A stretch of DNA of 64,000 nt from a virus. Taxonomy: Duplodnaviria > Heunggongvirae > Uroviricota > Caudoviricetes. Shown here piece after piece: positions 1 through 64,000 of the stretch (positions are counted from its first letter, which is position 1; each line of letters starts with the position of its first letter). The translations under genes were made by a program, and so were the position numbers. The notes under the pieces were generated by a model, which saw only the letters and a program-made list of their open reading frames with translations, ran no database searches and was not told the DNA's origin. The DNA lies in IMG/VR virus record IMGVR_UViG_3300027734_000050, positions 1-64,000 of that record; one strand, given 5' to 3'.

Positions 1-81
1 TGCACATCGGTTGGAACGCGAACTGATTGCTCAGTATGCACCTGCACTGAACACAGATGTTCGCGTGAAGCAAAACGGTTG
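1..81 (+). CDS. 3' end of an upstream gene (partial, C-terminus only)
   Basis: Frame 3 is open from the window edge to TGA at 79-81 and is followed immediately by a consensus promoter. Confidence 0.3.
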
Positions 82-107
82 ACCAGAAATCACCGTTTTG
101 CTATAAT
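79..107 (+). promoter_or_regulatory. sigma70-type promoter: TTGACC, 17-nt spacer, TATAAT (extended tgcTATAATacaca motif)
   Basis: TTGACC at 79-84 and TATAAT at 102-107 with a 17-nt spacer. The same tgcTATAATacac motif recurs near 1450, 2479, 28336, 28872 and 31423. Confidence 0.6.
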
Positions 108-133
108 ACACATATCGCAACAAGGAGATCCGT

Positions 134-328
134 ATGATGACTTCAATTTTTATCGTTCGTGCAGAGACCCGGGGATGCCCTGAGAGTTATATTTCTGGTG
201 TTTATCCCACAGCAGAATTAGCACAGGCTCGTGTCGATTTCATGCTAACTGATGGGATGGACTTGGCATGGTATGACGAAGTAAAAGTTGGCCCCGATGG
301 TGCTGACTGTATGCTTTGCAATCGCTAA
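134..328 (+). CDS. hypothetical small protein (64 aa)
   Basis: ORF preceded by AAGGAG 7 nt upstream of the ATG. It lies downstream of the promoter. Confidence 0.5.
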   Translation: MMTSIFIVRAETRGCPESYISGVYPTAELAQARVDFMLTDGMDLAWYDEVKVGPDGADCMLCNR

Positions 329-341
329 CAAGGAGCACAAG

Positions 342-539
342 ATGACTATGGTAGCAAAGATGACAGACGGCCGCATGGTCGAAGTCGTGCGGGTTGCTGA
401 CACCGTGGGCTTCAGTTCTGACCGTGGGTGGGTTATGGTCTGCTTTGACTTTGAGAAGGCTGATCGCAAGCGCGAACACTTCAAGTGGGTTCCTGCTGAG
501 ACCCGATTTGATTGGGTTAGAGAATTTGTTTTTGTTTAA
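342..539 (+). CDS. hypothetical small protein (65 aa)
   Basis: ATG at 342 is preceded by the RBS AAGGAGCACAAG. It is in frame with the 288-539 ORF. Confidence 0.5.
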   Translation: MTMVAKMTDGRMVEVVRVADTVGFSSDRGWVMVCFDFEKADRKREHFKWVPAETRFDWVREFVFV

Positions 540-551
540 CGCAAGGAGCGT

Positions 552-803
552 ATGATGGCAATCGTTTGGAATGTTCAAGTATATCGGGTCAATCCCGAGA
601 CTGCCCGCCCCGACTTCTACAAGGTCCTAAGCGAGCGAGAGTTCGCGGTCGAAGGTGAGGCATATACAGGAGCGGCCGAAGAAGAGGCATATGGATATGC
701 GGCAGTTTACAACCGTGAGCACTTCTACAATCACCCAGATACTCCTACAGGCTTTGCCTTTGTGACTGGACGGATTGACACTGAGACCGGAGAGAACCTG
801 TGA
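552..803 (+). CDS. hypothetical protein (83 aa)
   Basis: RBS GCAAGGAGCG precedes the ATG at 552. Confidence 0.5.
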   Translation: MMAIVWNVQVYRVNPETARPDFYKVLSEREFAVEGEAYTGAAEEEAYGYAAVYNREHFYNHPDTPTGFAFVTGRIDTETGENL

Positions 804-1006
804 ACGAACGAATTGATCAACTGTGGGGCCAAGCCTTGGATGCAGCAGTGCCTGAAACATACAGCCGACTGAGTTACAGCCAAGTGCTCAAAATCAAACA
901 GGTGTTCGCCGAGTTGATTGTGAGAGAATGTGCCCTAGTTGTTCACAAAAAGACTGGTCCTAAATCGGCATTGAATGTATTAGACCATTTTGGAGTTGAA
1001 GAATGA
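800..1006 (+). CDS. hypothetical protein (68 aa), tandem paralog of 1003-1239
   Basis: GTG start overlaps the upstream stop. Begins MNERI and ends FGVEE like the next gene. Confidence 0.45.
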   Translation: MNERIDQLWGQALDAAVPETYSRLSYSQVLKIKQVFAELIVRECALVVHKKTGPKSALNVLDHFGVEE

Positions 1007-1239
1007 ACGAACGAATAGAAAAACTTATCTCTGAGGCTATCGAGGCGATTCCTGACCATGTGGAATTTAATTTGCCTAAAGAGTTTACAGAAAAGTTCGC
1101 CGAACTGATTGTGCGGGACTGTTTGAATATTGCTAAAAATTGGGATGATCAACTGGTAAATGCCAATCTTGTTAAAGAATCAAATGCGGTAGGCATTGTG
1201 ACATATAGAATCGCACGACAATTTGGAGTTGAAGAATGA
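1003..1239 (+). CDS. hypothetical protein (78 aa), tandem paralog of 800-1006
   Basis: Begins MNERIEKL, contains FAELIVR(D/E)C and ends FGVEE, as in the preceding ORF. ATGA overlap. Confidence 0.5.
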   Translation: MNERIEKLISEAIEAIPDHVEFNLPKEFTEKFAELIVRDCLNIAKNWDDQLVNANLVKESNAVGIVTYRIARQFGVEE

Positions 1240-1454
1240 CTAAATCTATGATAACACGCACCCAGGAACAACGACAAGAGATCGATGCCAAATACAACGA
1301 ACTCTGCTCTGCGCTGACTGAGTTTGATTTCCAACTGCGGGAATTCACTCGACTATTTGATCCATGCATAGATGACATCTACCAAAGGACCCAGGGTGTG
1401 CATGATCTCTTGATGGAAATAGATGAGGAATTGATTGACGAGTTTGGCGAGTGA
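1236..1454 (+). CDS. hypothetical protein (72 aa)
   Basis: ORF with ATGA stop/start overlap to the upstream gene. Confidence 0.45.
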   Translation: MTKSMITRTQEQRQEIDAKYNELCSALTEFDFQLREFTRLFDPCIDDIYQRTQGVHDLLMEIDEELIDEFGE

Positions 1455-1481
1455 TGCTATAATACACCCAAGAGGTAAATC

Positions 1482-1856
1482 ATGAGCAAAGAAATCACTG
1501 TGGCAATGCTGGACCGCACAATTCAATTGTGCAGGCAAAATGCATTTTGGGGCAAACCTTCTGCTGTGCCGCGGGTGCTGGATTTCTACTTTGAAAAGAC
1601 TCGAACCAGTGTGAAAGAAGATTGGCCCGACTCATTCTCATTTCAGGACCTGGCTCGGGCTCTGGGCGAGGACCCAGTGCGGTATAGGATTTACTACAGC
1701 CGAGATAATCTTACTCTACGGCTGTTTGTATTCCGTCCTCGATGCACCTGGGACGAACGGAAAATCATGTTGGACTTGGGGTTTGTTGTTGCTAATGATG
1801 GCGATACAGAAAACATCCCGGACCAACCTCAAGCGGAAGAAAATGAAACTATCTGA
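1482..1856 (+). CDS. hypothetical protein (124 aa)
   Basis: ORF with RBS AGAGGTAAATC upstream. A tgcTATAATacac promoter motif lies at 1447-1460. Confidence 0.5.
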   Translation: MSKEITVAMLDRTIQLCRQNAFWGKPSAVPRVLDFYFEKTRTSVKEDWPDSFSFQDLARALGEDPVRYRIYYSRDNLTLRLFVFRPRCTWDERKIMLDLGFVVANDGDTENIPDQPQAEENETI

Positions 1857-2247
1857 ACACAGTCGAAACCGTCTGCTGCATTCTTTCTCACTGTGGGATG
1901 TGCCGCAGGAATACAGCCAGCATGTGTATGACTATCTAGTAAATGGCTGGCCGCCGGGCAGTTTCTACACCGCGGTGTTTGCCAATGATTTTGTGAGTGC
2001 CATGGTGAGTAGCCATCCTGGCAATAGAATAGACCCACTGAAAAATCTCGCAGGCTGGATGCTCAATCACATGCCCGTGCAAGCCCGCGGCAGTTATGAT
2101 CGTGTAAGCAAATGGATTGGCATGAGCGATGACCATCGTAGAACTGTACTGGAACAGGCCAAGTTGATCTACGATACCAAAACAGAAGTGTGGTTGATCT
2201 TGAAAAACGAACACACCAGCGATCCATATGATCGGGCAGTAGCATGA
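1843..2247 (+). CDS. hypothetical protein (~134 aa)
   Basis: Internal ATG (MKLSEHS...) of the 1726-2247 ORF. Chosen to avoid overlap with 1482-1856. Confidence 0.4.
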   Translation: MKLSEHSRNRLLHSFSLWDVPQEYSQHVYDYLVNGWPPGSFYTAVFANDFVSAMVSSHPGNRIDPLKNLAGWMLNHMPVQARGSYDRVSKWIGMSDDHRRTVLEQAKLIYDTKTEVWLILKNEHTSDPYDRAVA

Positions 2248-2459
2248 AACCCGTATCAGCCCGCGGTGCGACAGGACACTTGATCTCGGTCATGGGCAAG
2301 ACCATGTTCCGTGTGTATGATCAGGATCACAACTTCACGGACTATGACATCCATCACGCAGATCTCGAAGTCACTATCACTGACCCGGATGCGTTCTTCT
2401 ACCGTGATGAATTCACGGATCGGCTGGATCACGGCCCTGACACATTAGGACTGGATTGA
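2244..2459 (+). CDS. hypothetical protein (71 aa)
   Basis: ORF with ATGA overlap to the upstream gene. Confidence 0.4.
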   Translation: MKPVSARGATGHLISVMGKTMFRVYDQDHNFTDYDIHHADLEVTITDPDAFFYRDEFTDRLDHGPDTLGLD

Positions 2460-2484
2460 CCGGTATCTCCAATACTGCTATAAT
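2456..2484 (+). promoter_or_regulatory. sigma70-type promoter: TTGACC, 17-nt spacer, TATAAT
   Basis: TTGACC at 2456-2461 and TATAAT at 2479-2484, with the same extended motif tgcTATAATacacac. Confidence 0.6.
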
Positions 2485-2592
2485 ACACACATGAAACGAT
2501 ACTTAATCGAATTTGCCCAATCCGCAGTGATCGCCGCTGTGATTGGATTTCCATTTGCGTTGTATTTTTACAACATGAAACCCTAAGGAATT

Positions 2593-2928
2593 GTGATGAA
2601 TAAGATTCTTGCTGCAACTTTGATCCTGGCCGTGAGCACTGCTCATGCACAATGGGACTTTGATAATTCAGGAGGTCGTATTTTTGATATGAAGAAAAAT
2701 ATGACTGCTAAAACTACCGTAGAGATAAGGTATGTCAAAGCATCTGAGGTAACAGCGGCTTGCGATGCTCAAAGTCGTAAACTTGGATTTAATGGATTTC
2801 CTAGTGGTGCATTGGCCTGTAGTTGGAATTGGCAAGATAAGTGTCTGATCATCTTTCCAGAAAAAGTAGATATGCGTACAGTAGGACATGAAATGATGCA
2901 TTGCTTACAAGGTTCGTGGCACGAATGA
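2593..2928 (+). CDS. small secreted protein with HExxH zinc-metallopeptidase motif
   Basis: N-terminal signal peptide MMNKILAATLILAVSTAHA. The motif HEMMHC lies near the C-terminus. RBS GGAATTG present. Confidence 0.5.
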   Translation: MMNKILAATLILAVSTAHAQWDFDNSGGRIFDMKKNMTAKTTVEIRYVKASEVTAACDAQSRKLGFNGFPSGALACSWNWQDKCLIIFPEKVDMRTVGHEMMHCLQGSWHE

Positions 2929-3381
2929 TTCACCCGCTGCTTCGCCGACGATTTGAAACTGCCCGAGCCGATGGTGCAGGTACCCGAGCACGAGCACGAT
3001 TGCGATTGATAACCTGGGCCGGGTGGTTATGGGGTTTTATCCGAGGATGATAACATGAACATTGAAGAATACGCTGACCAACTAGAAGAACAGGTTCCTA
3101 GTTGGGTAGTCAGCACCTTTGGATCTTGGCCCGTGGAAACACGACTGTACATGTATCTGCATCACTTGCAGTTGGCCCGCATGGATGAATTTGTTCAACT
3201 GTTGAAGGAGCGATAGCATGTGGGCATTGTTAGTGATTACAATCATAAACGGTGGAGAGGCGCCATCTAAGTTCGAGACTGTGAACTATCCCACCTTGCA
3301 GGCTTGTATGCAAGCCAGGGCAGAGGCAGAACGCAAGCCTGCTGCACATGGCTATTGCAGTTTTGAACCAAGGAAATCTTT

Positions 3382-3795
3382 ATGAGCAAACCTGCACATC
3401 CCGGCAGCATCACAACATGGGCCAAGCGACCCAAGTGTCAGATTGATGGCTGTGAGAATGATGCTAAGTTTGAATACCAGTACGATGATGGCACATGGAA
3501 ATGGCGTGTGAGGCACGGTAAAATTATCTGTACTGCTCATCAAAAGTCCAGCTGGCATCCGTATCTTCGGCATCGTAAAGATTACTGCGAAAATGTTTCT
3601 GGTTTTTTAGGATTTAAATGTACAACTAATATATACTGGAATGGTATGTTAGATGTAGATCATAAAAATGGCAATCCCGGCGATAATAGAAAACGGAATT
3701 TGCAGACATTGTGTAAATGCTGCCATGCATACAAAACAAACAAGAACAAAGATGGACAAACTCCAGGTAGACTAGCATTAGGGATAAAATCATGA
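3382..3795 (+). CDS. HNH endonuclease
   Basis: Motif DVDHKNGNPGDNRKRNLQTLCKCCH, which is an HNH core flanked by Cys zinc ligands. Confidence 0.7.
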   Translation: MSKPAHPGSITTWAKRPKCQIDGCENDAKFEYQYDDGTWKWRVRHGKIICTAHQKSSWHPYLRHRKDYCENVSGFLGFKCTTNIYWNGMLDVDHKNGNPGDNRKRNLQTLCKCCHAYKTNKNKDGQTPGRLALGIKS

Positions 3796-3923
3796 TCAAA
3801 TACATCACCAACCGTTATGAAAGTGTAGTGCTGCCTTGGGAGCCGGGCTTGATTGAATGGCTACATGAACACTATCCCAGGAGTAAATACCGCATAGTAG
3901 AAGTATCCGCTGAATAAGAATTT

Positions 3924-3998
3924 GGGCCAATAGCTTAATGGTAAAGCAACCGACTCATAATCGGTCGAGTCTTGGTTCAATTCCAAGTTGGCCCACCA
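3924..3998 (+). tRNA. tRNA-Met/Ile2 (anticodon CAT)
   Basis: Acceptor stem GGGCCAA/TTGGCCC, T-loop GGTTCAATTCC and anticodon loop CTCATAA. The 3' CCA is encoded. Confidence 0.8.
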
Positions 3999-4004
3999 TT
4001 TACA

Positions 4005-4415
4005 ATGAAGAGAACCGTTGACTACAATCTAGAAAAGGACATCCGGTCATGTGAGTGGATGCTGAAAAAGGTCATGGACAGTGAGACCTACGCACAGAAT
4101 CTCTATGCAGCCATGTGCAACAATGTGTTCCAACCCAACCAAGTATGGCCTCGACTCAAAGATGAATACTGGTCATGCTCATGGCGAGCAGCCGGCGGTA
4201 TCATTGCCGACTTGAGAGGTCAAGACGAAGCCGATGGTATCGTTGCCGAATTGAGAGGGCAAGGCGATTACATGGACTGGTATTGCTCGGGCATCTTTGG
4301 AGCAGGCGAGGCAGATAGTTATCAAGGCTATGTGAGTGAGGGCACTGTGACAGATGAGATCCGTCAAGACCTTTTTGCCATAGGGTGGACGGTAGAACCC
4401 TATCCAAAGGATTAA
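4005..4415 (+). CDS. hypothetical protein (~136 aa)
   Basis: ORF begins MKRTVDYN just after the tRNA. Confidence 0.45.
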   Translation: MKRTVDYNLEKDIRSCEWMLKKVMDSETYAQNLYAAMCNNVFQPNQVWPRLKDEYWSCSWRAAGGIIADLRGQDEADGIVAELRGQGDYMDWYCSGIFGAGEADSYQGYVSEGTVTDEIRQDLFAIGWTVEPYPKD

Positions 4416-4501
4416 AAAATTCAATAGCCTAATGCTATTAAAAAGCATTGACACATAGGTGTTGCATGCTATATACTTGCGTTGACAACCAAGGAGAACG
4501 C

Positions 4502-4951
4502 ATGTCACTCACAATCAAAAACTTAGAAAGTGCCCTGGCTGGAGAAAGCCAGGCACACATCAAATATCGTTATTTTGCAAGACTTGCTCGAGCAGAAGGC
4601 TACGAGGAAGTAGCCCGCCATTTCGAGCATACAGCAGATCAAGAACTGTTACATGCATGGAGCCACCTAGAATTGCTGATCGGAAAACCCTCAACACGGG
4701 AGTGCCTGATCCGGGCAATCGAAGGGGAAACTTACGAGTTTGAGACCATGTATCCCGAATTCCGCAGGGCTGCTGAACACGAAGGCGATGCCCGTGCTGT
4801 AGCAGAAGCCAACACTCAGATTTCTGAATCAAAAGAGCATGCAGAGCAATTTGCTGCGGTGTTGGCCCGGGCAGAGAAGAAGTTTGCTGCTCTAGCAAAG
4901 ATCGAAGCCCGCCATGCAGCGGCTTATAAAGAAAAATTGGAGTCACTATAA
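4502..4951 (+). CDS. rubrerythrin/ferritin-like di-iron protein
   Basis: The motif E..AH.KYRYFA..A matches a rubrerythrin-type ferritin-like domain, and the protein has paired EX2H-like helices. RBS AAGGAGAACG. Start at M MSLTIKN. Confidence 0.65.
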   Translation: MSLTIKNLESALAGESQAHIKYRYFARLARAEGYEEVARHFEHTADQELLHAWSHLELLIGKPSTRECLIRAIEGETYEFETMYPEFRRAAEHEGDARAVAEANTQISESKEHAEQFAAVLARAEKKFAALAKIEARHAAAYKEKLESL

Positions 4952-5085
4952 TGGAACATGTTTGTGTAGTATGTGGACACATCCACGATGAAGAAACCGA
5001 AGGCACCTGGGATTCATTGCCCGATGATTTTGTTTGCCCAGAATGCGGCTGCGGTCGAGAAGAATATCAAGACCTGGTGGTGTAG
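4951..5085 (+). CDS. rubredoxin (44 aa)
   Basis: CVVCGH...CPECG, i.e. two CxxCG knuckles. The start overlaps the rubrerythrin stop as TAATG. Confidence 0.75.
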   Translation: MEHVCVVCGHIHDEETEGTWDSLPDDFVCPECGCGREEYQDLVV

Positions 5086-5094
5086 TGTGTAAAT

Positions 5095-5772
5095 ATGGGT
5101 ATAATGCCCGACACGAGCACCCCAAAACCCCTGATCGCCCTGTTCTCTCACCATCCTGAATGCAGCAATCAATGCTGTGAGGGGATCGAAAGAGCATTAG
5201 GCAGTCACTATGATATACAAAGATTTGACGAAAAAACCCTAGATGCTGATCTCCTAGCATCTGCTGCTGTAGTGGCATTTCCTGGCGGTATTGGGGATGC
5301 TGATAGTTACTACGACTTCTTCCTACGCAAAAAAGCCAACATGGTAGCAGACTATGTGGCACAGGGTGGTAGGTATCTGGGCATCTGCATGGGAGCATAC
5401 TGGGCAGGACATTGGTTCTTTGACATCTTGCAGGATGTAAAATGCGAACAATACATCAAAAGACCCGGTGCAGATGTGCGTAAGAGTTATGGCACAGTCA
5501 CACCAGTGGACTGGCAAGGGCAACGGCACAACATGTTCTTTTGGGATGGATGTGCATTAGTCGGGGATGAAAGCAAGTTTGATGTAGTCGCTCGCTACCA
5601 AAACGGAGACCCGATGGCTATTGTGCAAGGACGGATCGGGCTGATAGGGTGCCATCCAGAGAGCACAGAAATCTGGTTCGAAAAGCCCAGGCAATACATA
5701 TCGCAGCACTGGCATCAGGGGCGGCATCATGAACTATTGTTGCGATTTGTCGACGATCTAATGAAAAAGTAG
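5095..5772 (+). CDS. class I glutamine amidotransferase-like / BPL_N-like protein
   Basis: GGIGDADSYYDF...GGRYLGICMGAY...GCHPE suggests a Cys-His-Glu triad arrangement. Confidence 0.45.
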   Translation: MGIMPDTSTPKPLIALFSHHPECSNQCCEGIERALGSHYDIQRFDEKTLDADLLASAAVVAFPGGIGDADSYYDFFLRKKANMVADYVAQGGRYLGICMGAYWAGHWFFDILQDVKCEQYIKRPGADVRKSYGTVTPVDWQGQRHNMFFWDGCALVGDESKFDVVARYQNGDPMAIVQGRIGLIGCHPESTEIWFEKPRQYISQHWHQGRHHELLLRFVDDLMKK

Positions 5773-5773
5773 G

Positions 5774-5803
5774 TTGACTCGAAACGGCTCTATGCTATAT
5801 AAT
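5774..5803 (+). promoter_or_regulatory. sigma70-type promoter (TTGACT ... TATAAT)
   Basis: TTGACTcgaaacggctctatgcTATATAAT ends about 7 nt before the ATG at 5810, so the mRNA may be leaderless. Confidence 0.45.
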
Positions 5804-5809
5804 AGGGCT

Positions 5810-6058
5810 ATGTTTAAAATCTACTACACAGATCCGGTGAGCGATGCGAGTCACTCACACAATGTTCTTACCCTGACCGAAGCCCTGCAATACACAGAAG
5901 GATGGCGGCGGATGGGCATGACTTTCGTGACCATGGTCAGTGAAAACCCCGATTCCGTGGGCCGCCCTGGTGTAGACTCAGTGGTGGATGGCAAGACTCC
6001 TGATGGAGTAGCCTACACCTGGAACAAGGCAAGTCGAATTGGAAAGACAAGGAAATAG
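5810..6058 (+). CDS. hypothetical protein (~82 aa)
   Basis: ATG at 5810 is the first start downstream of the promoter's -10 element. In frame with ORF 5774-6058. Confidence 0.4.
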   Translation: MFKIYYTDPVSDASHSHNVLTLTEALQYTEGWRRMGMTFVTMVSENPDSVGRPGVDSVVDGKTPDGVAYTWNKASRIGKTRK

Positions 6059-6059
6059 C

Positions 6060-6527
6060 ATGCCAAAGTGTTATCAGTTAGTAGGTGTGCCCGGTTCGGG
6101 TAAAAGCACCTGGCATTCGGAACAGGACTGGTTGCAGACGGCTGCCTACATCAGCACGGATCGTTATGTAGAAGAATTCGCTAAGAATATGGGCAAGACC
6201 TACAGCGAAGTGTTCAAAGAAGTCATGCCTGAATGTGTGAAATACATGACCGGTGATGCAGTCCATGCCCGTGAAGCGGGTCAAGACATTGTGTGGGATC
6301 AAACTAGCACCACAGTTGCAAGCCGTTCTCGTAAGTTTGCTATGTTGCCTGACTATGAGCATATCGCTGTGGTGTTTGCTACACCTGAACCTGCTGAACT
6401 AGTAATGAGATTAGACAGTCGTTACGATTCAGGAAAAATTATTCCAGATCAAGTAGTACAAGATATGATCAACAATTGGGAAGAACCTACCCTAGAAGAA
6501 GGTTTTAAAGAAATTTGGAGAGCATAA
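6060..6527 (+). CDS. P-loop kinase (polynucleotide-kinase/zeta-toxin-like AAA_33 fold)
   Basis: Walker A GVPGSGKST at the N-terminus. Small (~155 aa) kinase fold. Confidence 0.6.
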   Translation: MPKCYQLVGVPGSGKSTWHSEQDWLQTAAYISTDRYVEEFAKNMGKTYSEVFKEVMPECVKYMTGDAVHAREAGQDIVWDQTSTTVASRSRKFAMLPDYEHIAVVFATPEPAELVMRLDSRYDSGKIIPDQVVQDMINNWEEPTLEEGFKEIWRA

Positions 6528-7117
6528 TGCCAGCAGTATTTTTGGTATCAGACACACATTTTGGCCACAAAGGTATGTGTACTTTCACGCGATCAGACGG
6601 CGTGACCAAGTTGCGTCCATGGGACACACCCGAAGAAATGGACGAAGCCATGGTCAAGGCCTGGAACGAGCGTGTGGGTCCCAAGGACAAGGTATATCAC
6701 TTGGGCGATGTGGTGATCAACCGCAAAAGTTTAGCCACCATGAGCCGCTTGAACGGCGACAAGGTGTTGATCCGTGGTAACCACGACATCTTCCCTGACG
6801 ACGAATATCGCAAGTATTTCCGCGAGTTGCGGGCATACCATGTGATGAACGGCATGATCTTGAGCCACATCCCTATCCATGAAGAATCATTGGGCAGGTT
6901 TGGTGTGAACATCCACGGTCACTTACATGCTGCTCGTGTGATGAAGCGTGGGCCAGCCTCGGGCGAATTTGTGAGTGCTGTGGTTGATCCACGGTATCAT
7001 TGTGTGTGCGTGGAGCATACAGACTTTGCTCCTATCTTGTTTGAGGATGTGATGAAGAGGATCACTGCCGAAGGTGGGACCATTGGATTCCGCAACGGCA
7101 ACGGTCCAACTATGTAA
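6527..7117 (+). CDS. calcineurin-like metallophosphoesterase
   Basis: Motifs DTHFGH, GDVV, GNHD and GHLH are the canonical metallophosphoesterase signatures. The start overlaps the kinase stop. Confidence 0.7.
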   Translation: MPAVFLVSDTHFGHKGMCTFTRSDGVTKLRPWDTPEEMDEAMVKAWNERVGPKDKVYHLGDVVINRKSLATMSRLNGDKVLIRGNHDIFPDDEYRKYFRELRAYHVMNGMILSHIPIHEESLGRFGVNIHGHLHAARVMKRGPASGEFVSAVVDPRYHCVCVEHTDFAPILFEDVMKRITAEGGTIGFRNGNGPTM

Positions 7118-7253
7118 GGTGGTCTTCTCGCCTGCTCCCTTTCACCCACACCGAGTGATACAGCAAAGGAGAAGGGTGAAAGGGGATTGAGCCGCAGGGA
7201 CCAAATGCCTGCGTGGGATTCGGTAACCCACATTTATTAGACAGTAAAACAAC

Positions 7254-8483
7254 ATGACCAACTTCTATCTAAGACAGTGGGATTATTTACATCACACCGT
7301 CCAACCATTTTATTGGACGGTGTTCAATCATGAGACTGATCAATCAACACGATTCAACTTCAAACATGACGCTATAGTTTACAGAAAAACTTTACCACAT
7401 GCAACATTGTATTTTCATTGGTACGAAGAACAGTTTTCTAAGCTAAATGTATCAATGGAACCTCCTGAGTCATTGGCTGAGTTATACAGACAGCGAGCAC
7501 AAGAATTACGAGATGCCTACAAATATCTTAGATTAAGTTTCAGTGGTGGTGCAGATAGCTTAACCGCGTTACACAGTTTTGTAGATAATAATATACATCT
7601 TGATGAGATTGTGGTTGTGGACTACTTTGATGGATCCAACTATGACGATCCAATGAAATCGTCTGGACGAGAAATTAAGTTACATGCACTGCCATATCTA
7701 AAACAAATCGCACATCTCATACCAAATACCAAGCTCACTGTGGTCAACACCACTGCCAAAGATGACAATGATATGTTTAATGATTTTTCGGATGACCCCG
7801 AGAAGCATCCAACTTTTGATACCTTGGAAGGGCAACTGCATTTTGGGGTAGAAACTTGGTCACTGGGCAAGTTCATGATGCAGACCCCTCGCGAAAGTTG
7901 TTGCGATATCCACGGTGGTAGCAAAGTCAAACTGTTCAAGAACCGAGATAAGTGGTATTTTTATTGGGTAGATGGTGCTATGTCTGATCTAAACATGTGT
8001 GCTGCCTATCCTGAAGATTTCTTCATCAGCCGAACCATACCCAACTTGTATCTCAAAACAGTTTACTTGTTGAAAAATTTTTACATATCTCAGAAGTTTG
8101 ATGATGTCACCATCAATGAGTTTCCAGATCATCCCAAGAATCACCCGGCCTTCAATGTAGGGCTAGGCAGGAATTTGGCACCTGCACTTGCCACATACAA
8201 GACGTATTTTTCATCGCACAACCCATTGGACTGGAAGAATCATTTTATATCAGGGTGGCATTCGACCTTGTTCTTCAAGAACGTCGTAAACACCCCCGAA
8301 GGAGACAAGTGGATAAAAAACTACAAGCAAAACATAACGTCTATCATCGCAACAGCCGGTGACGAGTGGAATGTGGATAAACTAGGCAACCCGGTACCGG
8401 CATTCGGGCGCAAAGGACACTTGAGCAAGTTCTATTGTCTCAATGATGGGCGAGCCTATGACTCAGTGGATGCTAAAAAATAA
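7254..8483 (+). CDS. PP-loop superfamily ATP pyrophosphatase (409 aa)
   Basis: LRLSFSGGADSLTALH is a SGGxDS PP-loop motif, as found in TilS, MnmA, QueC and NAD-synthetase. Confidence 0.55.
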   Translation: MTNFYLRQWDYLHHTVQPFYWTVFNHETDQSTRFNFKHDAIVYRKTLPHATLYFHWYEEQFSKLNVSMEPPESLAELYRQRAQELRDAYKYLRLSFSGGADSLTALHSFVDNNIHLDEIVVVDYFDGSNYDDPMKSSGREIKLHALPYLKQIAHLIPNTKLTVVNTTAKDDNDMFNDFSDDPEKHPTFDTLEGQLHFGVETWSLGKFMMQTPRESCCDIHGGSKVKLFKNRDKWYFYWVDGAMSDLNMCAAYPEDFFISRTIPNLYLKTVYLLKNFYISQKFDDVTINEFPDHPKNHPAFNVGLGRNLAPALATYKTYFSSHNPLDWKNHFISGWHSTLFFKNVVNTPEGDKWIKNYKQNITSIIATAGDEWNVDKLGNPVPAFGRKGHLSKFYCLNDGRAYDSVDAKK

Positions 8484-8956
8484 TTTGCCTTTTTGGCAAA
8501 AAATCGCAGAAAAAGTTGCGATCAATGGTTGACAAGAGATAAATAATCCTATACAATACATGCTATGAACCAGTCGATACATCATTTATCCCTCAAACCG
8601 CTGACACAGAGTCAGGGCGTCTGCCCCACCTTGTGGTTTGCGATTGAGATGAATTATGATCGTGCGACAGGGTCAGGGGTCCGAGGAGACCTAGTATAAC
8701 ATAGCGTATACTTAACTTCCAAAGGACCCCAGGACTAAACACCCTGGGGTTCGTCTTTTATAGTGTGGAGCAACGAGGGCTCACCCCGCACTTAAAACAT
8801 GGGGAAACGGGCGGCCTGTGGGATGAAACTCCTTTTGTGGAGTGAAAAATCACAGCGTATTAAAGCATATCGGTGGCGTCACAGATCCGGGTCGGGGTGG
8901 CAGCTAACACTCAATATGCTTTAATACACGCATTCCAAAGAGTGCGTAAATAATCA
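8484..8956 (+). other. 470-nt non-coding, highly structured region (candidate ncRNA / processing region)
   Basis: No ORF of 60 aa or more. Promoter TTGACA-17-TACAAT at 8528-8556. GC-rich hairpins include ccccagg...cctgggg at 8727-8749. Confidence 0.35.
8867..8927. repeat. 14-bp perfect inverted repeat (gtattaaagcatat / atatgctttaatac) around a 33-nt GC-rich loop
   Basis: Arms at 8867-8880 and 8914-8927. The aagcatat...atatgctt core also occurs in the tmRNA intervening-segment stem at 21403/21468. Confidence 0.6.
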
Positions 8957-9733
8957 ATGCCTGTATTCTTAGACTCAGTGATAGAGTTCTACATCACCAA
9001 TCAATGCAACCTGGCCTGCACCAACTGCAATAGGTTCAATGACCATGACTTTCGTGGACATTACTCATGGGAAGACTCAGCAGAGGCTGTTGAAGCATGG
9101 AGTAAACGCATCGATGCACCCATGCTCACCATCATTGGTGGAGAACCTAGCCTACATCCTGGATTGGAAACCTGGGTCTCAAATCTTCGTAGATTATGGC
9201 CCGACACTGAGATCATGATACAAAGCAACGGAACCAATCCAAAATTGGCTCGTGAACTTGATTTATGGACAAGATACCGCACAGGATGGGGTATAAGTGT
9301 ACACCAACCACAGATGAGGCACACATTGGAAAAACAATGGGATCAGATCACCCGAGGGTTTTTTGACAACATTGAATTCACTCCGGCTGCTGTGATTCCG
9401 CAAGGTGACGGGTTCACTGTACATCATAGTAATCCTGTAACAGCATTCAAGGCATGTACCATGCGGCACAGCCATACCATATTCCAAGGACGCTTGTATA
9501 AGTGTCCAGTGATGGCTGTATTGCCCGAGTTCCGCACTCAACATTCAGTTGAGATGGACTCAAGACAACAACAGTTGTTATCGCAGTATCAGCCTTTGAG
9601 TGCGGATTGTTTGGAACAACAGTTGATAGACTTTGTTGATACAAGACATCAACCGATCGATCAATGTGAATTTTGCCCTGGCGAATTTGATTTCCAGCCA
9701 GTGGTATTCCATAAAAGAAAAAAACTGCTCTGA
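8957..9733 (+). CDS. radical SAM protein (QueE/NrdG-like small rSAM)
   Basis: CNLACTNC is a CxxxCxxC motif at residues 17-24. IIGGEP motif also present. Confidence 0.65.
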   Translation: MPVFLDSVIEFYITNQCNLACTNCNRFNDHDFRGHYSWEDSAEAVEAWSKRIDAPMLTIIGGEPSLHPGLETWVSNLRRLWPDTEIMIQSNGTNPKLARELDLWTRYRTGWGISVHQPQMRHTLEKQWDQITRGFFDNIEFTPAAVIPQGDGFTVHHSNPVTAFKACTMRHSHTIFQGRLYKCPVMAVLPEFRTQHSVEMDSRQQQLLSQYQPLSADCLEQQLIDFVDTRHQPIDQCEFCPGEFDFQPVVFHKRKKLL

Positions 9734-9803
9734 TGGCGCAATTGGTAGACGCACTATCTTGAGGTGGTAGAAAGTGTGAGTTCGACTCTCACTCAGAGCA
9801 CCA
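9726..9803 (+). tRNA. tRNA, anticodon GAG (Leu-type anticodon but class I shape with a short variable loop)
   Basis: Acceptor GCTCTGA/TCAGAGC, discriminator A with CCA, T-loop GAGTTCGACTCTC and anticodon loop TTGAGGT. Confidence 0.6.
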
Positions 9804-9814
9804 AGAAATTATCG

Positions 9815-9893
9815 GCCCCGGTGGACAAATCTGGCAAAGTCGCTTCTCTCAAAAGGAAGAGTTCTGCGAGTTCAACTCTCGCCCGGGGTACCA
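9815..9893 (+). tRNA. tRNA, anticodon CAA (Leu-type anticodon, 3-bp D-stem, short variable loop)
   Basis: Acceptor GCCCCGG/CCGGGGT with ACCA end. T-arm GCGAGTTCAACTCTCGC. Anticodon stem CTTCT/GGAAG with loop CTCAAAA. Confidence 0.55.
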
Positions 9894-9900
9894 AATTATT

Positions 9901-9976
9901 GCAACTTTAGCTGATGTGGTCATAGCGCCGGTCTGAAGAGCCGGTGAACCAGGTTCGATCCCTGGAGGTTGCACCA
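9901..9976 (+). tRNA. tRNA-Phe (GAA)
   Basis: Acceptor GCAACTT/AGGTTGC. Anticodon loop CTGAAGA. T-loop GGTTCGATCC. CCA end. Confidence 0.75.
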
Positions 9977-9986
9977 TAAAACATGT

Positions 9987-10062
9987 TGGGGTGTCGCCTA
10001 GAGGCCTAAGGCACTGGTCTTTGAAATCAGTATCATGAGTTCGAATCTCATCTCCCCTGCCA
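9987..10062 (+). tRNA. tRNA-Gln (TTG)
   Basis: Gln-like TGGGGTG start. Anticodon stem CTGGT/ATCAG with loop CTTTGAA. T-arm ATGAGTTCGAATCTCAT. Ends GCCA. Two acceptor-stem mismatches. Confidence 0.55.
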
Positions 10063-10107
10063 TCTAACAAAGACCCGTCAACATGGCGGGTTATTAAAAA
10101 AGCAGTT

Positions 10108-10136
10108 GACCAGTATCGTGGTTGATGCTACAATAG
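10108..10136 (+). promoter_or_regulatory. sigma70-type promoter TTGACC-17-TACAAT
   Basis: ttgaccagtatcgtggttgatgctacaat lies upstream of tRNA-Glu. Confidence 0.5.
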
Positions 10137-10207
10137 AGACTAGTTAGAAAGAAGCACGGTGCATCGACGCTGTGCTGCAAGTTCGTTAAAAATTTCAGCA
10201 AGTATTT

Positions 10208-10282
10208 GCTCGGTTCGTCTATCGGTTAGGACGCTGCCCTTTCAAGGCGGAAAGACGAGTTCGATTCTCGTACCGAGTACCA
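10208..10282 (+). tRNA. tRNA-Glu (TTC)
   Basis: Acceptor GCTCGGT/ACCGAGT. Glu-like D-arm TCTATCGGTTAGGAC. Anticodon stem CTGCC/GGCGG with loop CTTTCAA. T-arm ACGAGTTCGATTCTCGT. CCA end. Confidence 0.8.
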
Positions 10283-10357
10283 TATTGAAGCACATTAAAA
10301 CACGCCCCTAGTAGCAGTAGCGAATCAAGGGTGGAAGGTTGAGTGTGCTTCAATATG
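10281..10357. repeat. 14-bp inverted repeat (catattgaagcaca / tgtgcttcaatatg) anchored on the CCA of tRNA-Glu, with a 49-nt loop
   Basis: Arms at 10281-10294 and 10344-10357. It joins the tRNA-Glu 3' end to the 5' end of the next tRNA-like element. Confidence 0.6.
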
Positions 10358-10422
10358 GTGATAGCTTAGTGGGAGAGTGCAGTCGTTGGCTGTGGGCACA
10401 GGTTCAAATCCTGTTCACTATT
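10355..10422 (+). pseudogene. degenerate tRNA-like element (acceptor and T-arm intact, no valid anticodon arm, no CCA)
   Basis: Acceptor ATGGTGA/TCACTAT. D-arm TAGCTTAGTGGGAGAGT. T-arm ACAGGTTCAAATCCTGT. Only 19 nt lie between the D-arm and T-arm, and these form a competing hairpin CTGTG/CACAG. Confidence 0.3.
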
Positions 10423-10434
10423 TCGTATTTTGCA

Positions 10435-10800
10435 AAAAGAAAACACTGTCATCTAGGACTTGTCGGGTGAATAAAACAGTTGGGTAAAAGTCCTTACGGC
10501 GAGTCGCTATATAAGAACACATTTCAGCGGGATAGACCGTGTTGGATAGTTTCTGTTTGGTACAGTATCCGAAGTGTGTTCCTATTTAGTAAAGAATCAA
10601 GTGGAAAGCAAGAGCCACAAAGTAAGCATCGCCGGGTCAGGAAATGTGTCCGGGACGTGTAGGCCGCGCAACCTATACAAACAACGATGGGGTAAGAGCC
10701 CTCATAACATTTTCGCCAAATTTAGGTCTCAAAGTGTTCATGGACGCACACAAGCCTGTCACGCTTGAAGAAGGGGATCGTTACCCCTTGGGACCGCCAA
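10435..10800 (+). other. ~365-nt non-coding spacer inside the tRNA array (possible ncRNA)
   Basis: Only short overlapping ORFs of 60-64 aa without RBS. Flanked by tRNA-like elements. Confidence 0.25.
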
Positions 10801-10806
10801 GTTTTT

Positions 10807-10944
10807 GCGCTGGATTGATATTGCGGTTGGAGTTGATCGCCCAATGGCAGACAGGTTTAATTCCTGTTAGGTGCACCAAGTTATGCAGTGATTGGAGAAG
10901 GCAGATGCCCCGTGCATCGCATACTAGTTGCCACAGAGGTTCGA
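10807..10944 (+). pseudogene. two degenerate tRNA-like elements, each ending ...GCACCAAGTT
   Basis: The elements at 10807-10878 and 10881-10944 each have a canonical T-arm (ACAGGTTTAATTCCTGT and AGAGGTTCGATTCCTTT) and a GCACCA 3' end. No convincing anticodon arm was found. Confidence 0.3.
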
Positions 10945-10969
10945 TTCCTTTGGCTGCACCAAGTTTTAT

Positions 10970-11048
10970 CTGTGTGTGAGAAAGTCCGGTCTAATCTACT
11001 CGCCTTGGAAGTGAGAAATCGTAGGTTCAAATCCTACCGCACAGACCA
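10970..11048 (+). tRNA. tRNA-like, anticodon TGG (Pro), non-canonical D-arm; possibly a pseudogene
   Basis: Acceptor CTGTGTG/CGCACAG. Anticodon stem CTCGC/GTGAG with loop CTTGGAA. T-arm GTAGGTTCAAATCCTAC. ACCA end. The 20-nt D region does not fold into a D-stem. Confidence 0.4.
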
Positions 11049-11259
11049 ATTTTTGAGAGTGTCAGCAAGAGAAAGTCACGCTGAAAAGCTTCTTCGAAGA
11101 GCTTGACAGTGTAACGCAACGGGGGGCGCGAATCCCCAGCAGCAATATAAGTGGACGTTGTGACAAGTATCCCAAGTGGCGTACCGAGACCTTGCCGGCC
11201 TTGTATAATAAGGTGAATGGTTCCGATAATATGGGCGGAACTACTCTCAAATTCAATCT

Positions 11260-11346
11260 GGAGACGTGTGCCGAGTGGCGAAGGCAGCTGACTGTAAATC
11301 AGTGACATAAGAAACACCGTAGGTTCGATCCCTACCGGCTCCACCA
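11260..11346 (+). tRNA. tRNA-Tyr (GTA), type II with long variable arm
   Basis: Acceptor GGAGACG/CGGCTCC. Anticodon stem GCTGA/TCAGT with loop CTGTAAA. Variable arm GACATAAGAAACACC. T-arm GTAGGTTCGATCCCTAC. CCA end. Confidence 0.75.
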
Positions 11347-11352
11347 TATTTC

Positions 11353-11427
11353 GGGGGATTAGTGATAATGGTAGCACATGTGCTTTGCAAGCATGAAGCA
11401 GGAGTTCGATTCTCCTATCCTCCACCA
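11353..11427 (+). tRNA. tRNA-Ala (TGC)
   Basis: Acceptor GGGGGAT/ATCCTCC has a G3:U70 pair. Anticodon loop TTTGCAA. T-arm AGGAGTTCGATTCTCCT. ACCA end. Confidence 0.75.
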
Positions 11428-12162
11428 TTACCGAAATGCACGTTGTCTGAATGCTTCACTGAATACGCCATCCACTCTCAACGAGTAGCAGGCTTGCGGT
11501 GCAGGATCTGACCCGTGATGATTATTGGTGTTGAACCAATTACAATTTCCTGATGAATAGATTTTTTGATCAGTTTCAACATCTAATAGATAAAATTTCT
11601 TCCGATCAGGAGCAAAGTCAATCCAGATGAATTCATCCGAAGCGGGGCGGCTATCATCTGCATAGTCGGTATGTATTGGACTATACCCGCCGGGATAGTT
11701 AATGAATAAAGTCGTGCGACCGTAGTCGCTAAAAATCTCTTGGCGATCAAGCCACTCATAGAAGAAGGCAAGTTGTATATCTTCTGGTAGCGCCACGCAT
11801 TCAGTGGCATGATGCTTGGTAGCGTAGTCTAATGCGTATCGACTGGTTATGGTAAATGTACATGCAGTAACATCTTTTTCAAATACAATGTAATTGGCAA
11901 ATTGATCGCATCTGATTAGATCAGCAACAACTTCTCGTAGGCTAGAGTCAGCGACCATGTCAGGGTTGTCTTCAAACTCATCTTGATAATCATGGGTGCC
12001 AAGACTACCATCTTTAAAAAGCGAACCGTAGAATTTGGTTGGCTTGAGCAGGTGATGATTTTTGGCAATAAATGCCGAGACATAAGGTTTGATTGCAAGG
12101 AGGCCGTTGAGGTCTATTAGATGGTCAAAATTTAAAAACGGTTGATTGTGTGCTAAGAACAT
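11428..12162 (-). CDS. cupin / 2OG-Fe(II)-oxygenase-like protein (aspartyl beta-hydroxylase-like)
   Basis: HTDYADD ... NWFNTNNHHG gives a possible His-x-Asp...His facial triad. It is the only minus-strand gene in the first half of the window. Confidence 0.35.
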   Translation of the reverse strand: MFLAHNQPFLNFDHLIDLNGLLAIKPYVSAFIAKNHHLLKPTKFYGSLFKDGSLGTHDYQDEFEDNPDMVADSSLREVVADLIRCDQFANYIVFEKDVTACTFTITSRYALDYATKHHATECVALPEDIQLAFFYEWLDRQEIFSDYGRTTLFINYPGGYSPIHTDYADDSRPASDEFIWIDFAPDRKKFYLLDVETDQKIYSSGNCNWFNTNNHHGSDPAPQACYSLRVDGVFSEAFRQRAFR

Positions 12163-12213
12163 AAAATATTTATTGCATGGTACTTTTTACTAAGTATTTT
12201 TAAGAGTTTATAT

Positions 12214-12292
12214 TCCGAGAAACCCGAGCTAGGTGCATGGGCGTGACTGTTAATCACTGGTTAGGTGGGTTCGAACCCCACACTCGGAGCCA
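12214..12292 (+). tRNA. tRNA-like, anticodon GTT (Asn), atypical D-arm
   Basis: Acceptor TCCGAGA/ACTCGGA with GCCA end. Anticodon stem GTGA/TCAC with loop CTGTTAA. T-arm GTGGGTTCGAACCCCAC. Confidence 0.5.
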
Positions 12293-12299
12293 AATTTTA

Positions 12300-12373
12300 G
12301 CCCTACTAGTACAATGGCAGTACACTGGTTTTGTAATCCTGTGATGGCAGTTCGATTCTGTCGTGGGGCACCA
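12300..12373 (+). tRNA. tRNA-Thr (TGT), weak anticodon stem
   Basis: Acceptor GCCCTAC/GTGGGGC. D-arm GTACAATGGCAGTAC. Anticodon loop TTTGTAA. T-arm GGCAGTTCGATTCTGTC. ACCA end. Confidence 0.6.
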
Positions 12374-12378
12374 CATAT

Positions 12379-13035
12379 ATGAAAAAAGCCGTGATCCTAG
12401 GCTGTAGCCATTCAGTTGGAGCAGAGATGCATCAAGAACCAGGATTGGTTTTTGACAGCTTCAATCAAGCCAACGACTATGAACAGACTCATTCTTATCC
12501 TGCTCAGATTGCACAGGTATTAGGATATGATCCAATCAATCTCAGCATATCAGGCGGCAGCAATGACGCCATGTTCAGACGGTTCACAGAACAAACTTTA
12601 ACACCCAACGACATAGTGATTGCTTGTTGGACAGGTGTGAATAGAAGTGAAATCTATGATAGCCAATGGATTGCAATGGCTCCGGGCGCAGTGCCAGATC
12701 AAGTCAATGCAGACTACTTTAAACAGTGGTTGTTGTATTCTGCCAACACTGAAGTAGGTATGTTGAATAAAACAAAAAACATCCTTGCACTCAATGCTCT
12801 GGCTCATGCACAAGGCATCCAAGTGATCAACATAGACAGTTTTTGGCCAGTGCCAGATGTTGCCTGGCCCAACTCAGTAGAGTGGGCTGTGAACATAGAT
12901 TTTATGGCATGGTGCCAACAACACAACTTTCCCCACACAGAGAAAGTTCATTTTTTCAAACCAGCACATGACTCGTTTGCCCAGCATGTGCTACAGAATA
13001 TTGCGGGTAGGGTGGCCACCACACCGGTCTCATAA
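12379..13035 (+). CDS. SGNH/GDSL-like hydrolase
   Basis: The N-terminal VILGCSHSVG is a GDS(L) block with a Ser nucleophile. ISGGSND is a block II-like motif. Confidence 0.45.
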   Translation: MKKAVILGCSHSVGAEMHQEPGLVFDSFNQANDYEQTHSYPAQIAQVLGYDPINLSISGGSNDAMFRRFTEQTLTPNDIVIACWTGVNRSEIYDSQWIAMAPGAVPDQVNADYFKQWLLYSANTEVGMLNKTKNILALNALAHAQGIQVINIDSFWPVPDVAWPNSVEWAVNIDFMAWCQQHNFPHTEKVHFFKPAHDSFAQHVLQNIAGRVATTPVS

Positions 13036-13075
13036 GCCAGGTGCATCGGCAGTTCGAATCTGTCACCCGCATCCA
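13002..13075 (+). tRNA. tRNA-like, anticodon CAT (Met/Ile2), small D-arm; overlaps the 3' end of the preceding CDS
   Basis: Acceptor TGCGGGT/ACCCGCA. Anticodon loop CTCATAA. T-arm GGCAGTTCGAATCTGTC. TCCA end. Confidence 0.4.
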
Positions 13076-13195
13076 AGTCAAGTCCATGCGTCACTCAAAC
13101 TGAATGAGTGTTTACCCGTCAGGGAGTCTCTGGACAGTTTTTCAAGTCCATACAGCCTCGATCTGATGGGGCCTCGTCACTGGACTGATTTCTTT

Positions 13196-13272
13196 ACCGC
13201 CTTGGCTCAACTGGATAGAGCACTGGATTACGAATCCGGGGGTTGGGAGTTCGAATCTCTCAGGTGGTACCA
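13196..13272 (+). tRNA. tRNA-Arg (ACG)
   Basis: Acceptor ACCGCCT/AGGTGGT. D-arm GCTCAACTGGATAGAGC. Anticodon stem CTGGA/TCCGG with loop TTACGAA. T-arm GGGAGTTCGAATCTCTC. ACCA end. Confidence 0.8.
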
Positions 13273-13277
13273 TTCAT

Positions 13278-13351
13278 GGCCCTTTAGTTAAAAGGTATAA
13301 CAGACGCTTGATAAGCGTCAGTCGGAGGATCGTTACCTCCCGGGGCTACCA
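13278..13351 (+). tRNA. tRNA-Ile (GAT) with non-canonical T-loop ATCGTTA
   Basis: Acceptor GGCCCTT/CGGGGCT. D-stem GTTA/TAAC. Anticodon stem GACGC/GCGTC with loop TTGATAA. T-stem GGAGG/CCTCC. ACCA end. Confidence 0.55.
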
Positions 13352-13356
13352 AACAG

Positions 13357-13385
13357 TTGACAACATTGTCAAAATGTTGTATAAT
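13357..13385 (+). promoter_or_regulatory. perfect-consensus sigma70 promoter TTGACA-17-TATAAT
   Basis: ttgacaacattgtcaaaatgttgtataat. Confidence 0.55.
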
Positions 13386-13490
13386 AGATTTTTTACACAG
13401 GAGCACAGCATGAAACATGCTAAACCATAGTGTCAATCCAGATCCCATGTAGGTCCGGGTTGGCACGTGAAAGACAATTTTACATACCAA

Positions 13491-13565
13491 CCCTCTAAGA
13501 TGTTAAGGCAGCATGCCGGACTCTTAATCCGTGACGTCCGAGTTCAAATCTCGGTGGAGGGACCA
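13491..13565 (+). tRNA. tRNA-Lys (CTT)
   Basis: Acceptor CCCTCTA/TGGAGGG. Anticodon loop CTCTTAA. T-arm CCGAGTTCAAATCTCGG. ACCA end. Confidence 0.65.
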
Positions 13566-13569
13566 ATAT

Positions 13570-13645
13570 GGGGCTATAGTTAAGCGGTTATAACATCACC
13601 CTTTTAAGGTGTAAGACCTCGGTTCGAATCCGAGTGGCCCTACCA
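13570..13645 (+). tRNA. tRNA-Lys (TTT)
   Basis: Acceptor GGGGCTA/TGGCCCT. D-stem GTTA/TAAC. Anticodon loop CTTTTAA. T-arm CTCGGTTCGAATCCGAG. ACCA end. Confidence 0.7.
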
Positions 13646-13796
13646 TTTAGTGAAACACTTTGCCCAAGCGAGAAACACATCTGTGGAGTCGCTCTCTGCA
13701 CGAGGATGTGAAAAGTCGGAATTATCCTTGCCCCCGCTCTTGGGGATGCGAATTAGGAAAAGGCAAAGGGAAGAGACAGAGTGTTTCACTAAATGG
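13643..13796. repeat. 17-bp inverted repeat (ccatttagtgaaacact / agtgtttcactaaatgg) anchored on the CCA of tRNA-Lys, with a ~120-nt GC-rich loop
   Basis: Arms at 13643-13659 and 13780-13796. A third copy of agtgaaaca lies at 13913. Confidence 0.6.
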
Positions 13797-14016
13797 TAAA
13801 ATTGAAGTTGACCTAGATCTATCCTGTGATGGATATGAGCAAGCGTGAAATATACGACATGTTGCCGGTGAGTCTGCGAGACTTGTTCTGGTCATGCCGA
13901 GTGCCTCAATATAGTGAAACAACAATCTCATCATGTGGAAGATGTAATACTTGCGTGACCTTGAAAGAACAAGGCATTCGCAAATAGAAAGCAAGGCATA
14001 ATTCGTACTATATAGT

Positions 14017-15549
14017 ATGATGTATGACGCTATTATTTTTACAGATTGTTGGGATATGATCGGCAATATCCCGGCGATTGGTGCATACAAATGTGCCCAT
14101 TCTCTAAGAAAAAATGGATACACTTGCTTGGTAGTAAATCATGTTGGAGAGTTTGAGTTTGAGGAACTGGTTGATCTATTGGACCAGGCCATTGGAAATA
14201 ATACTCGTCTGATTGGGTTTAGCACTACTTTCATATCCAACAAACTTGAATTAGAATCCAGCCTCTTCCCAGATGGGTTCTCCAGCCGTAATGAAATTTT
14301 GTTACCTCAAGGTGTAGAATTTGAGAGAAAAATAATAAAGTACATCCGAGATAAAAACAATCTTGTTAAAACTGTAGTGGGTGGCACAAAAGCCACGGTG
14401 AATTATTCAAATCGAGACATAGATTATGTATGTATCGGATACAGCGAAGTTAGTATTGTAAATCTCATGGATCACTTGATTAAAGAGATTGATCTTCAGA
14501 ACAGTCATCGAAACATTTTTGGTCGTGTTATCTTAGATGATAGATATGCACCATCATACGAATTCTCCAAGGAAGATATGATATGGATTGACACTGATGT
14601 GGTGAACCATAAATGTTTGCCTATCGAGATCGGTCGTGGATGTATTTTTCAATGCAAATTTTGTTCCTATCCATTGATCGGGAAGAAGAATCTAGACTAT
14701 GTAAAATCCTACGATTGTTTACAACATGAATTACAAAGAAACTATGAGCAGTTTGGTGTAAAAAATTATCTCATCATGGACGACACGTTTAATGACAATG
14801 TTGAAAAACTAAACCGCATTGAGTCTGTAGTGTCAAAATTAGATTTCCAACCGGAATTTTGGGCATACATCAGACTAGATCTACTTTGCACCAGACCCGA
14901 AACTTTGGATATGTTGTATCGCATTGGTGTTAGATCCATGACGTTTGGTATAGAAACGATGAATCCCAGTGCTGCCAAAAGCATCGGCAAAGGGTTTGAT
15001 CGAAATAAACTCGTTGCCAAACTAGATGAAATTGCGGAAAAATATCCCGACATGTACACAGGAAGTGGCTTTATAGTGGGACTTCCTGGCGAGACACCAG
15101 ATGATTTAAGAAAAACTTCTGATCGATTGATTTCTAGAGAAATTAAGTTACATAATTGGCAATGGGCACCATTGTTTATTGAACGTACAGGAACAGTGAC
15201 TTATACCAGTGAATTCGGACGTGACTTTGAAAAATATGGTTATGTGGATCAGACTCCATTGGATTCGTCTCGGATTGTCAACTGGAAATCTAATGTCATG
15301 ACTCGTGATGAATCTACAGAATTAGCAAATGAACTTAACTCCGTAGCCCAAGATCATGCAGGATTATATCCAGGTAGCATGACAGAAATTAGCACATATG
15401 GAAAATTTCAATGGAAAGATATCATGAAAAACTATCGAAAATTTTCTAAGTTGAATGTCCATAACAACCTACTCGTAGAACATCTTAGACCGAAGTTTAT
15501 GCAAGAATACAAGAAAAAGTTGTTTGATCTGGTTGCAGAGAAATCTTAA
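14017..15549 (+). CDS. B12-binding-domain radical SAM protein (class B rSAM-like)
   Basis: The N-terminal part is a Rossmann-like B12-binding region. GRGCIFQCKFCS is a CxxxCxxC motif at about residue 208. 510 aa. Confidence 0.6.
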   Translation: MMYDAIIFTDCWDMIGNIPAIGAYKCAHSLRKNGYTCLVVNHVGEFEFEELVDLLDQAIGNNTRLIGFSTTFISNKLELESSLFPDGFSSRNEILLPQGVEFERKIIKYIRDKNNLVKTVVGGTKATVNYSNRDIDYVCIGYSEVSIVNLMDHLIKEIDLQNSHRNIFGRVILDDRYAPSYEFSKEDMIWIDTDVVNHKCLPIEIGRGCIFQCKFCSYPLIGKKNLDYVKSYDCLQHELQRNYEQFGVKNYLIMDDTFNDNVEKLNRIESVVSKLDFQPEFWAYIRLDLLCTRPETLDMLYRIGVRSMTFGIETMNPSAAKSIGKGFDRNKLVAKLDEIAEKYPDMYTGSGFIVGLPGETPDDLRKTSDRLISREIKLHNWQWAPLFIERTGTVTYTSEFGRDFEKYGYVDQTPLDSSRIVNWKSNVMTRDESTELANELNSVAQDHAGLYPGSMTEISTYGKFQWKDIMKNYRKFSKLNVHNNLLVEHLRPKFMQEYKKKLFDLVAEKS

Positions 15550-15569
15550 AAGTGTTATAATAGTTCTAT

Positions 15570-15645
15570 GGTGTCATTAGTGTAGTGGCCTGCACCCTGC
15601 TCTGTGAAAGCGGTAGTACCGGATCGATACCGGTATGGCACCCCA
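15570..15645 (+). tRNA. tRNA-His (GTG) with encoded G-1
   Basis: Extra 5' G precedes the acceptor GTGTCAT/ATGGCAC. Discriminator is C. Anticodon stem CTGCT/AGCGG with loop CTGTGAA. T-arm ACCGGATCGATACCGGT. CCA end. Confidence 0.8.
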
Positions 15646-15652
15646 AATTTTC

Positions 15653-15727
15653 AGTTGTGTGACGTAGATGGATGCGTACCGCCCTCATAAGGCGAGGAGG
15701 TTGGATCGATACCAACCACAACTACCA
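15653..15727 (+). tRNA. tRNA-Met/Ile2 (CAT)
   Basis: Perfect acceptor AGTTGTG/CACAACT. Anticodon loop CTCATAA. T-arm GTTGGATCGATACCAAC. ACCA end. Confidence 0.8.
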
Positions 15728-15730
15728 CAT

Positions 15731-15813
15731 GCCCTGGTGACTTATGCAAATTGGCACAGCTACTGGTCTTAGAAGCCAGGTTTTTGCGGGTTCGAGTCCC
15801 GCCTAGGGCACCA
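15731..15813 (+). tRNA. tRNA, 83 nt, anticodon TAG (Leu) with oversized D region; atypical
   Basis: Acceptor GCCCTGG/CTAGGGC. Anticodon stem CTGGT/GCCAG with loop CTTAGAA. T-arm GCGGGTTCGAGTCCCGC. ACCA end. Confidence 0.5.
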
Positions 15814-15870
15814 AGATGACTCGCCTTGATTGATGGCGTATAATAGGAAAAGTAGTCAATCACAAATCTC

Positions 15871-15945
15871 GGGGGATTGGTATAGTTGGTAACATACCGC
15901 CATGGCATGGCGGAGTCAGCGGCTCGAATCCGCTATCCTCCACCA
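15871..15945 (+). tRNA. tRNA-Ala (GGC)
   Basis: Acceptor GGGGGAT/ATCCTCC, identical to the other Ala tRNA including G3:U70. Anticodon stem CCGCC/GGCGG with loop ATGGCAT. T-arm AGCGGCTCGAATCCGCT. ACCA end. Confidence 0.75.
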
Positions 15946-15952
15946 ACAACAT

Positions 15953-16042
15953 AGAGGATGCAGTAGGATGGTTCCTACACCTGTTTGGAAAACAGGCGAC
16001 TGGCGTGAGCTGGTCGGGGTTCAATTCCTCCTTCCTCTGCCA
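15953..16042 (+). tRNA. tRNA-Ser (GGA), type II
   Basis: Acceptor AGAGGAT/TTCCTCT. Discriminator G. Anticodon stem CCTGT/ACAGG with loop TTGGAAA. Long variable arm. T-loop GGGGTTCAATTCC. CCA end. Confidence 0.7.
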
Positions 16043-16064
16043 CAACAATAGAAAGGAACAAGTC

Positions 16065-16493
16065 ATGAATGAATTTGATGTATTAGTGGGCAAGCGTATA
16101 AATGGCTTGTTTATAGCCAACGACAAGTGGACACTGGTATTCCGTGATGTGTCCGGGCGCCGTTATCGTTTTGACACCGAAAATGATTGCTGCAACTCTG
16201 TGTGGTTTAACCATGTGACAGGTGCAAACATCCTGGGTGAAGGCAATACCTTCGATCTGCTACGCGGTGCAGAAGTGTTATCAGTAGAAGCCAAGGGCTG
16301 GGATGAAAACCGCAGCGACGAAGATGGATACGAAGTGGTTCAAGATGCGTTCTGGACCATACGCACCAACCGTGGCTACATAGACCTTGAAGTGCGTAAC
16401 AGCCACAATGGTTACTATGGTGGCAGCGTGAGCTATAGCGGCACCAATGTGGGTGAGTTGGCCGACATGGTACAGATCACCGAAGACTTCTAA
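16065..16493 (+). CDS. hypothetical protein (~142 aa)
   Basis: Start at MNEFDV after the RBS AAAGGAACAAG. The upstream part of the 16005 ORF overlaps tRNA-Ser and was trimmed. Confidence 0.5.
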   Translation: MNEFDVLVGKRINGLFIANDKWTLVFRDVSGRRYRFDTENDCCNSVWFNHVTGANILGEGNTFDLLRGAEVLSVEAKGWDENRSDEDGYEVVQDAFWTIRTNRGYIDLEVRNSHNGYYGGSVSYSGTNVGELADMVQITEDF

Positions 16494-16570
16494 CTCTGTA
16501 TGGCGCAGCCCGGTAGCGCACTTGCATGGGGTGCAAGGGGTCGCAAGTTCGAATCTTGCTACAGAGACCA
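16494..16570 (+). tRNA. tRNA-Pro (GGG)
   Basis: Perfect acceptor CTCTGTA/TACAGAG. Anticodon stem CTTGC/GCAAG with loop ATGGGGT. T-arm GCAAGTTCGAATCTTGC. ACCA end. Confidence 0.75.
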
Positions 16571-16571
16571 C

Positions 16572-16645
16572 AGACTCTTAGTTCAATGGAAGAACGATAC
16601 CCTGACATGGTATAGAAACAAGTTCAATTCTTGTAGAGTCTACCA
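16572..16645 (+). tRNA. tRNA-Val (GAC)
   Basis: Perfect acceptor AGACTCT/AGAGTCT. Anticodon stem ATACC/GGTAT with loop CTGACAT. T-arm ACAAGTTCAATTCTTGT. ACCA end. Confidence 0.8.
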
Positions 16646-16730
16646 CTTGACAGGTATTGCGAATCCTGCTATAATTGTGGCATAGATAGAAAACATCTAT
16701 CCGTGCTCTTTAAAAATTTCGTAAGTTTTT

Positions 16731-16804
16731 GCCTCGTTAGTTTAATGGTAGAACTCCGTCTTTACACGGCGGTTGCGGCAGTTCAATTCTGTCACGAGGT
16801 ACCA
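16731..16804 (+). tRNA. tRNA-Val (TAC)
   Basis: Acceptor GCCTCGT/ACGAGGT. D-arm GTTTAATGGTAGAAC. Anticodon stem CCGTC/GGCGG with loop TTTACAC. T-arm GGCAGTTCAATTCTGTC. ACCA end. Confidence 0.8.
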
Positions 16805-16807
16805 AAT

Positions 16808-16885
16808 GTAGCGGTGGCGGAGAGGTCCAACGCAAGAGTCTGCAAAACTCTAACACCGTGAGTTCAAATCTCACCCGCTACTCCA
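16808..16885 (+). tRNA. tRNA-Cys (GCA)
   Basis: Perfect acceptor GTAGCGG/CCGCTAC. Discriminator U. Anticodon stem AGAGT/ACTCT with loop CTGCAAA. T-arm GTGAGTTCAAATCTCAC. CCA end. Confidence 0.7.
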
Positions 16886-17011
16886 TATATGAACACATTC
16901 ACGGTGGGGATACCAGCAACTGGACGCAGGGGCTATCCGAAAGAGCAGGCATGCTTACCGAAAGCTGGAGACGAGTGTGTTCTTATATGGACAGTTGGTC
17001 CAACAAAATAA

Positions 17012-17085
17012 CTCGGTATAGTGAAATGGTATCACCCGTGCTTTGGGAGCATGAAGCGGAAGTTCGATTCTTCCTACCGAGACCA
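17012..17085 (+). tRNA. tRNA-Pro (TGG)
   Basis: Perfect acceptor CTCGGTA/TACCGAG. D-stem GTGA/TCAC. Anticodon stem CGTGC/GCATG with loop TTTGGGA. T-arm GGAAGTTCGATTCTTCC. ACCA end. Confidence 0.75.
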
Positions 17086-17091
17086 AACAAC

Positions 17092-17178
17092 GCGACTGTG
17101 GCGAAATAGGTAGACGCCTCAGACTTAAAATCTGATGTCCGTAAGGGCGTACCGGTTCGATTCCGGTCAGTCGTACCA
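17092..17178 (+). tRNA. tRNA-Leu (TAA), type II
   Basis: Acceptor GCGACTG/CAGTCGT. D-arm GCGAAATAGGTAGACGC. Anticodon stem TCAGA/TCTGA with loop CTTAAAA. Long variable arm TGTCCGTAAGGGCGT. T-arm ACCGGTTCGATTCCGGT. ACCA end. Confidence 0.8.
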
Positions 17179-17180
17179 GA

Positions 17181-17255
17181 CTGGCGTTAGTATAATGGAT
17201 AATACAGCGGTCTTCTACACCGTGAATATGGGTTCGATTCCTGTACGCCGGACCA
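17181..17255 (+). tRNA. tRNA-Arg (TCT)
   Basis: Acceptor CTGGCGT/ACGCCGG. Anticodon stem GCGGT/ACCGT with loop CTTCTAC. T-loop GGGTTCGATTCC. ACCA end. Confidence 0.7.
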
Positions 17256-17263
17256 GAATATTG

Positions 17264-17354
17264 CCAGCGAGACTGGGTAGTCAGAGAGGTCTTATAAGCC
17301 TTTTAGCGCCAGATTAGCGTTCTTGAGAGAGTTCGAGTCTCTCCGCTGGTACCA
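17264..17354 (+). tRNA. tRNA, 91 nt type II-like, anticodon loop CTTATAA (TAT, Ile-AUA?) - identity uncertain
   Basis: Acceptor GCCAGCG/CGCTGGT. T-arm GAGAGTTCGAGTCTCTC. ACCA end. Candidate anticodon stem GAGGT/GCCTT. The long extra arm is poorly paired. Confidence 0.5.
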
Positions 17355-17365
17355 AACTGTAATGT

Positions 17366-17388
17366 GTAAGTGAGTAAGTAAGTAAAAT
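17366..17388. repeat. simple (GTAA)n-like repeat between tRNAs
   Basis: gtaagtgagtaagtaagtaaaat. Confidence 0.5.
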
Positions 17389-17462
17389 GTATCCATAGTG
17401 TAATGGCAGCATCGCGGTCTCCAAAACCGTCAGTCTAGGTTCGAGTCCTAGTGGGTACGCCA
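17389..17462 (+). tRNA. tRNA-Trp (CCA)
   Basis: Acceptor GTATCCA/TGGGTAC. Anticodon stem GCGGT/ACCGT with loop CTCCAAA. T-arm CTAGGTTCGAGTCCTAG. GCCA end. Confidence 0.75.
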
Positions 17463-17478
17463 ACAAAGAAAGTAAATC

Positions 17479-17961
17479 ATGAAAAAAATGGACCTAGAAA
17501 AAGTCAAAGCATTTATCCATGCACAAAGTCCTGAAACTTCTGTTTACCTGGGCTGCGATAGTGAAAGAGTTAAAGTAGATGGCGTATGGCATGCAGACTA
17601 TGCTCTAGCAGTGGTGGTGCATATCGATAGTTGCCATGGTTGCAAGATCTTTGGTGAAGTACACCGTGAACGCGACTGGGATCAACGCAGTGATAAACCT
17701 AGCATGCGACTGATGAACGAAGTTTACAAGGTGAGTGAACTGTTCCAAAAGATGGCAGATGTGTTAGAAGATCGACTGGTTGAAGTCCACTTGGACATTA
17801 ACCCTGATCAGATGCACAAGAGTTCTGTTGTGGTTAACCAAGCAATTGGATATATAAAGGGAACTTGTAATGTGATTCCAATGGTCAAGCCAAGAGCGTT
17901 TGCTGCTAGTTATGCAGCAGACAGACTAGATTGGGTGCTGAGCAATCGCAAAGCAGCCTAA
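17479..17961 (+). CDS. hypothetical protein (160 aa) embedded in the tRNA array
   Basis: ORF with RBS AAAGAAAGTAAATC upstream. No recognisable motif. Confidence 0.5.
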   Translation: MKKMDLEKVKAFIHAQSPETSVYLGCDSERVKVDGVWHADYALAVVVHIDSCHGCKIFGEVHRERDWDQRSDKPSMRLMNEVYKVSELFQKMADVLEDRLVEVHLDINPDQMHKSSVVVNQAIGYIKGTCNVIPMVKPRAFAASYAADRLDWVLSNRKAA

Positions 17962-18033
17962 CCCGGGCGGCGTGAAAGAGAGCCGTCAACAGCCCGTTTA
18001 GGGACGATTGGGTGAGAAGCCCATCCCAATACC

Positions 18034-18107
18034 GCGGGGTTCGTAAAATGGTATTACCTCATCCTTCCAAGTTGATGTCAGGAGTTCGATTCTCCTACCC
18101 CGCTCCA
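18034..18107 (+). tRNA. tRNA-Gly (TCC)
   Basis: Perfect acceptor GCGGGGT/ACCCCGC. Discriminator U. D-stem GTAA/TTAC. Anticodon loop CTTCCAA. T-arm AGGAGTTCGATTCTCCT. CCA end. Confidence 0.75.
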
Positions 18108-18367
18108 AGTCTATTTAGAATGTTAGAGGCACGAGTCCTGAGTCGTTGTGTGAATTCACTTTCGGTAAGAACGCCCTTGGCAAGATTGCACTTGCGGCAT
18201 GTGACTTGCAGATTGTTGTAAGTGGTTTCTCCACCCTGTGATTCAGGTATCACATGATCCATGTGGATTTCGGCACTGCTGAGATCTTCGTCACAATATA
18301 CACACCGAGGCCCATCTCGTTCAATGATTCGTTGGCGTAGGTTGCGTGGTATGTGTTGCTTCAACAT
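18095..18367 (-). CDS. HNH endonuclease (90 aa) inside the tRNA array
   Basis: CVYCDEDL...HMDHVIPESQGGETTYNNLQVTCRKCNLAKG is a canonical HNH with CxxC pairs. Its 3' end overlaps tRNA-Gly by about 13 nt. Confidence 0.7.
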   Translation of the reverse strand: MLKQHIPRNLRQRIIERDGPRCVYCDEDLSSAEIHMDHVIPESQGGETTYNNLQVTCRKCNLAKGVLTESEFTQRLRTRASNILNRLGAG

Positions 18368-18565
18368 CAGGAATATTTAAGATCAATCGGATCGGGCGAG
18401 TTAAAAACTCATTGACGATGGGCCCAACTGCAAGGGACCAAAAATTGAAACCAGTGCCTCTGACCCAACGAGGGAGATGATTAGTCATCATCATTACATG
18501 TGACTGGTGGGCTCCGGGTGTTGAACCTGACTGCCCTTAAACTCAAATGCAGTGCCCGATTTTGA

Positions 18566-18594
18566 TTGACTTGTATCGAGTTTAAATATATAAT
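18566..18594 (+). promoter_or_regulatory. consensus sigma70 promoter TTGACT-17-TATAAT upstream of tRNA-Ser(GCT)
   Basis: ttgacttgtatcgagtttaaatatataat. An almost identical module is found at 20427-20455. Confidence 0.6.
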
Positions 18595-18603
18595 AACAAC
18601 ATA

Positions 18604-18694
18604 GTGAGTTGGATGAGTGGCTTAAATCAACACCCTGCTAAGGTGTCGTCTCCAGTAATGGGGGCCGTGGGTTCAAATCCCACACTCACTGCCA
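18604..18694 (+). tRNA. tRNA-Ser (GCT), type II
   Basis: Perfect acceptor AGTGAGT/ACTCACT. Discriminator G. Anticodon stem ACACC/GGTGT with loop CTGCTAA. Long variable arm. T-arm GTGGGTTCAAATCCCAC. CCA end. Confidence 0.8.
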
Positions 18695-18710
18695 AACAAA
18701 TAGCACAAAA

Positions 18711-19403
18711 ATGAAATTAGTTTTTTGTTTTCCTGGCCAATCATTCAGCAAGAACTGGATGGCAGCGTGGAATGACACCATACGCTGGCTTTATCGAAAC
18801 AACATAGAATATGTGACAATAAATGCATATTCGCCAGTGATCTACAACTGTAGAAACATGCTGTTGGGGGCTACCGGTAATCCACCTAGAACTTTCCGAC
18901 CATTCAACGGCGTGCTAGATTACGATTGGATCATCTGGATTGACAACGATAACATCTGGACACCCGAGGATCTTGAACGACTGATCAGTGTTCCTGAACA
19001 CCAGATCGTCACTGGATTCTATATACAGCATGACAACCGAACTTATGCACAGGCTGTGTTCCACAGTGATAGTAAAACCGATTTGCTGTGGTTACCACGA
19101 GAGATGGTGCATGTAAATGGATATAGATTCCAGTTGGCTGCCTCAGGAATGGGATTCATGGCTGTGCAAAAAGGTGTGTTTGAATCCATGGAATGTCCGT
19201 TCTTCCGACCCGTTGAATACGAAATCAAAGATGATACAACTGCATTCTTATCAGAGGACACAGGCTTCTGCCACAGGGCAATAAACGCAGGATACCAAGT
19301 ATGGGCAGATCCCGGCATACAGGTCAAACATGAGAAGGCCTGGTTGTTAAGCGGTGACAGCGATCACGGCATCAAGCCCGAGAATGTTGTGTTAAATAGA
19401 TAA
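18711..19403 (+). CDS. putative GT-A-fold glycosyltransferase (DxD-type)
   Basis: WIDNDNIW has a DxD-like motif after a beta-strand. SEDTGFC is also present. 230 aa. The functional call is weak. Confidence 0.3.
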   Translation: MKLVFCFPGQSFSKNWMAAWNDTIRWLYRNNIEYVTINAYSPVIYNCRNMLLGATGNPPRTFRPFNGVLDYDWIIWIDNDNIWTPEDLERLISVPEHQIVTGFYIQHDNRTYAQAVFHSDSKTDLLWLPREMVHVNGYRFQLAASGMGFMAVQKGVFESMECPFFRPVEYEIKDDTTAFLSEDTGFCHRAINAGYQVWADPGIQVKHEKAWLLSGDSDHGIKPENVVLNR

Positions 19404-20446
19404 TGCAACCGCCCAAGTTCCTGTTCTTAGATATCAACCTACAATGCAATCTCAAATGCAAGACCTGCATGTATTGGACACGAGAAGAAGTTGTATTACC
19501 CACACACATATCTATCGAACAACGCAGTGATATCATTGCAGAGTTTGCTACACTGAATCCCCAAGGGGCTGTGGTGATCTGTGGTGGCGAAGCACTGATG
19601 AATCCTGAAAGGTATTGGCCTATAACAAGACAATGCCGTTCATTAGGACTAAGATGTTTGAGCGTGATGAATGGCACTATGGTCACAGATCTGTCGTTCG
19701 CTAAGAAATTGATAACGGAAGGCCCAAGCGAAATAACAATATCCTTGAACAGTTATATCCCAGAGGTGCATGATTCCACCCGTGGAGTCGCAGGATCATT
19801 TGACATGGCAGTGAATGCCATCCGGTTGTTGTTGCAGGCAAGAAAAGAATTAAACAGCAACACACCCATCTACGCCATGTCAGTGATGTGCGAACAGAAC
19901 TATCGAGACCTAGATCAGTTCTACGACTTTGTGTTGAATGATCTAAAGGCAGACAAGTTAAAGTTAAACTGGTTACAGCCCACATTTGGCACATTGCTGG
20001 ATCGTAATGGTGATCCACGGCCAGACAAGTTCTACGACAACAATGTGATCCGTGATCATGAAGCATTGTTTGAGATCTTGAATCACTGCACAGAGAAATA
20101 CCAGTTGAATCTGGATCCCGAATACATAGAAACAGTTCGCAAGTATCATCGCAGTGTGTTCAAGAATGCGGATGCAGTCACAGGCTGGGATGGTGACGGC
20201 ACAGAAGATGCCATATGCAACAGTTTCGATCGCAACATCATGGTCAATATGGACGGTGTTGCCCGACTGTGTTTTTCAGATCAGTTCCCTAGTTTCAAGA
20301 TTAGCAGGCCCGGTGATCTCGCACATTTGTGGCACAGTGCCGAACCAGTGAGAAATCTCATGAGACCGTGCAGACAGTATTGCGGAATCAGTCACAGCGT
20401 AAGGCGAGTCAATGCTACTAAGAAGATTGACATCTATCAAGTTTGA
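19403..20446 (+). CDS. radical SAM protein (SPASM/twitch-like, AnSME/PqqE-like)
   Basis: CNLKCKTC is a CxxxCxxC motif at residues 15-22. VICGGEALMNP is present. There are C-terminal Cys residues. Confidence 0.6.
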   Translation: MQPPKFLFLDINLQCNLKCKTCMYWTREEVVLPTHISIEQRSDIIAEFATLNPQGAVVICGGEALMNPERYWPITRQCRSLGLRCLSVMNGTMVTDLSFAKKLITEGPSEITISLNSYIPEVHDSTRGVAGSFDMAVNAIRLLLQARKELNSNTPIYAMSVMCEQNYRDLDQFYDFVLNDLKADKLKLNWLQPTFGTLLDRNGDPRPDKFYDNNVIRDHEALFEILNHCTEKYQLNLDPEYIETVRKYHRSVFKNADAVTGWDGDGTEDAICNSFDRNIMVNMDGVARLCFSDQFPSFKISRPGDLAHLWHSAEPVRNLMRPCRQYCGISHSVRRVNATKKIDIYQV

Positions 20447-20455
20447 ATATATAAT
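20427..20455 (+). promoter_or_regulatory. perfect-consensus sigma70 promoter TTGACA-17-TATAAT upstream of tRNA-Gly(GCC)
   Basis: ttgacatctatcaagtttgaatatataat followed by aacaacata, as at 18566. Confidence 0.6.
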
Positions 20456-20465
20456 AACAACATAA

Positions 20466-20540
20466 GCGGGCATGGTGCTAGTGGTAACACATAACTTTGC
20501 CAAAGTTAAGTTACGAGTTCGATTCTCGTTGCCCGCTCCA
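20466..20540 (+). tRNA. tRNA-Gly (GCC)
   Basis: Perfect acceptor GCGGGCA/TGCCCGC. Discriminator U. Anticodon stem TAACT/AGTTA with loop TTGCCAA. T-arm ACGAGTTCGATTCTCGT. CCA end. Confidence 0.8.
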
Positions 20541-20689
20541 TCAACAGCGGATAAGTTACATTATCCAGTATGAGTCACTAAGGTAGGTACCTAATCCTTA
20601 GGGCAAGTAACAGTATCAAAATGCGATGTAACAGGTGAGTAGTGATCTACTTCATAGGGGATACCTCAAAAATGTTCTCCACCAATTCT

Positions 20690-20777
20690 GGAAGTGTGGT
20701 AGAGAGGTCTATTACAGCAGTCTTGAAAACTGCCGGGTCGAAAGGCTCCGTGAGTTCGAATCTCACCGCTTCCGCCA
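20690..20777 (+). tRNA. tRNA-Ser (TGA), type II
   Basis: Acceptor GGAAGTG/CGCTTCC, close to E. coli tRNA-Ser. Discriminator G. Anticodon stem GCAGT/ACTGC with loop CTTGAAA. Long variable arm. T-arm GTGAGTTCGAATCTCAC. CCA end. Confidence 0.8.
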
Positions 20778-20832
20778 ACAACACGGCTCTGCCCTGTGCT
20801 CTTTGTCAAATCACAGCAGGGTTCTTTTACAT

Positions 20833-20907
20833 CGGCCTTTGGTGAAATGGATATCATACTGGGCTTCGAACCCAGTGGTGGGAGTTCGATCCTCTCAGGG
20901 CCGGCCA
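20833..20907 (+). tRNA. tRNA-Arg (TCG)
   Basis: Acceptor CGGCCTT/AGGGCCG. Anticodon stem CTGGG/CCCAG with loop CTTCGAA. T-arm GGGAGTTCGATCCTCTC. GCCA end. Confidence 0.7.
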
Positions 20908-20912
20908 AACTG

Positions 20913-20987
20913 CTCCGTGTAGTTCAAAGGATAGAACGAGGTCCTCCTAAGACTTAAATATCAGTTCAATTCTGGTCGCGGAGACCA
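20913..20987 (+). tRNA. tRNA-Arg (CCT)
   Basis: Acceptor CTCCGTG/CGCGGAG. D-stem GTTC/GAAC. Anticodon stem AGGTC/GACTT with loop CTCCTAA. T-arm ATCAGTTCAATTCTGGT. ACCA end. Confidence 0.7.
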
Positions 20988-20991
20988 ACAT

Positions 20992-21065
20992 GCTCCTATA
21001 GTTAAATGGCAGAACACATCCTTGGTAAGGATGAGATACAAGTTCGATTCTTGTTAGGAGCACCA
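20992..21065 (+). tRNA. tRNA-Thr (GGT)
   Basis: Perfect acceptor GCTCCTA/TAGGAGC. Anticodon stem CATCC/GGATG with loop TTGGTAA. T-arm ACAAGTTCGATTCTTGT. ACCA end. Confidence 0.8.
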
Positions 21066-21299
21066 ACAATAAGGAGACCATATGTTCGTAGGATTGATGG
21101 GGGTTGACAATGATGGTAAAACCATGTACACTCCCAGTGGTAACAAGATATTTTTCACACTGCCCTGGGGACTAGCGTGGCGTGTGCAAGAGATACAACA
21201 TTGGATCGCTCGGAAGACTTGGCGATAAATAAGAGTTAGCACTATAGAAGATTAGATAATATCAAATCTCAGGGCTGGTACACCACATGCAACCTCTCC

Positions 21300-21401
21300 G
21301 AGAAGTGGCATGGTTAGACCGTATAGTGTTGAAAGTTATTGCTGTATGAAGCAAAGAGAAAAGTGTTCTGGACGCGGGTTCGACTCCCGCCAGGTCCACC
21401 A
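21300..21401 (+). ncRNA. ssrA: tmRNA acceptor piece (T-arm, 3' acceptor strand and CCA) of a circularly permuted two-piece ssrA gene; 5' boundary uncertain
   Basis: ggacgcgggttcgactcccgccaggtccacca is almost identical to the 3' end of E. coli tmRNA (GGACGCGGGTTCAACTCCCGCCAGCTCCACCA). It lies upstream of the matching 5' acceptor strand, not downstream. Confidence 0.7.
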
Positions 21402-21486
21402 CAAGCATATTGCGGTGTGTATTCGAAAGACCGATCACCTTGGCGTTTCGATGTTTTCGCAAGTGATTTTACAATATGCTTTTGAT
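21402..21486 (+). other. tmRNA intervening segment closed by the inverted repeat aagcatattg / caatatgctt
   Basis: Arms at 21403-21412 and about 21468-21477 bring the CCA end and the GGGCCTG 5' end together. This arrangement is typical of permuted ssrA precursors. Confidence 0.55.
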
Positions 21487-21694
21487 GGGCCTGACATTGG
21501 TTTCGACAGGGCAAAGAGTAACAGAGTGGACAGCTCGGGAAAGCAGAACCCGTAGGGTTGGGGAGACTCGGCCGTAGAAGCAAAAAACGTAAATGCAAAC
21601 GACGAACAGTTCGCTTTAGCAGCCTAAACACTGCTTAGGGTAGGAAATACCTCGTAACAGAAATCACCAAACCCGCTTCGGCGGGTTTTTTTTT
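21487..21694 (+). ncRNA. ssrA: tmRNA coding piece: 5' acceptor strand GGGCCTG, tag ORF gca aac gac gaa cag ttc gct tta gca gcc taa (ANDEQFALAA), terminator
   Basis: gggcctgacattggtttcgacaggg parallels E. coli GGGGCTGATTCTGGATTCGACGGG. Acceptor pairing 1-7/66-72 retains G3:U70 and has a compensatory C4:G69. The tag reading frame is at 21595-21627. A rho-independent terminator lies at 21669-21694. Confidence 0.7.
21669..21694 (+). terminator. rho-independent terminator (aaacccgc-ttcg-gcgggttt followed by a T9 run)
   Basis: Perfect 8-bp GC-rich stem, tetraloop and T-run. It is followed immediately by promoter TTGACA-17-TATACT at 21697-21725. Confidence 0.8.
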
Positions 21695-21748
21695 GATTGA
21701 CACACCCGGGCTTTTCGTGTATACTGACATTTTTAACCAAGGAGTCTT

Positions 21749-22606
21749 ATGTTTCTCATTATCGTAGGTTTTGTTATTGGTCTGATCATCGCGGGTGCTA
21801 TCGCATTCATTTCTGATTTCAAACAAATTGGTGCAGCAATCGCAGCAGGTATGGCTACTGTTTTGTTGTTCGTTGGTGTAGCCAGTTTCACCGTGATATC
21901 AGCAGGTCATACTGGTGTGCAGGTCACATTCGGTGAGGTCAATCCGCAACCTTTAACTGAAGGTGTGCATATGGTCAATCCTATCAGCAGCATTGCTGAT
22001 GTGGATGTTCGACTACAGAAAGCTGAACTCAAAGGTGCCAACGCAGGAACCAAAGACCTGCAGGTTGTGCATACTGACATCGTAGTAAACTATCGTCTGG
22101 ACCCACTCAAGGTTCCACACATCTTCAAAGAGTATGGACTCAATGTTGACGAAAAGGTTCTTGGCCCTGGTATCAACGAAGCGTTCAAATCAGTAACTGG
22201 CCACTATACCAGTGAAGAATTGGTTACCAAGCGTGATTTGGTCAGTCAAGAGATCCTGCAACACTTGGTCACTAAGATGGCTCCGTTCAATATTACTGTG
22301 AGCAACATCAGCCTGGTGAATTTTGGATTCAGTCAAGCATATCAACAAGCCATTGAAGACAAGGTGATCTCTGCACAGAAAACTGCCAAGGCACAACAAG
22401 ACCTTGAGCGTATCAAAGTTGAGGCTGCAAGTCGTATTGCTCAAGCCGAAGGTGAAGCCAAGGCCATTGCTATCCAAGCCAGTGCTATCCAAAGCAACGG
22501 TGGTGCAAACTATGTGCAACTGCAATGGATCGAAAAATGGGATGGTAAGTTGCCTGCTACTGTGGTAGGTGCTGATAGCAAGACATTGATGAATATCAGC
22601 AAGTAA
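21749..22606 (+). CDS. SPFH/band-7 (prohibitin/HflK/C-like) membrane protein
   Basis: N-terminal TM helix, then an SPFH core, then an Ala/Gln/Glu-rich coiled coil (AQQDLERIKVEAASRIAQAEGEAKAIA). RBS AAGGAG present. Confidence 0.7.
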   Translation: MFLIIVGFVIGLIIAGAIAFISDFKQIGAAIAAGMATVLLFVGVASFTVISAGHTGVQVTFGEVNPQPLTEGVHMVNPISSIADVDVRLQKAELKGANAGTKDLQVVHTDIVVNYRLDPLKVPHIFKEYGLNVDEKVLGPGINEAFKSVTGHYTSEELVTKRDLVSQEILQHLVTKMAPFNITVSNISLVNFGFSQAYQQAIEDKVISAQKTAKAQQDLERIKVEAASRIAQAEGEAKAIAIQASAIQSNGGANYVQLQWIEKWDGKLPATVVGADSKTLMNISK

Positions 22607-22621
22607 CATTCTTGCTGGTCA

Positions 22622-22645
22622 GGGCCCTTCGGGGCCCTTTTTCTT
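22622..22645 (+). terminator. rho-independent terminator (gggccc-ttcg-gggccc followed by T-run)
   Basis: Perfect hairpin followed by tttttcttt. Confidence 0.75.
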
Positions 22646-22657
22646 TAAATATATTAT

Positions 22658-23650
22658 ATGATAAACTGGCCCATTGAAATAACAGAAAACAAATACAGTC
22701 GTTGGTATGAGCAACTGATCAACAAATCTCGCGACAGAGAACCTATCATTGGTTATACAGAAAAGCATCATGTGATTCCCCGCAGTCTCGGTGGAGACAA
22801 CACTAAACAAAATCTAGTCAATCTCACTGCCAGGGAACACTATGTGGCGCATGCACTTCTATGGAAGATGAAACTTCCAGGGGTTGCTGGAAGTAAGATG
22901 GCATTTGCTTTTAACACTTTTATAAGTAGGATGCATGTGAATGATGAGCATTCTTACACCATAAGCAGTAGAATATACGAATCGTTTAGAATTCACTATG
23001 CCAATATTTTAAGATCAACAATGACGGGGTCGGGCAATCACTTCTATGGAAAAAAACACTCAGAAGAGACTAGGCGAATCATTGGAGAAAAAAGCAAACT
23101 CAAAGAGTTTAAACGCGGACCGGATAATCCTAACTGGGGCAAGAAGCAGAATGTTAGCCTAGAGGGCAAGGCCAGAAAACTTGCCGCTCATAAAAAACAC
23201 TGGGCCGATCCCAGTTGGAAAGAGCAGGTATTAGCCAAAAGAGAAAAAGTTAGTAAACAACCCGAAGTGGTTGCCAAAAGAAAAGCAGCCGCAGATGCAA
23301 AAAGGGGTGTAAAACGAGACCCTGCTCACACAGAAAAAATGAGAGCGGCGGCATCGGCACGAAAAGGTAAAAGTTGGAAAGAAATATATACTCCTGAGCA
23401 AATTATACGACTGCAAGAAGGAAGGAAGAATAGAGTTCTAACACCTGAAGCAAAAGCGAAGATGTGGTTTAAAGGAAAAGGCAAAGGAATCCCTAAAGTA
23501 AAACATCCATGTCCGCATTGTGGAAAACTATGTGCAGGGAATATGCTAGCCAAGTGGCACGGTGATAATTGTAAATCACTCAGTAGTAACACTGACTCAC
23601 AATCCAGATTGTCTTTAGGAATCTTGTGTTACAATCGTGATACATACTAG
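22658..23650 (+). CDS. HNH homing endonuclease with NUMOD3-like DNA-binding repeats (I-HmuI-like)
   Basis: HHVIPRSLGGDNTKQNLVNLTAREH is an HNH core. It is followed by repeated GKKHSEETRR / GKSWKE NUMOD-like segments and a C-terminal CPHCGKLC zinc finger. Confidence 0.7.
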   Translation: MINWPIEITENKYSRWYEQLINKSRDREPIIGYTEKHHVIPRSLGGDNTKQNLVNLTAREHYVAHALLWKMKLPGVAGSKMAFAFNTFISRMHVNDEHSYTISSRIYESFRIHYANILRSTMTGSGNHFYGKKHSEETRRIIGEKSKLKEFKRGPDNPNWGKKQNVSLEGKARKLAAHKKHWADPSWKEQVLAKREKVSKQPEVVAKRKAAADAKRGVKRDPAHTEKMRAAASARKGKSWKEIYTPEQIIRLQEGRKNRVLTPEAKAKMWFKGKGKGIPKVKHPCPHCGKLCAGNMLAKWHGDNCKSLSSNTDSQSRLSLGILCYNRDTY

Positions 23651-23762
23651 GACAGTATGTCATTCTAACCAAGGAGAAAATTATGAAATGGACTGCACCA
23701 CAAGCAAGCGATATGCGTTTTGGATTTGAAATCACTATGTACATCGCCAATCGCTAATCCAA

Positions 23763-23824
23763 ACAAGCCCACTTTGGTGGGCTTTCTCTTGACTATTTTT
23801 TCTATTGGTGTATAATTGTGACAT
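23763..23824 (+). promoter_or_regulatory. terminator-promoter module: aagcccactttggtgggctttctcTTGACT-16-TATAAT
   Basis: Hairpin agcccac/gtgggct at 23766-23783 runs into the -35 TTGACT. The same module recurs at 25046-25099. Confidence 0.55.
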
Positions 23825-23978
23825 AAATAATTTTAGCAACGCCGGCAGGGGCCGACGTCGGACTCAACTTGACGCCTGGGGTAGAGAAACCCTTTTACCA
23901 TAGTGATACTCATGGAACGCCATCCGTAATGCGGAACTCTTCCGCAGCTAAAATTTTTATACTTTTAGGAAAATTTTA

Positions 23979-25040
23979 ATGAAATCAATCACAATCATTG
24001 CGGCCGCCGCATTGGCGATTTTGCCCGCAGTAAGTTTTGCTCAGCAAAGCCTCACAATAGCAGGACCTGGTGGTAGTTATACCGCAGGGCAAACACAATC
24101 TCAGTTCAAACCCTTTGAATCCAAGACTGGAATCAAAGTTACCACTGAAGATTTTGATGGATCTTTGGGAGCCATGGCTGCACAGGTCAAGGCAGGTAAT
24201 GTCAAATGGGACATTGCTGTGATCGACAAACCAGAAGCAATCAAAGGTTGCGAAGAAGGTGTATTTGAAAAAATTGACGCAACCAAGTTGCCATCTGGCG
24301 ATGATGGTACTGCTGCTGCAAAAGACTTCTTCCCAGGTGCTGTGTTACCATGTGCTGTGGGCAACAGTACCTATACCAACGCGATAGCATATGATGCTAC
24401 TAAGTTCGGAGCCAATGGTCCTAAAACACTGGACGACTTTTTTGACACCAAGAAGTTTCCGGGCAAGCGTGGTCTCCGTAAAGATCCAGTAGCGGCTCTG
24501 GAATGGGCATTGATCGCTGATGGTGTGCCAATGACTGATGTTTACAAAGTGTTGGCAACACCGGCTGGTGTGGATCGCGCTTTCAAGAAGTTGGACACCA
24601 TCAAGAAAGATATTGTGTGGTGGGAAGCAGGCGCAGTAATGGTACAACGCCTGGCTGCTGGTGAAGTGGTTATGACCCATGCTTGGCATGGTCGTATCGT
24701 CAGTGCTAATCTCAAAGAGAACAAGAACTTTGCGATCGTGTGGGACGCACAACTGATGGCAACTGATTATTTTGTAGTGCTTCAGGGCAGTAAAAACTCT
24801 GCTGCGGCCAATGAACTCATACGATTTGCTACCAGCACCAAGCCCTTGGTCGATCTGACAAATCATATTCCTTATTCACCAAGCCGTAAATCCGCTCTCG
24901 CCCGGGTGCCAGATAGTAATCCTAACAAGGCCTATCTGCCGGCTGCTCATCTAGGACGAGCAATGACTGTGGATGCAGTTTTCTGGATGGAACATGGTGA
25001 TGATCTGTCTAAACGATTCCAGAATTGGTTAGCCAAGTAA
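23979..25040 (+). CDS. periplasmic ABC-transporter substrate-binding protein (PotD/PotF polyamine-binding-like, SBP family 1)
   Basis: Signal peptide MKSITIIAAAALAILPAVSFA. The pattern GPGGSYTAGQTQSQFKPFESKTGIKV resembles PotD. 353 aa. Confidence 0.6.
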   Translation: MKSITIIAAAALAILPAVSFAQQSLTIAGPGGSYTAGQTQSQFKPFESKTGIKVTTEDFDGSLGAMAAQVKAGNVKWDIAVIDKPEAIKGCEEGVFEKIDATKLPSGDDGTAAAKDFFPGAVLPCAVGNSTYTNAIAYDATKFGANGPKTLDDFFDTKKFPGKRGLRKDPVAALEWALIADGVPMTDVYKVLATPAGVDRAFKKLDTIKKDIVWWEAGAVMVQRLAAGEVVMTHAWHGRIVSANLKENKNFAIVWDAQLMATDYFVVLQGSKNSAAANELIRFATSTKPLVDLTNHIPYSPSRKSALARVPDSNPNKAYLPAAHLGRAMTVDAVFWMEHGDDLSKRFQNWLAK

Positions 25041-25045
25041 TCATA

Positions 25046-25099
25046 TCAAGCCCACTTCGGTGGGCTTTCTCTTGACTTTTTGTTTGATATATACTACAA
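25046..25099 (+). promoter_or_regulatory. terminator-promoter module: aagcccacttcggtgggctttctcTTGACT-17-TACAAT
   Basis: Second copy of the hairpin and -35 fusion seen at 23763. Confidence 0.55.
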
Positions 25100-25106
25100 T
25101 ACACCT

Positions 25107-25352
25107 ATGGGAACACAATCAGATTACTTCAACGAAAAGGGTTACAAGCCAAAATACTGGATCGGTGACCGTGTATTTGGCCATTGGAACAAGATTCCTT
25201 TTGTTGGCACCGTGGGCAATGACACAGTGATTAACGAAGCCATGGGTCCACAGATATCCATTCATCTCGACCTACCTATCCGGTTCCGAGACAAGACCCA
25301 CAACATCATCATAGTCAAGCATAAAGATATCAAAAAATTGGTTGAGTTTTAA
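25107..25352 (+). CDS. hypothetical protein (~81 aa)
   Basis: ATG at 25107 (MGTQSDY) is the first start downstream of the promoter's -10 element. Confidence 0.4.
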   Translation: MGTQSDYFNEKGYKPKYWIGDRVFGHWNKIPFVGTVGNDTVINEAMGPQISIHLDLPIRFRDKTHNIIIVKHKDIKKLVEF

Positions 25353-25354
25353 CT

Positions 25355-25384
25355 TGACTTGTACAGCGTTTTGCTGTATACTGT
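25355..25384 (+). promoter_or_regulatory. sigma70 promoter TTGACT-17-TATACT
   Basis: ttgacttgtacagcgttttgctgtatact is followed by the RBS AGGAGAAAAC and the ATG of the RpoZ-like gene. Confidence 0.5.
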
Positions 25385-25411
25385 AACTATCAACAACCCC
25401 TAGGAGAAAAC

Positions 25412-25645
25412 ATGGCACGAATCACTAGCCAAGCAGCAGTATCAATGATCGGAAACCGTTACGAAATGGTGCTGATCGCAGCCCGGCGTGCCCGAGAACT
25501 AGCCCGCGGTGACATGCCCAAAGTTACTAAAGTTTCCAGCCATGCTGTGACTGCTTTGCGTGAAATTGAGCAGGGTTTTGTGGATCGCAGTTGGCTTTAC
25601 AAGCCACAAGATGTGGTTTCTCGCAGCCATCACAGGAAATACTGA
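25412..25645 (+). CDS. rpoZ: RNA polymerase omega subunit (RpoZ) homolog
   Basis: MARITSQAAVSMIGNRYEMVLIAARRARELA...ALREIEQG aligns residue by residue with bacterial RpoZ ([29 protein letters not shown]...ALREIEEG). 77 aa. Confidence 0.75.
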   Translation: MARITSQAAVSMIGNRYEMVLIAARRARELARGDMPKVTKVSSHAVTALREIEQGFVDRSWLYKPQDVVSRSHHRKY

Positions 25646-25681
25646 AGATCACTGTGCTTGTGAAAAAAGATAAATATCTTC

Positions 25682-28087
25682 ATGAGCACAGACATCTTTC
25701 GAAGATACCTCGATCTTTTAAACGAGGCCCGCGGACCGGCACCTACTGAATTCACGCCTACACATTTCCACAAGAACTTTCTTGGTGCTAAAATTCCGTT
25801 GATGCAAACACCAGATGGTAGTTTCTGGTGGATGACTACTGACCCGGACAGCCCACGTGCTGGTAGAACTATACAACCTTGGATCGGTAATACCAAAGAT
25901 CGATCTAGCATGGCCAGTGTAGATGGTGTTATTGTTGATAAAAAACCTGTGGAATTTCCCGATGGAACCAACTGGGAAGAAAATTCCAGCGTCAGTCAAA
26001 GCGCCACACCCGGGTTTGACTTAGTAGCCCCAAACACCAAATTGGCGCCTGAAGATCCCCCTGGTTACCGATTCAGCAATGATGATGCTCTTGCTGCATT
26101 GGCTAAAAAACTATCCGGTGGTGATAAACAAACATCCGGTGGTGATAAACAAACATCCGGTGGTGATAAACAAACATCCGGTGGTGATAAACAAACATCC
26201 GGTGGACCGGAGGATGGTCCAGGGCTTGCGGGCGGCGCACGTTGTGCAATATGTGGCACGATAAAGATGGAGCACAGCGGCCTTAATCATATATTTACAC
26301 CTGGCGGCAATACTAGGCCTGCACCGGTACCACAAGATGTACCACAAACTGGTCCACAAGATGTACCATCCGGTGGCGGTAATGTTTCTCGAATCAAACA
26401 ACTACAAAAAGAATTACTAGCAGCAGGTGCTAACCTAGGAACCACTGGTGCTAACCACGACGGCATAGACGGTGACATAGGTCCATTGACCCGTGCTGCT
26501 ATGGCCAAATATCCTGACATTGCAGCCAAGTATAAGGATCTTGGTGCAGGGCAAGGTGCCACACCTCCGGGTAAATCTGGTATTGAAAAATTAAATGGTG
26601 CATTGACTGCCATTGAAGGCATACTAACCAAATACAAAGTCAAACTAAACGAAGATCAAGACCCACTGACTCCTGCAGATCAGATGAAGCAGTGGCGGTC
26701 GTTGATGGAATTGACACAGGCCGATATGGATGCTGCTGCGGCTAAACGTACTGCGAGCCAGGCGGGCAATCAATCAAAGATAGATGCACGATATGCAGCA
26801 GATGCACAGGCTAAAAAAATTGGCCCGTATTACAGTGATACACCAGCTAAGGCAATGCCATATTCACAGGCAGCACAACGACCATGGGCAGGTGCAGCCG
26901 GTGCCGCTGAACAAGGTGCTGCTGCTGCTGCCGAAACAGGTGCAGTAAAAAGTGCCGCTGGTGCAGCAAGTAAAACATTAGGCCGAGTAGCACCCGGAGT
27001 CGGGTTGGCGTTAGGTGCGTATGATGCCTACAATCGTGCTAAACAAGGCGACTATACAGGTGCAGGTATTTCAGGATTGGCAGGTATAGCGGCATTGTTT
27101 CCAGGTCCTGGTACATGGATCTCCGGAGGCCTGCTCGCATTAGGTTTAGCTCGTGATCTGGCCAAGGAGCCAACAGTAGCCATTTCTGCCGAAGATGCTA
27201 AAACTATTGCAGAAAATATCAAGATCATACAAGACTGGCAAAAGGATCCTGCTAATCGAGATGCCTTGACTCCTGAATTAAAAACTCGCATAGCAAATGT
27301 CCTTAAAGGTGTTGCCACTCTGGGTGTTCCTGCTGAATCGGCTACCCCGGCAGGTACCCCGGCTACCACACCTGCTGCAAATTCAAAATTAAATCAAATA
27401 AATCAGACTTTGGATTCCATGGATAAACTGCTTAAGAAGAATAATTTTGAAAGTAGTAGTAGTAATAAAAAATCACCACCATTGACTGAAGCAGAACACA
27501 TGGCTCGCTTGCGTAGTATTGTTAACGAAGATGTGTCTGACTACATCCCAAGTTGGGAGACAATAGGCAAAGGTGCTGCTCTTGTTGGTGCTACAAAAGC
27601 ATATAACCATTTGTTCATGCCGCAAAAAACACCACCGGGCACACCACCGGGCACACCACCGGGCACACCACCGGGCACACCACCGGGCACACCACCGGCG
27701 TCGCCCACTGCCTCCAGGGCGTCTATCTACTTAAGATCTTTACTAACTAAAGCCGGCCCAATGTTAAGCAGAGTCGGTAGTATTATAAAGATAGGTGGCA
27801 TTGGAACACTGATCTACTTTGGTTACAAAATGGTCACTGGACTATACGATGCTGTGATGGAAGATCCTGCTACTGCTGCGGCAGCCGGTATCAATCCTAA
27901 AGAAGTACAAGAACTCAAACAATTAACTGAACAATTGACCCAACTGGTAGGCGATGGCAAAGATCTACCACCAGAAGTGCAAGAAAAATATACAGCAATA
28001 CAAGCACGTATCGTTAAATTAGGAGAACGATTTACATTGGAACAGCAGGCTAGAGAACAAAATAGAAAAGCAAGAGAGAAAAACTAA
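25682..28087 (+). CDS. 801-aa repeat-rich protein with peptidoglycan-binding domain and hydrophobic Gly/Ala segments (internal virion / ejection / tape-measure-like protein)
   Basis: LLAAGANLGTTGANHDGIDGDIGPLTRAAMAKY is a PG_binding_1-like motif. TM-like stretches are present. A C-terminal coiled coil is present. Tandem peptide repeats are SGGDKQT x4 and TPPG x6. Confidence 0.55.
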   Translation: MSTDIFRRYLDLLNEARGPAPTEFTPTHFHKNFLGAKIPLMQTPDGSFWWMTTDPDSPRAGRTIQPWIGNTKDRSSMASVDGVIVDKKPVEFPDGTNWEENSSVSQSATPGFDLVAPNTKLAPEDPPGYRFSNDDALAALAKKLSGGDKQTSGGDKQTSGGDKQTSGGDKQTSGGPEDGPGLAGGARCAICGTIKMEHSGLNHIFTPGGNTRPAPVPQDVPQTGPQDVPSGGGNVSRIKQLQKELLAAGANLGTTGANHDGIDGDIGPLTRAAMAKYPDIAAKYKDLGAGQGATPPGKSGIEKLNGALTAIEGILTKYKVKLNEDQDPLTPADQMKQWRSLMELTQADMDAAAAKRTASQAGNQSKIDARYAADAQAKKIGPYYSDTPAKAMPYSQAAQRPWAGAAGAAEQGAAAAAETGAVKSAAGAASKTLGRVAPGVGLALGAYDAYNRAKQGDYTGAGISGLAGIAALFPGPGTWISGGLLALGLARDLAKEPTVAISAEDAKTIAENIKIIQDWQKDPANRDALTPELKTRIANVLKGVATLGVPAESATPAGTPATTPAANSKLNQINQTLDSMDKLLKKNNFESSSSNKKSPPLTEAEHMARLRSIVNEDVSDYIPSWETIGKGAALVGATKAYNHLFMPQKTPPGTPPGTPPGTPPGTPPGTPPASPTASRASIYLRSLLTKAGPMLSRVGSIIKIGGIGTLIYFGYKMVTGLYDAVMEDPATAAAAGINPKEVQELKQLTEQLTQLVGDGKDLPPEVQEKYTAIQARIVKLGERFTLEQQAREQNRKAREKN
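26114..26204 (+). repeat. 21-nt tandem repeat x4.3 (tccggtggtgataaacaaaca), coding for (SGGDKQT)n
   Basis: Perfect head-to-tail copies inside the 801-aa CDS. Confidence 0.85.
27629..27698 (+). repeat. 12-nt tandem repeat x~6 (acaccaccgggc), coding for (TPPG)n
   Basis: Perfect copies inside the 801-aa CDS. Confidence 0.85.
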
Positions 28088-28348
28088 TGATCAAACCAGG
28101 TGCAAATTATCGAATGCCTCAGCATATCAAACGTAGATTGTCTACTATACGCGATAATCATCTCCGCGGAGAAATCCGCAGACTTATGATACAGGCAAAT
28201 CTTGCTAGCCGTGTTTCTGCTCCACGCACTAAAAACGAAAATTAAACTGTATCTGTTGTAAAAAAACAACAACTGGAGTTGTGAAAAATCGCAACTTTCT
28301 GTTGAAAAAACGGTAGACCACTATCTCCCGAACTGCTATAATATACGC

Positions 28349-28651
28349 ATGTTCAGCAAAAAGGAGTCAGCAGTGTCTACAGCAACTTACCAAGCACTCA
28401 CCGAGCAACAAAAACGCGAAGTCCGCATGTATGGCGTGACTGAAGCAGGCATGCGTGAATCGGTGGAATCCTCAATCACTTTCCGCTTTAGTGGTCCTGC
28501 TATGATGGCTGCAAGCCTGATGAGCGACGCCCAGGAAATGATCAACACCGAATACGGCGAAGTTGATAGCATGCGAGCAGAGGATGCTCGTCAATGTCTG
28601 AATCGTGCCAAGTGGATCCTGTTCGAATATGTGATGAAGGACGGAGAATAA
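28349..28651 (+). CDS. hypothetical protein (100 aa)
   Basis: ORF directly after the tgcTATAATatacgc promoter motif. Possibly leaderless. Confidence 0.4.
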   Translation: MFSKKESAVSTATYQALTEQQKREVRMYGVTEAGMRESVESSITFRFSGPAMMAASLMSDAQEMINTEYGEVDSMRAEDARQCLNRAKWILFEYVMKDGE

Positions 28652-28653
28652 TC

Positions 28654-28863
28654 ATGAACTATGGCATGTATACTGACGCCGGCAACTCGGCCATCCAAGG
28701 CATTGTGATGGTTGCCAAAGTGCATCAACTGTCATGGCCCACAGTGGTAGGCATGCTGGAGGCTATCTCTTTGGAAGAAGCCTACGAAGAAGCCAGGGAC
28801 ACCGCTGTGCTAGAAGCGGTTTATCAAACTTTGGTTGGCAAGCGTAATACGGTTGACCAGTAA
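28654..28863 (+). CDS. hypothetical protein (~69 aa)
   Basis: Internal ATG (MNYGMYTD) of the 28594 ORF, placed after the stop of the upstream gene. Confidence 0.4.
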   Translation: MNYGMYTDAGNSAIQGIVMVAKVHQLSWPTVVGMLEAISLEEAYEEARDTAVLEAVYQTLVGKRNTVDQ

Positions 28864-28913
28864 TCCGCGAACTGCTATAATACACACATCACTAAACAAC
28901 TCTGGAGTCAGAT

Positions 28914-29384
28914 ATGGGAACTCGTAGCCGCATTGGCGTCATGCATGGAGACAAGTGCAAAAGTGTTTACTGTCATTGGGACGGCTATCTGTCGCACAAT
29001 GGCAAGATCCTGCAAGAGCACTATGACAGTTCCAAAGCCAATCACCTGGTAGCATTGGGCGACATGAGCAGCCTGGATGAGCAGATTGGCGAGAAGCATC
29101 CTTTCGACGGCTACTCGGGCGAGGAAGCCAAAGTCTTGTATGACCGCGCTCGCGAGAACAAGTGGACTACCTTCTACGGTCGCGATCGCGAAGAGAAAGA
29201 TGTGGACTTCCAAGTAAGCCAAAGCTTCAACGAGTTCTTGGAACTGGTAGAAGGCACTGGTGCTGAATACTTTTACATCATGCGAGATGGTGTCTGGTAT
29301 TGCGGTAGCCGGTATGCTGTGGAAGGCATGATCCCCGACACCCTGTATGTCCTAAGCGAGCAGTTGGCGAAAGAAACTGTTTGA
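28914..29384 (+). CDS. hypothetical protein (156 aa)
   Basis: ORF preceded by promoter TTGACC-17-TATAAT at 28852-28880 and the RBS CTGGAGTCAG. Confidence 0.5.
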   Translation: MGTRSRIGVMHGDKCKSVYCHWDGYLSHNGKILQEHYDSSKANHLVALGDMSSLDEQIGEKHPFDGYSGEEAKVLYDRARENKWTTFYGRDREEKDVDFQVSQSFNEFLELVEGTGAEYFYIMRDGVWYCGSRYAVEGMIPDTLYVLSEQLAKETV

Positions 29385-29439
29385 CAAGAAATTCAAGATC
29401 ACTTACAATACACTCATCAACAACAGAAAGGTCTCCGAT

Positions 29440-30525
29440 ATGAGCGATTCACGCACCGTCACTTCGCGCCAAGCGCACAAGAGTCTGCTTAAAGCATTCA
29501 AAGCCCAACGCCCGCTGTTCCTGTGGGGCCCTCCTGGAATTGGCAAGAGTGAATTGGTAGAAGGCATTACCAAAGAACTCAACGGTTACATGATCGACCT
29601 GCGTTTGGGCCAGATGGAACCCACTGACATCCGTGGTATTCCGTTCTACAACAAAGAGATTGGCAAGATGGATTGGGCACCTCCTGTGGAATTGCCTGAC
29701 GACGAACTGGCCAGCCAGTATCCTATCGTTGTGCTGTTCTTGGACGAACTGAACAGTGCCGCAGCCAGTGTTCAAGCCGCTGCTTATCAGTTGATCTTGA
29801 ACCGTCGCATTGGCAAGTATGTGCTGCCTAAGAATGTTGTGATGGTTGCCGCAGGTAACCGTGAAAGCGACAAGGGTGTGACTTATCGTATGCCTACTCC
29901 GTTGGCAAATCGTTTCATCCACCAAGAGATGAAGGTGGACTTTGCCAGTTGGTTGGAATGGGCTGTGCTCAACAACATCCACAAAGATGTGGTAGGTTAC
30001 TTGAGCTTTGCCAAGCAAGACCTCTACGACTTTGACGCTAAAACCGCAAGCCGTGCGTTCGCTACTCCGCGTTCTTGGACATTCGTTAGCCAACTGCTGG
30101 ACGACGAAGACAGCGACACTGACACCACTACCAACTTGGTAGCGGGCACTGTGGGTGAAGGCCTGGCAGTGAAGTTCATGGCACACCGCAAGGTTGCTGG
30201 ACGCATGCCCAAGCCCGAAGACATCTTGAGTGGCAAGGTCAAGGACTTGAATGTGAAAGAAGTCAGTGCTATGTACAGCCTGGTTATTTCCATGTGCTAC
30301 GAACTCAAGGCGGCTGTTGAGAACAAAACAGACGAGAAGAAGTTCCACGAAATGGCTGATAACTTCCTCAGTTACATGATGCGGAACTTTGAGACTGAGT
30401 TGACTGTGATGGGTTCGCGTATTGCATTGACCACATACGACTTGCCATTCAAGCCTACCAAGCTCAAGCACTTCGATGAGTTTCACAGCAAGTTTGGAAA
30501 GTATGTGCTGCAAGCACAAAGCTAA
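29440..30525 (+). CDS. MoxR-family AAA+ ATPase (AAA_5 / CbbQ-NirQ-GvpN-like)
   Basis: Walker A LWGPPGIGKSEL. Walker B VVLFLDELN. The sensor region AAGNRES resembles MoxR proteins. Promoter TTGACA-17-TACAAT at 29381-29409. Confidence 0.7.
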   Translation: MSDSRTVTSRQAHKSLLKAFKAQRPLFLWGPPGIGKSELVEGITKELNGYMIDLRLGQMEPTDIRGIPFYNKEIGKMDWAPPVELPDDELASQYPIVVLFLDELNSAAASVQAAAYQLILNRRIGKYVLPKNVVMVAAGNRESDKGVTYRMPTPLANRFIHQEMKVDFASWLEWAVLNNIHKDVVGYLSFAKQDLYDFDAKTASRAFATPRSWTFVSQLLDDEDSDTDTTTNLVAGTVGEGLAVKFMAHRKVAGRMPKPEDILSGKVKDLNVKEVSAMYSLVISMCYELKAAVENKTDEKKFHEMADNFLSYMMRNFETELTVMGSRIALTTYDLPFKPTKLKHFDEFHSKFGKYVLQAQS

Positions 30526-30531
30526 AACGGA

Positions 30532-30557
30532 ACGGGGGCCACGGTCCCCGTTTTTTA
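30532..30557 (+). terminator. rho-independent terminator (acgggg-gccacggt-ccccgt followed by T6)
   Basis: GC-rich hairpin and T-run after the MoxR gene. Confidence 0.6.
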
Positions 30558-30558
30558 T

Positions 30559-30900
30559 ATGCATTATCAAGTCACCCGTTTAGATCGTAGGCACTCACAT
30601 CATGAGCGGTTCTCTCACATGATTGAATTCTCCAAGCGGCGACTAGGAACTCTGGGTATACCCACTTACAACACCGGCGCTTTGGATTTTGATCGTGCTC
30701 GGCGTTGGTTCAACGACACCTATGGATGGAGTCAAGAAGCAGACCTCCAGACCAAGATAGACAAAGACGCTCGACATCTCATGCAGCCAGCAGAGTCAAA
30801 CACACATTGGGCATATCACACAGAATACCGAGACTTCCGTATCTATGCCAATGAGCCTGAGGTTGCCTGGTTCCAGTTGAAATTCACCAATGAATCATGA
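30559..30900 (+). CDS. hypothetical protein (113 aa)
   Basis: ORF. Start uncertain; an alternative start is M at 30619. Confidence 0.4.
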   Translation: MHYQVTRLDRRHSHHERFSHMIEFSKRRLGTLGIPTYNTGALDFDRARRWFNDTYGWSQEADLQTKIDKDARHLMQPAESNTHWAYHTEYRDFRIYANEPEVAWFQLKFTNES

Positions 30901-31184
30901 CCACGGGCATCACAGTAAAAACTGATCTTATCATCTTTGACAGTGAAGAGTTGTGGGATCCCATCCGACAAAAGATCGTGGCAGAGTATGGCGCCAGTCA
31001 CTTGTTTAGATGGGTCAGCAGACGCGAACTGGGATTCACTGTGCGGTTTCATCAGAACTGGATCACCATCAACAAGAACTCCTATGGTGATGATATCACC
31101 CCCCGCAGGTGGTGCCAAAATCAAGTGCATCTGGACTTTTTTAACGACTCGGCACTCACATGGTTTCAACTTAAATACCTTTAA
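30897..31184 (+). CDS. hypothetical protein (95 aa)
   Basis: ORF with ATGA overlap to the upstream gene. Confidence 0.45.
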   Translation: MTTGITVKTDLIIFDSEELWDPIRQKIVAEYGASHLFRWVSRRELGFTVRFHQNWITINKNSYGDDITPRRWCQNQVHLDFFNDSALTWFQLKYL

Positions 31185-31198
31185 CATCAGGAGTCATC

Positions 31199-31372
31199 AT
31201 GGCAGGCAAAGCAAAATCCGTATACCTCACAGTCACACCCATCAACCAGCATAACACCGTTTTCAAGAAGATGTTTTTCAATGCCAAGGAGTTCAATGAC
31301 TATGTGAAAACAGATGAATTCAAAGCATTGTATCCGGACACAGAGTACAAAATAATCAAAGAAATCTACTGA
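31199..31372 (+). CDS. hypothetical small protein (57 aa)
   Basis: RBS AGGAGTCATC precedes the ATG at 31199. Confidence 0.4.
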   Translation: MAGKAKSVYLTVTPINQHNTVFKKMFFNAKEFNDYVKTDEFKALYPDTEYKIIKEIY

Positions 31373-31462
31373 AAATCGCAACTGCGGTTGGCAAATTCGG
31401 TAGACTGGTATTGCTCGAAATGCTATAATACATGCATAGACAGCAACAAACAGGAGAAGAAA

Positions 31463-31672
31463 ATGTCAGCAATCACAGTTAAAGAAATGATAGAGGCCTT
31501 GAGCAAGTTGCCTCAGGATGCAGAGTTGGTAATAACCGAAAGCGGTTATTACTCCTACAACGAGTTCGCAGACATCATGCTGCCCGAAGCATACACCGTA
31601 GAAGGTATGGATTGTGATGCAGACAAGGGCAAGGTAGTTTATCGCATCGGTCACTCACACCAATCTTACTAA
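31463..31672 (+). CDS. hypothetical protein (~69 aa)
   Basis: RBS ACAGGAGAAGAAA. Promoter motif atgcTATAATacatg lies at 31419-31433. Confidence 0.45.
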   Translation: MSAITVKEMIEALSKLPQDAELVITESGYYSYNEFADIMLPEAYTVEGMDCDADKGKVVYRIGHSHQSY

Positions 31673-31682
31673 GGAGAAACAC

Positions 31683-31916
31683 ATGATCGCAGAACGCCCT
31701 CGCACCGCACTTTATGACGCACGCCACGGTGGTCCATATGACCGTGGTAGTGCCGACAGTTACTACAGCCGTGGATTCAACCCGCACTACTTTGAAGGTG
31801 CTACCTCTATCACTCCTCGTGTGGAGATGGCAGACATGACTGCCGCTGAGATCACAGCCTACACCGCAGGCTTCAACGACAACGAACAGTTTGGTGATAA
31901 GAAAGATTGGGGTTGA
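31683..31916 (+). CDS. hypothetical protein (77 aa)
   Basis: RBS AAGGAGAAACAC precedes the ATG. Confidence 0.5.
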   Translation: MIAERPRTALYDARHGGPYDRGSADSYYSRGFNPHYFEGATSITPRVEMADMTAAEITAYTAGFNDNEQFGDKKDWG

Positions 31917-31917
31917 T

Positions 31918-32094
31918 ATGAGCATGCTCGCAGAAAAAATGAACGACGACATCCAGCGTATCATCGATCGCCTGGAGCATATCAAGCAGGAACGGAACCG
32001 CTGGGAGAAGATCCGCTTGGTGAAACAGGTCACCCATTCAGTAGAAGACTATGAGTCCTACTGGCAAGAGAAACTGGCTGACTTGGCGGGTTGA
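31918..32094 (+). CDS. hypothetical small protein (58 aa)
   Basis: ATG at 31918 directly follows the upstream TGA. Coiled-coil-like. Confidence 0.35.
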   Translation: MSMLAEKMNDDIQRIIDRLEHIKQERNRWEKIRLVKQVTHSVEDYESYWQEKLADLAG

Positions 32095-32143
32095 CTAGAA
32101 ATGCAATCTCAGTTATACTGCATTATTCTAACAAAGGACACAT

Positions 32144-33454
32144 ATGGCAATTAAAGGTCACACGGCAGACACCAAAGACAACAAGTTCAAAGATCTTGTG
32201 GGTCCCAAGGACATGAAACTGGACGGCATTGTGCGTGAGAAACTGATCACTGCCCGTGTGGGGCTGTTGCTCAAGGCCAGTTTCTTTGGCAATCTTGCTA
32301 CTCGCTTGAAACTGATCAATGCGGACGAATGGTGTGCTACTGCCGCAACAGACGGTAGAAACTTCTATTACAACACCCGCTTCATCCAACTGCTCAAGCC
32401 CAAGGAGATTGAATTCCTGTTTGGTCACGAAGTGTTGCATTGTGTTTATGACCACTTTGGTCGTCGAGGCGAACGCGAACCGCAGATCTGGAACGTCGCT
32501 AACGACTTCTGCGTGAACGCAGACTTGAAGGAACACGGCGTAGGCGAGTTCATCACTTCAGTGCCGTGCCTGTATGATCGCAAGTATAACGGTTGGAGTT
32601 CAGAAAAGGTCTACGATGACTTGATGAAGAATGCCAAGAAGATCAATCTGAGCGACTTGTTGGACCAGATGATCGACGAGCACTTGGATGGTGAAGGTGA
32701 CGACGAGAGCGAAGGTGGTGGTAAAGATGATGGTGAAGAAGTTGACGGCAGTGGCAAGAGCAAAGGCAAAGGTCGTCCCAAGATTTCCGATGAAGAACGC
32801 AGAGCCATCCGCGACGAGATCAAGGAAGCCATGCTGGCAGCAGCCGCCACAGTAGATGGTGCTGGCAACATTCCACTAGGTGTTCAGCGTCTTATCAAAG
32901 AGATGACTGAACCCAAGATGAACTGGCGCGAACTGTTGCGTATGAACTTGGAGAGCACTATCAAGAGTGACTACACTTGGATGCGAGCCAGTCGACGCGG
33001 TTGGCACATGGATGCGGTCATGCCTGGCATGAAGCCCGATGAGATGATTGATATCGCTCTTGCGATTGACGCTTCGGGCAGTATGGACGAAGGTATGCTC
33101 AAGGATATCTTGAGCGAAGTTCAAGGTATCATGGATTCGTTTCCTGTATACAAAATCCATGTGGTTTCGTTTGATACCCAAACATACAATCCGCAACAAT
33201 ACGATTCGGACAACTTGGACAGTATTGTTGATTACGAAGTGCAAGGCGGTGGTGGTACTAGCTTTGAATGCTTTTACGAGTATTTCAAAGAAAACGACAT
33301 CACTCCGCATCGCTTGGTAGTGTTCACAGACGGTTACCCTGGTGGTTCATGGGGTGATGAGAACTTCTGTGAAGTCACTTGGATCTTGCATGGCACTACT
33401 ACGATTGAGCCACCGTTTGGTACTTGGGCTTACTACGAAGAAGCAGACAAATAA
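32144..33454 (+). CDS. vWA-domain protein with N-terminal HExxH metallopeptidase-like domain (MoxR partner)
   Basis: HEVLHCVYDH at about residue 105. An acidic linker follows. vWA MIDAS motif DASGSM at about residue 290. Confidence 0.65.
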   Translation: MAIKGHTADTKDNKFKDLVGPKDMKLDGIVREKLITARVGLLLKASFFGNLATRLKLINADEWCATAATDGRNFYYNTRFIQLLKPKEIEFLFGHEVLHCVYDHFGRRGEREPQIWNVANDFCVNADLKEHGVGEFITSVPCLYDRKYNGWSSEKVYDDLMKNAKKINLSDLLDQMIDEHLDGEGDDESEGGGKDDGEEVDGSGKSKGKGRPKISDEERRAIRDEIKEAMLAAAATVDGAGNIPLGVQRLIKEMTEPKMNWRELLRMNLESTIKSDYTWMRASRRGWHMDAVMPGMKPDEMIDIALAIDASGSMDEGMLKDILSEVQGIMDSFPVYKIHVVSFDTQTYNPQQYDSDNLDSIVDYEVQGGGGTSFECFYEYFKENDITPHRLVVFTDGYPGGSWGDENFCEVTWILHGTTTIEPPFGTWAYYEEADK

Positions 33455-33474
33455 ACTCAACGAGTTTGTCCAAA

Positions 33475-33510
33475 ACACCCTGAGAAATTTATCTCAGGGT
33501 GTTTTCTTTT
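33475..33510 (+). terminator. rho-independent terminator (acaccctgaga-aattta-tctcagggtgt followed by T-run)
   Basis: 11-bp perfect stem followed by tttcttttg. Confidence 0.75.
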
Positions 33511-33756
33511 GTAAATATCTGTATGGAAAATAACGACACTCAACTCACAATCAACGACATCGCCATGACCCGCGATGTGATCGACCTTGCTTGCAAGCGC
33601 GGTGCCTTCAGTGGTGCCGAGGCCAAACAGGTTGGAACCTTATTTGAAAAACTGGATCAGTTTATCAAGGCTGCATTAGCACAGGCTGAAGCAGAAAAGC
33701 AGGCCGATGCTGGGGTGCCAGAATCAGCCACCGCGCCAGAAACTCAAGGAGAATAA
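33499..33756 (+). CDS. hypothetical protein (85 aa)
   Basis: ORF after the terminator. Acidic C-terminus. Confidence 0.4.
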   Translation: MFSFVNICMENNDTQLTINDIAMTRDVIDLACKRGAFSGAEAKQVGTLFEKLDQFIKAALAQAEAEKQADAGVPESATAPETQGE

Positions 33757-33757
33757 C

Positions 33758-34516
33758 ATGGCATTTTTAAAACACATTGGTAAGCATGCTGACCGTAAAG
33801 TGGCAGTGATCTTTAGACAGATTCCCGGAGACGATCACATGTGTCTGTGTATCTATCCAGACCTGTTACCTATCAACTTACACGATCCGTTAATGAAGGT
33901 ATTAGAAAGCCCAGTAGGCCAAAATGCCGAAGAGTTTGCTGATGCATTGAATCGTAACATCTTCCCAGATGGTCGTAACATGTTGCAGACCTTGCACACA
34001 GAGCGATTGATGAAGCGTGTGCAGACTGAACAGATCTTGATGACACCAACATTGCAAAGCAATGTTCGTCTCAGCGAACTCAACAAGATTCTTAACGAGA
34101 TGAAGAAGGGCGAAGATGCTGTTCGCAAGATGGCCGAATTGGATGGTGCTCGCGGCATGGTTGATCCTAAGACCAAGCGAGCCGCTGAAGCCGCTTACAA
34201 AGCCGGACAACAATCCCCTCGTAGTACAGTAGAAGCAGGATATACTTCAGCACCCACAGATGGTGCCTTAGATGATCGTGCTATTGCTGCCAACATGCTC
34301 ACACAGGCTGTGAAGATGCACAACGAAGCCACTTCACTGATCAATGAAGCAGCAAGAATGAAGAAAGAAGCAGAGAGAATGTTCCCGGGTGTGAAGATGA
34401 TGGACCTGCCTAAGATGGCACCAATCCCACAGGTGGAAACAGAAGCACCAGCCGCTCCAGTAGTGAAACGAGGCCGCCCGGCCAAGGCTAAGGCTGCTGC
34501 TCATGCCACTGAGTGA
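33758..34516 (+). CDS. hypothetical coiled-coil protein with C-terminal AT-hook-like KRGRPAKAK
   Basis: RBS AAGGAGAATAAC precedes the ATG at 33758. Confidence 0.5.
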   Translation: MAFLKHIGKHADRKVAVIFRQIPGDDHMCLCIYPDLLPINLHDPLMKVLESPVGQNAEEFADALNRNIFPDGRNMLQTLHTERLMKRVQTEQILMTPTLQSNVRLSELNKILNEMKKGEDAVRKMAELDGARGMVDPKTKRAAEAAYKAGQQSPRSTVEAGYTSAPTDGALDDRAIAANMLTQAVKMHNEATSLINEAARMKKEAERMFPGVKMMDLPKMAPIPQVETEAPAAPVVKRGRPAKAKAAAHATE

Positions 34517-34805
34517 AGAGTTTCTTGCCAAGTGGGATCACATAATCTCTGAGGTCGAGAAGACTCAGGTTCCGTTGAAATGTATCAACAAGATGGTCAT
34601 CCGCATTGTCGGGGGCAAACAGAAGACCATCAATCTCTCTAGACTAAGACGAGACGGACTTGATGACGACGAGATTGAAGAGATCATGAATAGAAATCTC
34701 CATATCCTTGGTGAATCAGTGAACAACATTGATTTCATATTAGACGTTAACACTGTGGCTGGAATCATACAACCGGCCACAGACAAATTATTGAAAAGTT
34801 TATGA
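34503..34805 (+). CDS. hypothetical protein (100 aa)
   Basis: ORF overlapping the upstream stop. Confidence 0.45.
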   Translation: MPLSEEFLAKWDHIISEVEKTQVPLKCINKMVIRIVGGKQKTINLSRLRRDGLDDDEIEEIMNRNLHILGESVNNIDFILDVNTVAGIIQPATDKLLKSL

Positions 34806-35470
34806 ATGTTAAATTACTCAGTCACAGCCAACCAACTCCAGAATTTGCAGAACTGGGCATCCATGATGCACAAGAACTCATCGCGTATTGCGCCCGTGTC
34901 AGCAATCCCAGCAATCAACTCAACACAGAAACATCAGAACGACTCATCCGATACCTGGTCAAACACCAACACTGGAGCCCACTGGAAATGGTCTCTGCCT
35001 GCTTGGAAATCACAACCACTAGAGACATTGCCCGACAAATCTTACGGCACAGAAGTTTCTCATTCCAGGAGTTCAGCCAACGCTACGCTGACCCAACGCA
35101 GGATCTCAGTTTCGTACGGCGGGCTGCTAGACTCCAAGACACCAAGAATAGACAAAACAGCATAGAGACCAGCAACGAAGATCTCGCACTATGGTGGGAT
35201 AGTGCCCAACAAGAGATTATCGATCTAGCACGGAAGCATTATGCCCGTGCCATTGAACTGGGTATTGCTAAAGAACAAGCTAGGGCTATCTTGCCCGAAG
35301 GTAATACGGTCAGCAAACTATACATGAATGGTACCCTGAGATCATGGATCCACTTCCTCGAACTACGAAGTGCCAATGGTACACAAAAAGAGCATCAAGA
35401 AGTTGCTGTGGCCTGTGCTCAAGTTATCGCACAAATTTTCCCGATGGCAGCAGACTTGGTTGCAAAGTAG
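34802..35470 (+). CDS. thyX: flavin-dependent thymidylate synthase ThyX
   Basis: The ThyX signature RHRSFSFQEFSQRY (RHRx7S) is present. Length 222 aa is typical for ThyX. Confidence 0.8.
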   Translation: MNVKLLSHSQPTPEFAELGIHDAQELIAYCARVSNPSNQLNTETSERLIRYLVKHQHWSPLEMVSACLEITTTRDIARQILRHRSFSFQEFSQRYADPTQDLSFVRRAARLQDTKNRQNSIETSNEDLALWWDSAQQEIIDLARKHYARAIELGIAKEQARAILPEGNTVSKLYMNGTLRSWIHFLELRSANGTQKEHQEVAVACAQVIAQIFPMAADLVAK

Positions 35471-35493
35471 AAGTCGATCTGCTATACTAGTGT

Positions 35494-35841
35494 ATGGCTA
35501 AACTAATGAGAGATCTCGATCGAGAACGAGATCACAACCAACACGCCAGAGGTCCGGAATGCATGATCATCAATGATCAGGTAGTAAAAGTTTCGGACAT
35601 GGTGGTGCATAGATTCCGCATGGGAGATGTTGAAGATCCTGTGCTGTATGCTGCTCAACCTATACATGCGTGGCAACAGACTGAAGCAGGTAAATTCGTG
35701 ATGGAATGTGCTTTAGAATCCCCTTGGTGGGTGCGGCACATGGATCCGATGGACTACGGATATCAGTTTGCCATCGTGGCCCGCATGAAAGAATCCGATC
35801 AAACTTTTTACACACTAAAATATGTTGGCACCACGAATTGA
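35494..35841 (+). CDS. hypothetical protein (115 aa)
   Basis: ORF after promoter TTGCAA-17-TATACT. Confidence 0.45.
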   Translation: MAKLMRDLDRERDHNQHARGPECMIINDQVVKVSDMVVHRFRMGDVEDPVLYAAQPIHAWQQTEAGKFVMECALESPWWVRHMDPMDYGYQFAIVARMKESDQTFYTLKYVGTTN

Positions 35842-36094
35842 ATTCTTAGACGCAGTAGAAGTCCCATACCGCACTGTAAGAAAACTGGTATGGAACGGCA
35901 CAGAATTTGTGCCTATACTGGTGTATAGGATACAAGGACATCTCAAGGACGAAGTGCATCAGTGGTTACGAAACACTTACGGACCGCGAGGGCAATATCT
36001 AAATGGTCGTCATTGGGATCATTACGAGGGGAAATTTACTGTGATGGACGAACAGGTGTATATGTTCTACAAATTGAAATGGGAGAGAGGATGA
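35822..36094 (+). CDS. hypothetical protein (90 aa)
   Basis: ORF. Its stop overlaps the next start as ATGA. Confidence 0.4.
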   Translation: MLAPRIEFLDAVEVPYRTVRKLVWNGTEFVPILVYRIQGHLKDEVHQWLRNTYGPRGQYLNGRHWDHYEGKFTVMDEQVYMFYKLKWERG

Positions 36095-37056
36095 AAATAT
36101 TAGTCACAGGCGGGCTTGGCTTAATCGGACACAATGTAGTCAAACGCCTACAAGAACAAGGCCACACCGCATCCATCATCGATAATCGTACCACATACGG
36201 AATAATTCCACAGGCAGAACTTGACTACTTGATGACCGAGAGATTGAAAAAGATTAAGTTATCACCATCGCACTTGTATAATCGAGACATCTGTGATAGA
36301 GAATCCATTGACGACATATTTGAGATTGAGCAGCCCGATGTAGTGATACACATGGCGTCATTTCCACGACAAAAAGTCGTGAATGCCGACCCTGCATGGG
36401 GGTCTCGTGTGATGATGGAAGGGTTGATCAATGTGCTCGAAAGTGCCAAAAAACACAAAGTAAACCGAGTTGTGTATATTTCCAGCTCAATGGTGTATGG
36501 TGACTTCACAGATGATGTCACTGAAGACGCTGTATGTAGGCCGCAAGGCCAATACGGTATTATGAAACTTGCAGGAGAAAACCTTGTTAAAGACTATGCT
36601 CGCCGTGGTTGTTTTGATCACGTTATTATCCGTCCCAGTGCTGTTTATGGGCCGCTCGATGTGGAAGACCGAGTTGTCTCCAAATTCATGCTCACAGCAA
36701 TGCGCGGCGGCGTGCTCCGGGTCAACGGATCTAGTGAAACACTAGACTTCACTTATGTGGATGACGCTGCTGATGGTATCGTGGCTGCTGCTACGAGGTT
36801 TGTGGGTGCTTGCCAAACATTTAACATCACAAAAAGTCACAGCGTGAGTCTGCTACAGGCCGCTGGCATGATCATTGAGATTGTTGGTAAAGGATCAATT
36901 GAACTGCGCGACAAGGATGCAGACTTTCCAAGTCGTGGTGCGTTGAATATAGATCTTGCTAGAGCCGTGTTGAAATATGATCCCAAGGTGGATGTTGCAG
37001 AAGGATTTGAGAATTACTATAACTGGTTCACCAACAGTTCGTATTGGAAAACATGA
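36091..37056 (+). CDS. NAD-dependent sugar epimerase/dehydratase (SDR family)
   Basis: N-terminal VTGGLGLIGHNVV is a GxxGxxG Rossmann motif. YxxxK context present. Start at MKILVTGG, RBS GGGAGAGAGG. Confidence 0.7.
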   Translation: MKILVTGGLGLIGHNVVKRLQEQGHTASIIDNRTTYGIIPQAELDYLMTERLKKIKLSPSHLYNRDICDRESIDDIFEIEQPDVVIHMASFPRQKVVNADPAWGSRVMMEGLINVLESAKKHKVNRVVYISSSMVYGDFTDDVTEDAVCRPQGQYGIMKLAGENLVKDYARRGCFDHVIIRPSAVYGPLDVEDRVVSKFMLTAMRGGVLRVNGSSETLDFTYVDDAADGIVAAATRFVGACQTFNITKSHSVSLLQAAGMIIEIVGKGSIELRDKDADFPSRGALNIDLARAVLKYDPKVDVAEGFENYYNWFTNSSYWKT

Positions 37057-38138
37057 ATATACCATTTACAAATTTACACCAGCAATATCTTGATTGCAAA
37101 ACAGAGGTAGATCAGGCCATAGCAAACACTATCGCTAGTAGCAGTTACATCACAGGACCTGATGTTACTGTGTTTGAAGCAGCCATGGCTGAATATGTTG
37201 GTGCTGAAGATTGTGCCAGCACTGGGTCGGGCACCATGGCCCTGATCTGTGCATTACGAGCCGCTGGTGTCGGCCCTGGACATGAAGTGTTAACTACTCC
37301 ACACACTTTTGTAGCCACTACAGAAGCCATTGTCATGGTAGGTGCCCGACCTGTGTTTGTGGACATTGATCCTGCCACACACCTAATGGATTTACACTTG
37401 ATGCTGGCAAGGATCACCTCTAGAACACGAGCAGTGCTTTGGGTAGATATGTATGGACAATGTCCAGATTTGGATCGCATGAAAAAGATCTGTAAATTAA
37501 ACGATCTTGTGATGATTGAGGATGCTGCTCACAGTCTAGGAACACAATGGAAAGGTCAACAAATTGGCAGCATAGCCGATCTCACTTGCTTTAGTTTCAA
37601 TCCGGTGAAGAATCTTGGCGCCATGGGCGATGCTGGTTGTGTGACTGGCAGTCAAGAACTCATGGATCGTGTGCGTATGTATCGAGATCACGGCCGCACA
37701 GGACGCTATGACATAGTAGAACTGGGATACAATGCTAGAATTGACAACATGCAGAGCAACATTGTGCTGGCCAAGTTACCCAAACTGGTGCATTGGATCA
37801 ATCGCAAACGTGCAATCTGCTCTTGGTATGATGAACAGTTGAGTGATATTGTCAAAACCATACATCGAGATCCGCGTGTAGGGCAAGGTCATTATGTGTA
37901 TGTGATACAGACACCACAGCGAGATGCATTGAAACAGTTTTTAGCAGATCGTGGTATCCAGACCAATGTGCATTATGCTACTACCACACATCAACAACCG
38001 GCATATCAAGCATGGTATTCTCCATGTCCTGTAGCAGAGATCACAGTGAAAGAGATTTTAAGCCTGCCTTGTTGGTATAGCATGACTCAAGATCAACTGG
38101 ATCATGTTGTGACCAGCGTCAAGGAGTTTTTTGTATGA
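37044..38138 (+). CDS. DegT/DnrJ/EryC1/StrS-family PLP-dependent sugar aminotransferase
   Basis: The family signature SFNPVKNLGAMGDAG carries the PLP lysine. GYNARID is present. Confidence 0.75.
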   Translation: MENMNIPFTNLHQQYLDCKTEVDQAIANTIASSSYITGPDVTVFEAAMAEYVGAEDCASTGSGTMALICALRAAGVGPGHEVLTTPHTFVATTEAIVMVGARPVFVDIDPATHLMDLHLMLARITSRTRAVLWVDMYGQCPDLDRMKKICKLNDLVMIEDAAHSLGTQWKGQQIGSIADLTCFSFNPVKNLGAMGDAGCVTGSQELMDRVRMYRDHGRTGRYDIVELGYNARIDNMQSNIVLAKLPKLVHWINRKRAICSWYDEQLSDIVKTIHRDPRVGQGHYVYVIQTPQRDALKQFLADRGIQTNVHYATTTHQQPAYQAWYSPCPVAEITVKEILSLPCWYSMTQDQLDHVVTSVKEFFV

Positions 38139-39007
38139 ATATGTGGTTGGTTGGTGCAGGATATTGGGGATCTAAGTTGTTGGAGACCTTGAAGAAGTTT
38201 GATGTGACTGCACAGGTCATCGACATACGCAATGGGCAGACCATTGATGATATCATTTCAAAGGATCCAGTTATGTTGGCCACACCACTGTGGCAGCATC
38301 ACGAGCAGACTGTAAAATTACTACAGCGTGGGCACGATGTGTATGTAGAAAAGCCCATGGCCGAAACCGTGGAAGAAATCGCCGATATACAGAAATATTT
38401 ACAATCTGGACAGTTGCTCATGGTGGGTCATTTGTTTGTGCATCATCCACAGATGCATGAGATCCGTTCTATAATCAATCAAGGTGCGATAGGAAAATTA
38501 CAGCATGTAACCAGTCGTAGATTGAATTGGGGGATCTATCAAACCAAAACAGATCCACTGCTGAGCTTGGCTGTGCATGATATCAGCATACTGTTACAGG
38601 TATGTTCAAATCTTAAAATCACCCAATCTCGGGCATGGAACTATGCCCAAGGACCACAATGCGACCGAGTATCATTCAGCGGGCATGCAGATGGTGTGAC
38701 CTTTGATGTTGATGTGAGTTGGCATTGGCCTGTTCGCACTAGGCAAACTGTGTTCATTGGCACACAGGGACAGATTGTTTGGGATCAAGATGTGAATGCC
38801 GTGACTGTGAAGAAGAATCTGATCATCAACAATCGTGCTGTGGCGGATGAGAATCCAATTGAGATATATCTCAACGGTATCACACCATTAGAAGCCGAGC
38901 TAGAGCATTGGATCGATTGTATACATTCTCGGCAAACACCCAGCAGTGATATCAAGCAGGCTGCCCAGGTGGCTAACATAGTTCAGCAAGTAAAAGACTT
39001 ACTGTAA
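38135..39007 (+). CDS. Gfo/Idh/MocA-family NAD(P)-dependent sugar oxidoreductase
   Basis: N-terminal WLVGAGYWGSKL is a GxGxxG motif. EKPMA motif is typical of this family. Confidence 0.65.
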   Translation: MNMWLVGAGYWGSKLLETLKKFDVTAQVIDIRNGQTIDDIISKDPVMLATPLWQHHEQTVKLLQRGHDVYVEKPMAETVEEIADIQKYLQSGQLLMVGHLFVHHPQMHEIRSIINQGAIGKLQHVTSRRLNWGIYQTKTDPLLSLAVHDISILLQVCSNLKITQSRAWNYAQGPQCDRVSFSGHADGVTFDVDVSWHWPVRTRQTVFIGTQGQIVWDQDVNAVTVKKNLIINNRAVADENPIEIYLNGITPLEAELEHWIDCIHSRQTPSSDIKQAAQVANIVQQVKDLL

Positions 39008-40627
39008 GTCTCCGTAGCGTGACACAAAATACTCACGCAACCATTCCCATCTAAATGACTGTTTAAGAGTTGACAATGCTTGATCACTGGCTTTGAAGAA
39101 CTCTACTCCATCACGAGCACCTTTCAAGCACCATTCAGCATGATTGCCTTGGGCACGAGATAGCCAGGTATTCAATCTGTATTCGCCATCTACAGTGGGT
39201 GATTGCGATTCAAAGTAGGCCAACTTAGCACATTCTCTAAATGCTGTACGCCAGGTGTGGTAAGGAGTTTGATTGAAGTCACCATAACAACTGACCATGG
39301 GCACACTTTCATGAGCAAAACTCAAGGTGTAATCCAATCCAAAGTTCTTTGCCTGATTGAGTTCACGAATACCTTGGCAGTTGTACATCACCACACCCAT
39401 GTGTCCGTATTGTAACCCATTCACTGTGTTGATACAATCGAAGATGTAGTTCTTGGGTTGTTGCATGCGATCGGGCACATAGGAAAAATCAAATTGTTCA
39501 TGCAATCGGGTCTTGGCAAATACTGCGTAATACCAAGGAGTTGAACTGAGATCTGCTGCTGCCTCAAGAGCAGTTTCCATACCTGCCACACCATGCACAC
39601 GCTTGGATCTGGCACATCGTTGTGCTAGTATGTTCCAATTTTGTTCTGCATCAGGTTCATCATAGGATATGAATACCACATCCATCAAGGCATCAACACG
39701 ATCATTACAGTGTGTTTTATCTATGTAGGGATAATCGTATAACTGGGTTTTTATGTAAGGAATCGCTGCCTTGGGCACAATAACACCACCAGCACCCGGA
39801 CTTAATGGAACTATGGTCTTGGTTTTCTCTCTCCATAACGAAACAGCCGGAGGTCTTAGGCCTTGACTGACAGTGTGTCCGGTCGAAAAGATAGCCAACG
39901 GCCCTGCAAAGTCTTGAGTCTGCACAGCATTGACATGGCTATCCAAGTTGTGTTTTATTACGGGCATAGGCCTTCGTGGCACTGATAGGTATTGATCAAC
40001 AAAGTTACAATCATACCAGTCCAACAACTCCACAGTTTCTGCCTTTGCAGCAAAACTAGGCACATGCATGAAGAATGTGTCTCCAAACTTTTGTTCATCG
40101 CTGGCAAACACATGCAGCAGATTGTATTGCCAATGACTAGGGTGCCACGAGAAATCAAAATCAGTGTAATCGCAGATACTAGAGCACACCCAAACAAATT
40201 CATGTTCAGTGGCAATGCTCTTGGCCAATCGGATCAATGTATCTCTGTAGTTGTCGAAGTATCTTACACGGCGAGCAACATTGGGTATCTGTCCTGCTGC
40301 ACCATCCATGTGATCGATCTCGTAGATAGCAGTGGCTAGAGTTCTTGGCAATACCGGAGCAGCATGATAGTTTGTGTCTGTGTAGCCCGCAGTAGGAACA
40401 AGATATGTGCCCGAATCCTGTTGATGTTGGCTGGGCCATGCATGTCGTTGATGTGCTTGCCAAGGTGGAGGTTCATAAAGGAAATCAAAGCCTGTGTAAT
40501 CCACTAAGTATGATACCATCCAGAAGAATCGTGTACGCGATTGCTGTTGTGCTTGCTCAATAGATTCAACCTGTTGCTCATGTGGAAACAGGTTAGGTTT
40601 GGTTCCAATATAAAATATATCAAACAT
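38999..40627 (-). CDS. 542-aa protein of the glycosyltransferase-like paralog family (internally duplicated DYTDFDFSWHPSHWQ module)
   Basis: Duplicated DYT(D/G)FDF...W segments. Shares the VVFISYDEPDAEQNW block with 59956-60906. Convergent 9-nt overlap with 38135-39007. Confidence 0.5.
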   Translation of the reverse strand: MFDIFYIGTKPNLFPHEQQVESIEQAQQQSRTRFFWMVSYLVDYTGFDFLYEPPPWQAHQRHAWPSQHQQDSGTYLVPTAGYTDTNYHAAPVLPRTLATAIYEIDHMDGAAGQIPNVARRVRYFDNYRDTLIRLAKSIATEHEFVWVCSSICDYTDFDFSWHPSHWQYNLLHVFASDEQKFGDTFFMHVPSFAAKAETVELLDWYDCNFVDQYLSVPRRPMPVIKHNLDSHVNAVQTQDFAGPLAIFSTGHTVSQGLRPPAVSLWREKTKTIVPLSPGAGGVIVPKAAIPYIKTQLYDYPYIDKTHCNDRVDALMDVVFISYDEPDAEQNWNILAQRCARSKRVHGVAGMETALEAAADLSSTPWYYAVFAKTRLHEQFDFSYVPDRMQQPKNYIFDCINTVNGLQYGHMGVVMYNCQGIRELNQAKNFGLDYTLSFAHESVPMVSCYGDFNQTPYHTWRTAFRECAKLAYFESQSPTVDGEYRLNTWLSRAQGNHAEWCLKGARDGVEFFKASDQALSTLKQSFRWEWLREYFVSRYGDLQ

Positions 40628-41747
40628 GATTAGGATAGATGAGATTTACGAAAATACATTCTTGCCCTGGGTGAGAAAAAACTTACCTACCACCACTCTT
40701 TACTATCATGATCCTTTTGGGCATAGCGATCCTTCCAGTTTACATTGTAGAAGTTTAAATAATTTGCCACTCGACGATACCAGTTTCATATACTTCTTTG
40801 ATCAAGAACCTTTGATCTTAGATCTACATCAAACAACATTCGACCGTGTGGACCAAAACAACATAGCAAAATTTAAACCTTGTAATAGAAAAACAGGAGC
40901 CATAGTAGTTAGCGAAACTGCCAGTGACAACATAGATTATATATGTAAACAACGAAACTTGCAACCTTTTTATTATTTTTTTCATGGGTGGGCAGCACTA
41001 GACTGGTATCGCGGGTATGATCGAACTTTCCTAATCACTCCATGGACCAAAAGAACAATTCGAAAAACATTCTTCAGTGCCAATCGCATCATTGGTGGGC
41101 TACGACAACATCGTGTGTTAATGTTGTATCACTTTGCCCAGTTAGGATTATTGGATAATTGGATCAGCGCCAGTGCTGTGTGTCCAGTAGAGAATATGCC
41201 CATTGGTGAAATCGCTAAACATTATCAGGAACGATATCCCGACATCGTTGATGTAGTCAATAACATAGAGTTACCTAGACTGTTTCCCGATGAAGATACT
41301 CCTAGAATGAGCAGTTGTTGGTTAGATCAATTTGATCCATGTGCCGAAAGTTTAGTGTATCATGTCACAGAAACTGTGTATACTGGACGTAGATTACAAC
41401 TTACCGAAAAATCATTCAAACCTATTGCCTTGGGTATGCCATTTGTACTGTCAGCCACCGCGGGAAGCCTGGCATATCTAAGAAGTTATGGATTCCAAAC
41501 CTTTTCAGAGGTCTGGGACGAGAGTTACGATCTCGAATCTGACGACTTCTTACGAGCCGAGAAAGTTGCTGCCTTACTAAAACAATTAGATGATCTTTCT
41601 GAACAACAGAAACATGAACTGTTCCAAGCCTGTTGGCCTGTGATTGAACATAACTGGAACTGGTTCTATCGCGGTGAGTTTGAATCAGTACTGTGGACCG
41701 AACTCACCAACATGTTAGATTCAATCAAGGCACATTTAACAGTATGA
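40626..41747 (+). CDS. glycosyltransferase-like paralog family member (373 aa)
   Basis: C-terminal block TEKSFKPIALGMPFV...YLRSYGFQTFSEVWDESYD, shared with 41744, 53211 and 55683. The start codon overlaps the divergent minus-strand start by 2 nt. Confidence 0.5.
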   Translation: MIRIDEIYENTFLPWVRKNLPTTTLYYHDPFGHSDPSSLHCRSLNNLPLDDTSFIYFFDQEPLILDLHQTTFDRVDQNNIAKFKPCNRKTGAIVVSETASDNIDYICKQRNLQPFYYFFHGWAALDWYRGYDRTFLITPWTKRTIRKTFFSANRIIGGLRQHRVLMLYHFAQLGLLDNWISASAVCPVENMPIGEIAKHYQERYPDIVDVVNNIELPRLFPDEDTPRMSSCWLDQFDPCAESLVYHVTETVYTGRRLQLTEKSFKPIALGMPFVLSATAGSLAYLRSYGFQTFSEVWDESYDLESDDFLRAEKVAALLKQLDDLSEQQKHELFQACWPVIEHNWNWFYRGEFESVLWTELTNMLDSIKAHLTV

Positions 41748-42931
41748 TTTATATCTCAATAGATCACTTGCATCCTGTTACCCGTAGACCTATGCCTAAT
41801 GGTATACCTGTACATCAGCATGATCAGATTGATCAATTAGGCAACGATAGATTGGATTTTCCTCGCATAATTTACTATCTACGTGATTGTAAAATCTCCT
41901 ATCAAATAGTAAACCCTGCCCACGCACCTGTTGGATCATGGTATCCGATGGTGCTAAGTTGGTTTGATTTCAGCCGAGACTATATGTCATTGATAAGCCC
42001 AGCAGCATTGAGTCGTATCAAAGCAAAAGAAATGCTAGTGGTGTTCACTTACCACGAAGGAGATCATCCTGGACGTATCCGTGATAGATTGGACACACTT
42101 TGTTCCGATCACGGGATAGATCCTGCTATGACATGGTTGATATCAGGCAATACAACTGCCGATCAATATCCAAACTCCGTGTATTGGCCTGAATTGGAAT
42201 TCATGTATTGGCGGACCGTGGATAGAAACTCAGGTGCTCAGTATCACCTCAATCCTAGGTCACAAGCATATACTGGATTATGCCGTATAGATAAACTATG
42301 GCGCAAGGTATTCATGAGTGATCTGTGGAGTCATGGATTGCACAAACAAGGTTACTTCAGTTACACTCAACATCTACTAGGAGGCGAGGACAACTACTAC
42401 GAATGTGCATTAAGAAATAGTTATCTTGCTGAATGTCAACTCAGGGTAGATCAGTTCATTGCTGCCGGACCATTTCTTGTGGATGATCTAGATACTCGGG
42501 CTCACAATACCTATGATCAGAACATGACTGACTTGTACACAGACAGTTACTTCAACATTGTGTTAGAGACCATGATCGATATTGATGATTCTGGTGGACA
42601 GTTTATCACAGAAAAAACTTTTAAACCCATATTCAACAATCAATTCTTTGTGGCTGTGAGTTCCGCAGATCATCTCCGACATCTACGTGATCTAGGATAT
42701 CAGACCTTTGGAAGATGCATAGATGAGAGTTACGATTCAAACACCAACAATCAAGATCGATTCGAATCTGTGTTGGATCTTACCAAGTCATTGATACAAT
42801 CAGGGCAGGATAATTTGCATCGTCTGTACGAGGATCTTGCACCTGAGATACAACACAATGCTCGAGTGTTCCAGTCAGGAATGGCTCACCGATTGAAAGT
42901 GGTCGTGGATCGCATCAACTGCAAACTTTGA
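41744..42931 (+). CDS. glycosyltransferase-like paralog family member (~395 aa)
   Basis: C-terminal block TEKTFKPIFNNQFFV...LRDLGYQTFGRCIDESYD. Start at MIYISIDH. Confidence 0.5.
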   Translation: MIYISIDHLHPVTRRPMPNGIPVHQHDQIDQLGNDRLDFPRIIYYLRDCKISYQIVNPAHAPVGSWYPMVLSWFDFSRDYMSLISPAALSRIKAKEMLVVFTYHEGDHPGRIRDRLDTLCSDHGIDPAMTWLISGNTTADQYPNSVYWPELEFMYWRTVDRNSGAQYHLNPRSQAYTGLCRIDKLWRKVFMSDLWSHGLHKQGYFSYTQHLLGGEDNYYECALRNSYLAECQLRVDQFIAAGPFLVDDLDTRAHNTYDQNMTDLYTDSYFNIVLETMIDIDDSGGQFITEKTFKPIFNNQFFVAVSSADHLRHLRDLGYQTFGRCIDESYDSNTNNQDRFESVLDLTKSLIQSGQDNLHRLYEDLAPEIQHNARVFQSGMAHRLKVVVDRINCKL

Positions 42932-44390
42932 TTCCATAACACCGTTGGAATCGATCGGCATCTCTGGGATCGTTGACCATGGGCTCACCACGTATGTTGA
43001 GGCTGGTGTTTAACAGCATAGGGCATCCGGTCATCACATACCACTTTTCTAGTAGTTGTCGGATGCCTGATCCATCTCTAGGTACAGTTTGTACCCTGCT
43101 GGTGCCATCTACATGCACAATAGCAGGAAACTGACCTGGATCACGACATTCTGCTGTGACCTGCATGTATGGGCTGGTATCGAAGTTAGGCGGCATATAA
43201 AAGTATTCTGCTGCGTATTCTTCTAGGATCACAGGTGCAAATGGTCGGAACTTTTGTCTGCGTTTGATCTCATTCACCCGGTTCTTGATTGAATGTCCTC
43301 TTGGGTCTGCTAGTAGACTGCGATTGCCCAGCGCCCGCGGTCCGAACTCTGCACGGCCTGATGCCACACCCACTATCTTGTCCGTGACTAGATGATCCAA
43401 GATTTCATTTACCGGGTAAGCACCGGGTATATTATGTCCCAGAAAAGTGTCTCGCCAATTAACACGGCCACCATGAGCCAAACAACTAGCACCGAGACTA
43501 TTGCCAGCATCGCCCGGATTAGGCATAATCCAAATTTTTTCATAGTATTGTCCTAAGAATCTATTTGCCAGGCAGTTCAATGCTACACCACCACCGTATA
43601 CTAGATTACGGCTGCGGCCATGCTCTCTGGCTTTTTGTAGAACATCTCGTATCATGCTTTCCACTAGAAATTGTGCTGTGCTGGCAATGTTTGCAGGATC
43701 AGCATGAGGCAGAAAGTCATCGCCTACTCCAATGTGTAGATTCTGTTTAAAGCGGAGTCCAGGTATGGTATCTACTAACTGTTTTCTCATCTCGTCGAGA
43801 TACAGTGGCTCACCATATGCTGCCATGCCCATGAGTATGTATTCTTCATCCATGGGCTTTAACCCTACACGAGCAGTCATAGCCGAATAGAACAATCCAA
43901 TACTATCAGGATATCGCAGACTCCACACTTTCTTGTATCGTGCTCGACCGTTTTCATACCAAGCATCCCAGATGGTCACAGTGTCAAACTCGCCAATGGC
44001 ATCTATCACCACAACTGTGGCATCTTCAAATGGGCTGGTCTGGAATCCCCCTGCTGCATGACACAAGTGATGCCCATGTGTGTGTATTTTAGGACGCCCT
44101 ATGATTCTGTATGAAGGTCCTAGTAATCGATCCCAACTGGGCCATTGAAATCCTTCACCGCTGCGTAGGTGTCGCATGGCTTTGATCCAAGGGCGTTCAT
44201 AGTAGTGATACTCTAGTTTATCGGAATCTGTATGCGCTAATGCGTCCAATACAAGATGATCATTGAGATCCTTATCGTGCTTTTTCTTGCTGTAGCGTTC
44301 GCTGTGAGCAGCAAACAAGATATCGCCAGCCTGATTGACCACACTCACTGCGGCATCATGGAAGCCGGCTGAGATGCCTATGTAATTCAT
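42915..44390 (-). CDS. NodU/CmcH-family carbamoyltransferase
   Basis: N-terminal MNYIGISAGFHDAAVSVV is the hallmark of the Kae1/YgjD-like carbamoyltransferase N-domain. 491 aa. Confidence 0.7.
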   Translation of the reverse strand: MNYIGISAGFHDAAVSVVNQAGDILFAAHSERYSKKKHDKDLNDHLVLDALAHTDSDKLEYHYYERPWIKAMRHLRSGEGFQWPSWDRLLGPSYRIIGRPKIHTHGHHLCHAAGGFQTSPFEDATVVVIDAIGEFDTVTIWDAWYENGRARYKKVWSLRYPDSIGLFYSAMTARVGLKPMDEEYILMGMAAYGEPLYLDEMRKQLVDTIPGLRFKQNLHIGVGDDFLPHADPANIASTAQFLVESMIRDVLQKAREHGRSRNLVYGGGVALNCLANRFLGQYYEKIWIMPNPGDAGNSLGASCLAHGGRVNWRDTFLGHNIPGAYPVNEILDHLVTDKIVGVASGRAEFGPRALGNRSLLADPRGHSIKNRVNEIKRRQKFRPFAPVILEEYAAEYFYMPPNFDTSPYMQVTAECRDPGQFPAIVHVDGTSRVQTVPRDGSGIRQLLEKWYVMTGCPMLLNTSLNIRGEPMVNDPRDADRFQRCYGIKVCS

Positions 44391-44484
44391 TTGTAGATAA
44401 AGGGATCGCGTTTGCGAAGTTCTCGCAGTTTTTTACGATAGCGTATCTCTAGTGTGATCTTTGCCCATAGTCTTTTAATCCAAT

Positions 44485-45561
44485 TCATCGCATGCTCCTT
44501 ATTTGTTGCAACTCATAATCGGCATCGCTCCACCGATACTCATATGTAGCCTGAGCACGATTGGTACGTATTTTATATACATCTAGATGAGTTTCCATCT
44601 GTCTCCATATTTCATCATGGTTGGTAGTACCGAAACTGCGAATTAAATCCACTTGGGCTACTTTTGGGTGGCCAATGGTCAGTGACTTGTCATCCGGATC
44701 AAACCCGTTTTGTGCGAGCCATGTTCTAAACTCAGCCAGTGCCCGGATCTGCCACTCATAAGACGCAGGATCTTTTGCCCATTCGATATCAAAGTCACCG
44801 GCTGCTTCTGTCTGTGAACGTAATGCACCGGTGACCAATTCGCCTATCCGACTGTCACGCCCTTCGTCATTGAACACTTCCCAATGATGTTTGCCTACCG
44901 CTTTATTTACACCCACATACACCCCGCCTAGGCTTCGATTGATTGTTTCTATACCAAACAATTCGTAATCTTCTGCGTCTAGCACAAATCTTGGTGCTTT
45001 CAACCAACACATCAACTGTGATGGTCTGCGCCATTCAGGTGATTCAATCAGTCTGCGAATACTTAGAACCAGACTTTCATGTTCGTGACACAACAAGTTC
45101 AACTGCCGTATATGCCATCGTGTTACATCATCTGCGGCAGTATAGTAAGGGCTCATGGCACCCGAGGTACCTTGGAGATCCTCAAAATATCTGTGCAATC
45201 GATTCATTAGATCTCGATTGACTCCGTCCCACCCCTTGGATTCTGTGTTTGATCCGGCAATCAACCAATCCGCGGACACAGTATTTTCCGGAGTGAATGA
45301 ATCTGTGATCGTGTATCCTAACCCGGCTGAATTGATTGCTGTGATGCTGCGATTGATCTGTTCGCAAATATATGCAATTGAGCGATCACTGTTGGCCCAT
45401 CCTAGCCAGCAGTAGTTTTTTTCTAGATGATAATTGTTTTGTACTAGATGATCAAGTGCAGCCAACCATTTGCGTGAAAGACTATTATCTTCCACATCAA
45501 TGTATACTGTTAGCACATGATCGTTTTTGTCACGTAAATCTATTTCAATTGTATCAAGCAA
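44485..45561 (-). CDS. hypothetical protein (358 aa) in the modification locus
   Basis: Long ORF, translationally coupled (overlap) with the downstream radical SAM gene. Confidence 0.5.
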   Translation of the reverse strand: MLDTIEIDLRDKNDHVLTVYIDVEDNSLSRKWLAALDHLVQNNYHLEKNYCWLGWANSDRSIAYICEQINRSITAINSAGLGYTITDSFTPENTVSADWLIAGSNTESKGWDGVNRDLMNRLHRYFEDLQGTSGAMSPYYTAADDVTRWHIRQLNLLCHEHESLVLSIRRLIESPEWRRPSQLMCWLKAPRFVLDAEDYELFGIETINRSLGGVYVGVNKAVGKHHWEVFNDEGRDSRIGELVTGALRSQTEAAGDFDIEWAKDPASYEWQIRALAEFRTWLAQNGFDPDDKSLTIGHPKVAQVDLIRSFGTTNHDEIWRQMETHLDVYKIRTNRAQATYEYRWSDADYELQQIRSMR

Positions 45562-46843
45562 TGTTCATCCACCATTTCAGTACATCGGGCCTTACCGACA
45601 GGATATCGGTCATAGTCACGGGTTGTGTTCTTATCTGTTCTAATTGTAACACACGAGTACGGCCTTGAGCAAGAGCAGATTGGTATTGATCAGGCCATTG
45701 TTCTTCAAATGTAGGACGATTCTTCAACTGTGTCAATACATCTCGCATGGCGCCCGATGTATCTGCTATCAATTCATCTAGCCATGGTTCTAACAAGTGT
45801 CTAGGCAGAGCCAATGGGCTCATGATGATGTCCGGAGAGAATGAAAAGATGACTTTGGCTAGAACATCTACACCGAATTGTCTAGCGAGTTCTGTAATTT
45901 TGCCAACTTCGAACATTCCGGGCAGAGTGAGCGTAAAGTCAATTCTGACTTGACGAGGGTGACGCTGGATCGCAACTGCGTTACCGAAGTTTTCAAGCCA
46001 TTGATCATAATCAAGACCTGTTCTAATGTATTCACCAATTGTGCCTGTACCGTCGAGACTTGCACATATCTGCCAATCGCGTAGCCCAGGAAGAACGTCG
46101 CGATAGAGATTGATGCCACGATACTCCACCCTGGATAAGTTTGTATTATATCTAGCATATACTTTCGGCCCATCCCCTAGTTCTATTATGCGTTGCATGT
46201 AGCGCCAATGCTGTTCATACATCAATGGTTCGCCGCCCACCCAATATACTTCTTCTACTCTGTGCTGTTCTACAGCATCACTGAACTCACGTTCAATTTG
46301 ACTATCCTGGAACTTGGAGATCTGCTCACGTACCTCGGGCTGCATCCAGTTATTTTTAGGATTGCTCCAATTGACCATGTGATGTGTCTTTTGTTCCGAC
46401 TCCCAACTACTACTCAGCATGTCTCCGCAGGTTCTACATTTGAAGTTGCACAGGTTGCTGAATCTATAATCCCAACTCACTGGTTGCATGGTAGTGCGAC
46501 CGGTAGCATCTGTTTGTTCTAAAATTGCGGAGTATTTATGTTGAAACAAATGGCTAAAGTATGTGCGATAAACATCAGTATTCAAAAGTTGATCATTGCA
46601 GACCTCGCATTCAGGCAATCGTTCACCGGCCATCATGCGGCGCCGAACTGATCGCATGTGATCACCGTTCCAATGTTCCTCAAGGGTGATAGGAATATAG
46701 GTGCCGGTACCTGATTTAGTATCTATATATTGCTGGAAGTTTTGTGCTGGCTCGCGGCTAGCACAGCACATGCGCCTTTCAGTCTGTGGAGAGAGATAAG
46801 TGTGTACCCAAGGCGCTAAACATAGAGAATTAGGTTTTTGCAT
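45554..46843 (-). CDS. radical SAM protein, paralog A (N-terminal Cys-rich domain plus CxxxCxxC)
   Basis: N-terminal CLAPW...CC...PECEVC, then CNFKCRTC. Shares FS(N/S)xW and GGEP blocks with the other paralogs. Confidence 0.65.
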   Translation of the reverse strand: MQKPNSLCLAPWVHTYLSPQTERRMCCASREPAQNFQQYIDTKSGTGTYIPITLEEHWNGDHMRSVRRRMMAGERLPECEVCNDQLLNTDVYRTYFSHLFQHKYSAILEQTDATGRTTMQPVSWDYRFSNLCNFKCRTCGDMLSSSWESEQKTHHMVNWSNPKNNWMQPEVREQISKFQDSQIEREFSDAVEQHRVEEVYWVGGEPLMYEQHWRYMQRIIELGDGPKVYARYNTNLSRVEYRGINLYRDVLPGLRDWQICASLDGTGTIGEYIRTGLDYDQWLENFGNAVAIQRHPRQVRIDFTLTLPGMFEVGKITELARQFGVDVLAKVIFSFSPDIIMSPLALPRHLLEPWLDELIADTSGAMRDVLTQLKNRPTFEEQWPDQYQSALAQGRTRVLQLEQIRTQPVTMTDILSVRPDVLKWWMNIA

Positions 46844-48041
46844 AGTTTAAAATATGTGCCAATTCCAGGGCTACCTTTTTTAGATCCTGTTGTCTGCGTT
46901 GATCTAATCGGCGTATCTGTTGTCGTGTTTCTTCACCGTCGGTCGATTCCCCGCGAATCATAAAGTCGATGATACGGCCAAACTCTGCACGAAATTGCTC
47001 AGGTGCCTCGCAAGTGCTGAGATAATCAGCAATGTGTTGTTTGGCATCAGATGGCAATCTTGAGATTGAAAAATACCATGCATCGTGCATCATGTTCCAA
47101 TATACAAAATCAAAATCTTGTAATGCTATCCACAATGCCACTTCGTCAAGATATCGCACATTGAATACATTCACTGTGGTGCAGCATTGTAACTGCAAGT
47201 TAGGCATACCTTCTCTCATGAATCTAAAACGATCGATGTTCTCTTTTACTGTTCCCCAGGATGCATTTGAGCGTTGATATTCAAAACGTGGCCCAATGTC
47301 ATCAACACTAAACGCAATCTCTACAGTCTTAAAATGTTTCCATATTTCCGGGCCTCTCAACGGAAACAGCGTTCCATTGGTGTTGTAATGTATCTCAACC
47401 TGGCCAGCAATCCCACGATCCACTATTCCTTGTAACATATCAAAGTGCTGTTCGATCATGAATGGTTCGCCGCCAGTGAATTCAATGTATCGTATATCGT
47501 CAAGCACACTATCAATCTGAGACCAGAAATGATCGTTATCTTTGGGCCATGCACCTGCTCGCAACATTTTGTAAGCATGGCTAGATTTTTGTTCGTTGCG
47601 CGGCATGAAAGAAATTTCTTCTCCGGCGAACTGTGAACTGGACCAGGAACCGCAGATCCTACATTTGAGATTGCAGATGTTCCCCAGTTTGAGATCTAAG
47701 AACATCAATGGTTTGGCATCCTGTGTCCAATGGTCATGCTTGAGCGTGTGTTTTAGACGATCTAGGGTGTGCATACGTTTTGATGTACGTCCTGCATCTT
47801 CTTCGTTCCAACATTTCCTACAAGTTTCTGGCTTTTGCCCTGCAAGGAATCCTGTGCGTAATTCGCGCATGTGATTGCTATTTTGTATGTCAGCAAAGTC
47901 AGCCGTGGTTAATTCAAACTTGTTTCCATCGTTGTCTAGGATCTCATCGTCGGCCAAACAACAAGGTCTTACTGTGCCAATGGGGCTGGCCTCTAGACTG
48001 ATCCAAGGTAATACACAGAATTGATCGTGCGGCAAGTTCAA
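46830..48041 (-). CDS. radical SAM protein, paralog B
   Basis: CVLPW...PCC...TCRKCW, then CNLKCRICGSWSS. Confidence 0.65.
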   Translation of the reverse strand: MNLPHDQFCVLPWISLEASPIGTVRPCCLADDEILDNDGNKFELTTADFADIQNSNHMRELRTGFLAGQKPETCRKCWNEEDAGRTSKRMHTLDRLKHTLKHDHWTQDAKPLMFLDLKLGNICNLKCRICGSWSSSQFAGEEISFMPRNEQKSSHAYKMLRAGAWPKDNDHFWSQIDSVLDDIRYIEFTGGEPFMIEQHFDMLQGIVDRGIAGQVEIHYNTNGTLFPLRGPEIWKHFKTVEIAFSVDDIGPRFEYQRSNASWGTVKENIDRFRFMREGMPNLQLQCCTTVNVFNVRYLDEVALWIALQDFDFVYWNMMHDAWYFSISRLPSDAKQHIADYLSTCEAPEQFRAEFGRIIDFMIRGESTDGEETRQQIRRLDQRRQQDLKKVALELAHILNYAKT

Positions 48042-49294
48042 AATAAAATCTTTCTATCTGCTTGTTTGAAAATCTCAACCAACTCATTGTATTGTGGATG
48101 ATCAGGATTGTATATATTTTTCTGCTCGAATACCTCAGTTGACCAAGTGCCCCAGTTCCACATTTTCTGAAAATTAACATTGGTGATACCCAACTGATCA
48201 CAGAGTTTGACGAAAGCCGGAATTTCTTTATAGTTATCTAGTTGTACAACAAAGTCCGCAGTGATTTGAAGAGGGTGTTGGTTTTTTTTAATGATGTGTT
48301 GTACCCAACGAACATTATCTAACAATTGATTCCACTGTCCGTTGACTCTGATTTTTTTATAAGTTTCTTCTGTGGCAGCATCAAAACTTATTCTCAATTC
48401 TTGTAATGTAGGAAGTAGTTTTTCTAACATGTCTGATTTAGATCGTAGATAACTCCCATTGGTTTGTATAATGTGTTTGATGTTTTGTTTGCCAGTGGCC
48501 AGTATGTATTCCAACAATTCAATGTAAACATCACTGATAAACGGCTCGCCGCCGGCCCATCTGATTTCTATGGGTTGTGATTGTATCTGATCAATTACAA
48601 GATGTTTGATTTTAGTTACTATTTGATCATTGATTGAACGGATGACATGATGATTGTTGTTGTTTATCAATTCAGTCCTGCAACTAGGGCATCGAAAATT
48701 ACAAGTATAGTCAAAATCAAATATAAGATTTTTAGGAATTTCAGATACCAATAACTGGTCGTGACTCACAAATTCCAATGGCACGTGGTTTGATTGAGGA
48801 TCACTGTGATATCTCTCTGGACTTACTTGTCCAAAAAATCCGCAGATCTGATTATTACAATAGAAATATCTTCCAGCAACAATTTCTTGACGTATGCGTT
48901 GAGCAGATTCTGAATTCAAAACATCATATACATTGTCAACATGTAATATATTACCCACAAATTTTGGAACCCAACTTGGACTACTACACACAAAAACTTC
49001 TCCGTTGTTGTTCACACCCATGGTACTCCATGGTACCTGGCATATCGGTTGCTCGTGATAATTTTTATCAAAAAATATCTGTTTCTGTCGTTGTTGATTA
49101 TTTTCGGCAAGTATGCTGCCATCTATAGTTATATCTGAGTATGTTTGCTGCATCATGCTAACAAACTCATCAACTTCTCGTTGTATATCTGGATGGTCTG
49201 CAGGAATACCAGATATGATATCGTCTAGGCTTGGCCAAGAAGGTCCGGCAAATGTCTTATAGTCTAACTGACCGATGATTTTTTTTAAGTTCAT
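48038..49294 (-). CDS. radical SAM protein, paralog D (longer N-terminal extension)
   Basis: CQVPW...VCSSP...CNNQICG, then CNFRCPSC. Confidence 0.6.
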   Translation of the reverse strand: MNLKKIIGQLDYKTFAGPSWPSLDDIISGIPADHPDIQREVDEFVSMMQQTYSDITIDGSILAENNQQRQKQIFFDKNYHEQPICQVPWSTMGVNNNGEVFVCSSPSWVPKFVGNILHVDNVYDVLNSESAQRIRQEIVAGRYFYCNNQICGFFGQVSPERYHSDPQSNHVPLEFVSHDQLLVSEIPKNLIFDFDYTCNFRCPSCRTELINNNNHHVIRSINDQIVTKIKHLVIDQIQSQPIEIRWAGGEPFISDVYIELLEYILATGKQNIKHIIQTNGSYLRSKSDMLEKLLPTLQELRISFDAATEETYKKIRVNGQWNQLLDNVRWVQHIIKKNQHPLQITADFVVQLDNYKEIPAFVKLCDQLGITNVNFQKMWNWGTWSTEVFEQKNIYNPDHPQYNELVEIFKQADRKILF

Positions 49295-50550
49295 GTCAAT
49301 GCCTGCAATTCAGGTATTACATCAAGCAAACGTTCTGCACGTATATCGTCTAGTTCATGTGTTTTACGCCAGAAGGTATCAATGAGATGTGTGTTGTCAG
49401 TGGCCATCATGAATTTAATAGCCGACTCAAACCCAACACTGGCACGTTGCAATGGATCATTGTCTCGCAACCAGTTAATGTGTTCTTGGTACTTCATCCG
49501 TAGACGTTGTTTGTATTTTATTGTAGCAATGTCGATTCTTAAATGTGCAGGATCTTGTAAGATGTTTACATTAAGGTCCTGCGGGCGTATCAACCCACGT
49601 TCAACCCAATCTCGATGAAAATCAGGTAAATGCCAAGCATTCATGATGCTTAGAGTAGGGCTGATGTAAAAATCTACATCAGGACATATTTTCAACATCT
49701 CTATCCTGTTTTGTTCAACACGATTCCAATCTGTACCTTTGCGTATATATTCAGCATACTTTGTTGATCCGTCAAGGCTGGCCCCCACTGCTACGCTGTC
49801 AAACTGTTTCCAATATTCAAAAACACTCTGCCCTTTTAGATCTGTATGTGTGAAGTTTGTATTGTAGATCAATCTCACATCAAATCGTCCTCGACGAACA
49901 AGTTCATCTAAAATCCGATAATGTTCTTCCATCAGCAAAGGCTCACCACCGGCAAAGTATATCTGCTCTACATAATCGATGTGAGGTAACAACTGTTCCC
50001 ACATGTCAGTTTCTGTACGACCTGCGTAGTTTAATACCCGATTGCGATCTTTCCAGTCACCCCCGGCCAACTTGACCTGATCCTGATACCATTGGCTTGA
50101 GAAGATATGCCCACAACTGCGACATTTGAGATTACAGAGATTTGAAAAACGTATGTCCCAATAGGTCATTTCAAAAGGATTCTTGTCTAACTTTTTGATG
50201 TGATGACCATGATGTTTGTTTGCACTTTTGCGACCTGAAAAGAATCCCGATTGTTCTTGCTCGTAACAACGACCACAAGCAGCATTGGGTGTTTCATTCA
50301 ACATATCTGCCCGTAACTGTTGCATGGGTTGATCTTTCCATATCTCTTCAAGTGTGCTGGATCTACAATTGCCCACTGGATATTTCATCTCTGAGTGACA
50401 ACAAGGATATGCTTCCCCGGTAGGGTAGGCATGTAGATGTATCCAAGGGTAAATGCAGAATGTTTTCGAATCTGTTAATAAGAATTCTTCACGTTCTGTG
50501 AGATCCACAGGCCTCACTAGATTTGTACTATTATATTTGTAATCACTCAT
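49291..50550 (-). CDS. radical SAM protein, paralog C
   Basis: CIYPW...PCC...ACGRCY, then CNLKCRSCGHIFSSQW. Confidence 0.65.
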   Translation of the reverse strand: MSDYKYNSTNLVRPVDLTEREEFLLTDSKTFCIYPWIHLHAYPTGEAYPCCHSEMKYPVGNCRSSTLEEIWKDQPMQQLRADMLNETPNAACGRCYEQEQSGFFSGRKSANKHHGHHIKKLDKNPFEMTYWDIRFSNLCNLKCRSCGHIFSSQWYQDQVKLAGGDWKDRNRVLNYAGRTETDMWEQLLPHIDYVEQIYFAGGEPLLMEEHYRILDELVRRGRFDVRLIYNTNFTHTDLKGQSVFEYWKQFDSVAVGASLDGSTKYAEYIRKGTDWNRVEQNRIEMLKICPDVDFYISPTLSIMNAWHLPDFHRDWVERGLIRPQDLNVNILQDPAHLRIDIATIKYKQRLRMKYQEHINWLRDNDPLQRASVGFESAIKFMMATDNTHLIDTFWRKTHELDDIRAERLLDVIPELQALT

Positions 50551-51289
50551 ACAGATGTTGCCAATGTTGTAAAATTGTTTTTTCCAGATTTAAATTTAAA
50601 TTTCCAACAAATGTACTTGGGGTCAGCAATACAAATTCTGAAAATTGTACGAGAAATTTTGTAATGTCAGAATGCAGTCGATCTTCTTCATGCGAGTCGG
50701 CCCTGAACAGCACAAATTTGGTTTTTGAATTTCGACATTTTAAAACTATTTCATTCACATACTTTGTAAAATCATAAAAACTGTTATCGCAGACTCTACT
50801 TAGTTGTAGCACTACATTTCTGTCAGTCAAGTCTGTTATCATTACTTGTTTCCATAACTCTTGATTGTTTTTGACTTTTATAATCTGGCAGTTACTAGAT
50901 GATGGGTTAAAATACGTGACTATATAACACCATGGAATCTGTGATTGTATGATCACATCCTGCCATTTTTTTAGATAGATACAGGTAGTCAAAGTTATAT
51001 TAAAAATTGAGAGATCGTTATAGCTAAGTAGGTCTTGATCTAACATTATTAACAAATCAAATTTTTTACACATCAATCTCAAATAATCCACAGTTATGGT
51101 TCCAATATCTGTGTAATAACACCCAGGTAAGATGTCCAGTACAGATTCGATTAATAACCCGTTTAAGGGTATAGCATATTGTATTGATATCATCTTGGAC
51201 TTGAGTGCGGTGTCCTCTGAACTATTACCTAGGCATAGTATTTTCATTGTTGCCAGGCCCGAGAACTTTCTTGAAACCAATTTTTCCAT
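50543..51289 (-). CDS. hypothetical protein (248 aa) in the modification locus
   Basis: ORF translationally coupled to its neighbours. AT-rich. Confidence 0.45.
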   Translation of the reverse strand: MEKLVSRKFSGLATMKILCLGNSSEDTALKSKMISIQYAIPLNGLLIESVLDILPGCYYTDIGTITVDYLRLMCKKFDLLIMLDQDLLSYNDLSIFNITLTTCIYLKKWQDVIIQSQIPWCYIVTYFNPSSSNCQIIKVKNNQELWKQVMITDLTDRNVVLQLSRVCDNSFYDFTKYVNEIVLKCRNSKTKFVLFRADSHEEDRLHSDITKFLVQFSEFVLLTPSTFVGNLNLNLEKTILQHWQHLYE

Positions 51290-51876
51290 AGCTTTGCAAC
51301 CAGGCCAACATCTAGTTCTAAATTTAATTTTTTATCTAATAGAATAATCTGATCTAAATATGTATCCTCATTAAAAAAACTATCAAACGGAATCGGGAGT
51401 AATCGATCTTGAAACATATTTTGTAATTTCAGTTGATGCTGATACTCATCATCAAAATCAAGATAATACTGTTTGGCTTTTTGATTGTTTATTAAAAAAT
51501 CTTTATGGCTTGGAGTGACTTGAACTGAGATAACTTTTTCGTAGAAATTATCGCCCCACAATATATTTTTTGTATATTGATTGTAAAAATCGACAGGATG
51601 CCATTGATCAATTAACCATAGTTTGGATTGTTCATAATGATAAAAATCAACTAGCCCACGTTTAAAATTTAAACAATCTTTGGTTTCTTCTTTTTTCCAG
51701 TTTTGGCTGTCCCATATTGAGTATCGATTGAATTTTTCTTCCGCAGTTAGTGTTTTTTCATATTCCCTGAGATCTCGTCCAGATGTTCCGGTGATTGTTT
51801 TCTCACTGAGAGTCAATGTTTTATACAACATATTTCCAGCAGACCCTGGCAAATAAATGATTGTTGCTTTTAACAT
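51244..51876 (-). CDS. hypothetical protein (210 aa), possibly P-loop/sulfotransferase-like
   Basis: N-terminal IIYLPGSAGN is a Gly-rich loop. Weak. Confidence 0.35.
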   Translation of the reverse strand: MLKATIIYLPGSAGNMLYKTLTLSEKTITGTSGRDLREYEKTLTAEEKFNRYSIWDSQNWKKEETKDCLNFKRGLVDFYHYEQSKLWLIDQWHPVDFYNQYTKNILWGDNFYEKVISVQVTPSHKDFLINNQKAKQYYLDFDDEYQHQLKLQNMFQDRLLPIPFDSFFNEDTYLDQIILLDKKLNLELDVGLVAKLWKNWFQESSRAWQQ

Positions 51877-51882
51877 AGTCGA

Positions 51883-53214
51883 TCAGAGAGTATGATACCA
51901 AGGTTTTAGTGCAGGAAATGCTAGATCAAAGCATTTGCCTCGACGCTGATCATATTGTGCGTAGAACTGCTTAAAGTCATTCAGCAACTTGGGCCGATCA
52001 AATGCTTCTGAGTGCGGAGTTTTGACTATGTCAAGATAATCAATCAAGCGTTGAACATGATTGACTTCGTGCTCATGCAAGAATTCACTATTCCACCAAG
52101 AGTCAAGCCAGACTTCTAACCGTTGTCGAAATACCGTGCGTAGTTCGTCGGGCAACACCAAAGGTGATTGGAAACTAGGAAATCGCAGGATGTTCAAGGT
52201 AAAACTCACAGCATCACGGCCGTATTCTATTTTCCAGTTCATTATGCATTCCAAGAACTGATCCAGTGAGCACAGACACAATGCATTGATTGTGTTCATG
52301 ATGTGTATGCCACGGAACTTACCTGAATCAAGAAGTCGTTCCACATTGTTGGCCCAGTCATCCCATACTAACCCGTCTCTGATATATTCGGCTTGCAGAC
52401 CTACACTTTCGTTGGATGTATATAAGTCAACTTCTAATCCATCAATGCTTGCTAACAATCGATCTAGATCCACCGCAGTGCCTAGATTTGAATTGATTGC
52501 CAAGCGTGTTTGGCTACGCCCTGGATTGTTCTTAAACCAGTCAATCAGTTTCCATGTCTCGCCCGACATCAGTGGCTCGCCACCGGTTATGCGGAGTTCT
52601 TGGAGGGTTCGATGTAGGTCCGACTCCCACCACGCAAAGAACGCCTCCACATAAGGATTGGTCTCACCGAAACTATAAAGCTGACTACTGCCATGATCGT
52701 GAGTAAAGTGATTCCTACCATCAGACACAAGACCTTGATAGGGTCCATTTTTACGAATGTCTCGAACCCAAGTGCTGCTGAATGCAGGATTACAATAACT
52801 GCAAGCAAATTGGCAAGTGCGGTCAAAAGCAATCTCCAAGGTACGGAGGTTGAAGTCTTGATCTGGTGAATTGGTATGTGCTTCATTTAACAACTCAATG
52901 GGGTAAATCTTACTCTTATACACACGGTCACTGATGGCATCACTGCCCATGTCTTCTATCTTCCAGCAATACTCACAACCAGCAGGGCGCTCGCCCTCAA
53001 TCATCTTGCGACGATCCTCTTTCTTTTGATCAGTATTGTGCAGCAGCCTAGGGTTGGCCCGAACTTTATCAATGTCCACCAAATGGGCCGGCGGGTGATG
53101 GCAACTTGTAGTCATGCCACTTCCTAACCAGATGGTAGCATTGTACCATTTTGCTGCACAAAAACTTGCACTCTTGGTGTCTAGCACCTGTCGCTTGAAT
53201 TCTAAATCGGTCAT
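51883..53214 (-). CDS. radical SAM protein, paralog E
   Basis: CAAKW...SCHHPP...GCEYCW, then CQFACSYCNPAFSSTW. GGEP motif present. Confidence 0.65.
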   Translation of the reverse strand: MTDLEFKRQVLDTKSASFCAAKWYNATIWLGSGMTTSCHHPPAHLVDIDKVRANPRLLHNTDQKKEDRRKMIEGERPAGCEYCWKIEDMGSDAISDRVYKSKIYPIELLNEAHTNSPDQDFNLRTLEIAFDRTCQFACSYCNPAFSSTWVRDIRKNGPYQGLVSDGRNHFTHDHGSSQLYSFGETNPYVEAFFAWWESDLHRTLQELRITGGEPLMSGETWKLIDWFKNNPGRSQTRLAINSNLGTAVDLDRLLASIDGLEVDLYTSNESVGLQAEYIRDGLVWDDWANNVERLLDSGKFRGIHIMNTINALCLCSLDQFLECIMNWKIEYGRDAVSFTLNILRFPSFQSPLVLPDELRTVFRQRLEVWLDSWWNSEFLHEHEVNHVQRLIDYLDIVKTPHSEAFDRPKLLNDFKQFYAQYDQRRGKCFDLAFPALKPWYHTL

Positions 53215-54323
53215 TGTTGTTGTAGGAATTGTAGAAATCGGTCAGGAAACTCCTGCCGGATCTTGGAACCCAGTTCCTTCATATGTTGTTGATTATACTT
53301 ACTTATTGCTTGGGCCGCAACCAGAAATTCATCTAAATCACCGGCACACAGATCTTGAACTATAGTGGCTATCCTATCCAATCGGTCTTGATTGTTATCG
53401 ATCAGATCAAACGATTCATCTATTAGAGTGTGATATGTTTGGAATCCTGCATGATGCAGATCTCTGTAAAAGCCACGATTGGCCACAACCACAAAAGGAT
53501 GACCCATGGCCATGGGTTTGTAGATCTTTTCACTGCGTAGACTGTATGGATAATCACATACTGTTTCGGTGACTAAACTAAAATAGGTATCAATGTATGG
53601 CTCCGCACGGATGTATACGTCACCCCATTGGTTATTGAACAGTTCGTGTTTGATAAAAGCGTGTTCAAATTGATTTTGAGTGTTGTTATGATATCTCTCT
53701 ACTTCATAATTGCTCGGCAACAAATGTATAGCAGATTGTCGACTCAATAAATCGGTCTGGTATGTATGATGATATACCAGTGTAGTGTCAAGATTGGTCC
53801 AAAGTGCATGTTCCAACAATTCGGCATCACGCATCTTTTCTATCATGTATTTTCTATGCGGGCGAGTACGGCCATTCAAGAACAAGAATTTGTAGGGCTT
53901 GTTTGTTTTGCTGTATATCTCATCCACTCGGCTGGATTGTTCCACATTTTGTTCATACCCAATCACCCGATTGAGATAACAATCATACACTAGACAATTG
54001 AGTTCAGGTTCCATTTCGCCACACCCGACCAGCAAAAGTTTCTTTTGGGTTACTAGATCCAGCAGCCCTAGCCCCTGGCATTGTAGTTTCAGAGTGCTTG
54101 ATCCTTCACTAGGGTTGGCCAATACAGGTAAGAAGAATCCTTCTGTGGCCAATTCTTTTATCCTTGATGAGTACTGGTTTACTGTTTGTCGAGCAAATAT
54201 TGTGATTGAATTGGCCACAGGTTCATGCTGATCGAAATCCCAAAATGTATCATCTACTAGATGTTTGATTTCAGGATAGATCTCACATTGAGTGTCACAG
54301 ATGATAGTTCGGTTACCTAGCAT
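53211..54323 (-). CDS. glycosyltransferase-like paralog family member (370 aa)
   Basis: C-terminal block SEKIYKPMAMGHPFVVV...LHHAGFQTYHTLIDESFD. Confidence 0.5.
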   Translation of the reverse strand: MLGNRTIICDTQCEIYPEIKHLVDDTFWDFDQHEPVANSITIFARQTVNQYSSRIKELATEGFFLPVLANPSEGSSTLKLQCQGLGLLDLVTQKKLLLVGCGEMEPELNCLVYDCYLNRVIGYEQNVEQSSRVDEIYSKTNKPYKFLFLNGRTRPHRKYMIEKMRDAELLEHALWTNLDTTLVYHHTYQTDLLSRQSAIHLLPSNYEVERYHNNTQNQFEHAFIKHELFNNQWGDVYIRAEPYIDTYFSLVTETVCDYPYSLRSEKIYKPMAMGHPFVVVANRGFYRDLHHAGFQTYHTLIDESFDLIDNNQDRLDRIATIVQDLCAGDLDEFLVAAQAISKYNQQHMKELGSKIRQEFPDRFLQFLQQQ

Positions 54324-55686
54324 GTAGACTGCATTGTTTCCACCAAGAGATCATTTCAGGAAATGTTTTTTCAAAGTCTGTGCCTCTGCGGCGATCATGT
54401 TCGCTGAAAAATCTGTAAAAATCTGCTAGGTGTTGAGGGCTAGTTGTATTCAACGCTGATCGCATCCATGCTATATCACGCTCGAGCCGTTGCACTTCAT
54501 AGTCCTTGAAACCATGAAACGGATCGGCCGCAGTTTCTAGGTTGGCCAACATAAAGTCTCGTGCTTGTTCTAGTTTTGCAGCATAACTTTCAGGCAAGGT
54601 CTGAAGGCTTTGCCATGCCGGTTGTCGCAGCACAGGTGTGTCAAACCACACACGCTGATATGTCTTGCTGTATTGGCGGCGTAGATCTAGTATCCATTGC
54701 ATCAATGGCAGGAAGCCTGTTACACTTAAATTGTTCATTGTGATGATAAAGGTCAGACTATTACGATATGGAATGTCCGTGAGATATGTTTCCACATTGT
54801 TTTTCAATCTGTCAAAATCCAAGCCATGGCGTATGTATTCTGCTTGTGGGCCTATGCCCGAATCAAGGCTCACATACTGCATGAAGTGTTCAATGTCAGT
54901 GCTGCATAGTCGTTGAACATAGTCAAAGTATTTTGTTGATAGTTCGGGCTCTACACTGAAGTTTGATGTCACGGCCAAATGTAGATCGCTTTTTGGATTC
55001 TCCAACACATAGTCAAACACTCTGTAGGTGTTTCGATCCATCAGTGGTTCGCCACCGGTCATGCGGAAGTGTTTGAGTTCAGGATACAGACTAGGCCACC
55101 AAGCCCAGAATGCTTCTACATAAGGGTTGTGATCACGGGCAGGGATAGGCCTGCGGCTGCCGCTAAAATGCTCAGCAGCGTTATGAGGAACCAAAGTAGG
55201 AAATGCCCCGTGGCGTTCAACTTCTTGCTGCCAACTAGAGCTGAACTGCGGGCTGCAATAGCTGCATTTAAGGTTGCAGGCATTGTTAAAATTGACTTCC
55301 ACATATGACGGTACGACATCTTCATCTCCAGTTGAGTTTTTTATCCGTTCAAAATCCACGGCTGCCCAGGGCTCACCAGATCTATAATGTCGATCGCTGA
55401 GTTGTCCTAGATCTTCCATGTTCCAACAGTAACTGCATTCAGTGGGTCTCTGTTGTTGTAGCATTATCTTGCGTTGTTCTTTTTTATGCTGGGTATTATG
55501 CAAAGCAGCAGGATTGACAGCAATCGCAGCAGAATCTGTTGCATGCAAGGGCGGATGATAACAACTGTTATTTAATCCTGTAGTAAGATGCAAGCTGACC
55601 TGTTTCCATTTGGCCAGACACAATGCTGGCCCTAGATCTGTCTTCATCTGTTGAGCAGATACTATGAATTTACTTTGATCTGTCAT
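54313..55686 (-). CDS. radical SAM protein, paralog F
   Basis: CLAKW...SCYHPP...ECSYCW, then CNLKCSYCSPQFSSSW. Closest paralog to E. Confidence 0.65.
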   Translation of the reverse strand: MTDQSKFIVSAQQMKTDLGPALCLAKWKQVSLHLTTGLNNSCYHPPLHATDSAAIAVNPAALHNTQHKKEQRKIMLQQQRPTECSYCWNMEDLGQLSDRHYRSGEPWAAVDFERIKNSTGDEDVVPSYVEVNFNNACNLKCSYCSPQFSSSWQQEVERHGAFPTLVPHNAAEHFSGSRRPIPARDHNPYVEAFWAWWPSLYPELKHFRMTGGEPLMDRNTYRVFDYVLENPKSDLHLAVTSNFSVEPELSTKYFDYVQRLCSTDIEHFMQYVSLDSGIGPQAEYIRHGLDFDRLKNNVETYLTDIPYRNSLTFIITMNNLSVTGFLPLMQWILDLRRQYSKTYQRVWFDTPVLRQPAWQSLQTLPESYAAKLEQARDFMLANLETAADPFHGFKDYEVQRLERDIAWMRSALNTTSPQHLADFYRFFSEHDRRRGTDFEKTFPEMISWWKQCSLHAR

Positions 55687-56672
55687 ACTCCAAATATCTT
55701 TGTAAAATCTTCTTCTGTTAATTCTAATAATCTATAGAGATTGTGATCCAAGATTGGAGTCATATCTTTGAACATAGATTCTAAATCTCTAATAGAGAGG
55801 CAGCTCAACTGTTGAATATTATCAATCATAGCCGGTACGTGGCACCCATCAGGGTCCTCACTATAGCCTTCGTCCCACCACTTATTGAAAGTTTGAAACC
55901 CCAACCGTTTTAGATTGGGAATCAGATCAGCCGGTCCTTGAACCATAAACGGTGTACGCATCAATATTGGCCTCCATATTTTTTCATCTATATAAAAAGT
56001 ATTGCCCTTGTTAAAAGTCAAGCTGACCAGCTCTAAGAAAAATCCAGGATAGTGATCTGTGATGTTGTATGTTAAATCCGGTCCAATGTAATCAACATCG
56101 ATTGGATCTATTTTTATCGGTCCATGAGTTATCAGATCAAATGCCCAGGTCAAATTCTCTTTTGGTATGTTTATGTCACACATCATATCCTCGATGCCAA
56201 TAAATGATCGATGGAATGATTTTGAAACATCGCAATGATACGATTGCAAGGTCTGCGAACGATGATTGGCCCTTAGATAACTTGCTAGATATAACCTCTC
56301 TTTGTTGCTGTGTCCGATAAAATGGCCAAAATGTCGTAAATCCTGATCAAACTTTTTAACGCTATCTACACCAGTGATATATTTTTTTTGTGCATTTTTT
56401 AGCTCGTAATTTTGGTGATGTTTTACTATGACGTAATCATGATGCCGTTCAATGAAATTAGCTGTGTGTATTTCTATCTGTTGTTTTGGGTAATTAAACA
56501 CGCCACATATGTTATCAAGCAAGTCATATATGCCATTGCTTTGGCAGCAAGGACCTTCCCCATTAAGATCAATCCGGACCACCGTTGGGTTGCTCTGTAC
56601 TGCCTGTATTATCTCGATGATCACCCGATCACGATCTACAATCCTTCCTTCTGTGGTGACTAGTTTTATCAT
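55683..56672 (-). CDS. glycosyltransferase-like paralog family member (329 aa)
   Basis: C-terminal block DEKIWRPILMRTPFMV...LKRLGFQTFNKWWDEGY. Confidence 0.45.
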   Translation of the reverse strand: MIKLVTTEGRIVDRDRVIIEIIQAVQSNPTVVRIDLNGEGPCCQSNGIYDLLDNICGVFNYPKQQIEIHTANFIERHHDYVIVKHHQNYELKNAQKKYITGVDSVKKFDQDLRHFGHFIGHSNKERLYLASYLRANHRSQTLQSYHCDVSKSFHRSFIGIEDMMCDINIPKENLTWAFDLITHGPIKIDPIDVDYIGPDLTYNITDHYPGFFLELVSLTFNKGNTFYIDEKIWRPILMRTPFMVQGPADLIPNLKRLGFQTFNKWWDEGYSEDPDGCHVPAMIDNIQQLSCLSIRDLESMFKDMTPILDHNLYRLLELTEEDFTKIFGV

Positions 56673-56703
56673 AGTAGGAAGTATTTAACAGTTAAATAGA
56701 TGC

Positions 56704-57294
56704 ATGTTTGAAATAATCTCAGAATTTGAAAATCGCATTGCACAATTTTACGGCAGTTCTTACGCTGTGTCAACTGATAGTTGTACGCATGCCATTGAAT
56801 TGTGCCTACGTCATCAGAAATCCAACGATGTAAGCTGTCCTACGCAGACCTACGTTAGCATTCCGATGACATTTGAAAAACTTGGGTTGCGCTGGTCCTG
56901 GAACGATCAATCCTGGCAAGACTACTACTACATCGGTGGAACAAATGTCATTGATGCTGCTGTGTATTGGCAAAGAGATGGATACATCAACGGTACCTTG
57001 ATGTGCCTTAGCTTTCAGTTCCAAAAACATCTAAGCCTTGTACGAGGTGGTGCTATATTAACCAATGATCATGACGAATACGTGGCACTTAAAAAACTAA
57101 GTTTTGATGGCAGGTATGGTAATTCTCCCTGGAGGGATCAAGACATCACCAGTCTAGGATATCATTACTACATGCCTATAGAAACTGCTAAATTAGGATT
57201 GGAAAAAATTGATGCTGCTATTTCTTCTATTCCAAGAAAATGGAGCCATCTGGATTACCCTTACCTCCCGGATTTTTCAGTATTTCAGAAGTGA
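56704..57294 (+). CDS. short DegT-like PLP aminotransferase-fold protein (196 aa)
   Basis: FENRIAQFYGSSYAVSTDSCTHAIEL resembles the DegT N-terminus. SFQFQKHLS is a candidate PLP-lysine site. GGAILTND is present. Confidence 0.45.
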   Translation: MFEIISEFENRIAQFYGSSYAVSTDSCTHAIELCLRHQKSNDVSCPTQTYVSIPMTFEKLGLRWSWNDQSWQDYYYIGGTNVIDAAVYWQRDGYINGTLMCLSFQFQKHLSLVRGGAILTNDHDEYVALKKLSFDGRYGNSPWRDQDITSLGYHYYMPIETAKLGLEKIDAAISSIPRKWSHLDYPYLPDFSVFQK

Positions 57295-57979
57295 TCCGTT
57301 GATGCAATAATTTTGCATAGTATCTGTGGCCGTCGGCAGTTGGATGTTTTCCATCTTCGGCAATCCAATTATTTCTTTGTGCAATGTCCTCAAGGCAATC
57401 TTCCTGATACACGTTATTCCAGTCTATTAGATTGTACAGGTGTTCAAACCTTGAGAACTTTCTAATAGGTCTCCAATGCATGAACAAGTATGGTATGTTG
57501 TTTTCTTTAAGTACCGATTGCAAACTGATCATTCGAATGTATTCAGATTTGAGTATTTCTTTGTACCCAGTAACCGCATGGCATGATTGAAATACCTCAC
57601 TCACACTATCTTTGGTTCCTCTTAGATATCCTAAGCTGAATATCCAATTTTTTTCTACATGATCTTGATCATCAATGGGATATACTATTTTACTGGGCCA
57701 GTCATTCTGTGCGCTCTGATAGATTGAAGTATTAAGACTGTCAGAAAATTTAGAGATGTCATCCACACGGAAATCCATTCGACCACATTCTGCCCACATC
57801 ACCAATACCAGATCATATTTCCTTTGTGAGATTTCGCCTATGGTGGTTTCGTGTATGTAGGTATTGCCACATCCTGCCATGGCTAGATTTACTAGTTCGC
57901 ATCCCAGTAGTTCTTTAAGAAAATAAGGCCAAGAATCTGGACCTCTACTGACACTAGCACCATTGACAAGTATATTCAT
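57227..57979 (-). CDS. SGNH/GDSL-like hydrolase (250 aa)
   Basis: N-terminal ILVNGASVSRG is a block I motif with a Ser. The 3' end overlaps 56704-57294 convergently. Confidence 0.4.
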   Translation of the reverse strand: MNILVNGASVSRGPDSWPYFLKELLGCELVNLAMAGCGNTYIHETTIGEISQRKYDLVLVMWAECGRMDFRVDDISKFSDSLNTSIYQSAQNDWPSKIVYPIDDQDHVEKNWIFSLGYLRGTKDSVSEVFQSCHAVTGYKEILKSEYIRMISLQSVLKENNIPYLFMHWRPIRKFSRFEHLYNLIDWNNVYQEDCLEDIAQRNNWIAEDGKHPTADGHRYYAKLLHQRITSEILKNPGGKGNPDGSIFLE

Positions 57980-59058
57980 TGATATTGTTTCTCAAGTTGA
58001 GCACGTGATACTTTGCCGCTTGTGCCGGTCGAGATAGTGTCTAGTTGTTTTATCATGGTCGGGCGGCAATGCTGATTAATATCTGTCAGAACTTTTTGTA
58101 CCTGAGCCGGCGTGCAATTTCCAGTGTACAAACATTTTACACTATCACTGCCAAATATAACACAGGTTTCGATCAATGGCAACAAACGCATCAACTGATT
58201 TTCTATACTTAGTGGATTGAGTTTGTACCCGTTGACATTGATTTGATCACGATGGCGACCTATGATGCGATAATACCCATCTGAATCCTGCTGTGCTAGA
58301 TCGCCGGTATCATACCAATCTTTAGTAAAGAGACATTCTCCTTTGATCCAAAGATGTTGATCTCTTATTTCTGCTTGTATTCCCGAAGGCAATCCAACAG
58401 TTCCTATTCGTTGTTCGCCATTTAATGGATTTGTAAAACAATGGCTCAAAGATTCAGTCATGCCAAATGCTTCAATCACAGGCACATTGAATTTGGCACA
58501 GAGATGTTGATACAAGGTGTCAGGCAATGCTGCACTAGCACTACGAATAAATCTCAATGTTGTTAAATCTAGATTACCGACGATCTTGAGAATACCCGGG
58601 ATCGCTGTTATAAAAGTGGGAGAGAGTTTTGGAAGATTACGTATTTCATTCAATGACAAGAACTTCATTTCACATCCTGATGATTTTGCAGCCCAATAAA
58701 ATCCTTGCCCATGTGCATGGCTCAGGCTCATCACACTAACATACCGATCGTTGGCAGTGATGTTGTATGCATTACATATAGTTTTTGCAAGAATATCAAT
58801 TTGATCTTGTGTAAAACTACAAAATTTACTGTCACCGGTAGTACCGGATGTATACCATAGCAATTTCTCTCCAGGATAGTCTCTTCCGGATCTACTAGAT
58901 TCTCCTTGATTAGTAATTAACAAACTCCAATCGGCTTGATCTAATAGATATGATTGTCGTTGAACTGTTGCTTTAGGATCTATTATCATAAGACTATAGT
59001 CCGTCAACTCGTCGATATAATCTTGCGGATTATCTACACAAAGTACAGCCCGTTTCAT
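57976..59058 (-). CDS. AMP-dependent synthetase/ligase (stand-alone adenylation enzyme, 360 aa)
   Basis: YTSGTTGDSK is the AMP-binding core motif. WYDTGDLA...GRHRDQINVNGYK is an A8-like motif. Confidence 0.7.
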   Translation of the reverse strand: MKRAVLCVDNPQDYIDELTDYSLMIIDPKATVQRQSYLLDQADWSLLITNQGESSRSGRDYPGEKLLWYTSGTTGDSKFCSFTQDQIDILAKTICNAYNITANDRYVSVMSLSHAHGQGFYWAAKSSGCEMKFLSLNEIRNLPKLSPTFITAIPGILKIVGNLDLTTLRFIRSASAALPDTLYQHLCAKFNVPVIEAFGMTESLSHCFTNPLNGEQRIGTVGLPSGIQAEIRDQHLWIKGECLFTKDWYDTGDLAQQDSDGYYRIIGRHRDQINVNGYKLNPLSIENQLMRLLPLIETCVIFGSDSVKCLYTGNCTPAQVQKVLTDINQHCRPTMIKQLDTISTGTSGKVSRAQLEKQYQ

Positions 59059-59936
59059 TTGTTGTTTATTTTATCTTTGTATTTTGTTTGCAAGAGTCTG
59101 ATCTGCCTGACGGATTTTATATAAAAATCTTCGACGGTGATTCCATCAAACTGTGGAGGCCGCATGGCAGACAAATTAAAAATTTCTCTCTCTCCTATAT
59201 TTTGTGTAGCTGTGTTTAAAATCGTTGCTATCTCTTTTTGTTTGCGGACCGGCATGGATTTCAATGCAATAGTGATATTAAAAATATATGGAGCATCTAT
59301 TCCTAGCTCTTTTAGTGTTTTTATTTTAGGTTCCTGAGGCAAGCGACCGGGGCAACTGGCAGCGATCATTTGCATCTTAGGGTTCTTTGTTTTTAACGAG
59401 GTATAACTTTCATACTTGTCAATAACAAATTCAATTCCATTGTCCCCGGCCATGTTGATTAACGCATCGTTGTTGCTTTTAAACACAATGTATAGAACAT
59501 CAAATTTATACTTCTCACCAAGAGCAAGTGCAGTCAAATGCGAAGCATTTCCAGCCCCAACTCCGCCTACTACAAATTCTGACTGCCCGGATAAAGTTTT
59601 ATTTGTTATCACTGCCCAACATGCATCACCAAATGCATAAATCGGCACATAATCAGTCTCAATGAGTTTTCCTGATTCAATATTTTCTACATATGTTGGG
59701 GCGATAATTGCCAAGCTGTTTTCATCCAAGTTCTTGACAGCAATAATTTGATTACCACCAGGTTTGAATTCTACCACAAATTTATAGGTAGATTGTATGA
59801 AATTTGCTTCGTCGACTACACGGAACAACGCCGGGGTGGCACTGTGTGCCGGGCTGTATGGGCTATAGATCTTGATTGTTTCACCGGCAAATGTGCTGCT
59901 GTACAAAACTAGTAATACTAATTTTAACCATTTCAT
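59055..59936 (-). CDS. secreted TctC/Bug-family-like substrate-binding protein
   Basis: Signal peptide MKWLKLVLLVLYSSTFA. GGVGAGNASHL resembles the tripartite tricarboxylate receptor fold. Confidence 0.4.
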   Translation of the reverse strand: MKWLKLVLLVLYSSTFAGETIKIYSPYSPAHSATPALFRVVDEANFIQSTYKFVVEFKPGGNQIIAVKNLDENSLAIIAPTYVENIESGKLIETDYVPIYAFGDACWAVITNKTLSGQSEFVVGGVGAGNASHLTALALGEKYKFDVLYIVFKSNNDALINMAGDNGIEFVIDKYESYTSLKTKNPKMQMIAASCPGRLPQEPKIKTLKELGIDAPYIFNITIALKSMPVRKQKEIATILNTATQNIGEREIFNLSAMRPPQFDGITVEDFYIKSVRQIRLLQTKYKDKINNK

Positions 59937-59955
59937 ATTTTTAAAATTAAAATTA

Positions 59956-60906
59956 TTAAATGGTATCTATCTCTCGAACCATGGCACCACGGTTGCGCCA
60001 ATTGCTACGATAATGGCGTTTGAAAAACTCACTGGCTTCCACTGTGAGCATATGCATGGGTAGATCTAATTGTGTATGCAATTCCGTAGCGATGTTGTTG
60101 CTCACATGCTCGGGCTGTTCCTTTTCTACAGTTCGCCATATCTCAGACAATGCATCAAAGTTTTGTACCTGCAAATAGTCCCAGTTGGTGAGCATGGTCA
60201 TATATGTACCTTGTCGGGCTCCGGCCATGGCCCAGTATCCATAGTCTACATCTGCACCCACATTGTGCCAGATGGTAAGATGGTCAAGATTGCGTTGATG
60301 CACACGTTGTTGAAATTCAGGCAATGTGGGCCGTCGGCCACGATCCAAACACATCTTTACACCTTCGCGGAAGCCAGCACGCCAAGCATGGAATGCTGAC
60401 CCATTGGGATATGTGGTTGAATAACAGTCATGCATGGCCCAATACAATGGATCGAAACAAAACTCCACTTGGGTTTCTGTACGGCCGTCTGTAGCTTCAT
60501 GAGTACGCATGGCATTCACAAACGTGCGTGTCCAACTACTGATGCCACCATTACCATACATAAGACCATTCACATGGTTACGAGCACGCCATCGGAACAC
60601 CGCTTGCTCATGTTGTTCAGTGGGGAATAGCAGTGTCTGGTTGAAAAACTCCGGATCAGGAAGGTTGTCACCATCAATCAATACAAAACGCTCAGTGGTG
60701 CTGGCTTCTGCTGCTGCTTTGTGTGCTGCGTCTGATCCTTTGACTCCGTCTATTCTAGTGGCCCACGGAACCATGTTCCGTATCTTGACCCAGTGTTCTT
60801 CTTTCTGGGGCTCATCATAACTGAGATAGATGCAGTCTAGATCAGCGACATCAATTTGTTTCGACGACATTTTCTTTTTTCTTCCAATATTGTCCTGGTT
60901 GATCAT
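59956..60906 (-). CDS. hypothetical protein (316 aa) sharing an N-terminal block with the 542-aa paralog
   Basis: CIYLSYDEPQKEEHW here matches VVFISYDEPDAEQNW in 38999-40627. Confidence 0.45.
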   Translation of the reverse strand: MINQDNIGRKKKMSSKQIDVADLDCIYLSYDEPQKEEHWVKIRNMVPWATRIDGVKGSDAAHKAAAEASTTERFVLIDGDNLPDPEFFNQTLLFPTEQHEQAVFRWRARNHVNGLMYGNGGISSWTRTFVNAMRTHEATDGRTETQVEFCFDPLYWAMHDCYSTTYPNGSAFHAWRAGFREGVKMCLDRGRRPTLPEFQQRVHQRNLDHLTIWHNVGADVDYGYWAMAGARQGTYMTMLTNWDYLQVQNFDALSEIWRTVEKEQPEHVSNNIATELHTQLDLPMHMLTVEASEFFKRHYRSNWRNRGAMVREIDTI

Positions 60907-61195
60907 TTACCACAACAGTCACATCATTGATATGGCAAAGTGTTCCTGAATCTGCAGGTACGAGTTTGGTCATCCTGGCAGTTCTACGTCTAACAATTTT
61001 TCCATCAACAACGTTCACTGCCCGGTCCTGCAATGCAAATTGCTCGGGTGTGACATCAACATACTTACCGGGCAACTCTTCATGACTGTAAAATAATGGT
61101 AGTCCTGCATCATCATAGTAGAGCCTATAGTATACCGGCTTGGCATCAGTCCATTTGTAGTTGTGCCAAAACTCTAAAAATTCTTGTTCAGACAT
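60851..61195 (-). CDS. hypothetical protein (114 aa)
   Basis: ORF overlapping its neighbours. Confidence 0.4.
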   Translation of the reverse strand: MSEQEFLEFWHNYKWTDAKPVYYRLYYDDAGLPLFYSHEELPGKYVDVTPEQFALQDRAVNVVDGKIVRRRTARMTKLVPADSGTLCHINDVTVVVNDQPGQYWKKKENVVETN

Positions 61196-61964
61196 GTCGC
61201 CAATCTTTCACATGATAATGAACTGCACCCCACTGTGCCACAGTATTGATCCTTAACGGATTGAGTTCCCATGTGAGTTCTTTAGTCCAATCAGATGTGT
61301 GTATAGGAATCATATGTCGTTTCATATGCACGATTTGTGGATATATTGCAAATGGCATAGTAACCAATTCAGGTCCAATGATCTGTGCTGCCATGGCATA
61401 CACTAAATCCGTAGATGGTACTTCGTCTGGAAACTTTAGCAAGGTCTTGTAATCACTCCAGTGTTCGAATATCCTGCGTACTAGACCAAAGAACTCCTGT
61501 GCAGTCGGGCTCAATCTCCAGTAAGTGATGGCATTGTATACATCGGGCAGGTTGTTTGTGTCAAATACTTTTCTGTAGAATCTACTAGTGGCTGGTTGAT
61601 CGTAGAAGTCTCTGGCACCAGTGGATATCACAACATCTCTATGCTCAAACATGGTCCACCAGTGATCTATCTCGCTGGCAATGACCATGTCTGCTTCCAA
61701 TTTGATAGTCTGCCTAAATGGGCTTGCACCAAACACTTGCCAGTCGTTGGCATAGAGATTATCACTGAGTGGTAACTCGAATGTTTTGTAGTAGTCTATC
61801 AGGGCAGACCAATTGGCATTAGGTTGGTCGGTCAACAAACAGACTTTGGCATCAGGATGAAACTGCTTGATTGTTTTGATCAAGTTATATGCACAGTCTA
61901 CATAGTTGACCGTGGGAGTGTTTATGGCTGTGATCAAATAGCCGCGTTCACTTTGCACTGGCAA
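61188..61964 (-). CDS. hypothetical protein (258 aa)
   Basis: ORF translationally coupled to its neighbours. Confidence 0.45.
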   Translation of the reverse strand: MPVQSERGYLITAINTPTVNYVDCAYNLIKTIKQFHPDAKVCLLTDQPNANWSALIDYYKTFELPLSDNLYANDWQVFGASPFRQTIKLEADMVIASEIDHWWTMFEHRDVVISTGARDFYDQPATSRFYRKVFDTNNLPDVYNAITYWRLSPTAQEFFGLVRRIFEHWSDYKTLLKFPDEVPSTDLVYAMAAQIIGPELVTMPFAIYPQIVHMKRHMIPIHTSDWTKELTWELNPLRINTVAQWGAVHYHVKDWRHV

Positions 61965-62748
61965 TGATATCTCCTAGATGTTTTTTGCCCATGGCATGAA
62001 AATTCATGCCCCATGCCATTCTTTTCAGTCGGCCTTGATCTTGATACTTGACTTCAAAGCGATCGTCGTCGATCTGTGTAATTTCATGTTCGGGTAATAC
62101 ACTGGCCAGCATCCAAGGTATGTTGTCTACTTTTAATGTGTGTCCGCTTACTATACCCAGGGCGATGCTGAGTGCGTAGTCATTGCGATATTGACTGCCG
62201 GTGATATGGTATAGATCTTTGTAGTGCTTCCAGTTGTTTTTTACCATGGTCATTGAATCAAAGATATATTGTGCTGTGTTACTACGACGGAACATCATCA
62301 CTGTGGCCCACCACATGGGCATCTTATGCTGCCCAAAATAATTAAGTCCTGAAAAATCCGTGATACCTGTTATGTCCCAAGCCGTTTGATGGCACATAAA
62401 TTCCTGTGGCGCGGCAAGAACCATTTTTAATTCGCTGCCGCAAACAACATAGTCAGCATCCAATAGCAGAGTCTGATCCCAAGGAGTTAAACTGTATGCG
62501 TCAGTTCGAGTGGCATTATACCAGGTTACAGTTTCTTTGTAATCATCAAAGTATCGGGTTCCTCCACTCGTAGGATCGGCTTGAATAACACGATCAAACT
62601 TGTCGAGCCGTGACTGATCAGTGCAATCTGTGATCACTGCTACTGGGATGTCAAGATGACGACGGATACGATCAGCACTCCATGCGGCCATAGCAATGTA
62701 ATCAGTGTGTTCATTGTTGAACGCAAATATCAATGCACCAGTGGTCAT
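61948..62748 (-). CDS. hypothetical protein (266 aa)
   Basis: ORF translationally coupled to its neighbours. Confidence 0.45.
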   Translation of the reverse strand: MTTGALIFAFNNEHTDYIAMAAWSADRIRRHLDIPVAVITDCTDQSRLDKFDRVIQADPTSGGTRYFDDYKETVTWYNATRTDAYSLTPWDQTLLLDADYVVCGSELKMVLAAPQEFMCHQTAWDITGITDFSGLNYFGQHKMPMWWATVMMFRRSNTAQYIFDSMTMVKNNWKHYKDLYHITGSQYRNDYALSIALGIVSGHTLKVDNIPWMLASVLPEHEITQIDDDRFEVKYQDQGRLKRMAWGMNFHAMGKKHLGDIIASAK

Positions 62749-63149
62749 CGTTGTTTGTTCAGTTGTTCGTGCTCTACATACCAGGCATTCATCTGTTCTT
62801 GCCAGTGCATCATGGCCATGCCGCGTAGTTGTTCGGGATTGACCTGCACTGGGATTTCATACAAATCCAAGATCACTGCATCGCATGGCGGCACTGTGGC
62901 CAACAATACCAAGAGTTCCGGGCCAGCACGCCACATACCTCCGGCGTGGGCAAATAGCATCTTGGCCTCGTATTTTTCTTTGAGTACACGGCGTGCAGCC
63001 ACATGGTCAAACCGTGCTCGTGCATGAGCGATCAAATTGTCAGTATTCATTTGAGTATTATAAATGAAAAAAGGGCAAAAGTCTACCTTTTGCCCTTGTG
63101 GAGTTTTGCCTATTAAGCCACCGAAGCAGCGATTGAGGGCGTGCCCCAA
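62745..63149 (-). CDS. hypothetical protein (134 aa)
   Basis: ORF downstream of the structural gene. Confidence 0.4.
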   Translation of the reverse strand: MGHALNRCFGGLIGKTPQGQKVDFCPFFIYNTQMNTDNLIAHARARFDHVAARRVLKEKYEAKMLFAHAGGMWRAGPELLVLLATVPPCDAVILDLYEIPVQVNPEQLRGMAMMHWQEQMNAWYVEHEQLNKQR

Positions 63150-64000
63150 CTATCGCTTAATCCTTGTGCCGTGGATGGTGGAAGATAGGTGACCAATGTG
63201 GTCGGTGCAGTAGCACCACCAATTGAGGTAGCAGGGCTTGATACTGCTGTTCCGCCCGAAATGTCGGCTGTGGTACCTGCACCTGAACTACCATCGCTGA
63301 CCCAGGTTGTGACCAATGTCAGCACTGTGGCCGAAGAGGCCGCAGTTGTACGGATATATTCTCCAGAATATGGAGCAGTAGCGTTGTTTAGTTGGAATAA
63401 AGTTGCAGGGGTTCCTGTTAATTGATACCACCCAGTAGTTGTGGCCAATGTGGTCTGTGTTCCACCGCCACCACCAATACGAGTGGTTCCGGTATAACTG
63501 ACGCCGGCAATGGTCTGTGCCGCGCTGTTGACTCGACCACTTATGTAAATCGATCCACATTGGCCTGCAAGAGTATTCCAATCTGGATCGGTGTCGGTTC
63601 CTGTGCTAGATTTACCATATTGCAATCTCACTAGGCCTCCGGCATTCCAAAAGTATCTGGCTTGATCGGCACTAGGGAAGGTCACAGTATGAGTGAATGT
63701 GATAGTCCATGCTGATTGCCCCGATCCGGTAGCAGTTGTTTTGCTTGTGGTACCTGAGAATGTGCCGTATTGTGTACCTGAACTTGTTGCATTACCACGA
63801 TTGACGGTGACACTGGTAATGTCGGTAGCCACATTGGCTAAGATAGCAACAACATTACCAGTGACTGGGGCGGTTCTTGCGGTTATAGTCGTGGTAGTTT
63901 GAGCTCCTGCTGTGGCAAGATTATTAACCAAGGTAGCCCAACTAGTGGCGGTCACTATTCCACCGGTGCTCACTGCACTGATTGCTGTTTGTCCCCACCC
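63113..64000 (-). CDS. Ser/Thr/Gly-rich virion structural (fiber/decoration-like) protein, N-terminus probably beyond window edge
   Basis: Composition is more than 45% T, S, G and A, with repetitive TTT/GGT runs. The ORF is open to the window end. Confidence 0.5.
   Translation of the reverse strand, partial: GWGQTAISAVSTGGIVTATSWATLVNNLATAGAQTTTTITARTAPVTGNVVAILANVATDITSVTVNRGNATSSGTQYGTFSGTTSKTTATGSGQSAWTITFTHTVTFPSADQARYFWNAGGLVRLQYGKSSTGTDTDPDWNTLAGQCGSIYISGRVNSAAQTIAGVSYTGTTRIGGGGGTQTTLATTTGWYQLTGTPATLFQLNNATAPYSGEYIRTTAASSATVLTLVTTWVSDGSSGAGTTADISGGTAVSSPATSIGGATAPTTLVTYLPPSTAQGLSDSWGTPSIAASVA

Follow-up and report, generated by a model that had tools for sequence, protein, structure and literature searches.

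A rubrerythrin–rubredoxin gene pair conserved among uncultured phages resembles the first two genes of a bacterial oxidative-stress operon

Classical rubrerythrins, such as those of D. vulgaris (1ryt) and P. furiosus (1nnq/3mps), are four-helix di-iron bundles with a canonical ExxH on helix D and a fused, short-spaced rubredoxin-like domain. They are found mainly in anaerobes (PMC5114695). Sulerythrin from Sulfolobus tokodaii (1j30) and ferriperoxin, in contrast, are 'aerobic-type', one-domain proteins from aerobes; they belong to a different lineage, in which the associated genes encode not a rubredoxin but DUF3501 and an Fe-S oxidoreductase (PMC5114695). A 'cyanobacterial-type' lineage, group 5, was defined by Cardenas et al. 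2016 (PMC5114695). It includes RbrA (Alr1174) of Anabaena/Nostoc sp. PCC 7120; a review that refers to Zhao et al. 2007 describes RbrA as a peroxidase that depends on NADPH and FNR and shields nitrogenase (PMC6616624). As FNR reportedly reduced RbrA with the rubredoxin domain taking no part (PMC6616624), the role of rubredoxin in this lineage is best called putative. Phage-borne PF02915 genes are already on record, in Pelagibacter phage Mosig and in anaerobic-digester phage contigs. The Mosig rubrerythrin is 40% identical to the phage protein described below, has no adjacent rubredoxin and is encoded among T4-like replication genes, whereas the digester proteins cluster with homologues from anaerobes. 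In the literature that we searched, no paper joined the terms 'rubredoxin', 'rubrerythrin' and 'phage-encoded'.

Here we analyse a rubrerythrin-like gene and an adjoining rubredoxin-like gene in a 64-kb stretch of phage DNA (the window). The features of the locus are as follows.

4448..4477, + strand: sigma-70-like promoter candidate, TTGACA-18 nt-TATACT (consensus scan, 11/12 matches; a pattern match only)
4491..4497, + strand: Shine-Dalgarno-like AAGGAGA, 4 nt 5' of the ATG at 4502
4502..4951, + strand: predicted rubrerythrin-family di-iron four-helix protein, 149 aa (PF02915, PDB phmmer and profile searches, AF2)
4939..4942, + strand: GGAG in the last rubrerythrin codons, a predicted internal ribosome-binding site 8 nt before the rubredoxin ATG
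4949..4953, + strand: TAATG stop/start overlap of the rubrerythrin and rubredoxin genes (from the sequence)
4951..5085, + strand: predicted short rubredoxin, 44 aa, C5-x2-C8-G ... C29-P-x-C32-G (PF00301)
5095..5772, + strand: BPL_N / class-I glutamine-amidotransferase-like protein (PF09825, 56.7 bits)

A preliminary description of this DNA had read the pair as a rubrerythrin-type protein followed by a 44-aa rubredoxin, and profile searches bear this out. The first ORF matches the Pfam rubrerythrin family PF02915 with 59.1 bits (E 7.9e-16, cut-off 22.8) over profile positions 1–136 of 137, while it misses the threshold of the classical rubrerythrin equivalog NCBIfam NF045767 (76.1 bits vs 200). 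Neither a Cys motif nor a fused rubredoxin domain is present in its 149 residues. The best solved relative found with phmmer against the PDB is P. furiosus rubrerythrin (E 6e-21), and a profile search places sulerythrin first (E 2e-30; TM 0.77 to the model), alongside B. pseudomallei rubrerythrin. The AF2 model (pLDDT 82.7) consists of helices 3–31, 35–60, 65–94 and 97–148, with lower confidence in the C-terminal part (pLDDT 63–69). Foldseek superimposes this model on the rubrerythrins of P. furiosus (TM 0.78, rmsd 1.8 Å), C. difficile and B. pseudomallei and on sulerythrin, with TM values of 0.75–0.78 and rmsd of 1.4–1.8 Å throughout; bacterioferritins and ferritins reach a TM of only about 0.4. 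By sequence and predicted structure, ORF 4502–4951 is thus a member of the rubrerythrin family, with a predicted four-helix erythrin fold. The AAGGAGA element favours the ATG at 4502 as its start over a TTG at 4448, and an AAGGAG/AAGGA-type site (AGGAG or AGGGA in a few cases) lies at the same place in nearly all of the 45 of 65 related loci that were listed. Gene calls on metagenome contigs mostly give the same length of 149 aa. Among 65 distinct related loci, 19 have a promoter-like site, with at most one mismatch per hexamer, within 110 nt upstream of the rubrerythrin.

The second ORF matches PF00301 with 31.7 bits (E 1.5e-7, cut-off 23), and its two knuckles read CVVCG and CPECG. In the PDB it matches classical rubredoxins at E 2e-8, and the matches include the natural 45–46-aa forms 6rxn and 6nw0, which have a similar length and loop deletion and align with it end to end. 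These two carry a pair of aromatics after the first CxxCG where the phage clade has His (CGHxH). ORF 4951–5085 is, from these matches, a rubredoxin with a predicted Fe(Cys)4 site, although its 32.3 bits stay below the 90 required by NCBIfam NF045768, the equivalog for canonical rubredoxins of about 54 aa. PHROGs has no family for either the rubrerythrin or the rubredoxin.

An important question is whether the two genes belong together. The rubrerythrin stop TAA (4949–4951) overlaps the rubredoxin ATG (4951–4953; stop at 5083–5085), as had been pointed out before, and the comparison with 85 related viral and metagenomic loci extends this observation considerably. The rubredoxin directly follows the rubrerythrin in 83 of them, and stop and start overlap in 79, of which 75 keep the 1-nt overlap and four have ATGA. 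One of the two loci lacking an adjacent rubredoxin is cut by the contig end. All 76 TAATG-type loci have a Shine-Dalgarno-like motif in the 18 nt before the rubredoxin ATG. The recurrence of the pair is far beyond chance, whereas the genes around it are shuffled among the 85 loci. Both genes are under purifying selection, with dN/dS of about 0.1 (0.10 for the rubrerythrin and 0.14 for the rubredoxin). These sequence comparisons support a conserved two-gene unit that is probably expressed in a coupled manner. The BPL_N-like gene starts 9 nt past the rubredoxin stop with no terminator-like site in between, and the trio also occurs in the closest relatives (L005, L167–L169), so that this gene is probably co-transcribed with the cassette here. 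A conserved three-gene unit was rejected, since just 6 of the 85 loci have a homologue of the BPL_N-like gene, and its position varies among them.

Several observations place the pair in a phage. The window contains 37 tRNAs and one tmRNA and has strong PHROG matches and relatives in IMG/VR; the tRNA array, the PHROG matches and the IMG/VR membership rule out bacterial contamination. A DNA search against isolated phages recovered no relative of the cassette region, the matches being confined to tRNAs and one short stretch. Relatives of the rubrerythrin are, on the other hand, encoded on 588 IMG/VR viral contigs. The exact protein was found in the JGI samples 3300009158, 3300009164, 3300009183 and 3300010885, which we take to be Canadian freshwater lake metagenomes. 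More broadly, the viral contigs of the cassette clade come from lake and other environmental metagenomes.

The nearest cellular relatives of the phage rubrerythrin are in Betaproteobacteria, freshwater and other, with 52–65% identity, followed by Melainabacteria (about 50%) and by cyanobacterial proteins in which this subfamily is fused to rubredoxin (39–45%). RbrA, from the same lineage and with the same conserved residues, is 40–49% identical to the phage protein. By sequence the phage rubrerythrin is of the 'cyanobacterial-type' group 5 and not of the classical anaerobe type. Holders of this lineage include cyanobacteria and the freshwater genera Polynucleobacter, Limnohabitans and Rhodoferax, and the microaerophiles Gallionella and Sideroxydans carry it as well. 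A neighbour-joining tree groups the phage sequences in a separate clade, outside those from cells. In Betaproteobacteria the likeness to the phage extends beyond the rubrerythrin, which is a one-domain protein with the same E-S-x-x-H and C-terminal ExxH motifs and aligns over its full length: the next gene on that strand encodes a separate rubredoxin, usually after a gap of a few to about 60 nt, whereas the phage genes overlap. In addition, 48 of 53 proteobacterial loci have a reductase (Pyr_redox_2 + Rbx_binding) on the same strand after rbr and rd, the best NCBIfam match of which is the NorW NADH:flavorubredoxin reductase. In 27 proteobacterial loci there is a divergently oriented LysR regulator with OxyR as its best match, and Polynucleobacter has an Fe/Mn SOD near the operon. 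The phage lacks both the NADH:rubredoxin reductase that forms the third gene of the betaproteobacterial operon and the OxyR-like regulator often found beside it, and tblastn (E 1e-8) returned no reductase homologue, neither from the window nor from 89 phage loci. The cassette thus corresponds, as judged from these comparisons, to two of the three components of the bacterial operon, without the reductase. It is in this sense a phage copy of two genes from what is probably a bacterial system for removing hydrogen peroxide.

The active site of the predicted rubrerythrin deserves closer attention. Candidate ligands are E15, E48, H51, E76, E79, E109 and H113. E15, E48xxH51, E76xxE79 and H113 align with six of the seven canonical di-iron ligands. 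The E, ExxH and ExxE of helices A to C are identical in classical rubrerythrins, to which the overall identity is about 40%. Helix D differs: Ser110 occupies the canonical Glu position, with Glu109 one residue before it (E-S-x-x-H), where sulerythrin, ferriperoxin and the classical proteins have ExxH. Also specific to the phage protein relative to the classical form is a 25-residue helical extension at the C-terminus that carries another ExxH, E135xxH138. MAFFT prefers to align the canonical helix D with E135xxH138, which would make this the true helix D behind a 25-residue insertion. That arrangement is disfavoured by the profile-to-PDB alignments and by the AF2 model, which has a turn at residues 95–96 (pLDDT about 90) followed by a single helix from 97 to 148. 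All ten residues concerned (E15, E48, H51, E76, E79, E109, S110, H113, E135 and H138) are invariant in 50 distinct phage sequences. Members from phages, Betaproteobacteria and cyanobacteria all have E-S-x-x-H and the extra ExxH without variation, and E-S-x-x-H together with an hExxHAxxY signature is present in 77 of 80 cellular loci fetched; of the other three, two yielded no rubrerythrin ORF and one lacks the ESxxH part. Of the two ExxH ligand pairs that the preliminary description had expected, the first (E48xxH51) is canonical and the second, with Ser110 at the Glu position, is not. This does not refute the function, since the Ser110 arrangement is common to the whole lineage including the active RbrA. 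Ser110 was likewise rejected as evidence for a lost, inactive di-iron site: E109, S110 and H113 are invariant throughout the lineage, RbrA included, and selection is strong.

Because helix D is non-canonical, E135xxH138 is additional and the PDB contains no structure of the E-S-x-x-H lineage, the chemistry could differ from that of classical rubrerythrins. The protein might, for example, reduce O2 to water or contain a Mn/Fe centre instead of acting as a peroxidase, with the rubredoxin still serving as electron donor. Clostridium acetobutylicum has a reverse rubrerythrin that acts as an NADH oxidase as well as an NADH peroxidase, which lends this idea some appeal, as do the invariance of E109-S110-x-x-H113 and E135xxH138 in phage, betaproteobacterial and cyanobacterial proteins and the low model confidence in the C-terminal part. 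However, RbrA, of the same lineage, is reported to be a strong peroxidase (PMC6616624), the OxyR-like regulator beside the bacterial operons points to H2O2, and most of the canonical ligands can be placed. An altered chemistry of this kind is in our view improbable.

The rubredoxin has diverged more visibly from its cellular counterparts. Its four Cys residues are invariant across the phage loci and embedded in a conserved core, C..CGH.H.E..EG.W..L...F.CPECG, but the Cys pairs are separated by 20 residues (77 loci) or 17 residues (7 loci), as opposed to 29 in all 68 cellular partners, and CGHxH replaces the CG[YF]xY of the cellular, including the betaproteobacterial, proteins. The phage protein consequently falls outside the 'long-spaced' partner rubredoxins of the group 5 lineage, which have 27–32 residues between the pairs. 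Alignment to 53–54-aa rubredoxins indicates a deletion of about nine residues, and the phage form is best read from its sequence as derived, by deletion, from an ancestor in the operon family that had the 29-residue spacing. Could the rubredoxin be mainly a general low-potential carrier for other phage enzymes, for example in radical SAM activation, with the rubrerythrin as just one client? In favour of such a role, the short loop and the CGHxH motif suggest adaptation to new partners, and no flavodoxin or ferredoxin was found among the window ORFs scanned. On the other side, the rubredoxin always accompanies the rubrerythrin in 83 loci and is fused to it in cyanobacteria, and rubredoxin potentials of about 0 to −100 mV are too high for efficient reduction of radical SAM [4Fe-4S] clusters. 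We regard a general carrier function as highly improbable.

Taken together, a peroxide-reducing role, as the preliminary description had also proposed, is the best reading of the pair, with good support from homology and context: the lineage includes the peroxidase RbrA, and the related rbr-rd-reductase operons lie beside an OxyR-like regulator. We propose that the cassette goes back to an ancient capture of rbr and rd, the leading genes of a bacterial rbr-rd-reductase oxidative-stress operon, and has been maintained by phages. Both proteins would be made together from one transcript, with translation coupled via the internal GGAG and the TAATG. The di-iron site of the rubrerythrin would reduce H2O2, and possibly organic peroxides, to water, with the 44-aa rubredoxin as its dedicated one-electron donor; the fusion of the two in cyanobacteria provides Rosetta-stone evidence for such a partnership. 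As the phage has no rubredoxin reductase, the electrons would have to be supplied by an NAD(P)H:rubredoxin reductase of the host (NorW/RubB-type) or, as reported for RbrA, by FNR. The host itself is probably a betaproteobacterium with an rbr-rd-reductase operon. During infection, extra peroxide scavenging could lessen Fenton damage and shield iron-dependent enzymes, radical SAM proteins among them. The shortened CGHxH rubredoxin may, however, be unable to dock with that reductase. That the phage protein is a peroxidase, how the electrons reach it and what the phage gains should all be read as predictions, and we consider a captured two-gene peroxide-reducing module that draws on the host reductase to be fairly probable.

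How do these data bear on oxygen and on the radical SAM genes? The preliminary description had counted nine radical SAM genes in the window, which is roughly right: nine ORFs match PF04055, five above and four just below the cut-off. It had also taken the pair as typical of anaerobes, and hence as a sign of a low-oxygen host. This does not hold, because the lineage is found in oxygenic cyanobacteria and freshwater Betaproteobacteria plus some microaerophiles; with aerobes, facultatives and microaerophiles all represented in group 5, it indicates neither a low-oxygen nor an oxic regime. A protective link to the radical SAM enzymes is circumstantial, as only 4 of 85 loci have homologues of the window radical SAM genes at 6 kb or less from the pair. 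Moreover, two of these radical SAM genes have 9 and 1 close viral relatives compared with 588 for the rubrerythrin, in a search that finds close relatives only. Adaptation to an anaerobic or microaerophilic host, mainly to shield oxygen-sensitive radical SAM enzymes, would fit the nine radical SAM ORFs of the window, the presence of the nearby radical SAM gene on the closest relative contig as well (192 kb, rubrerythrin 85% identical), the occurrence of the lineage in Gallionella and Sideroxydans, and the guarding of the oxygen-sensitive Fe-S enzyme nitrogenase by RbrA (PMC6616624). Against this stand the cyanobacteria and aerobic or facultative Proteobacteria that hold the lineage, the rarity of radical SAM homologues near the pair, the much wider spread of the rubrerythrin in viral contigs and the presence of a rubrerythrin in an isolated phage of the aerobe Pelagibacter, so that we find this adaptation rather unlikely. 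As for the host, tetranucleotide usage was uninformative, the correlations between the phage and 8-kb bacterial loci not following taxonomy. The tmRNA matches betaproteobacterial and permuted models, and together with the nearest rubrerythrin homologues this is suggestive, and only suggestive, of a betaproteobacterial host.

The radical SAM genes would also be relevant if the protein handled iron, as a ferroxidase or iron buffer for the synthesis of Fe-S (radical SAM) and 2OG-Fe enzymes, with the rubredoxin aiding redox cycling. Rubrerythrins have ferroxidase activity in vitro, and the ORF has a weak Pfam Ferritin match (27.9 bits) besides the nine radical SAM ORFs in its vicinity of 64 kb. 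Yet the model is far closer to rubrerythrins than to bacterioferritins and ferritins, the cassette is unlinked to radical SAM genes in most phages, and the reductase and OxyR-like regulator of the cellular operon fit a catalytic electron chain rather than storage; iron handling is accordingly very unlikely. A more specific scenario has the mini-rubredoxin, with its CGHxH motif and nine-residue deletion, plugging into the host reductase and creating a locally reducing state, poor in peroxide and oxygen, in aerobic freshwater Betaproteobacteria, in which otherwise oxygen-labile radical SAM chemistry would become possible in an oxic host. Alternatively, the E-S-x-x-H and extra ExxH of the whole lineage might mark a di-metal site with a chemistry unlike that of classical rubrerythrin. 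We consider these doubtful prospects.

Oxidative-stress genes of phages have mostly just been listed in surveys of auxiliary genes. The cassette described here comprises two of the three genes of a bacterial operon. Purifying selection on it is clear, and few small modules are conserved as widely within its large clade of uncultured viral contigs, which are big (up to about 356 kb). It corrects the shortcut that a rubrerythrin implies an anaerobe, and its helix-D ligands and extra ExxH pose a structural question for the whole rubrerythrin lineage. Finally, the cassette leads to a testable hypothesis, namely that the phage reinforces the final two steps of a peroxide-reducing electron chain of its host, for which the host reductase would be needed.

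The two genes form a compact unit on the plus strand, in which the final A of the rubrerythrin TAA is also the first base of the rubredoxin ATG:

4448-4477: candidate sigma-70-like promoter, by pattern (TTGACA / 18 nt / TATACT)
4491-4497, +: AAGGAGA upstream of the rubrerythrin ATG
4502-4951, +: rubrerythrin ORF (ORF1), ATG at 4502, 149 codons, TAA at 4949-4951
4939-4942, +: Shine-Dalgarno (SD)-like GGAG before the rubredoxin ATG, inside the rubrerythrin gene
4951-5085, +: rubredoxin ORF (ORF2), ATG at 4951-4953, 44 codons
5095-5772: BPL_N / class-I glutamine-amidotransferase-like protein, 225 aa, starting 9 nt after the rubredoxin stop

The preliminary description of a rubrerythrin gene followed by an overlapping 44-codon rubredoxin gene is borne out in coordinates, in the TA-ATG junction and in family, with Pfam matches above cut-off for ORF1 (PF02915 Rubrerythrin, 59.1 bits, E 7.9e-16, cut-off 22.8) and ORF2 (PF00301 Rubredoxin, 31.7 bits, E 1.5e-7, cut-off 23). 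Among solved structures, P. furiosus rubrerythrin comes closest to ORF1 (E 6e-21), and classical rubredoxins to ORF2 (E 2e-8). A longer, TTG-initiated rubrerythrin ORF (4448-4951) is unlikely, since the promoter candidate overlaps it and gene callers mostly give 149 aa on related contigs.

Rubrerythrin relatives are present on 588 IMG/VR viral contigs, with 72-85% identity to the window protein among the best 80 of the 588, whose contigs reach 356 kb; a DNA search of isolated phages returned none resembling the region of the pair. Among 85 related loci (80 from IMG/VR and five metagenome/NCBI contigs), a rubredoxin ORF lies directly 3' of the rubrerythrin in 83, and one of the two others is cut by the contig end. 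The junction is the identical 1-nt overlap in 75 loci, an ATGA overlap in four and a gap of 1-10 nt in four, and an SD-like motif lies within the final rubrerythrin codons in 76/76 TAATG-type loci. Overlap and internal SD are textbook hallmarks of translational coupling. Pairwise dN/dS (NG86) is approximately 0.10 for rubrerythrin and 0.14 for rubredoxin, rough values with dS near saturation. Ten residues (E15, E48, H51, E76, E79, E109, S110, H113, E135 and H138) are invariant in 50 distinct phage rubrerythrins, and the rubredoxins share the core C..CGH.H.E..EG.W..L...F.CPECG. The two genes are thus a conserved, coupled cassette, around which the neighbouring genes of the 85 loci are not conserved. 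Homologues of the BPL_N/amidotransferase-like protein, for which no PHROG or NCBIfam family was matched, occur in 6/85 loci at variable positions, and only the closest relatives have one next to the pair; in L001 and similar related contigs, glycosyltransferases and methyltransferases lie near the pair.

When a single genome of each prokaryotic species is scanned, the nearest cellular rubrerythrins are those of Betaproteobacteria (52-65% identity along the full length), including Polynucleobacter, Limnohabitans, Rhodoferax, Polaromonas, Zoogloea, Aromatoleum, Gallionella, Sideroxydans and Undibacterium, followed by Melainabacteria (~50%) and then cyanobacteria (39-45%). The proteobacterial loci have a rubredoxin ORF after the rubrerythrin on the same strand, and in cyanobacteria the two are fused (~237 aa). 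The window rubrerythrin and its cellular relatives match the 'cyanobacterial-type' group 5, in which the cyanobacterial members have a long-spaced rubredoxin domain that is missing from a proteobacterial sub-cluster (Cardenas et al. 2016, PMC5114695). In a crude neighbour-joining tree, the phage rubrerythrins form one clade outside the betaproteobacterial and cyanobacterial clade. This may reflect a capture long ago, after which the genes diverged inside phages, in agreement with a search of 50%-identity representatives, in which only 21 clusters reach E 1e-30.

The E, ExxH and ExxE ligands on helices A to C of the phage rubrerythrin are canonical. At helix D, Ser110 aligns with the bridging Glu, both in a gapless HMMER alignment with P. 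furiosus rubrerythrin and in a profile alignment with sulerythrin (E-K-I-H and E-K-S-H in the references vs. S-K-E-H in the phage), and Glu109 lies one residue before that position. Because the E76-E109 spacing of 33 residues equals that of E15-E48, E109 is likely the bridging carboxylate. A second helix-D-like motif with the canonical pattern follows (F128-A-A-L-A-K-I-E135-A-R-H138-A-A-A-Y142), and MAFFT puts canonical helix D on this E135/H138 motif. The AF2 model (pLDDT 82.7) confidently puts the C-D turn at 95-96 and has a single helix at 97-148, the last 30 residues of which are of lower confidence; it fits domain-swapped rubrerythrins and sulerythrin (TM 0.75-0.78), and fits the compact D. 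vulgaris form poorly. A search of the PDB for a structure of the group-5 lineage found none. The E-S-x-x-H and C-terminal ExxH motifs are both present in 77/80 cellular loci fetched; two of the remaining three yielded no rubrerythrin ORF and one is without the ESxxH part. In the window (4826-4951, residues 109-149) and in the group-5 loci, F-A-x-h-A-x-h-E-x-x-H-A-x-x-Y lies on a C-terminal helix extension, besides E-S-x-x-H at the normal position, and both motifs are also present in the phage loci checked. The C-terminal motif looks like a duplicated half-helix. The preliminary description took a lack of the di-iron ExxH pairs as evidence against it; formally, half of that lack is seen, as the first pair is canonical and the second is not ExxH. 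This would not argue against function, because every part of the lineage shares it, the active Anabaena/Nostoc sp. PCC 7120 rubrerythrin RbrA (Alr1174) among them.

Phage and bacterial versions differ in the rubredoxin and in gene spacing. Between the Cys pairs, phage rubredoxins have 20 residues in 77 loci and 17 in seven, against 29 in every one of the 68 cellular partners, and the shortened phage protein is similar in size to natural 45-46-aa rubredoxins (6rxn, 6nw0). After the first CxxCG the phage clade has two histidines (CGHxH), in contrast to the aromatic CG[YF]xY of the bacterial partners; the seven loci with a 17-residue loop read CGHxLS. The phage genes overlap, whereas a short spacer usually separates bacterial rbr and rd.

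The next gene past rbr-rd in Polynucleobacter and Gallionella codes for a flavoprotein that combines Pyr_redox_2 with a C-terminal rubredoxin-binding (Rbx_binding) domain and whose top NCBIfam match is the NADH:flavorubredoxin reductase NorW (322-353 bits, slightly below the equivalog cut-off). Reductase homologues follow the pair in 48/53 proteobacterial loci; of the remaining five, at least three (L088, L094, L110) stop shortly past the rubrerythrin match. A divergent LysR regulator with OxyR as its top match (224 bits) is present in 27 loci, and an Fe/Mn superoxide dismutase lies near the pair in Polynucleobacter. In P. parvulilacunae (L087, 1739-7210) and Gallionella (L098) the order is NADH:flavin oxidoreductase, divergent OxyR-like LysR, rbr, rd and NADH:rubredoxin reductase, to which Polynucleobacter adds the Fe/Mn superoxide dismutase. 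The bacterial counterpart locus is a compact oxidative-stress island in a setting that looks peroxide-responsive, and its operon is predicted to encode the full chain NADH -> reductase -> rubredoxin -> rubrerythrin -> H2O2. Neither the 64-kb window nor any of 89 phage loci yielded a reductase homologue. The phage would therefore supply only the last two components, rubredoxin and rubrerythrin, and we infer from this absence that they would draw electrons from a host reductase.

The preliminary description took such pairs as typical of anaerobes, and hence the host as living at low oxygen. The first point holds for classical rubrerythrin and not for the group-5 lineage, which Cardenas et al. 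regard as having adapted to oxygen separately (PMC5114695). The second does not follow either: the betaproteobacterial holders range from aerobes through microaerophiles to facultative denitrifiers, so that the rubrerythrin gene does not reveal the oxygen regime. A phage isolate of Pelagibacter, an aerobe, also has a rubrerythrin, a different one that stands alone. Other features of the window are:

3924-21065, +: 37 tRNA genes, all 20 amino acids
21285-21718: tmRNA, tag ANDEQFALAA, downstream of the tRNA genes
21749-22606: SPFH/Band-7 protein
22658-23650: HNH/NUMOD3 homing-endonuclease-like ORF, between the SPFH/Band-7 and SBP_bac_8 genes
23979-25040: periplasmic solute-binding protein (SBP_bac_8, 156 bits)
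45554-55686, -: tandem run of radical SAM paralogues
57976-59058: AMP-binding enzyme, which follows the radical SAM run together with unannotated ORFs

The tmRNA matches betaproteobacterial (RF01850) and permuted (RF04321) models at 120 bits each; given this and the betaproteobacterial closest rubrerythrin homologues, a betaproteobacterial host is plausible, as the tRNA/tmRNA load, very large for a phage, also hints. k-mer comparison with short bacterial loci was uninformative on the host. ORF 3972-4415, read from a TTG, runs into the 3' portion of a tRNA-Met gene (3924-3998); its true start is probably internal, since gene callers start it further downstream on identical contigs (118 or 136 aa).

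The count of nine radical SAM genes is about right: nine ORFs match PF04055, five of them above the Pfam cut-off and four slightly below. Three (46830-48041, 48038-49294, 49291-50550) have a SPASM-type Fe-S match on the N-terminal side of the radical SAM core; this domain is usually C-terminal to it. The run and the AMP-binding enzyme look like a peptide- or metabolite-modification cluster. That the pair might protect these enzymes is a reasonable idea, paralleled by RbrA and nitrogenase. Neither gene linkage nor distribution supports it: homologues of the window radical SAM genes are present in 4/85 loci, and relatives of rubrerythrin on 588 viral contigs vs. 9 and 1 for two radical SAM genes (close-relative search only).

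HNH endonucleases and strong PHROG matches (phrog_1297 ATPase, 333 bits; phrog_1314, 352 bits; phrog_200, 184 bits) are also present; the PHROG matches support the window as phage DNA, as do the tRNA genes, the tmRNA and the IMG/VR relatives. The MoxR-like AAA ATPase (phrog_1297) and DUF2201 metallopeptidase/VWA protein (phrog_1314) at 29440-30525 and 32144-33454 are a CobS/CobT-like pair, and Pfam domains contradict the 'HNH endonuclease' label of phrog_1314. A sugar-modification set (35962-39007, 42915-44390) comprises NAD-dependent epimerase/dehydratase, DegT-type aminotransferase and GFO/IDH/MocA oxidoreductase, plus a carbamoyltransferase.

Published lists of phage auxiliary genes already include rubrerythrin, and the cellular lineage is a known one (PMC5114695); the literature searched held no paper with 'rubredoxin', 'rubrerythrin' and 'phage-encoded' together. 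What is new is the large, monophyletic phage clade of the group-5 lineage, the fixed coupling of its rubrerythrin to a shortened rubredoxin, and the recognition of the pair as two-thirds of an OxyR-associated rbr-rd-reductase operon. A review (PMC6616624), with reference to Zhao et al. 2007, describes RbrA as a peroxidase that depends on NADPH/FNR and shields nitrogenase against H2O2. On balance, the phage pair would probably act as a rubredoxin-fed peroxide reductase that depends on the reductase of its host.

Follow-up and report, generated by a model that had tools for sequence, protein, structure and literature searches.

The genes for a P-loop kinase and a metallophosphoesterase upstream of a tRNA array in this viral DNA probably constitute a translationally coupled RNA end-healing module, whereas the PP-loop and radical SAM genes that follow them appear to be independent accessory genes. 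Repair of the ends of cut tRNA is the most likely role of the pair.

Organization of the locus

The window analyzed here is the whole 64,000-nt stretch of viral DNA, and all four ORFs listed in an earlier sequence-only reading of it, together with the Walker A, metallophosphoesterase, and SGGADS motifs and the radical SAM gene, are present at the coordinates given there (Table 1). The Pfam scan matched the kinase to AAA_33 (3.9e-16), the phosphoesterase to Metallophos (1.5e-5), and the radical SAM ORF to Radical_SAM (2e-10). The TAA stop codon of the kinase gene (6525-6527) shares one base with the ATG of the phosphoesterase gene (TAATG), which confirms the previously noted overlap. Homologue alignments favor ATG 6060 and ATG 6527 as start codons over upstream TTGs. 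The small orf94 stops 1 nt short of the kinase ATG and gave no match in Pfam and PHROG scans. It is a frequent neighbor of the kinase/phosphoesterase pair, with homologues lying 5′ of the kinase gene in 17 related loci.

Table 1. Features at and around the kinase/phosphoesterase locus of the window.
Feature	Position	Strand	Description
orf94	5774..6058	+	Small conserved ORF; real start probably ATG 5810
Kinase ORF	6060..6527	+	ATG 6060; 155 aa; GVPGSGKST
Phosphoesterase ORF	6527..7117	+	ATG 6527; 196 aa; motifs SDTHFGH, LGD, GNHD, SH, GHLH
Intergenic region	7118..7253	+	Three hairpins; borders the inserted PP-loop cassette on the left
PP-loop ORF	7254..8483	+	409 aa; SFSGGADS
Promoter and candidate small RNA	8529..8762	+	Sigma-70-like promoter (8529-8557), then conserved ~195-nt transcript
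Structured RNA	8764..8952	+	~185 nt; six helices
Radical SAM ORF	8957..9733	+	258 aa; CNLACTNC
tRNA array	9727..21065	+	tRNAs with interspersed accessory ORFs (ARAGORN and Rfam)

The start of the tRNA array overlaps the stop codon of the radical SAM gene, and a permuted tmRNA comes after the array (ARAGORN, Rfam). The array indeed adjoins the module as proposed earlier, although the number of tRNA genes, put there at about 40, is 36 plus one extra tRNA-Met upstream, at 3924. Co-location of the pair with tRNA genes may simply reflect an accessory region prone to insertion, a point against a role of the pair in tRNA repair.

The kinase and phosphoesterase families

In a search of the PDB, the kinase profile matched Pnkp1 (7.7e-10), CthPnk (3.7e-9), PSTK (1e-8), and T4 Pnk (2.2e-8), the polynucleotide kinases and PSTK together ranging from 8e-10 to 6e-8, and mammalian PNKP followed at 1e-4. 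Kinases acting on polynucleotides or tRNA scored 5 to 7 orders of magnitude above shikimate, gluconate, and adenylate kinases; the best small-molecule kinase was shikimate kinase at 0.017. This clear separation led us to reject a dNMP or shikimate kinase identity, and the earlier proposal of a polynucleotide kinase holds: the profile assigns the protein to the polynucleotide 5′-kinase clade (T4 Pnk/CthPnk/Pnkp1). PSTK, an aminoacyl-tRNA kinase, nearly equals the true polynucleotide kinases in score, which counts against the end-healing reading.

The kinase was aligned to T4 Pnk and CthPnk, with the roles of their active-site residues taken from PMC2831316. The P-loop is intact (GVPGSGKST, residues 9-17, with G9, P11, G14, and K15 invariant in the family), and the general-base Asp is present as the invariant D34, which aligns with T4 D35 and Cth D38. 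Further equivalents are T82 in WDQTS (T4 T86), the lid arginines R117/R121 (T4 R122/R126), and a nucleoside pocket formed by I128-P129-V132 (T4 V131-P132-V135). The Arg of the acceptor 3′-phosphate site (T4 R38, Cth R41) is absent; a near-invariant valine, V37, stands at the aligned position, so the acceptor site differs from that of T4 Pnk and CthPnk, a replacement that weighs against the end-healing module. Its family and remaining active-site residues suggest that the protein is a putative 5′-OH RNA kinase, which may perform the healing half of RNA repair.

The phosphoesterase clearly belongs to the aq_1665/PHROG 547 family, matching phrog_547 at 6.9e-48, with aq_1665 (1xm7) as the sole match of its profile in the PDB (1.5e-18). 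The binuclear metal-ligand motifs I-V are invariant in the family (D9xH11, GD61, GNHD84-87, H114, and GH132xH134). Neither lambda-Pase nor the CthPnkp phosphatase appeared in the profile search of the PDB at E≤1, and motif II reads LGDVV, without the DRG of the GDxxDRG that, along with GNHE, characterizes both. Profile and motif thus place the enzyme outside the lambda-phosphatase clade of Pnkp, and a homologue of the Pnkp phosphatase domain was rejected. The two ORFs had been thought to mirror the kinase and phosphatase domains of Pnkp; this is borne out for the kinase, whereas the phosphatases are related only at the superfamily level. None of the members of the aq_1665/PHROG 547 family has been assigned a substrate, and membership therefore implies no particular function; most phage members, unlike the one here, do not adjoin a kinase. 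We consider the protein a putative 2′,3′-cyclic-phosphate/3′-phosphate end-healing enzyme.

Linkage of the pair and association with RNA ligases

The kinase and phosphoesterase genes form a conserved, evolutionarily coupled pair, and only these two of the four genes form a unit. They lie at most 1.2 kb apart in 25 of 30 related viral loci of the window's lineage, whichever of them comes first, and the linkage survives order inversions and two phosphoesterase subtypes. Most relatives carry a Cys-based DSP-PTPase in addition. The pair often occurs inside tRNA arrays, with tRNAs within 6 kb of the kinase gene in 16 of the 26 loci scanned.

In other phages, among more distant relatives, genes of both families show linkage to Rnl1 ligases. 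Of the 80 viral loci that an Rnl1 alignment retrieved, 59 have a kinase homologue within 4 kb and nine have a phosphoesterase of the same family. Ligase-kinase-phosphoesterase cassettes were identified in Synechococcus phage BUCT-ZZ01 and in four contigs (L197, L200, L203, and L207), the phosphoesterases of which are 49-56% identical to that of the window. In the cultured phages RpAliso and Thrax4, kinase homologues overlap or come after genes for Rnl1-type RNA ligases.

The window yielded no RNA ligase among the ORFs that were scanned with Pfam and PHROG, nor did Rnl1 and RtcB queries find one by tblastn against its whole length, in agreement with the sequence-only reading. Likewise, no locus of the window's own lineage contains an RNA ligase within 6 kb of the kinase, an observation that also counts against the module.

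Proposed function of the pair

We infer the substrates of the two enzymes, their division of labor, and the ligase as follows. The kinase would phosphorylate the 5′-OH end left by RNA cleavage, using the gamma-phosphate of an NTP; the cleaved RNA would most plausibly be a tRNA that a host nuclease has cut in its anticodon loop. The metallophosphoesterase would open and remove the 2′,3′-cyclic phosphate or 3′-phosphate on the other fragment. The resulting 5′-phosphate and 3′-OH ends could then be sealed by an ATP-dependent RNA ligase, encoded elsewhere by the phage or supplied by the host. The tRNAs of the array would be the likely clients.

Alternatively, the pair might heal or process DNA ends during replication, repair, or host DNA breakdown, the kinase acting on 5′-OH DNA and the phosphoesterase as a PdeM-like nuclease or a 3′-phosphatase. 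T4 Pnkp and mammalian PNKP, the latter among the kinase matches, act on DNA, and the lack of an RNA ligase near the pair in the window's lineage would fit such a role. In NCBIfam, the phosphoesterase matched only the ligase-associated DNA-damage-response endonuclease PdeM (2.9e-9), although this match is weak, with 36.7 bits vs a cut-off of 150. That the phosphoesterase family lacks a characterized member, and that its only other family-level match is this weak one to a DNA-repair nuclease, counts against the end-healing module. Considering that the ligases linked to the kinase family are Rnl1-type RNA ligases and that the pair sits inside tRNA arrays, we regard a function in DNA-end processing as improbable.

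About equally unlikely is a role on non-polynucleotide substrates, in which the phosphoesterase (with the DSP phosphatase of the relatives) would degrade signaling nucleotides or, like lambda phosphatase, dephosphorylate proteins in host takeover or anti-defence, and the substrate of the kinase would be a nucleotide or some other small molecule. The phosphoesterase family is present in 2263 phage records vs 103 with the kinase, which means that its general role cannot depend on this kinase, and the frequent DSP-PTPase and the missing acceptor-site arginine of the kinase point in the same direction. Cyclic-nucleotide degradation has been predicted for other calcineurin-like phage enzymes (jumbo-phage review, PMC7824862). 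However, the kinase profile is clearly apart from small-molecule kinases, the kinase retains the residues that form the nucleoside pocket in T4 Pnk, and both families are linked to Rnl1 ligases. Furthermore, if kinase and phosphatase shared a target group, a futile cycle would be expected, whereas the end healing that we favor employs them on different ends.

PP-loop, non-coding, and radical SAM elements

Apart from the SFSGGADS of the PP-loop ORF, no SGGxDS occurs in any of the six frames of the window; SGGADS occupies residues 97-102, and S97, G99, D101, and S102 are invariant in the family. The Pfam scan of this ORF returned nothing, including no Asn_synthase match. In the fold comparison AsnB and beta-lactam synthetase were closest, with 254 aligned residues vs 159 for TilS, at 6-9% identity. 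Neither a family-level sequence or fold match to TilS/MnmA nor tRNA-binding domains were found. The previously suggested TilS/MnmA-like tRNA modifier was rejected on this comparison, an asparagine-synthetase-like match being the outcome that the suggestion itself had set against it. The protein belongs to a large unannotated phage family, and its fold is probably that of an asparagine-synthetase-B-like synthetase, which would make it a predicted adenylating enzyme.

Gene arrangement identifies the PP-loop gene as a movable passenger cassette outside the kinase/phosphoesterase unit. It is missing from this site in the closest relative and is located elsewhere in others. Only 2 of 30 loci have one of its homologues within 6 kb of the kinase, and the conserved genomic partners of the family are TctC and DctP solute-binding proteins. 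Two loci with a kinase 95% identical to that of the window (L010 and L011) contain the phosphoesterase gene, then both intergenic segments, and after them the gene for the radical SAM protein, but no PP-loop gene at the site; in these, a segment 93% identical to 7118-7238 is followed directly by the homologue of 8490-8956. The block of homology of the cassette spans approximately 7218-8504. The hairpin region at its left border has a fold z-score of only -1.67. In L004 and L013 the arrangement is different again, and the PP-loop gene of L004 lies between two tRNA-Leu genes.

The 473 bp at 8484-8956 are a "gap" in name only, as they contain a promoter-like site and two non-coding elements that are conserved. 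The promoter (TTGACA-17-TACAAT) scores 11/12, and the transcript after it, a candidate small RNA, ends in a hairpin and a T-run. L013, L010, and L004 all conserve this region, and its terminal hairpin shows compensatory changes; a 44-codon ORF in the region is not conserved in L004. The second element gave nothing in an Rfam scan at E≤1, and its covariance model found 10 copies, in which both partners change in 25 of the 42 pairs and 97% of cells are paired, values reached by none of 500 shuffles. Copies of this previously undescribed structured RNA in relatives lie inside tRNA arrays and abut the 5′ end of a tRNA.

The radical SAM protein has the CxxxCxxC cluster, the fold, and the C-terminal cysteines of the SpeY/BtrN class, the last of these (C167, C183, C237, and C240) being invariant, as expected for an auxiliary cluster. 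These features identify it as a predicted SpeY/BtrN-like twitch dehydrogenase, the substrate of which is probably a sugar or cyclitol. The window contains at least nine radical SAM genes, and no conserved link of this one to the other three genes was found in related loci. It is a passenger without link to the repair pair, and both it and the PP-loop gene share with the pair, by chance, the insertion-prone region that heads the tRNA array.

A single tRNA repair-and-modification toolkit of all four genes, with the PP-loop protein modifying anticodons (TilS/MnmA) or adenylylating and the radical SAM protein modifying tRNA, would agree with their common strand and position directly 5′ of the tRNA array and with the tRNA-Leu genes flanking the PP-loop gene of L004. 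Synteny and folds contradict it, the partners of the PP-loop family and the number of radical SAM genes likewise, and we consider it very unlikely; the kinase/phosphoesterase pair is what stands of the toolkit proposed earlier, its other two genes being unrelated passengers. Least credible is a PSTK- or Kti12-type kinase whose substrate would be a phage tRNA, aminoacylated or modified in some other way, instead of broken ends: despite the PSTK score, one source that calls a kinase homologue Kti12, and the adjoining large tRNA array, the 155-aa protein is a kinase domain only and would have no room for the C-terminal tRNA-binding domain of PSTK (chains of 259-260 aa), the array contains no tRNA-Sec, and the partner genes encode the phosphoesterase and, in relatives, RNA ligases.

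Comparison with known systems

The radical SAM protein shares CxxxCxxC and C-terminal cysteines with SpeY (7wzv) and BtrN (4m7s) but is only 21% identical to them and is encoded by a phage, in a genome rich in sugar-nucleotide enzymes. Different from AsnB, beta-lactam, and carbapenam synthetase domains, the PP-loop protein lacks an Ntn glutaminase domain and has instead a 60-residue alpha/beta N-terminal domain of its own preceding the PP-loop domain, in addition to its TctC/DctP partners.

The best-scoring relatives of the kinase belong to the Pnkp/Hen1 and Pnkp1-Rnl-Hen1 systems (C. thermocellum Pnkp; Capnocytophaga Pnkp1, 4xrp). Bacterial Pnkp and the module of the window have in common the pairing of a P-loop 5′-kinase with a binuclear metallophosphoesterase, and Hen1 adjoins the kinase homologue in phage XacN1. 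However, bacterial Pnkp combines kinase, lambda-phosphatase-type phosphatase, and ligase domains in one polypeptide, whereas the window has separate ORFs and an aq_1665-type enzyme; neither a ligase domain nor a Hen1 methyltransferase was found in the window.

Repair of tRNA by T4 Pnkp and Rnl1 counters PrrC. T4 and the phage of the window are both large and carry tRNA genes, the active-site residues of T4 Pnk align with those of the kinase, and kinase relatives show coupling to ligases of the Rnl1 type. In T4, however, kinase and HAD (DxDxT) phosphatase form a single fusion protein, with R38 in place of the valine, and the window has no Rnl1 gene. The kinase domains of phage PNK-HD fusions (Bacillus phage Thrax4, and Campylobacter phage proteins annotated as "polyA polymerase"), with which we take the RM378-type polynucleotide kinase to group, are homologous to the kinase at 30-35% identity. 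These fusions carry an HD phosphatase in cis, in contrast to the separate metallophosphoesterase of the window, which shows that phosphatase modules are interchangeable around the kinase.

Locus Organization

The kinase, phosphoesterase, PP-loop and radical SAM ORFs, which the sequence-only reading had combined into one toolkit for tRNA repair and modification, were all recovered at the positions proposed there. The kinase stop codon TAA and the phosphoesterase ATG share one base (TAATG), and Pfam searches returned AAA_33 for the kinase (3.9e-16), Metallophos for the phosphoesterase (1.5e-5) and Radical_SAM for the radical SAM ORF (2e-10). With its stop codon, the radical SAM ORF runs 7 nt into the first tRNA-Leu gene (9727–9733), so that mRNA and tRNA precursor overlap. 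The permuted tmRNA that closes the tRNA array is of betaproteobacterial type, a clue to the phage host. An SPFH/Band-7 gene follows the tmRNA; earlier proposals regard SPFH modules as RNA-repair scaffolds. An unusually long tRNA-Ile(TAT) of 90–92 nt is kept across these phages, and one relative (L058) additionally carries a tRNA with anticodon CTA, predicted to be a suppressor. Near-identical DNA was not found among sequenced phages; the kin of the window are uncultured large phages, mostly from freshwater, with contigs of up to about 340 kb.

Features of the window and of related loci (L-numbers denote IMG/VR viral loci or contigs compared with the window)
Feature	Location	Strand	Remarks
Rubrerythrin gene	4448–4951	+	Adjoins amidotransferase-like gene
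Class-I glutamine-amidotransferase-like gene, stand-alone	5095–5772	+	BPL_N 2.3e-15; GICMG nucleophile elbow; CHPE motif
orf94	5774–6058		Small conserved ORF upstream of kinase
Kinase	6060–6527		155 aa; GVPGSGKST
Phosphoesterase	6527–7117		196 aa
PP-loop gene	7254–8483		409 aa; sole SGGxDS of the window
Sigma-70 promoter-like site, strong, near-consensus	8529–8557	+	Precedes conserved transcript region
Conserved transcript region, about 195 nt	within 8529–8762	+	Hairpin and T-run at end
Structured RNA, about 185 nt, six helices	8764–8952	+	Covariance model; directly after the ~195-nt region
Structured RNA in relatives	L004 1211–1389; L010 11500–11680; L013 7328–7510; L043 4570–4755; L058 9626–9769; L060 10592–10760		Covariance model
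Radical SAM gene next to the array	8957–9733		258 aa; CNLACTNC
Radical SAM genes of the window	8957, 14017, 19403, 45554, 46830, 48038, 49291, 51883, 54313		One B12-binding, two SPASM types
tRNA array	9727–21065		36 tRNAs
Long tRNA-Ile(TAT)	17263–17354	+	
Long tRNA-Ile(TAT) in relatives	L004 8723–8814; L028 141–230; L043 2751–2840; L058 11570–11660		
Permuted tmRNA	21285–21691	+	Tag ANDEQFALAA
SPFH/Band-7 gene	21749–22606	+	Follows tmRNA
DSP-PTPase / DUF2828-DUF7788 neighbourhood in relatives	for example L023 1394–1906; L022 242–1654		

A Conserved Kinase and Phosphoesterase Pair

A profile of 22 kinase homologues matched, in the PDB, Pnkp1 of the Pnkp1-Rnl-Hen1 complex (7.7e-10), the Clostridium thermocellum Pnkp kinase domain (3.7e-9), PSTK (1e-8), T4 Pnk (2.2e-8) and mammalian PNKP (1e-4). 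Shikimate kinase, the highest-ranking of the small-molecule kinases, reached 0.017, so that a dNMP or shikimate kinase is not what the profile points to and the proposed polynucleotide-kinase type is upheld. With active-site roles taken from PMC2831316, alignment to T4 Pnk and CthPnk showed that the general base is kept (D34, T4 D35), as are T82 (T86), the lid arginines R117/R121 (R122/R126) and the nucleoside pocket I128-P129-V132 (V131-P132-V135), whereas one defining residue is missing: the arginine that contacts the acceptor 3′-phosphate (R38 in T4 Pnk, R41 in CthPnk) is replaced by a near-invariant valine.

All metal-ligand motifs of the phosphoesterase are invariant in both of its subtypes, and it strongly matches PHROG 547 (6.9e-48). 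Its profile found a sole relative, the uncharacterised structural-genomics protein aq_1665 (1xm7; 1.5e-18); lambda phosphatase and the CthPnkp phosphatase were both missing at E ≤ 1. The suggested likeness to the Pnkp phosphatase therefore extends to chemistry and superfamily and stops short of family. This phosphoesterase family occurs in 2263 phage records, compared with 103 for the kinase.

Linkage of the two genes was assessed in 30 IMG/VR loci whose kinase is 55–92% identical to that of the window. A phosphoesterase of one of the two subtypes (74–94% and 32–38% identity) lies within 1.2 kb of the kinase, upstream or downstream, in 25 of these loci, and truncated contigs account for three of the five loci without one. 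The pair is a real conserved module. Of the 26 loci scanned for tRNAs, 16 have them within 6 kb of the kinase, and in one (L028) tRNA-Cys and tRNA-Leu flank the pair. Just upstream of the pair, 22 of the 30 loci, with most of L014–L038 among them, encode a DSP-PTPase of the Cys-based type, about 170 aa long (HCHAGICRSG; Pfam Tc-R-P 1.5e-6, PTP-SAK 1.9e-3); a DUF2828/DUF7788 vWA-like protein is present in 13 and orf94 in 17. The DSP-PTPase and DUF2828 genes are both absent from the window. A TROVE/Ro-like identity of the DUF2828 protein of these relatives is a lead only, and a PDB search for it returned no match.

Association With RNA Ligases and Predicted Function

The closest kinase homologues in cultured phages are annotated as polynucleotide kinases. 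Homologues overlap or follow an Rnl1-type ligase gene in Ruegeria phage RpAliso (39% identity) and in Bacillus phage Thrax4 (30%), where an HD domain is fused to the kinase; the XacN1 kinase gene precedes those for Hen1 (Hen1_N 5e-59) and for a metallophosphoesterase of a different kind. Synechococcus phage BUCT-ZZ01 encodes an Rnl1-type ligase (RNA_lig_T4_1 5e-18), a kinase homologue, three small ORFs and a phosphoesterase 56% identical to that of the window. Among the 80 IMG/VR loci listed from an Rnl1 alignment search, 59 have a kinase homologue (33–46% identity) no more than 4 kb away, in most cases immediately downstream, and nine have a phosphoesterase of the window's family. A clean cassette of ligase, kinase and phosphoesterase is seen in L197 (RNA_lig_T4_1 3e-35; AAA_33 2.4e-17; phosphoesterase 49% identical). 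Such gene linkage in other phages is the strongest evidence that both families act in RNA end healing.

The window's own lineage shows no RNA ligase within 6 kb of the kinase, and none was found across the 64 kb of the window, as the sequence-only reading had noted. By eye, the Rnl1-locus contigs shared none with the kinase-bearing contigs of the lineage, a comparison made uninformative by the ceiling of 80 loci. A survey records that calcineurin-like and HD phosphatases sometimes take the place of the HAD enzyme usual in jumbo-phage RNA repair (PMC7824862). The pair probably provides the end-healing half of RNA repair in the phage, with tRNA as the putative target.

PP-Loop and Radical SAM Genes

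A single four-gene toolkit is not retained, as the PP-loop and radical SAM genes are unrelated passengers. The PP-loop protein has no sequence match in Pfam, PHROG, NCBIfam or the PDB, profile searches included, and none by tblastn among sequenced phages. Its family profile, searched against 1.84 billion representatives, collected 1842 clusters (50% identity, E ≤ 0.001), all of about 360–430 aa, and the 150 best matches listed all belong to the same family, with no bridge to a known one. Annotated matches among viral predicted structures are to "asparagine synthase", which speaks against the proposed TilS/MnmA-like protein. We infer an adenylate-forming amidoligase acting on a carboxylate; nothing links the protein to tRNA.

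The gene is a movable cassette. In L010/L011, whose kinase is 95% identical, the phosphoesterase, homologues of 7118–7238 and 8490–8956 and the radical SAM gene are present and the PP-loop gene is missing. In L004 (PP-loop protein 91% identical) it separates tRNA-Leu(gag) from tRNA-Leu(caa), two genes that adjoin each other in the window, and the phosphoesterase lies 8 kb away without a kinase. The family occurs in at least 478 IMG/VR loci. In a sample of 80 (L046–L125), a 184-aa protein homologous to window 4005–4415 is followed by one or two PP-loop paralogues, often a tandem duplicate, then by a TctC-like binding protein (encoded immediately downstream in 30 of 80) and a DctP-family binding protein. 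A role of the amidotransferase-like gene as ammonia donor for the PP-loop enzyme is not supported, because it accompanies the pair in loci that lack the PP-loop gene (L010, L013, L017 and L020); in L010 the rubrerythrin gene travels with the pair as well.

The radical SAM fold is SpeY/BtrN-like, with tRNA and queuosine enzymes at 7–8 in the comparison. Five invariant cysteines beyond CxxxCxxC fit an auxiliary cluster. The neighbours of homologues with about 50% identity are genes of NifU/IscA type and for ribonucleotide reductase and not repair genes. SpeY and BtrN oxidize hydroxyls on aminocyclitol or sugar intermediates, and a carbohydrate role is therefore our best guess by analogy. The window contains at least nine radical SAM genes, alongside sugar-nucleotide enzymes. 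Those at 45–56 kb adjoin sugar-nucleotide, carbamoyltransferase, AMP-binding and TctC-like genes, which suggests a large biosynthetic cluster. A RiPP cluster formed by the PP-loop and radical SAM genes, with a 44-codon ORF at 8577 as precursor, was rejected: RiPP maturases fall far behind in the fold comparison, L010 lacks the PP-loop gene, the ORF is not conserved in L004 and its substitutions sit in hairpin loops.

Non-Coding Elements

The 44-codon ORF lies in the transcript region within 8529–8762; its indels are all in-frame, and a small RNA is more likely here than a peptide. For the adjacent structured RNA, five copies were used to build a covariance model, which recovered ten in the compared loci, including divergent ones. 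Both sides changed in 25 of 42 pairs and 97% of cells are paired, figures biased toward structure as the alignment was fitted to its own model; shuffled and slid controls came nowhere near. The intergenic RNAs of 8484–8956 match no Rfam family, with nothing at E ≤ 1 for the structured RNA. In relatives, the structured RNA lies within tRNA arrays and ends 0–5 nt 5′ of a tRNA.

Comparison With Known Systems

Healing of 2′,3′-cyclic-phosphate or 3′-phosphate RNA ends would be the first function put forward for aq_1665/phrog_547 phosphoesterases, which occur in more than 2,200 sequenced phages, and the pair would be a further example of phosphatase modules (HAD, HD, DSP and metallophosphoesterase) freely exchanged around one kinase. 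Two by-products are a family of asparagine-synthetase-like PP-loop proteins, very large and lacking annotation, paired with solute-binding proteins in phages, and a covariation-supported structured RNA family located in phage tRNA arrays.

In phages, both tRNA arrays and RNA repair enzymes are held to oppose host tRNA-cutting nucleases, and their physical interleaving here offers a tractable test of joint action. The lineage combines a pair built into the tRNA array, joined in most relatives by a DSP phosphatase, with no linkage to a ligase and with a structured RNA nearby. A new tRNA-array-associated RNA maintenance system instead of plain T4-style heal-and-seal, in which the ~185-nt RNA would serve as scaffold, decoy or substrate much as Y RNA does for Rsr, seems improbable. 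Set against known repair systems, the kinase and phosphoesterase pair, read as the healing half of a repair pathway, is new in its split genes, its different phosphoesterase family, its placement within the tRNA array and its lack of a linked ligase.

What the first reader, a model, noticed from the sequence alone, without database searches (positions are those of the whole stretch)
8867..13796. Family of long perfect inverted repeats anchored on tRNA CCA ends and sharing the aagcatat/atatgctt core with the tmRNA processing stem
Three stems of 14-17 bp enclose GC-rich loops of 33-120 nt: 8867-8880/8914-8927, 10281-10294/10344-10357 and 13643-13659/13780-13796. The latter two start exactly at the CCA of a tRNA (Glu, Lys-TTT). 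The first shares (a)agcatat...atatgct(t) with the tmRNA intervening-segment stem (aagcatattg...caatatgctt, 21403/21468). They look like dedicated RNA-processing structures that excise spacers from a long stable-RNA precursor. They could be RNase III-like or phage-endonuclease sites.
Basis: seen in the sequence. Interest (0 to 1): 0.55.

Follow-up and report, generated by a model that had tools for sequence, protein, structure and literature searches.

The report
CCA-locking spacer hairpins in phage tRNA arrays
An uncultured lake phage places long RNA hairpins with swappable interiors right on the 3' CCA ends of certain tRNAs and inside its two-piece tmRNA gene; across related phages the hairpins sit almost only after tRNA-Lys(UUU), tRNA-Glu(UUC) and tRNA-Gln(UUG), a pattern I found no report of.

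Summary
The three stems are real, apart from one 10-nt coordinate slip. They belong to a family of at least six hairpins in the window's stable-RNA region, including the tmRNA intervening sequence (IVS).

In related phage contigs the stems persist at the same sites through compensatory changes. Arm mismatches are mostly G·U on the tRNA strand, so selection acts on the RNA. The interiors are replaced wholesale between close relatives. One element, and one conserved 60-nt cargo RNA, occur both in tmRNA IVSs and in tRNA 3' hairpins.

New here: in 80 related tRNA arrays, CCA-anchored hairpins follow 64% of tRNA-Lys(UUU), 57% of tRNA-Glu(UUC) and 21% of tRNA-Gln(UUG). They follow about 1% of all other tRNAs.

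Best reading: IVS-like spacer hairpins sequester the CCA end in the precursor and must be cut in the duplex, probably by an RNase III-type enzyme. Cleavage is inferred, not shown. The tRNA specificity is unexplained. I rate this a new variant of a known kind, of moderately high interest.

The parts
8857..8927 (+). Hairpin s1. Arms are 8857-8870 and 8914-8927, with a 43-nt interior. It lies in the 5' leader of the radical-SAM ORF (8957-9733), 300 nt after promoter 8529-8557.
   Evidence: The stem is conserved in 10 distinct orthologues with 7 of 15 pairs compensated. At least 7 unrelated interiors occupy this site in relatives.
10278..10360 (+). Hairpin s2. Arms are 10278-10296 and 10342-10360. 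The 5' arm starts at U72 of tRNA-Glu(UUC) (10208-10282). The 3' arm overlaps the first 6 nt of a CCA-less tRNA-like gene (10355-10422).
   Evidence: L017 and L028 carry a compensatory U-A to G-C change.
10507..10589 (+). Imperfect family member X. Arms are 10507-10525 and 10571-10589. In relative L013 the same element sits directly on the CCA of tRNA-Glu.
13641..13798 (+). Hairpin s3. Arms are 13641-13662 and 13777-13798, with a 114-nt interior. It starts at U72 of tRNA-Lys(UUU) (13570-13645) and separates the tRNAs from the downstream ORFs.
   Evidence: Hairpins at the same position but with different arm sequences occur in L002, L003, L010, L017, L022, L105 and L116.
16882..16991 (+). Arms are 16882-16900 and 16973-16991, with a 1-nt bulge. 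It starts at the discriminator of tRNA-Cys (16808-16885). Its interior shares AACTGGACGCAGG...CTGGAGA with a cargo RNA found in tmRNA IVSs.
21402..21486 (+). Intervening sequence of the permuted tmRNA gene (21285-21691). Arms are 21402-21412 and 21472-21481. They continue the acceptor helix through the CCA.
10208..10282 (+). tRNA-Glu(UUC), whose CCA end is sequestered by s2.
13570..13645 (+). tRNA-Lys(UUU), whose CCA end is sequestered by s3.
8529..8557 (+). One of five near-consensus sigma-70 promoters. The others are 10106-10134, 13357-13385, 16647-16675 and 21104-21132. Each lies 144-300 nt upstream of one hairpin.
   Evidence: In relatives, 48% of hairpin tRNAs have such a promoter within 300 nt, against 12% of other tRNAs.

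Best explanation
These are IVS-like spacer hairpins in polycistronic stable-RNA precursors.

An A/U-rich arm begins at nucleotide 71-73 of a tRNA, or at the CCA of the tmRNA acceptor piece. It pairs with an inverted copy 40-350 nt downstream. The 3' CCA end is therefore buried in a 14-24-bp duplex that stacks on the acceptor stem.

The duplex must be cut by a double-strand-specific endonuclease before exonucleases can trim back to the CCA and before RNase P can see the RCCA end. The most likely enzyme is the host's RNase III. The enclosed segment is discarded or released as cargo. In the tmRNA gene the same module is the intervening sequence whose removal yields the two-piece tmRNA.

Because the arms are a repeated sequence family, they also act as recombination junctions. 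Interiors and neighbouring tRNA modules are exchanged through them.

Shown here: the RNA-level pairing under selection, the position on CCA ends, the kinship with tmRNA IVS stems, the cargo swapping and the tRNA specificity.

Inferred: the cleavage, the enzyme and the order of events.
For: - Folds and chance controls.
- Orthologous stems are kept through compensatory changes: (98.7% paired, 7 of 15 pairs with double changes, 0 of 500 shuffles reach it).
- The mismatch bias fits + strand RNA: 46 G·U against 11-13 A·C in 39 tRNA-array stems (p = 2e-5), and 155 against 38 in 87 tmRNA IVS stems. A U·G wobble recurs five nucleotides after the AAR motif.
- Every one of 87 distinct phage tmRNA IVSs is closed by a covarying stem that runs on from the acceptor helix.
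- The same element occurs in a tmRNA IVS (L049) and at site 1 (L018).
- The same 60-nt cargo occurs in tmRNA IVSs and in tRNA 3' hairpins.
- Interiors are replaced between close relatives while the flanks stay about 95% identical. Interiors are only weakly structured, with mean z = -0.54.
- Homology breakpoints fall on arm boundaries.
- There is no T-run after the stems, so they are not terminators.
- Precedent: 23S rRNA IVSs have terminal inverted repeats forming about 28-bp stems, are sporadic, sometimes carry an ORF, and are excised by RNase III (PMC4990558). Permuted tmRNA precursors are cleaved into two pieces (PMC11915505).
Against: - No end-mapping or cleavage data exist.
- The window encodes no RNase III signature, so a host enzyme has to be assumed.
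- s1 is only 14 bp (about 18 bp with flanking pairs), short for RNase III.
- A generic processing site does not explain why the hairpins follow Lys(UUU), Glu(UUC) and Gln(UUG) almost exclusively.
- It also does not explain the conserved sequence motif with a fixed U·G wobble, which suggests sequence-specific recognition.
- At least one cargo is a conserved structured RNA, so interiors are not always junk.
Confidence: 0.55

Rival explanations
1. The hairpin is a dedicated lock on U34 tRNAs. It keeps tRNA-Lys(UUU), Glu(UUC) and Gln(UUG) as inert 'pro-tRNAs'. Alternatively, it carries fast-evolving decoy or regulatory cargo next to them. From established knowledge, these three tRNAs bear xm5s2U34 and are classical targets of anticodon nucleases such as PrrC, PARIS AriB and zymocin-type toxins. 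On this reading the element is an anti-defence or tRNA-supply device rather than a plain processing site.
For: - Hairpins follow 21 of 33 Lys(UUU), 17 of 30 Glu(UUC) and 6 of 29 Gln(UUG), against 12 of 894 other tRNAs (odds ratio 67).
- The bias holds within promoter-proximal tRNAs: 16 of 18 against 3 of 75.
- The three isoacceptors account for 23 unrelated arm-sequence clusters, against 12 for all other isoacceptors.
- The arms reach into base pairs 1-72 and 2-71 and bury the CCA.
- Interiors turn over as fast as arms-race loci do.
- Phage tRNAs are known counter-measures to tRNA-cleaving defences (PMC10264068; titles listed).
Against: - The counts are not phylogenetically independent.
- The same hairpin type occurs in the tmRNA IVS, in a 5' UTR (s1) and after Cys, Leu and Arg tRNAs.
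- I saw no anticodon-loop mimic of the cognate tRNA in the s2 and s3 interiors (read by eye), and no motif is shared across 49 distinct interiors.
- Anticodon nucleases recognise the anticodon arm, which the hairpin does not touch.
Confidence: 0.2
2. The elements are selfish palindromic DNA or recombination modules, comparable to MITEs or to the PeSL cassettes of T4-type phages. On this reading the arms exist because they mediate insertion, deletion and shuffling of tRNA modules, and the RNA hairpin is a by-product.
For: - Homology breakpoints between the window and relatives fall on arm boundaries.
- L013 carries a deletion or fusion between the 5' arms of s2 and X.
- L010 has the same 105-nt interior in two different stems.
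- Elements occur in tandem with near-identical arms in L002 and L005.
Against: - The strand-specific excess of G·U over A·C and the compensatory changes at fixed sites point to selection on the + strand RNA.
- No direct target-site duplications flank the elements (read directly from the sequences).
- Interiors are mostly unique, not multi-copy.
- No transposase is associated.
- The position relative to the CCA is exact.
Confidence: 0.1
3. The hairpins are promoter-proximal cis-acting RNA elements that make RNA polymerase resistant to Rho or to termination on long untranslated tRNA transcripts (like put or boxB). Alternatively, they stabilise the transcript.
For: - All five strong hairpins in the window lie 144-300 nt downstream of near-consensus promoters.
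- In relatives, 48% of hairpin tRNAs are promoter-proximal against 12% of other tRNAs.
Against: - Isoacceptor identity predicts the hairpin far better than promoter proximity.
- 28 of 74 Lys/Glu/Gln tRNAs that are not first in an operon still carry a hairpin.
- The tmRNA IVS has to be removed in any case.
- There is no similarity to known antitermination RNAs in Rfam.
Confidence: 0.08

Closest known systems
Intervening sequence (IVS) of permuted, two-piece tmRNA genes (Rfam RF01850 and RF04321)
   Same: The window's 21402-21486 is such an IVS. The tRNA-linked hairpins share its architecture: a helix running on from the acceptor stem through the CCA. They also share its arm motif (AAG-CAYA-U·G) and even its cargo.
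   Different: After tRNAs the 3' arm is not followed by a 5' acceptor strand, so nothing is permuted. The tRNA upstream is complete. Pairing at ACCA/UGGU is perfect, whereas the tmRNA IVS has a fixed C74·A mismatch.
Intervening sequences of bacterial 23S rRNA, excised by RNase III (Salmonella, Leptospira, Coxiella; PMC4990558)
   Same: Both have terminal inverted repeats that form a long stem and an interior that is variable, sporadic and sometimes ORF-bearing. In both, the host RNA is left in pieces or trimmed. Some phage tmRNA IVSs also hold ORFs.
   Different: The location is at tRNA or tmRNA 3' ends and in a 5' UTR, not in rRNA helices. RNase III cleavage is untested here. There is a strong bias to three tRNA isoacceptors.
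RNase III processing stalks of rRNA operons and phage T7 early-mRNA RNase III sites
   Same: Long duplexes formed by sequences flanking or separating functional RNAs in a polycistronic precursor.
   Different: Here the duplex encloses the spacer rather than the functional RNA. It carries a conserved sequence motif with a fixed U·G wobble.
PeSL cassettes of T4-type phages, and bacterial MITEs such as Correia elements (from my own knowledge)
   Same: Repeated short structured motifs that mark module junctions and mediate shuffling. Correia hairpins in transcripts are cut by RNase III.
   Different: There are no target-site duplications, and no promoter sits inside the hairpins. The interiors are unique rather than multi-copy. 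The register with the CCA ends is exact.

Membership tests
Permuted tmRNA intervening sequence | Lies between the CCA of the acceptor piece and the 5' end of the coding piece of a gene that matches the permuted tmRNA models | tested here: met
   For 21402-21486 only. RF01850 and RF04321 each score 120 bits, and ARAGORN calls a permuted tmRNA.
Permuted tmRNA intervening sequence | The 3' arm is followed by the 5' acceptor strand complementary to the upstream 3' acceptor strand | tested here: not met
   For s1, s2, X, s3 and s4. The sequence after the 3' arms does not complement the upstream acceptor strand.
Permuted tmRNA intervening sequence | The segment is absent from the mature RNA | not testable with these tools
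   This needs RNA end mapping.
RNase III-excised IVS or processing stalk | Terminal inverted repeats forming a duplex of about two helical turns | tested here: met
   s2 is 19 bp, s3 is 22 bp, s4 is 18 bp plus a bulge, and the tmRNA stem is 22 bp with mismatches. s1 is only 14 bp, or 18 bp with its flanks.
RNase III-excised IVS or processing stalk | Sporadic or variable interior with a conserved stem among close relatives | tested here: met
RNase III-excised IVS or processing stalk | Cleavage of both strands of the stem by RNase III | not testable with these tools
   No RNase III gene signature is present in the window, so a host enzyme has to be assumed.
MITE or palindromic transposable element | Direct target-site duplication flanking the terminal inverted repeats | tested here: not met
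   The flanks read show no direct repeats, for example CACAGC|s1|ACGCAT.
MITE or palindromic transposable element | Many copies sharing the same interior | tested here: not met
   Interiors cluster only with their orthologues. The exceptions are L010 (two copies) and the 60-nt cargo family.
Intrinsic terminator | G+C-rich short hairpin followed by a U-run | tested here: not met
   None of the stems is called except a weak sub-hairpin inside s1. The arms are A/U-rich and no T-run follows.
Any Rfam family, including self-cleaving ribozymes and group I introns | Match to a covariance model | tested here: not met
   Nothing matched inside the elements apart from chance-level hits. Only s1, s2, X, s3 and s4 were searched at the permissive E-value threshold. 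The window's own tmRNA IVS interior was covered only at gathering threshold.

The most novel reading that the evidence does not exclude
The hairpins are a dedicated device of these phages for the three U34 (xm5s2U-class) tRNAs. A CCA-sequestering lock would make maturation of tRNA-Lys(UUU), Glu(UUC) and Gln(UUG) conditional on a specific duplex cleavage. It might be recognised through the conserved AAR-CAYA-U·G motif by a sequence-specific nuclease. It could carry rapidly exchanged cargo RNAs or mini-ORFs. Its role would be to counter tRNA-targeting defences or to time tRNA supply.
Probability: 0.15. Interest if true: 0.85.

Novelty: new variant of a known kind. Interest (0 to 1): 0.66.

Why it matters
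Phage tRNA arrays are usually read as simple strings of tRNA genes. This work shows a conserved, structured layer between them.

- A family of CCA-burying hairpins is shared with the intervening sequence of phage two-piece tmRNA genes. Their interiors behave as exchangeable cassettes: small RNAs, and in tmRNA genes even a thioredoxin ORF.
- The near-exclusive attachment to tRNA-Lys(UUU), Glu(UUC) and Gln(UUG) gives a concrete, testable link. It connects tRNA precursor architecture with the current question of why phages carry tRNAs at all: codon supply, or evasion of anticodon nucleases.
- The result also offers a processing model for two-piece tmRNA, whose IVS removal is poorly defined.

Tried and rejected
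- Known RNA families: Rfam searches at gathering and permissive thresholds found nothing in the elements.
- Terminators: no T-runs follow the stems.
- Invertible segments: every minus-strand match between interiors was traced to loci stored in opposite orientation.
- Interiors copied from elsewhere in the phage: BLAST found only orthologous copies, apart from L010 and one 28-nt match.
- Interiors as strongly structured RNAs: mean fold z is only -0.54.
- Shared motifs or cognate anticodon-loop decoys in interiors: no shared k-mer across 49 distinct interiors, and none seen by eye in s2 or s3.
- Phage-encoded RNase III: no signature in six frames of the window.
- PF04308 RNase H-like ORF (17479-17958) as the dedicated nuclease: it is always inside tRNA arrays. 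However, the cultured phages DLP6 and KVP40 have it without any CCA-anchored hairpins, so the coupling is not tight.
- Covariance model of the 60-nt cargo: it does not recover the window's own elements beyond their arms.
- Bacterial origin: one scan of 185,579 species genomes for the consensus hairpin gave a single 1.5-kb contig in a metagenome-assembled genome.
- Cultured close relatives: none in 50,697 phage records.


Full report
**Context.** The window carries a + strand array of 37 tRNA genes, most of them between 9727 and 21065. A permuted (two-piece) tmRNA gene follows at 21285-21691. No cultured phage is closely related. Relatives came from IMG/VR and JGI lake metagenomes, including contigs of 192-348 kb. 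The source is therefore a large uncultured freshwater phage.

**Observation.** The three inverted repeats are real.
- The first 5' arm is 8857-8870, not 8867-8880.
- With G·U pairs, stems 2 and 3 are 19 and 22 bp long.
- Both start at U72/A73 of tRNA-Glu(UUC) and tRNA-Lys(UUU), so ACCA pairs with UGGU.
- The folds have z-scores of -4.5 to -5.4.
- A scan of all 64 kb finds only seven strong local inverted repeats. Five lie in the stable-RNA region: the three reported stems, a fourth on the CCA of tRNA-Cys (16882-16991), and the tmRNA IVS stem.
- Comparison with relatives exposes a sixth, imperfect member at 10507-10589.

**RNA-level selection.**
- At the site upstream of the radical-SAM ORF, ten distinct orthologues keep 98.7% of stem cells paired. 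Seven of 15 pairs carry changes on both sides, and no shuffle or slid register approaches this.
- After tRNA-Glu, L017 and L028 changed U-A to G-C.
- In 39 non-redundant stems the mismatches are 46 G·U against 11-13 A·C. That bias fits an RNA read from the tRNA strand.
- A U·G wobble recurs five nucleotides after an AAR triplet (…RAR-CAYA-U·G…).

**Interiors.**
- The flanks and arms of orthologous elements are about 95% identical, yet the enclosed 28-190 nt are unrelated between close relatives. The rSAM site alone has at least seven different interiors.
- Interiors average 0.49 GC and fold only slightly better than shuffles.
- L010 has one 105-nt interior in two different stems.
- Homology blocks between the window and relatives end exactly at arm boundaries (10359/10360, 10506-10509, 13797, 16885).
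- L013 fuses the 5' arm of s2 to element X.
- The arms therefore behave as junctions for cassette exchange.

**Link with the tmRNA.**
- A pattern scan returned more than 119 viral contigs with permuted tmRNA genes.
- In all 87 distinct IVSs, a stem continues the acceptor helix: ACCA:UGAU with a fixed C·A mismatch, a covarying N-N' pair, AAG:CUU, then 6-8 covarying pairs. The interior ranges from 28 to 273 nt and is hypervariable.
- Mismatches are 155 G·U against 38 A·C. The wobble sits at the same distance from AAG in 44% of cases.
- The L049 IVS aligns end to end (about 80% identity) with the element at the rSAM site of L018, including the terminal UUUGAU.
- A conserved 60-nt cargo (AACUGGACGCAGG…CUGGAGA) occurs in 55 viral contigs. 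It has 24 predicted pairs, 7 of them compensated, and no Rfam match. It sits either in tmRNA IVSs or in hairpins on the CCA of Leu, Gln, Arg and Glu tRNAs.

**tRNA specificity (new).**
- Using the conserved PF04308 ORF (17479-17958) as a handle, I fetched 80 related tRNA arrays holding 986 non-redundant tRNAs.
- I scored CCA-anchored hairpins as 17 bp or more, with the 5' arm starting at nucleotides 71-75 of the tRNA.
- They follow 21 of 33 tRNA-Lys(UUU), 17 of 30 tRNA-Glu(UUC) and 6 of 29 tRNA-Gln(UUG). They follow 12 of 894 other tRNAs (odds ratio 67).
- The arm sequences fall into 6, 11 and 6 unrelated clusters for these three isoacceptors. All other isoacceptors together give 12 clusters.
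- Hairpin tRNAs are also promoter-proximal: 48% against 12% have a strong promoter within 300 nt.
- Isoacceptor identity dominates. Among tRNAs first after a promoter, 16 of 18 against 3 of 75 carry a hairpin. Among the rest, 28 of 74 against 9 of 819 do.
- These counts are not phylogenetically independent.
- From established knowledge, these three tRNAs carry xm5s2U34 and are classical targets of anticodon nucleases. PrrC acting on tRNA-Lys is cited in PMC10264068.
- The cultured phages DLP6, KVP40, Marzo and XacN1 lack such hairpins.
- A consensus scan of 185,579 bacterial and archaeal species genomes gave a single hit.

**Mechanism.**
- Shown: a selected RNA duplex buries nucleotides 71/72-76 of specific stable RNAs and encloses exchangeable sequence.
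- Inferred: a stable duplex abutting the CCA should block 3' exonucleases and hide the RCCA end from RNase P. Maturation would then need an endonucleolytic cut in the duplex. RNase III is the obvious candidate. The precedents are the 23S rRNA IVSs (PMC4990558) and the two-piece tmRNA precursor (PMC11915505).
- The enzyme is unproven, and none is encoded in the window.
- The conserved motif and the tRNA bias suggest added specificity that this model does not explain.

**Rivals.**
- A U34-tRNA lock or anti-defence device would account for the specificity. It does not account for the tmRNA and 5' UTR copies.
- A purely DNA-level mobile or recombination module is contradicted by the G·U bias and the compensatory changes.
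- A promoter-proximal antitermination or stabiliser element is a weaker predictor than isoacceptor identity.
- Terminators are excluded.

**Verdict.** This is a new variant of a known kind (IVS or processing-stalk hairpins), with an unexplained and striking isoacceptor specificity. Interest is moderately high.

Noticed in passing
L104 and about 16 other tmRNA loci (for example L137, L087, L127, L060, L068, L134): In about 17 of 87 distinct phage tmRNA intervening sequences, an ORF starts just after a Shine-Dalgarno-like 5' arm (UAAGGAG directly after CCACCA). It ends exactly at the conserved UGA that precedes the coding piece. L104 encodes an 84-aa thioredoxin (Pfam PF00085, 75 bits). Several others encode 22-25-aa hydrophobic peptides.
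   Followed up: partly
55 viral contigs, for example L119 7439-7498; the diverged copy in the window is at 16918-16971: A conserved 60-nt structured RNA (AACUGGACGCAGG…CUGGAGA) has invariant ends and a covarying hairpin. It has no Rfam match. It is carried as cargo both in tmRNA IVSs and in tRNA 3' hairpins.
   Followed up: partly
window 8560-8856: A leader of about 300 nt follows promoter 8529-8557 and is conserved in nine relatives. Of 70 predicted pairs, 23 are compensated. It contains a terminator-like hairpin at about 8726-8762 and has no Rfam match. It may be a riboswitch or attenuator, or an sRNA, upstream of the radical-SAM gene.
   Followed up: partly
window 17479-17958: This ORF belongs to the uncharacterised RNase H1-like family PF04308 (DUF458/YkuK). 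It has more than 227 close relatives (65-99% identity) in viral contigs. All 80 fetched sit inside tRNA arrays. It is also next to tRNA-Lys(UUU) in Stenotrophomonas phage DLP6 and near the KVP40 tRNA array.
   Followed up: partly
window 10355-10422: A 68-nt tRNA-like gene (Rfam 46.9 bits; ARAGORN calls Asn-GTT with C33) has no encoded CCA. Its first 6 nt lie within the 3' arm of hairpin s2. It is absent at this site in relatives L011, L012 and L028.
   Followed up: no
window 13441-13456 with 13560-13575; L003 10100-10239: The leader of tRNA-Lys(CUU) is complementary to the junction formed by the tRNA-Lys(CUU) 3' end, the spacer and the tRNA-Lys(UUU) 5' end. The match is a perfect 16 bp in L003 and imperfect in the window. 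It is conserved in L002, L005, L010 and L022.
   Followed up: partly
L002 7184-7417, L003 7183-7414, L005 7163-7399: An interior of about 190 nt, with conserved ends, lies inside a CACTATATGTAAACA stem immediately upstream of tRNA-Glu. It is a candidate novel structured RNA. It is absent from the window.
   Followed up: no
L005 11358-11821: A GOLLD RNA (Rfam RF02032, 200.8 bits) with a tRNA-Asn embedded in it lies in the tRNA array of a relative. The window has none.
   Followed up: no
window 7236-8526: The 409-aa ORF 7254-8483 has an SGGxDS PP-loop-like motif and no Pfam hit. It is an insertion that is absent from relatives L011, L012, L013, L017 and L028.
   Followed up: no
window 15729-15813 and about 10800-10965: Several tRNA-like sequences are not called by ARAGORN or Rfam. 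Examples are a Leu(UAG)-like gene at 15729-15813 (96% identical to L010 574-658) and two T-arm-plus-CCA segments between tRNA-Asp and tRNA-Pro.
   Followed up: no
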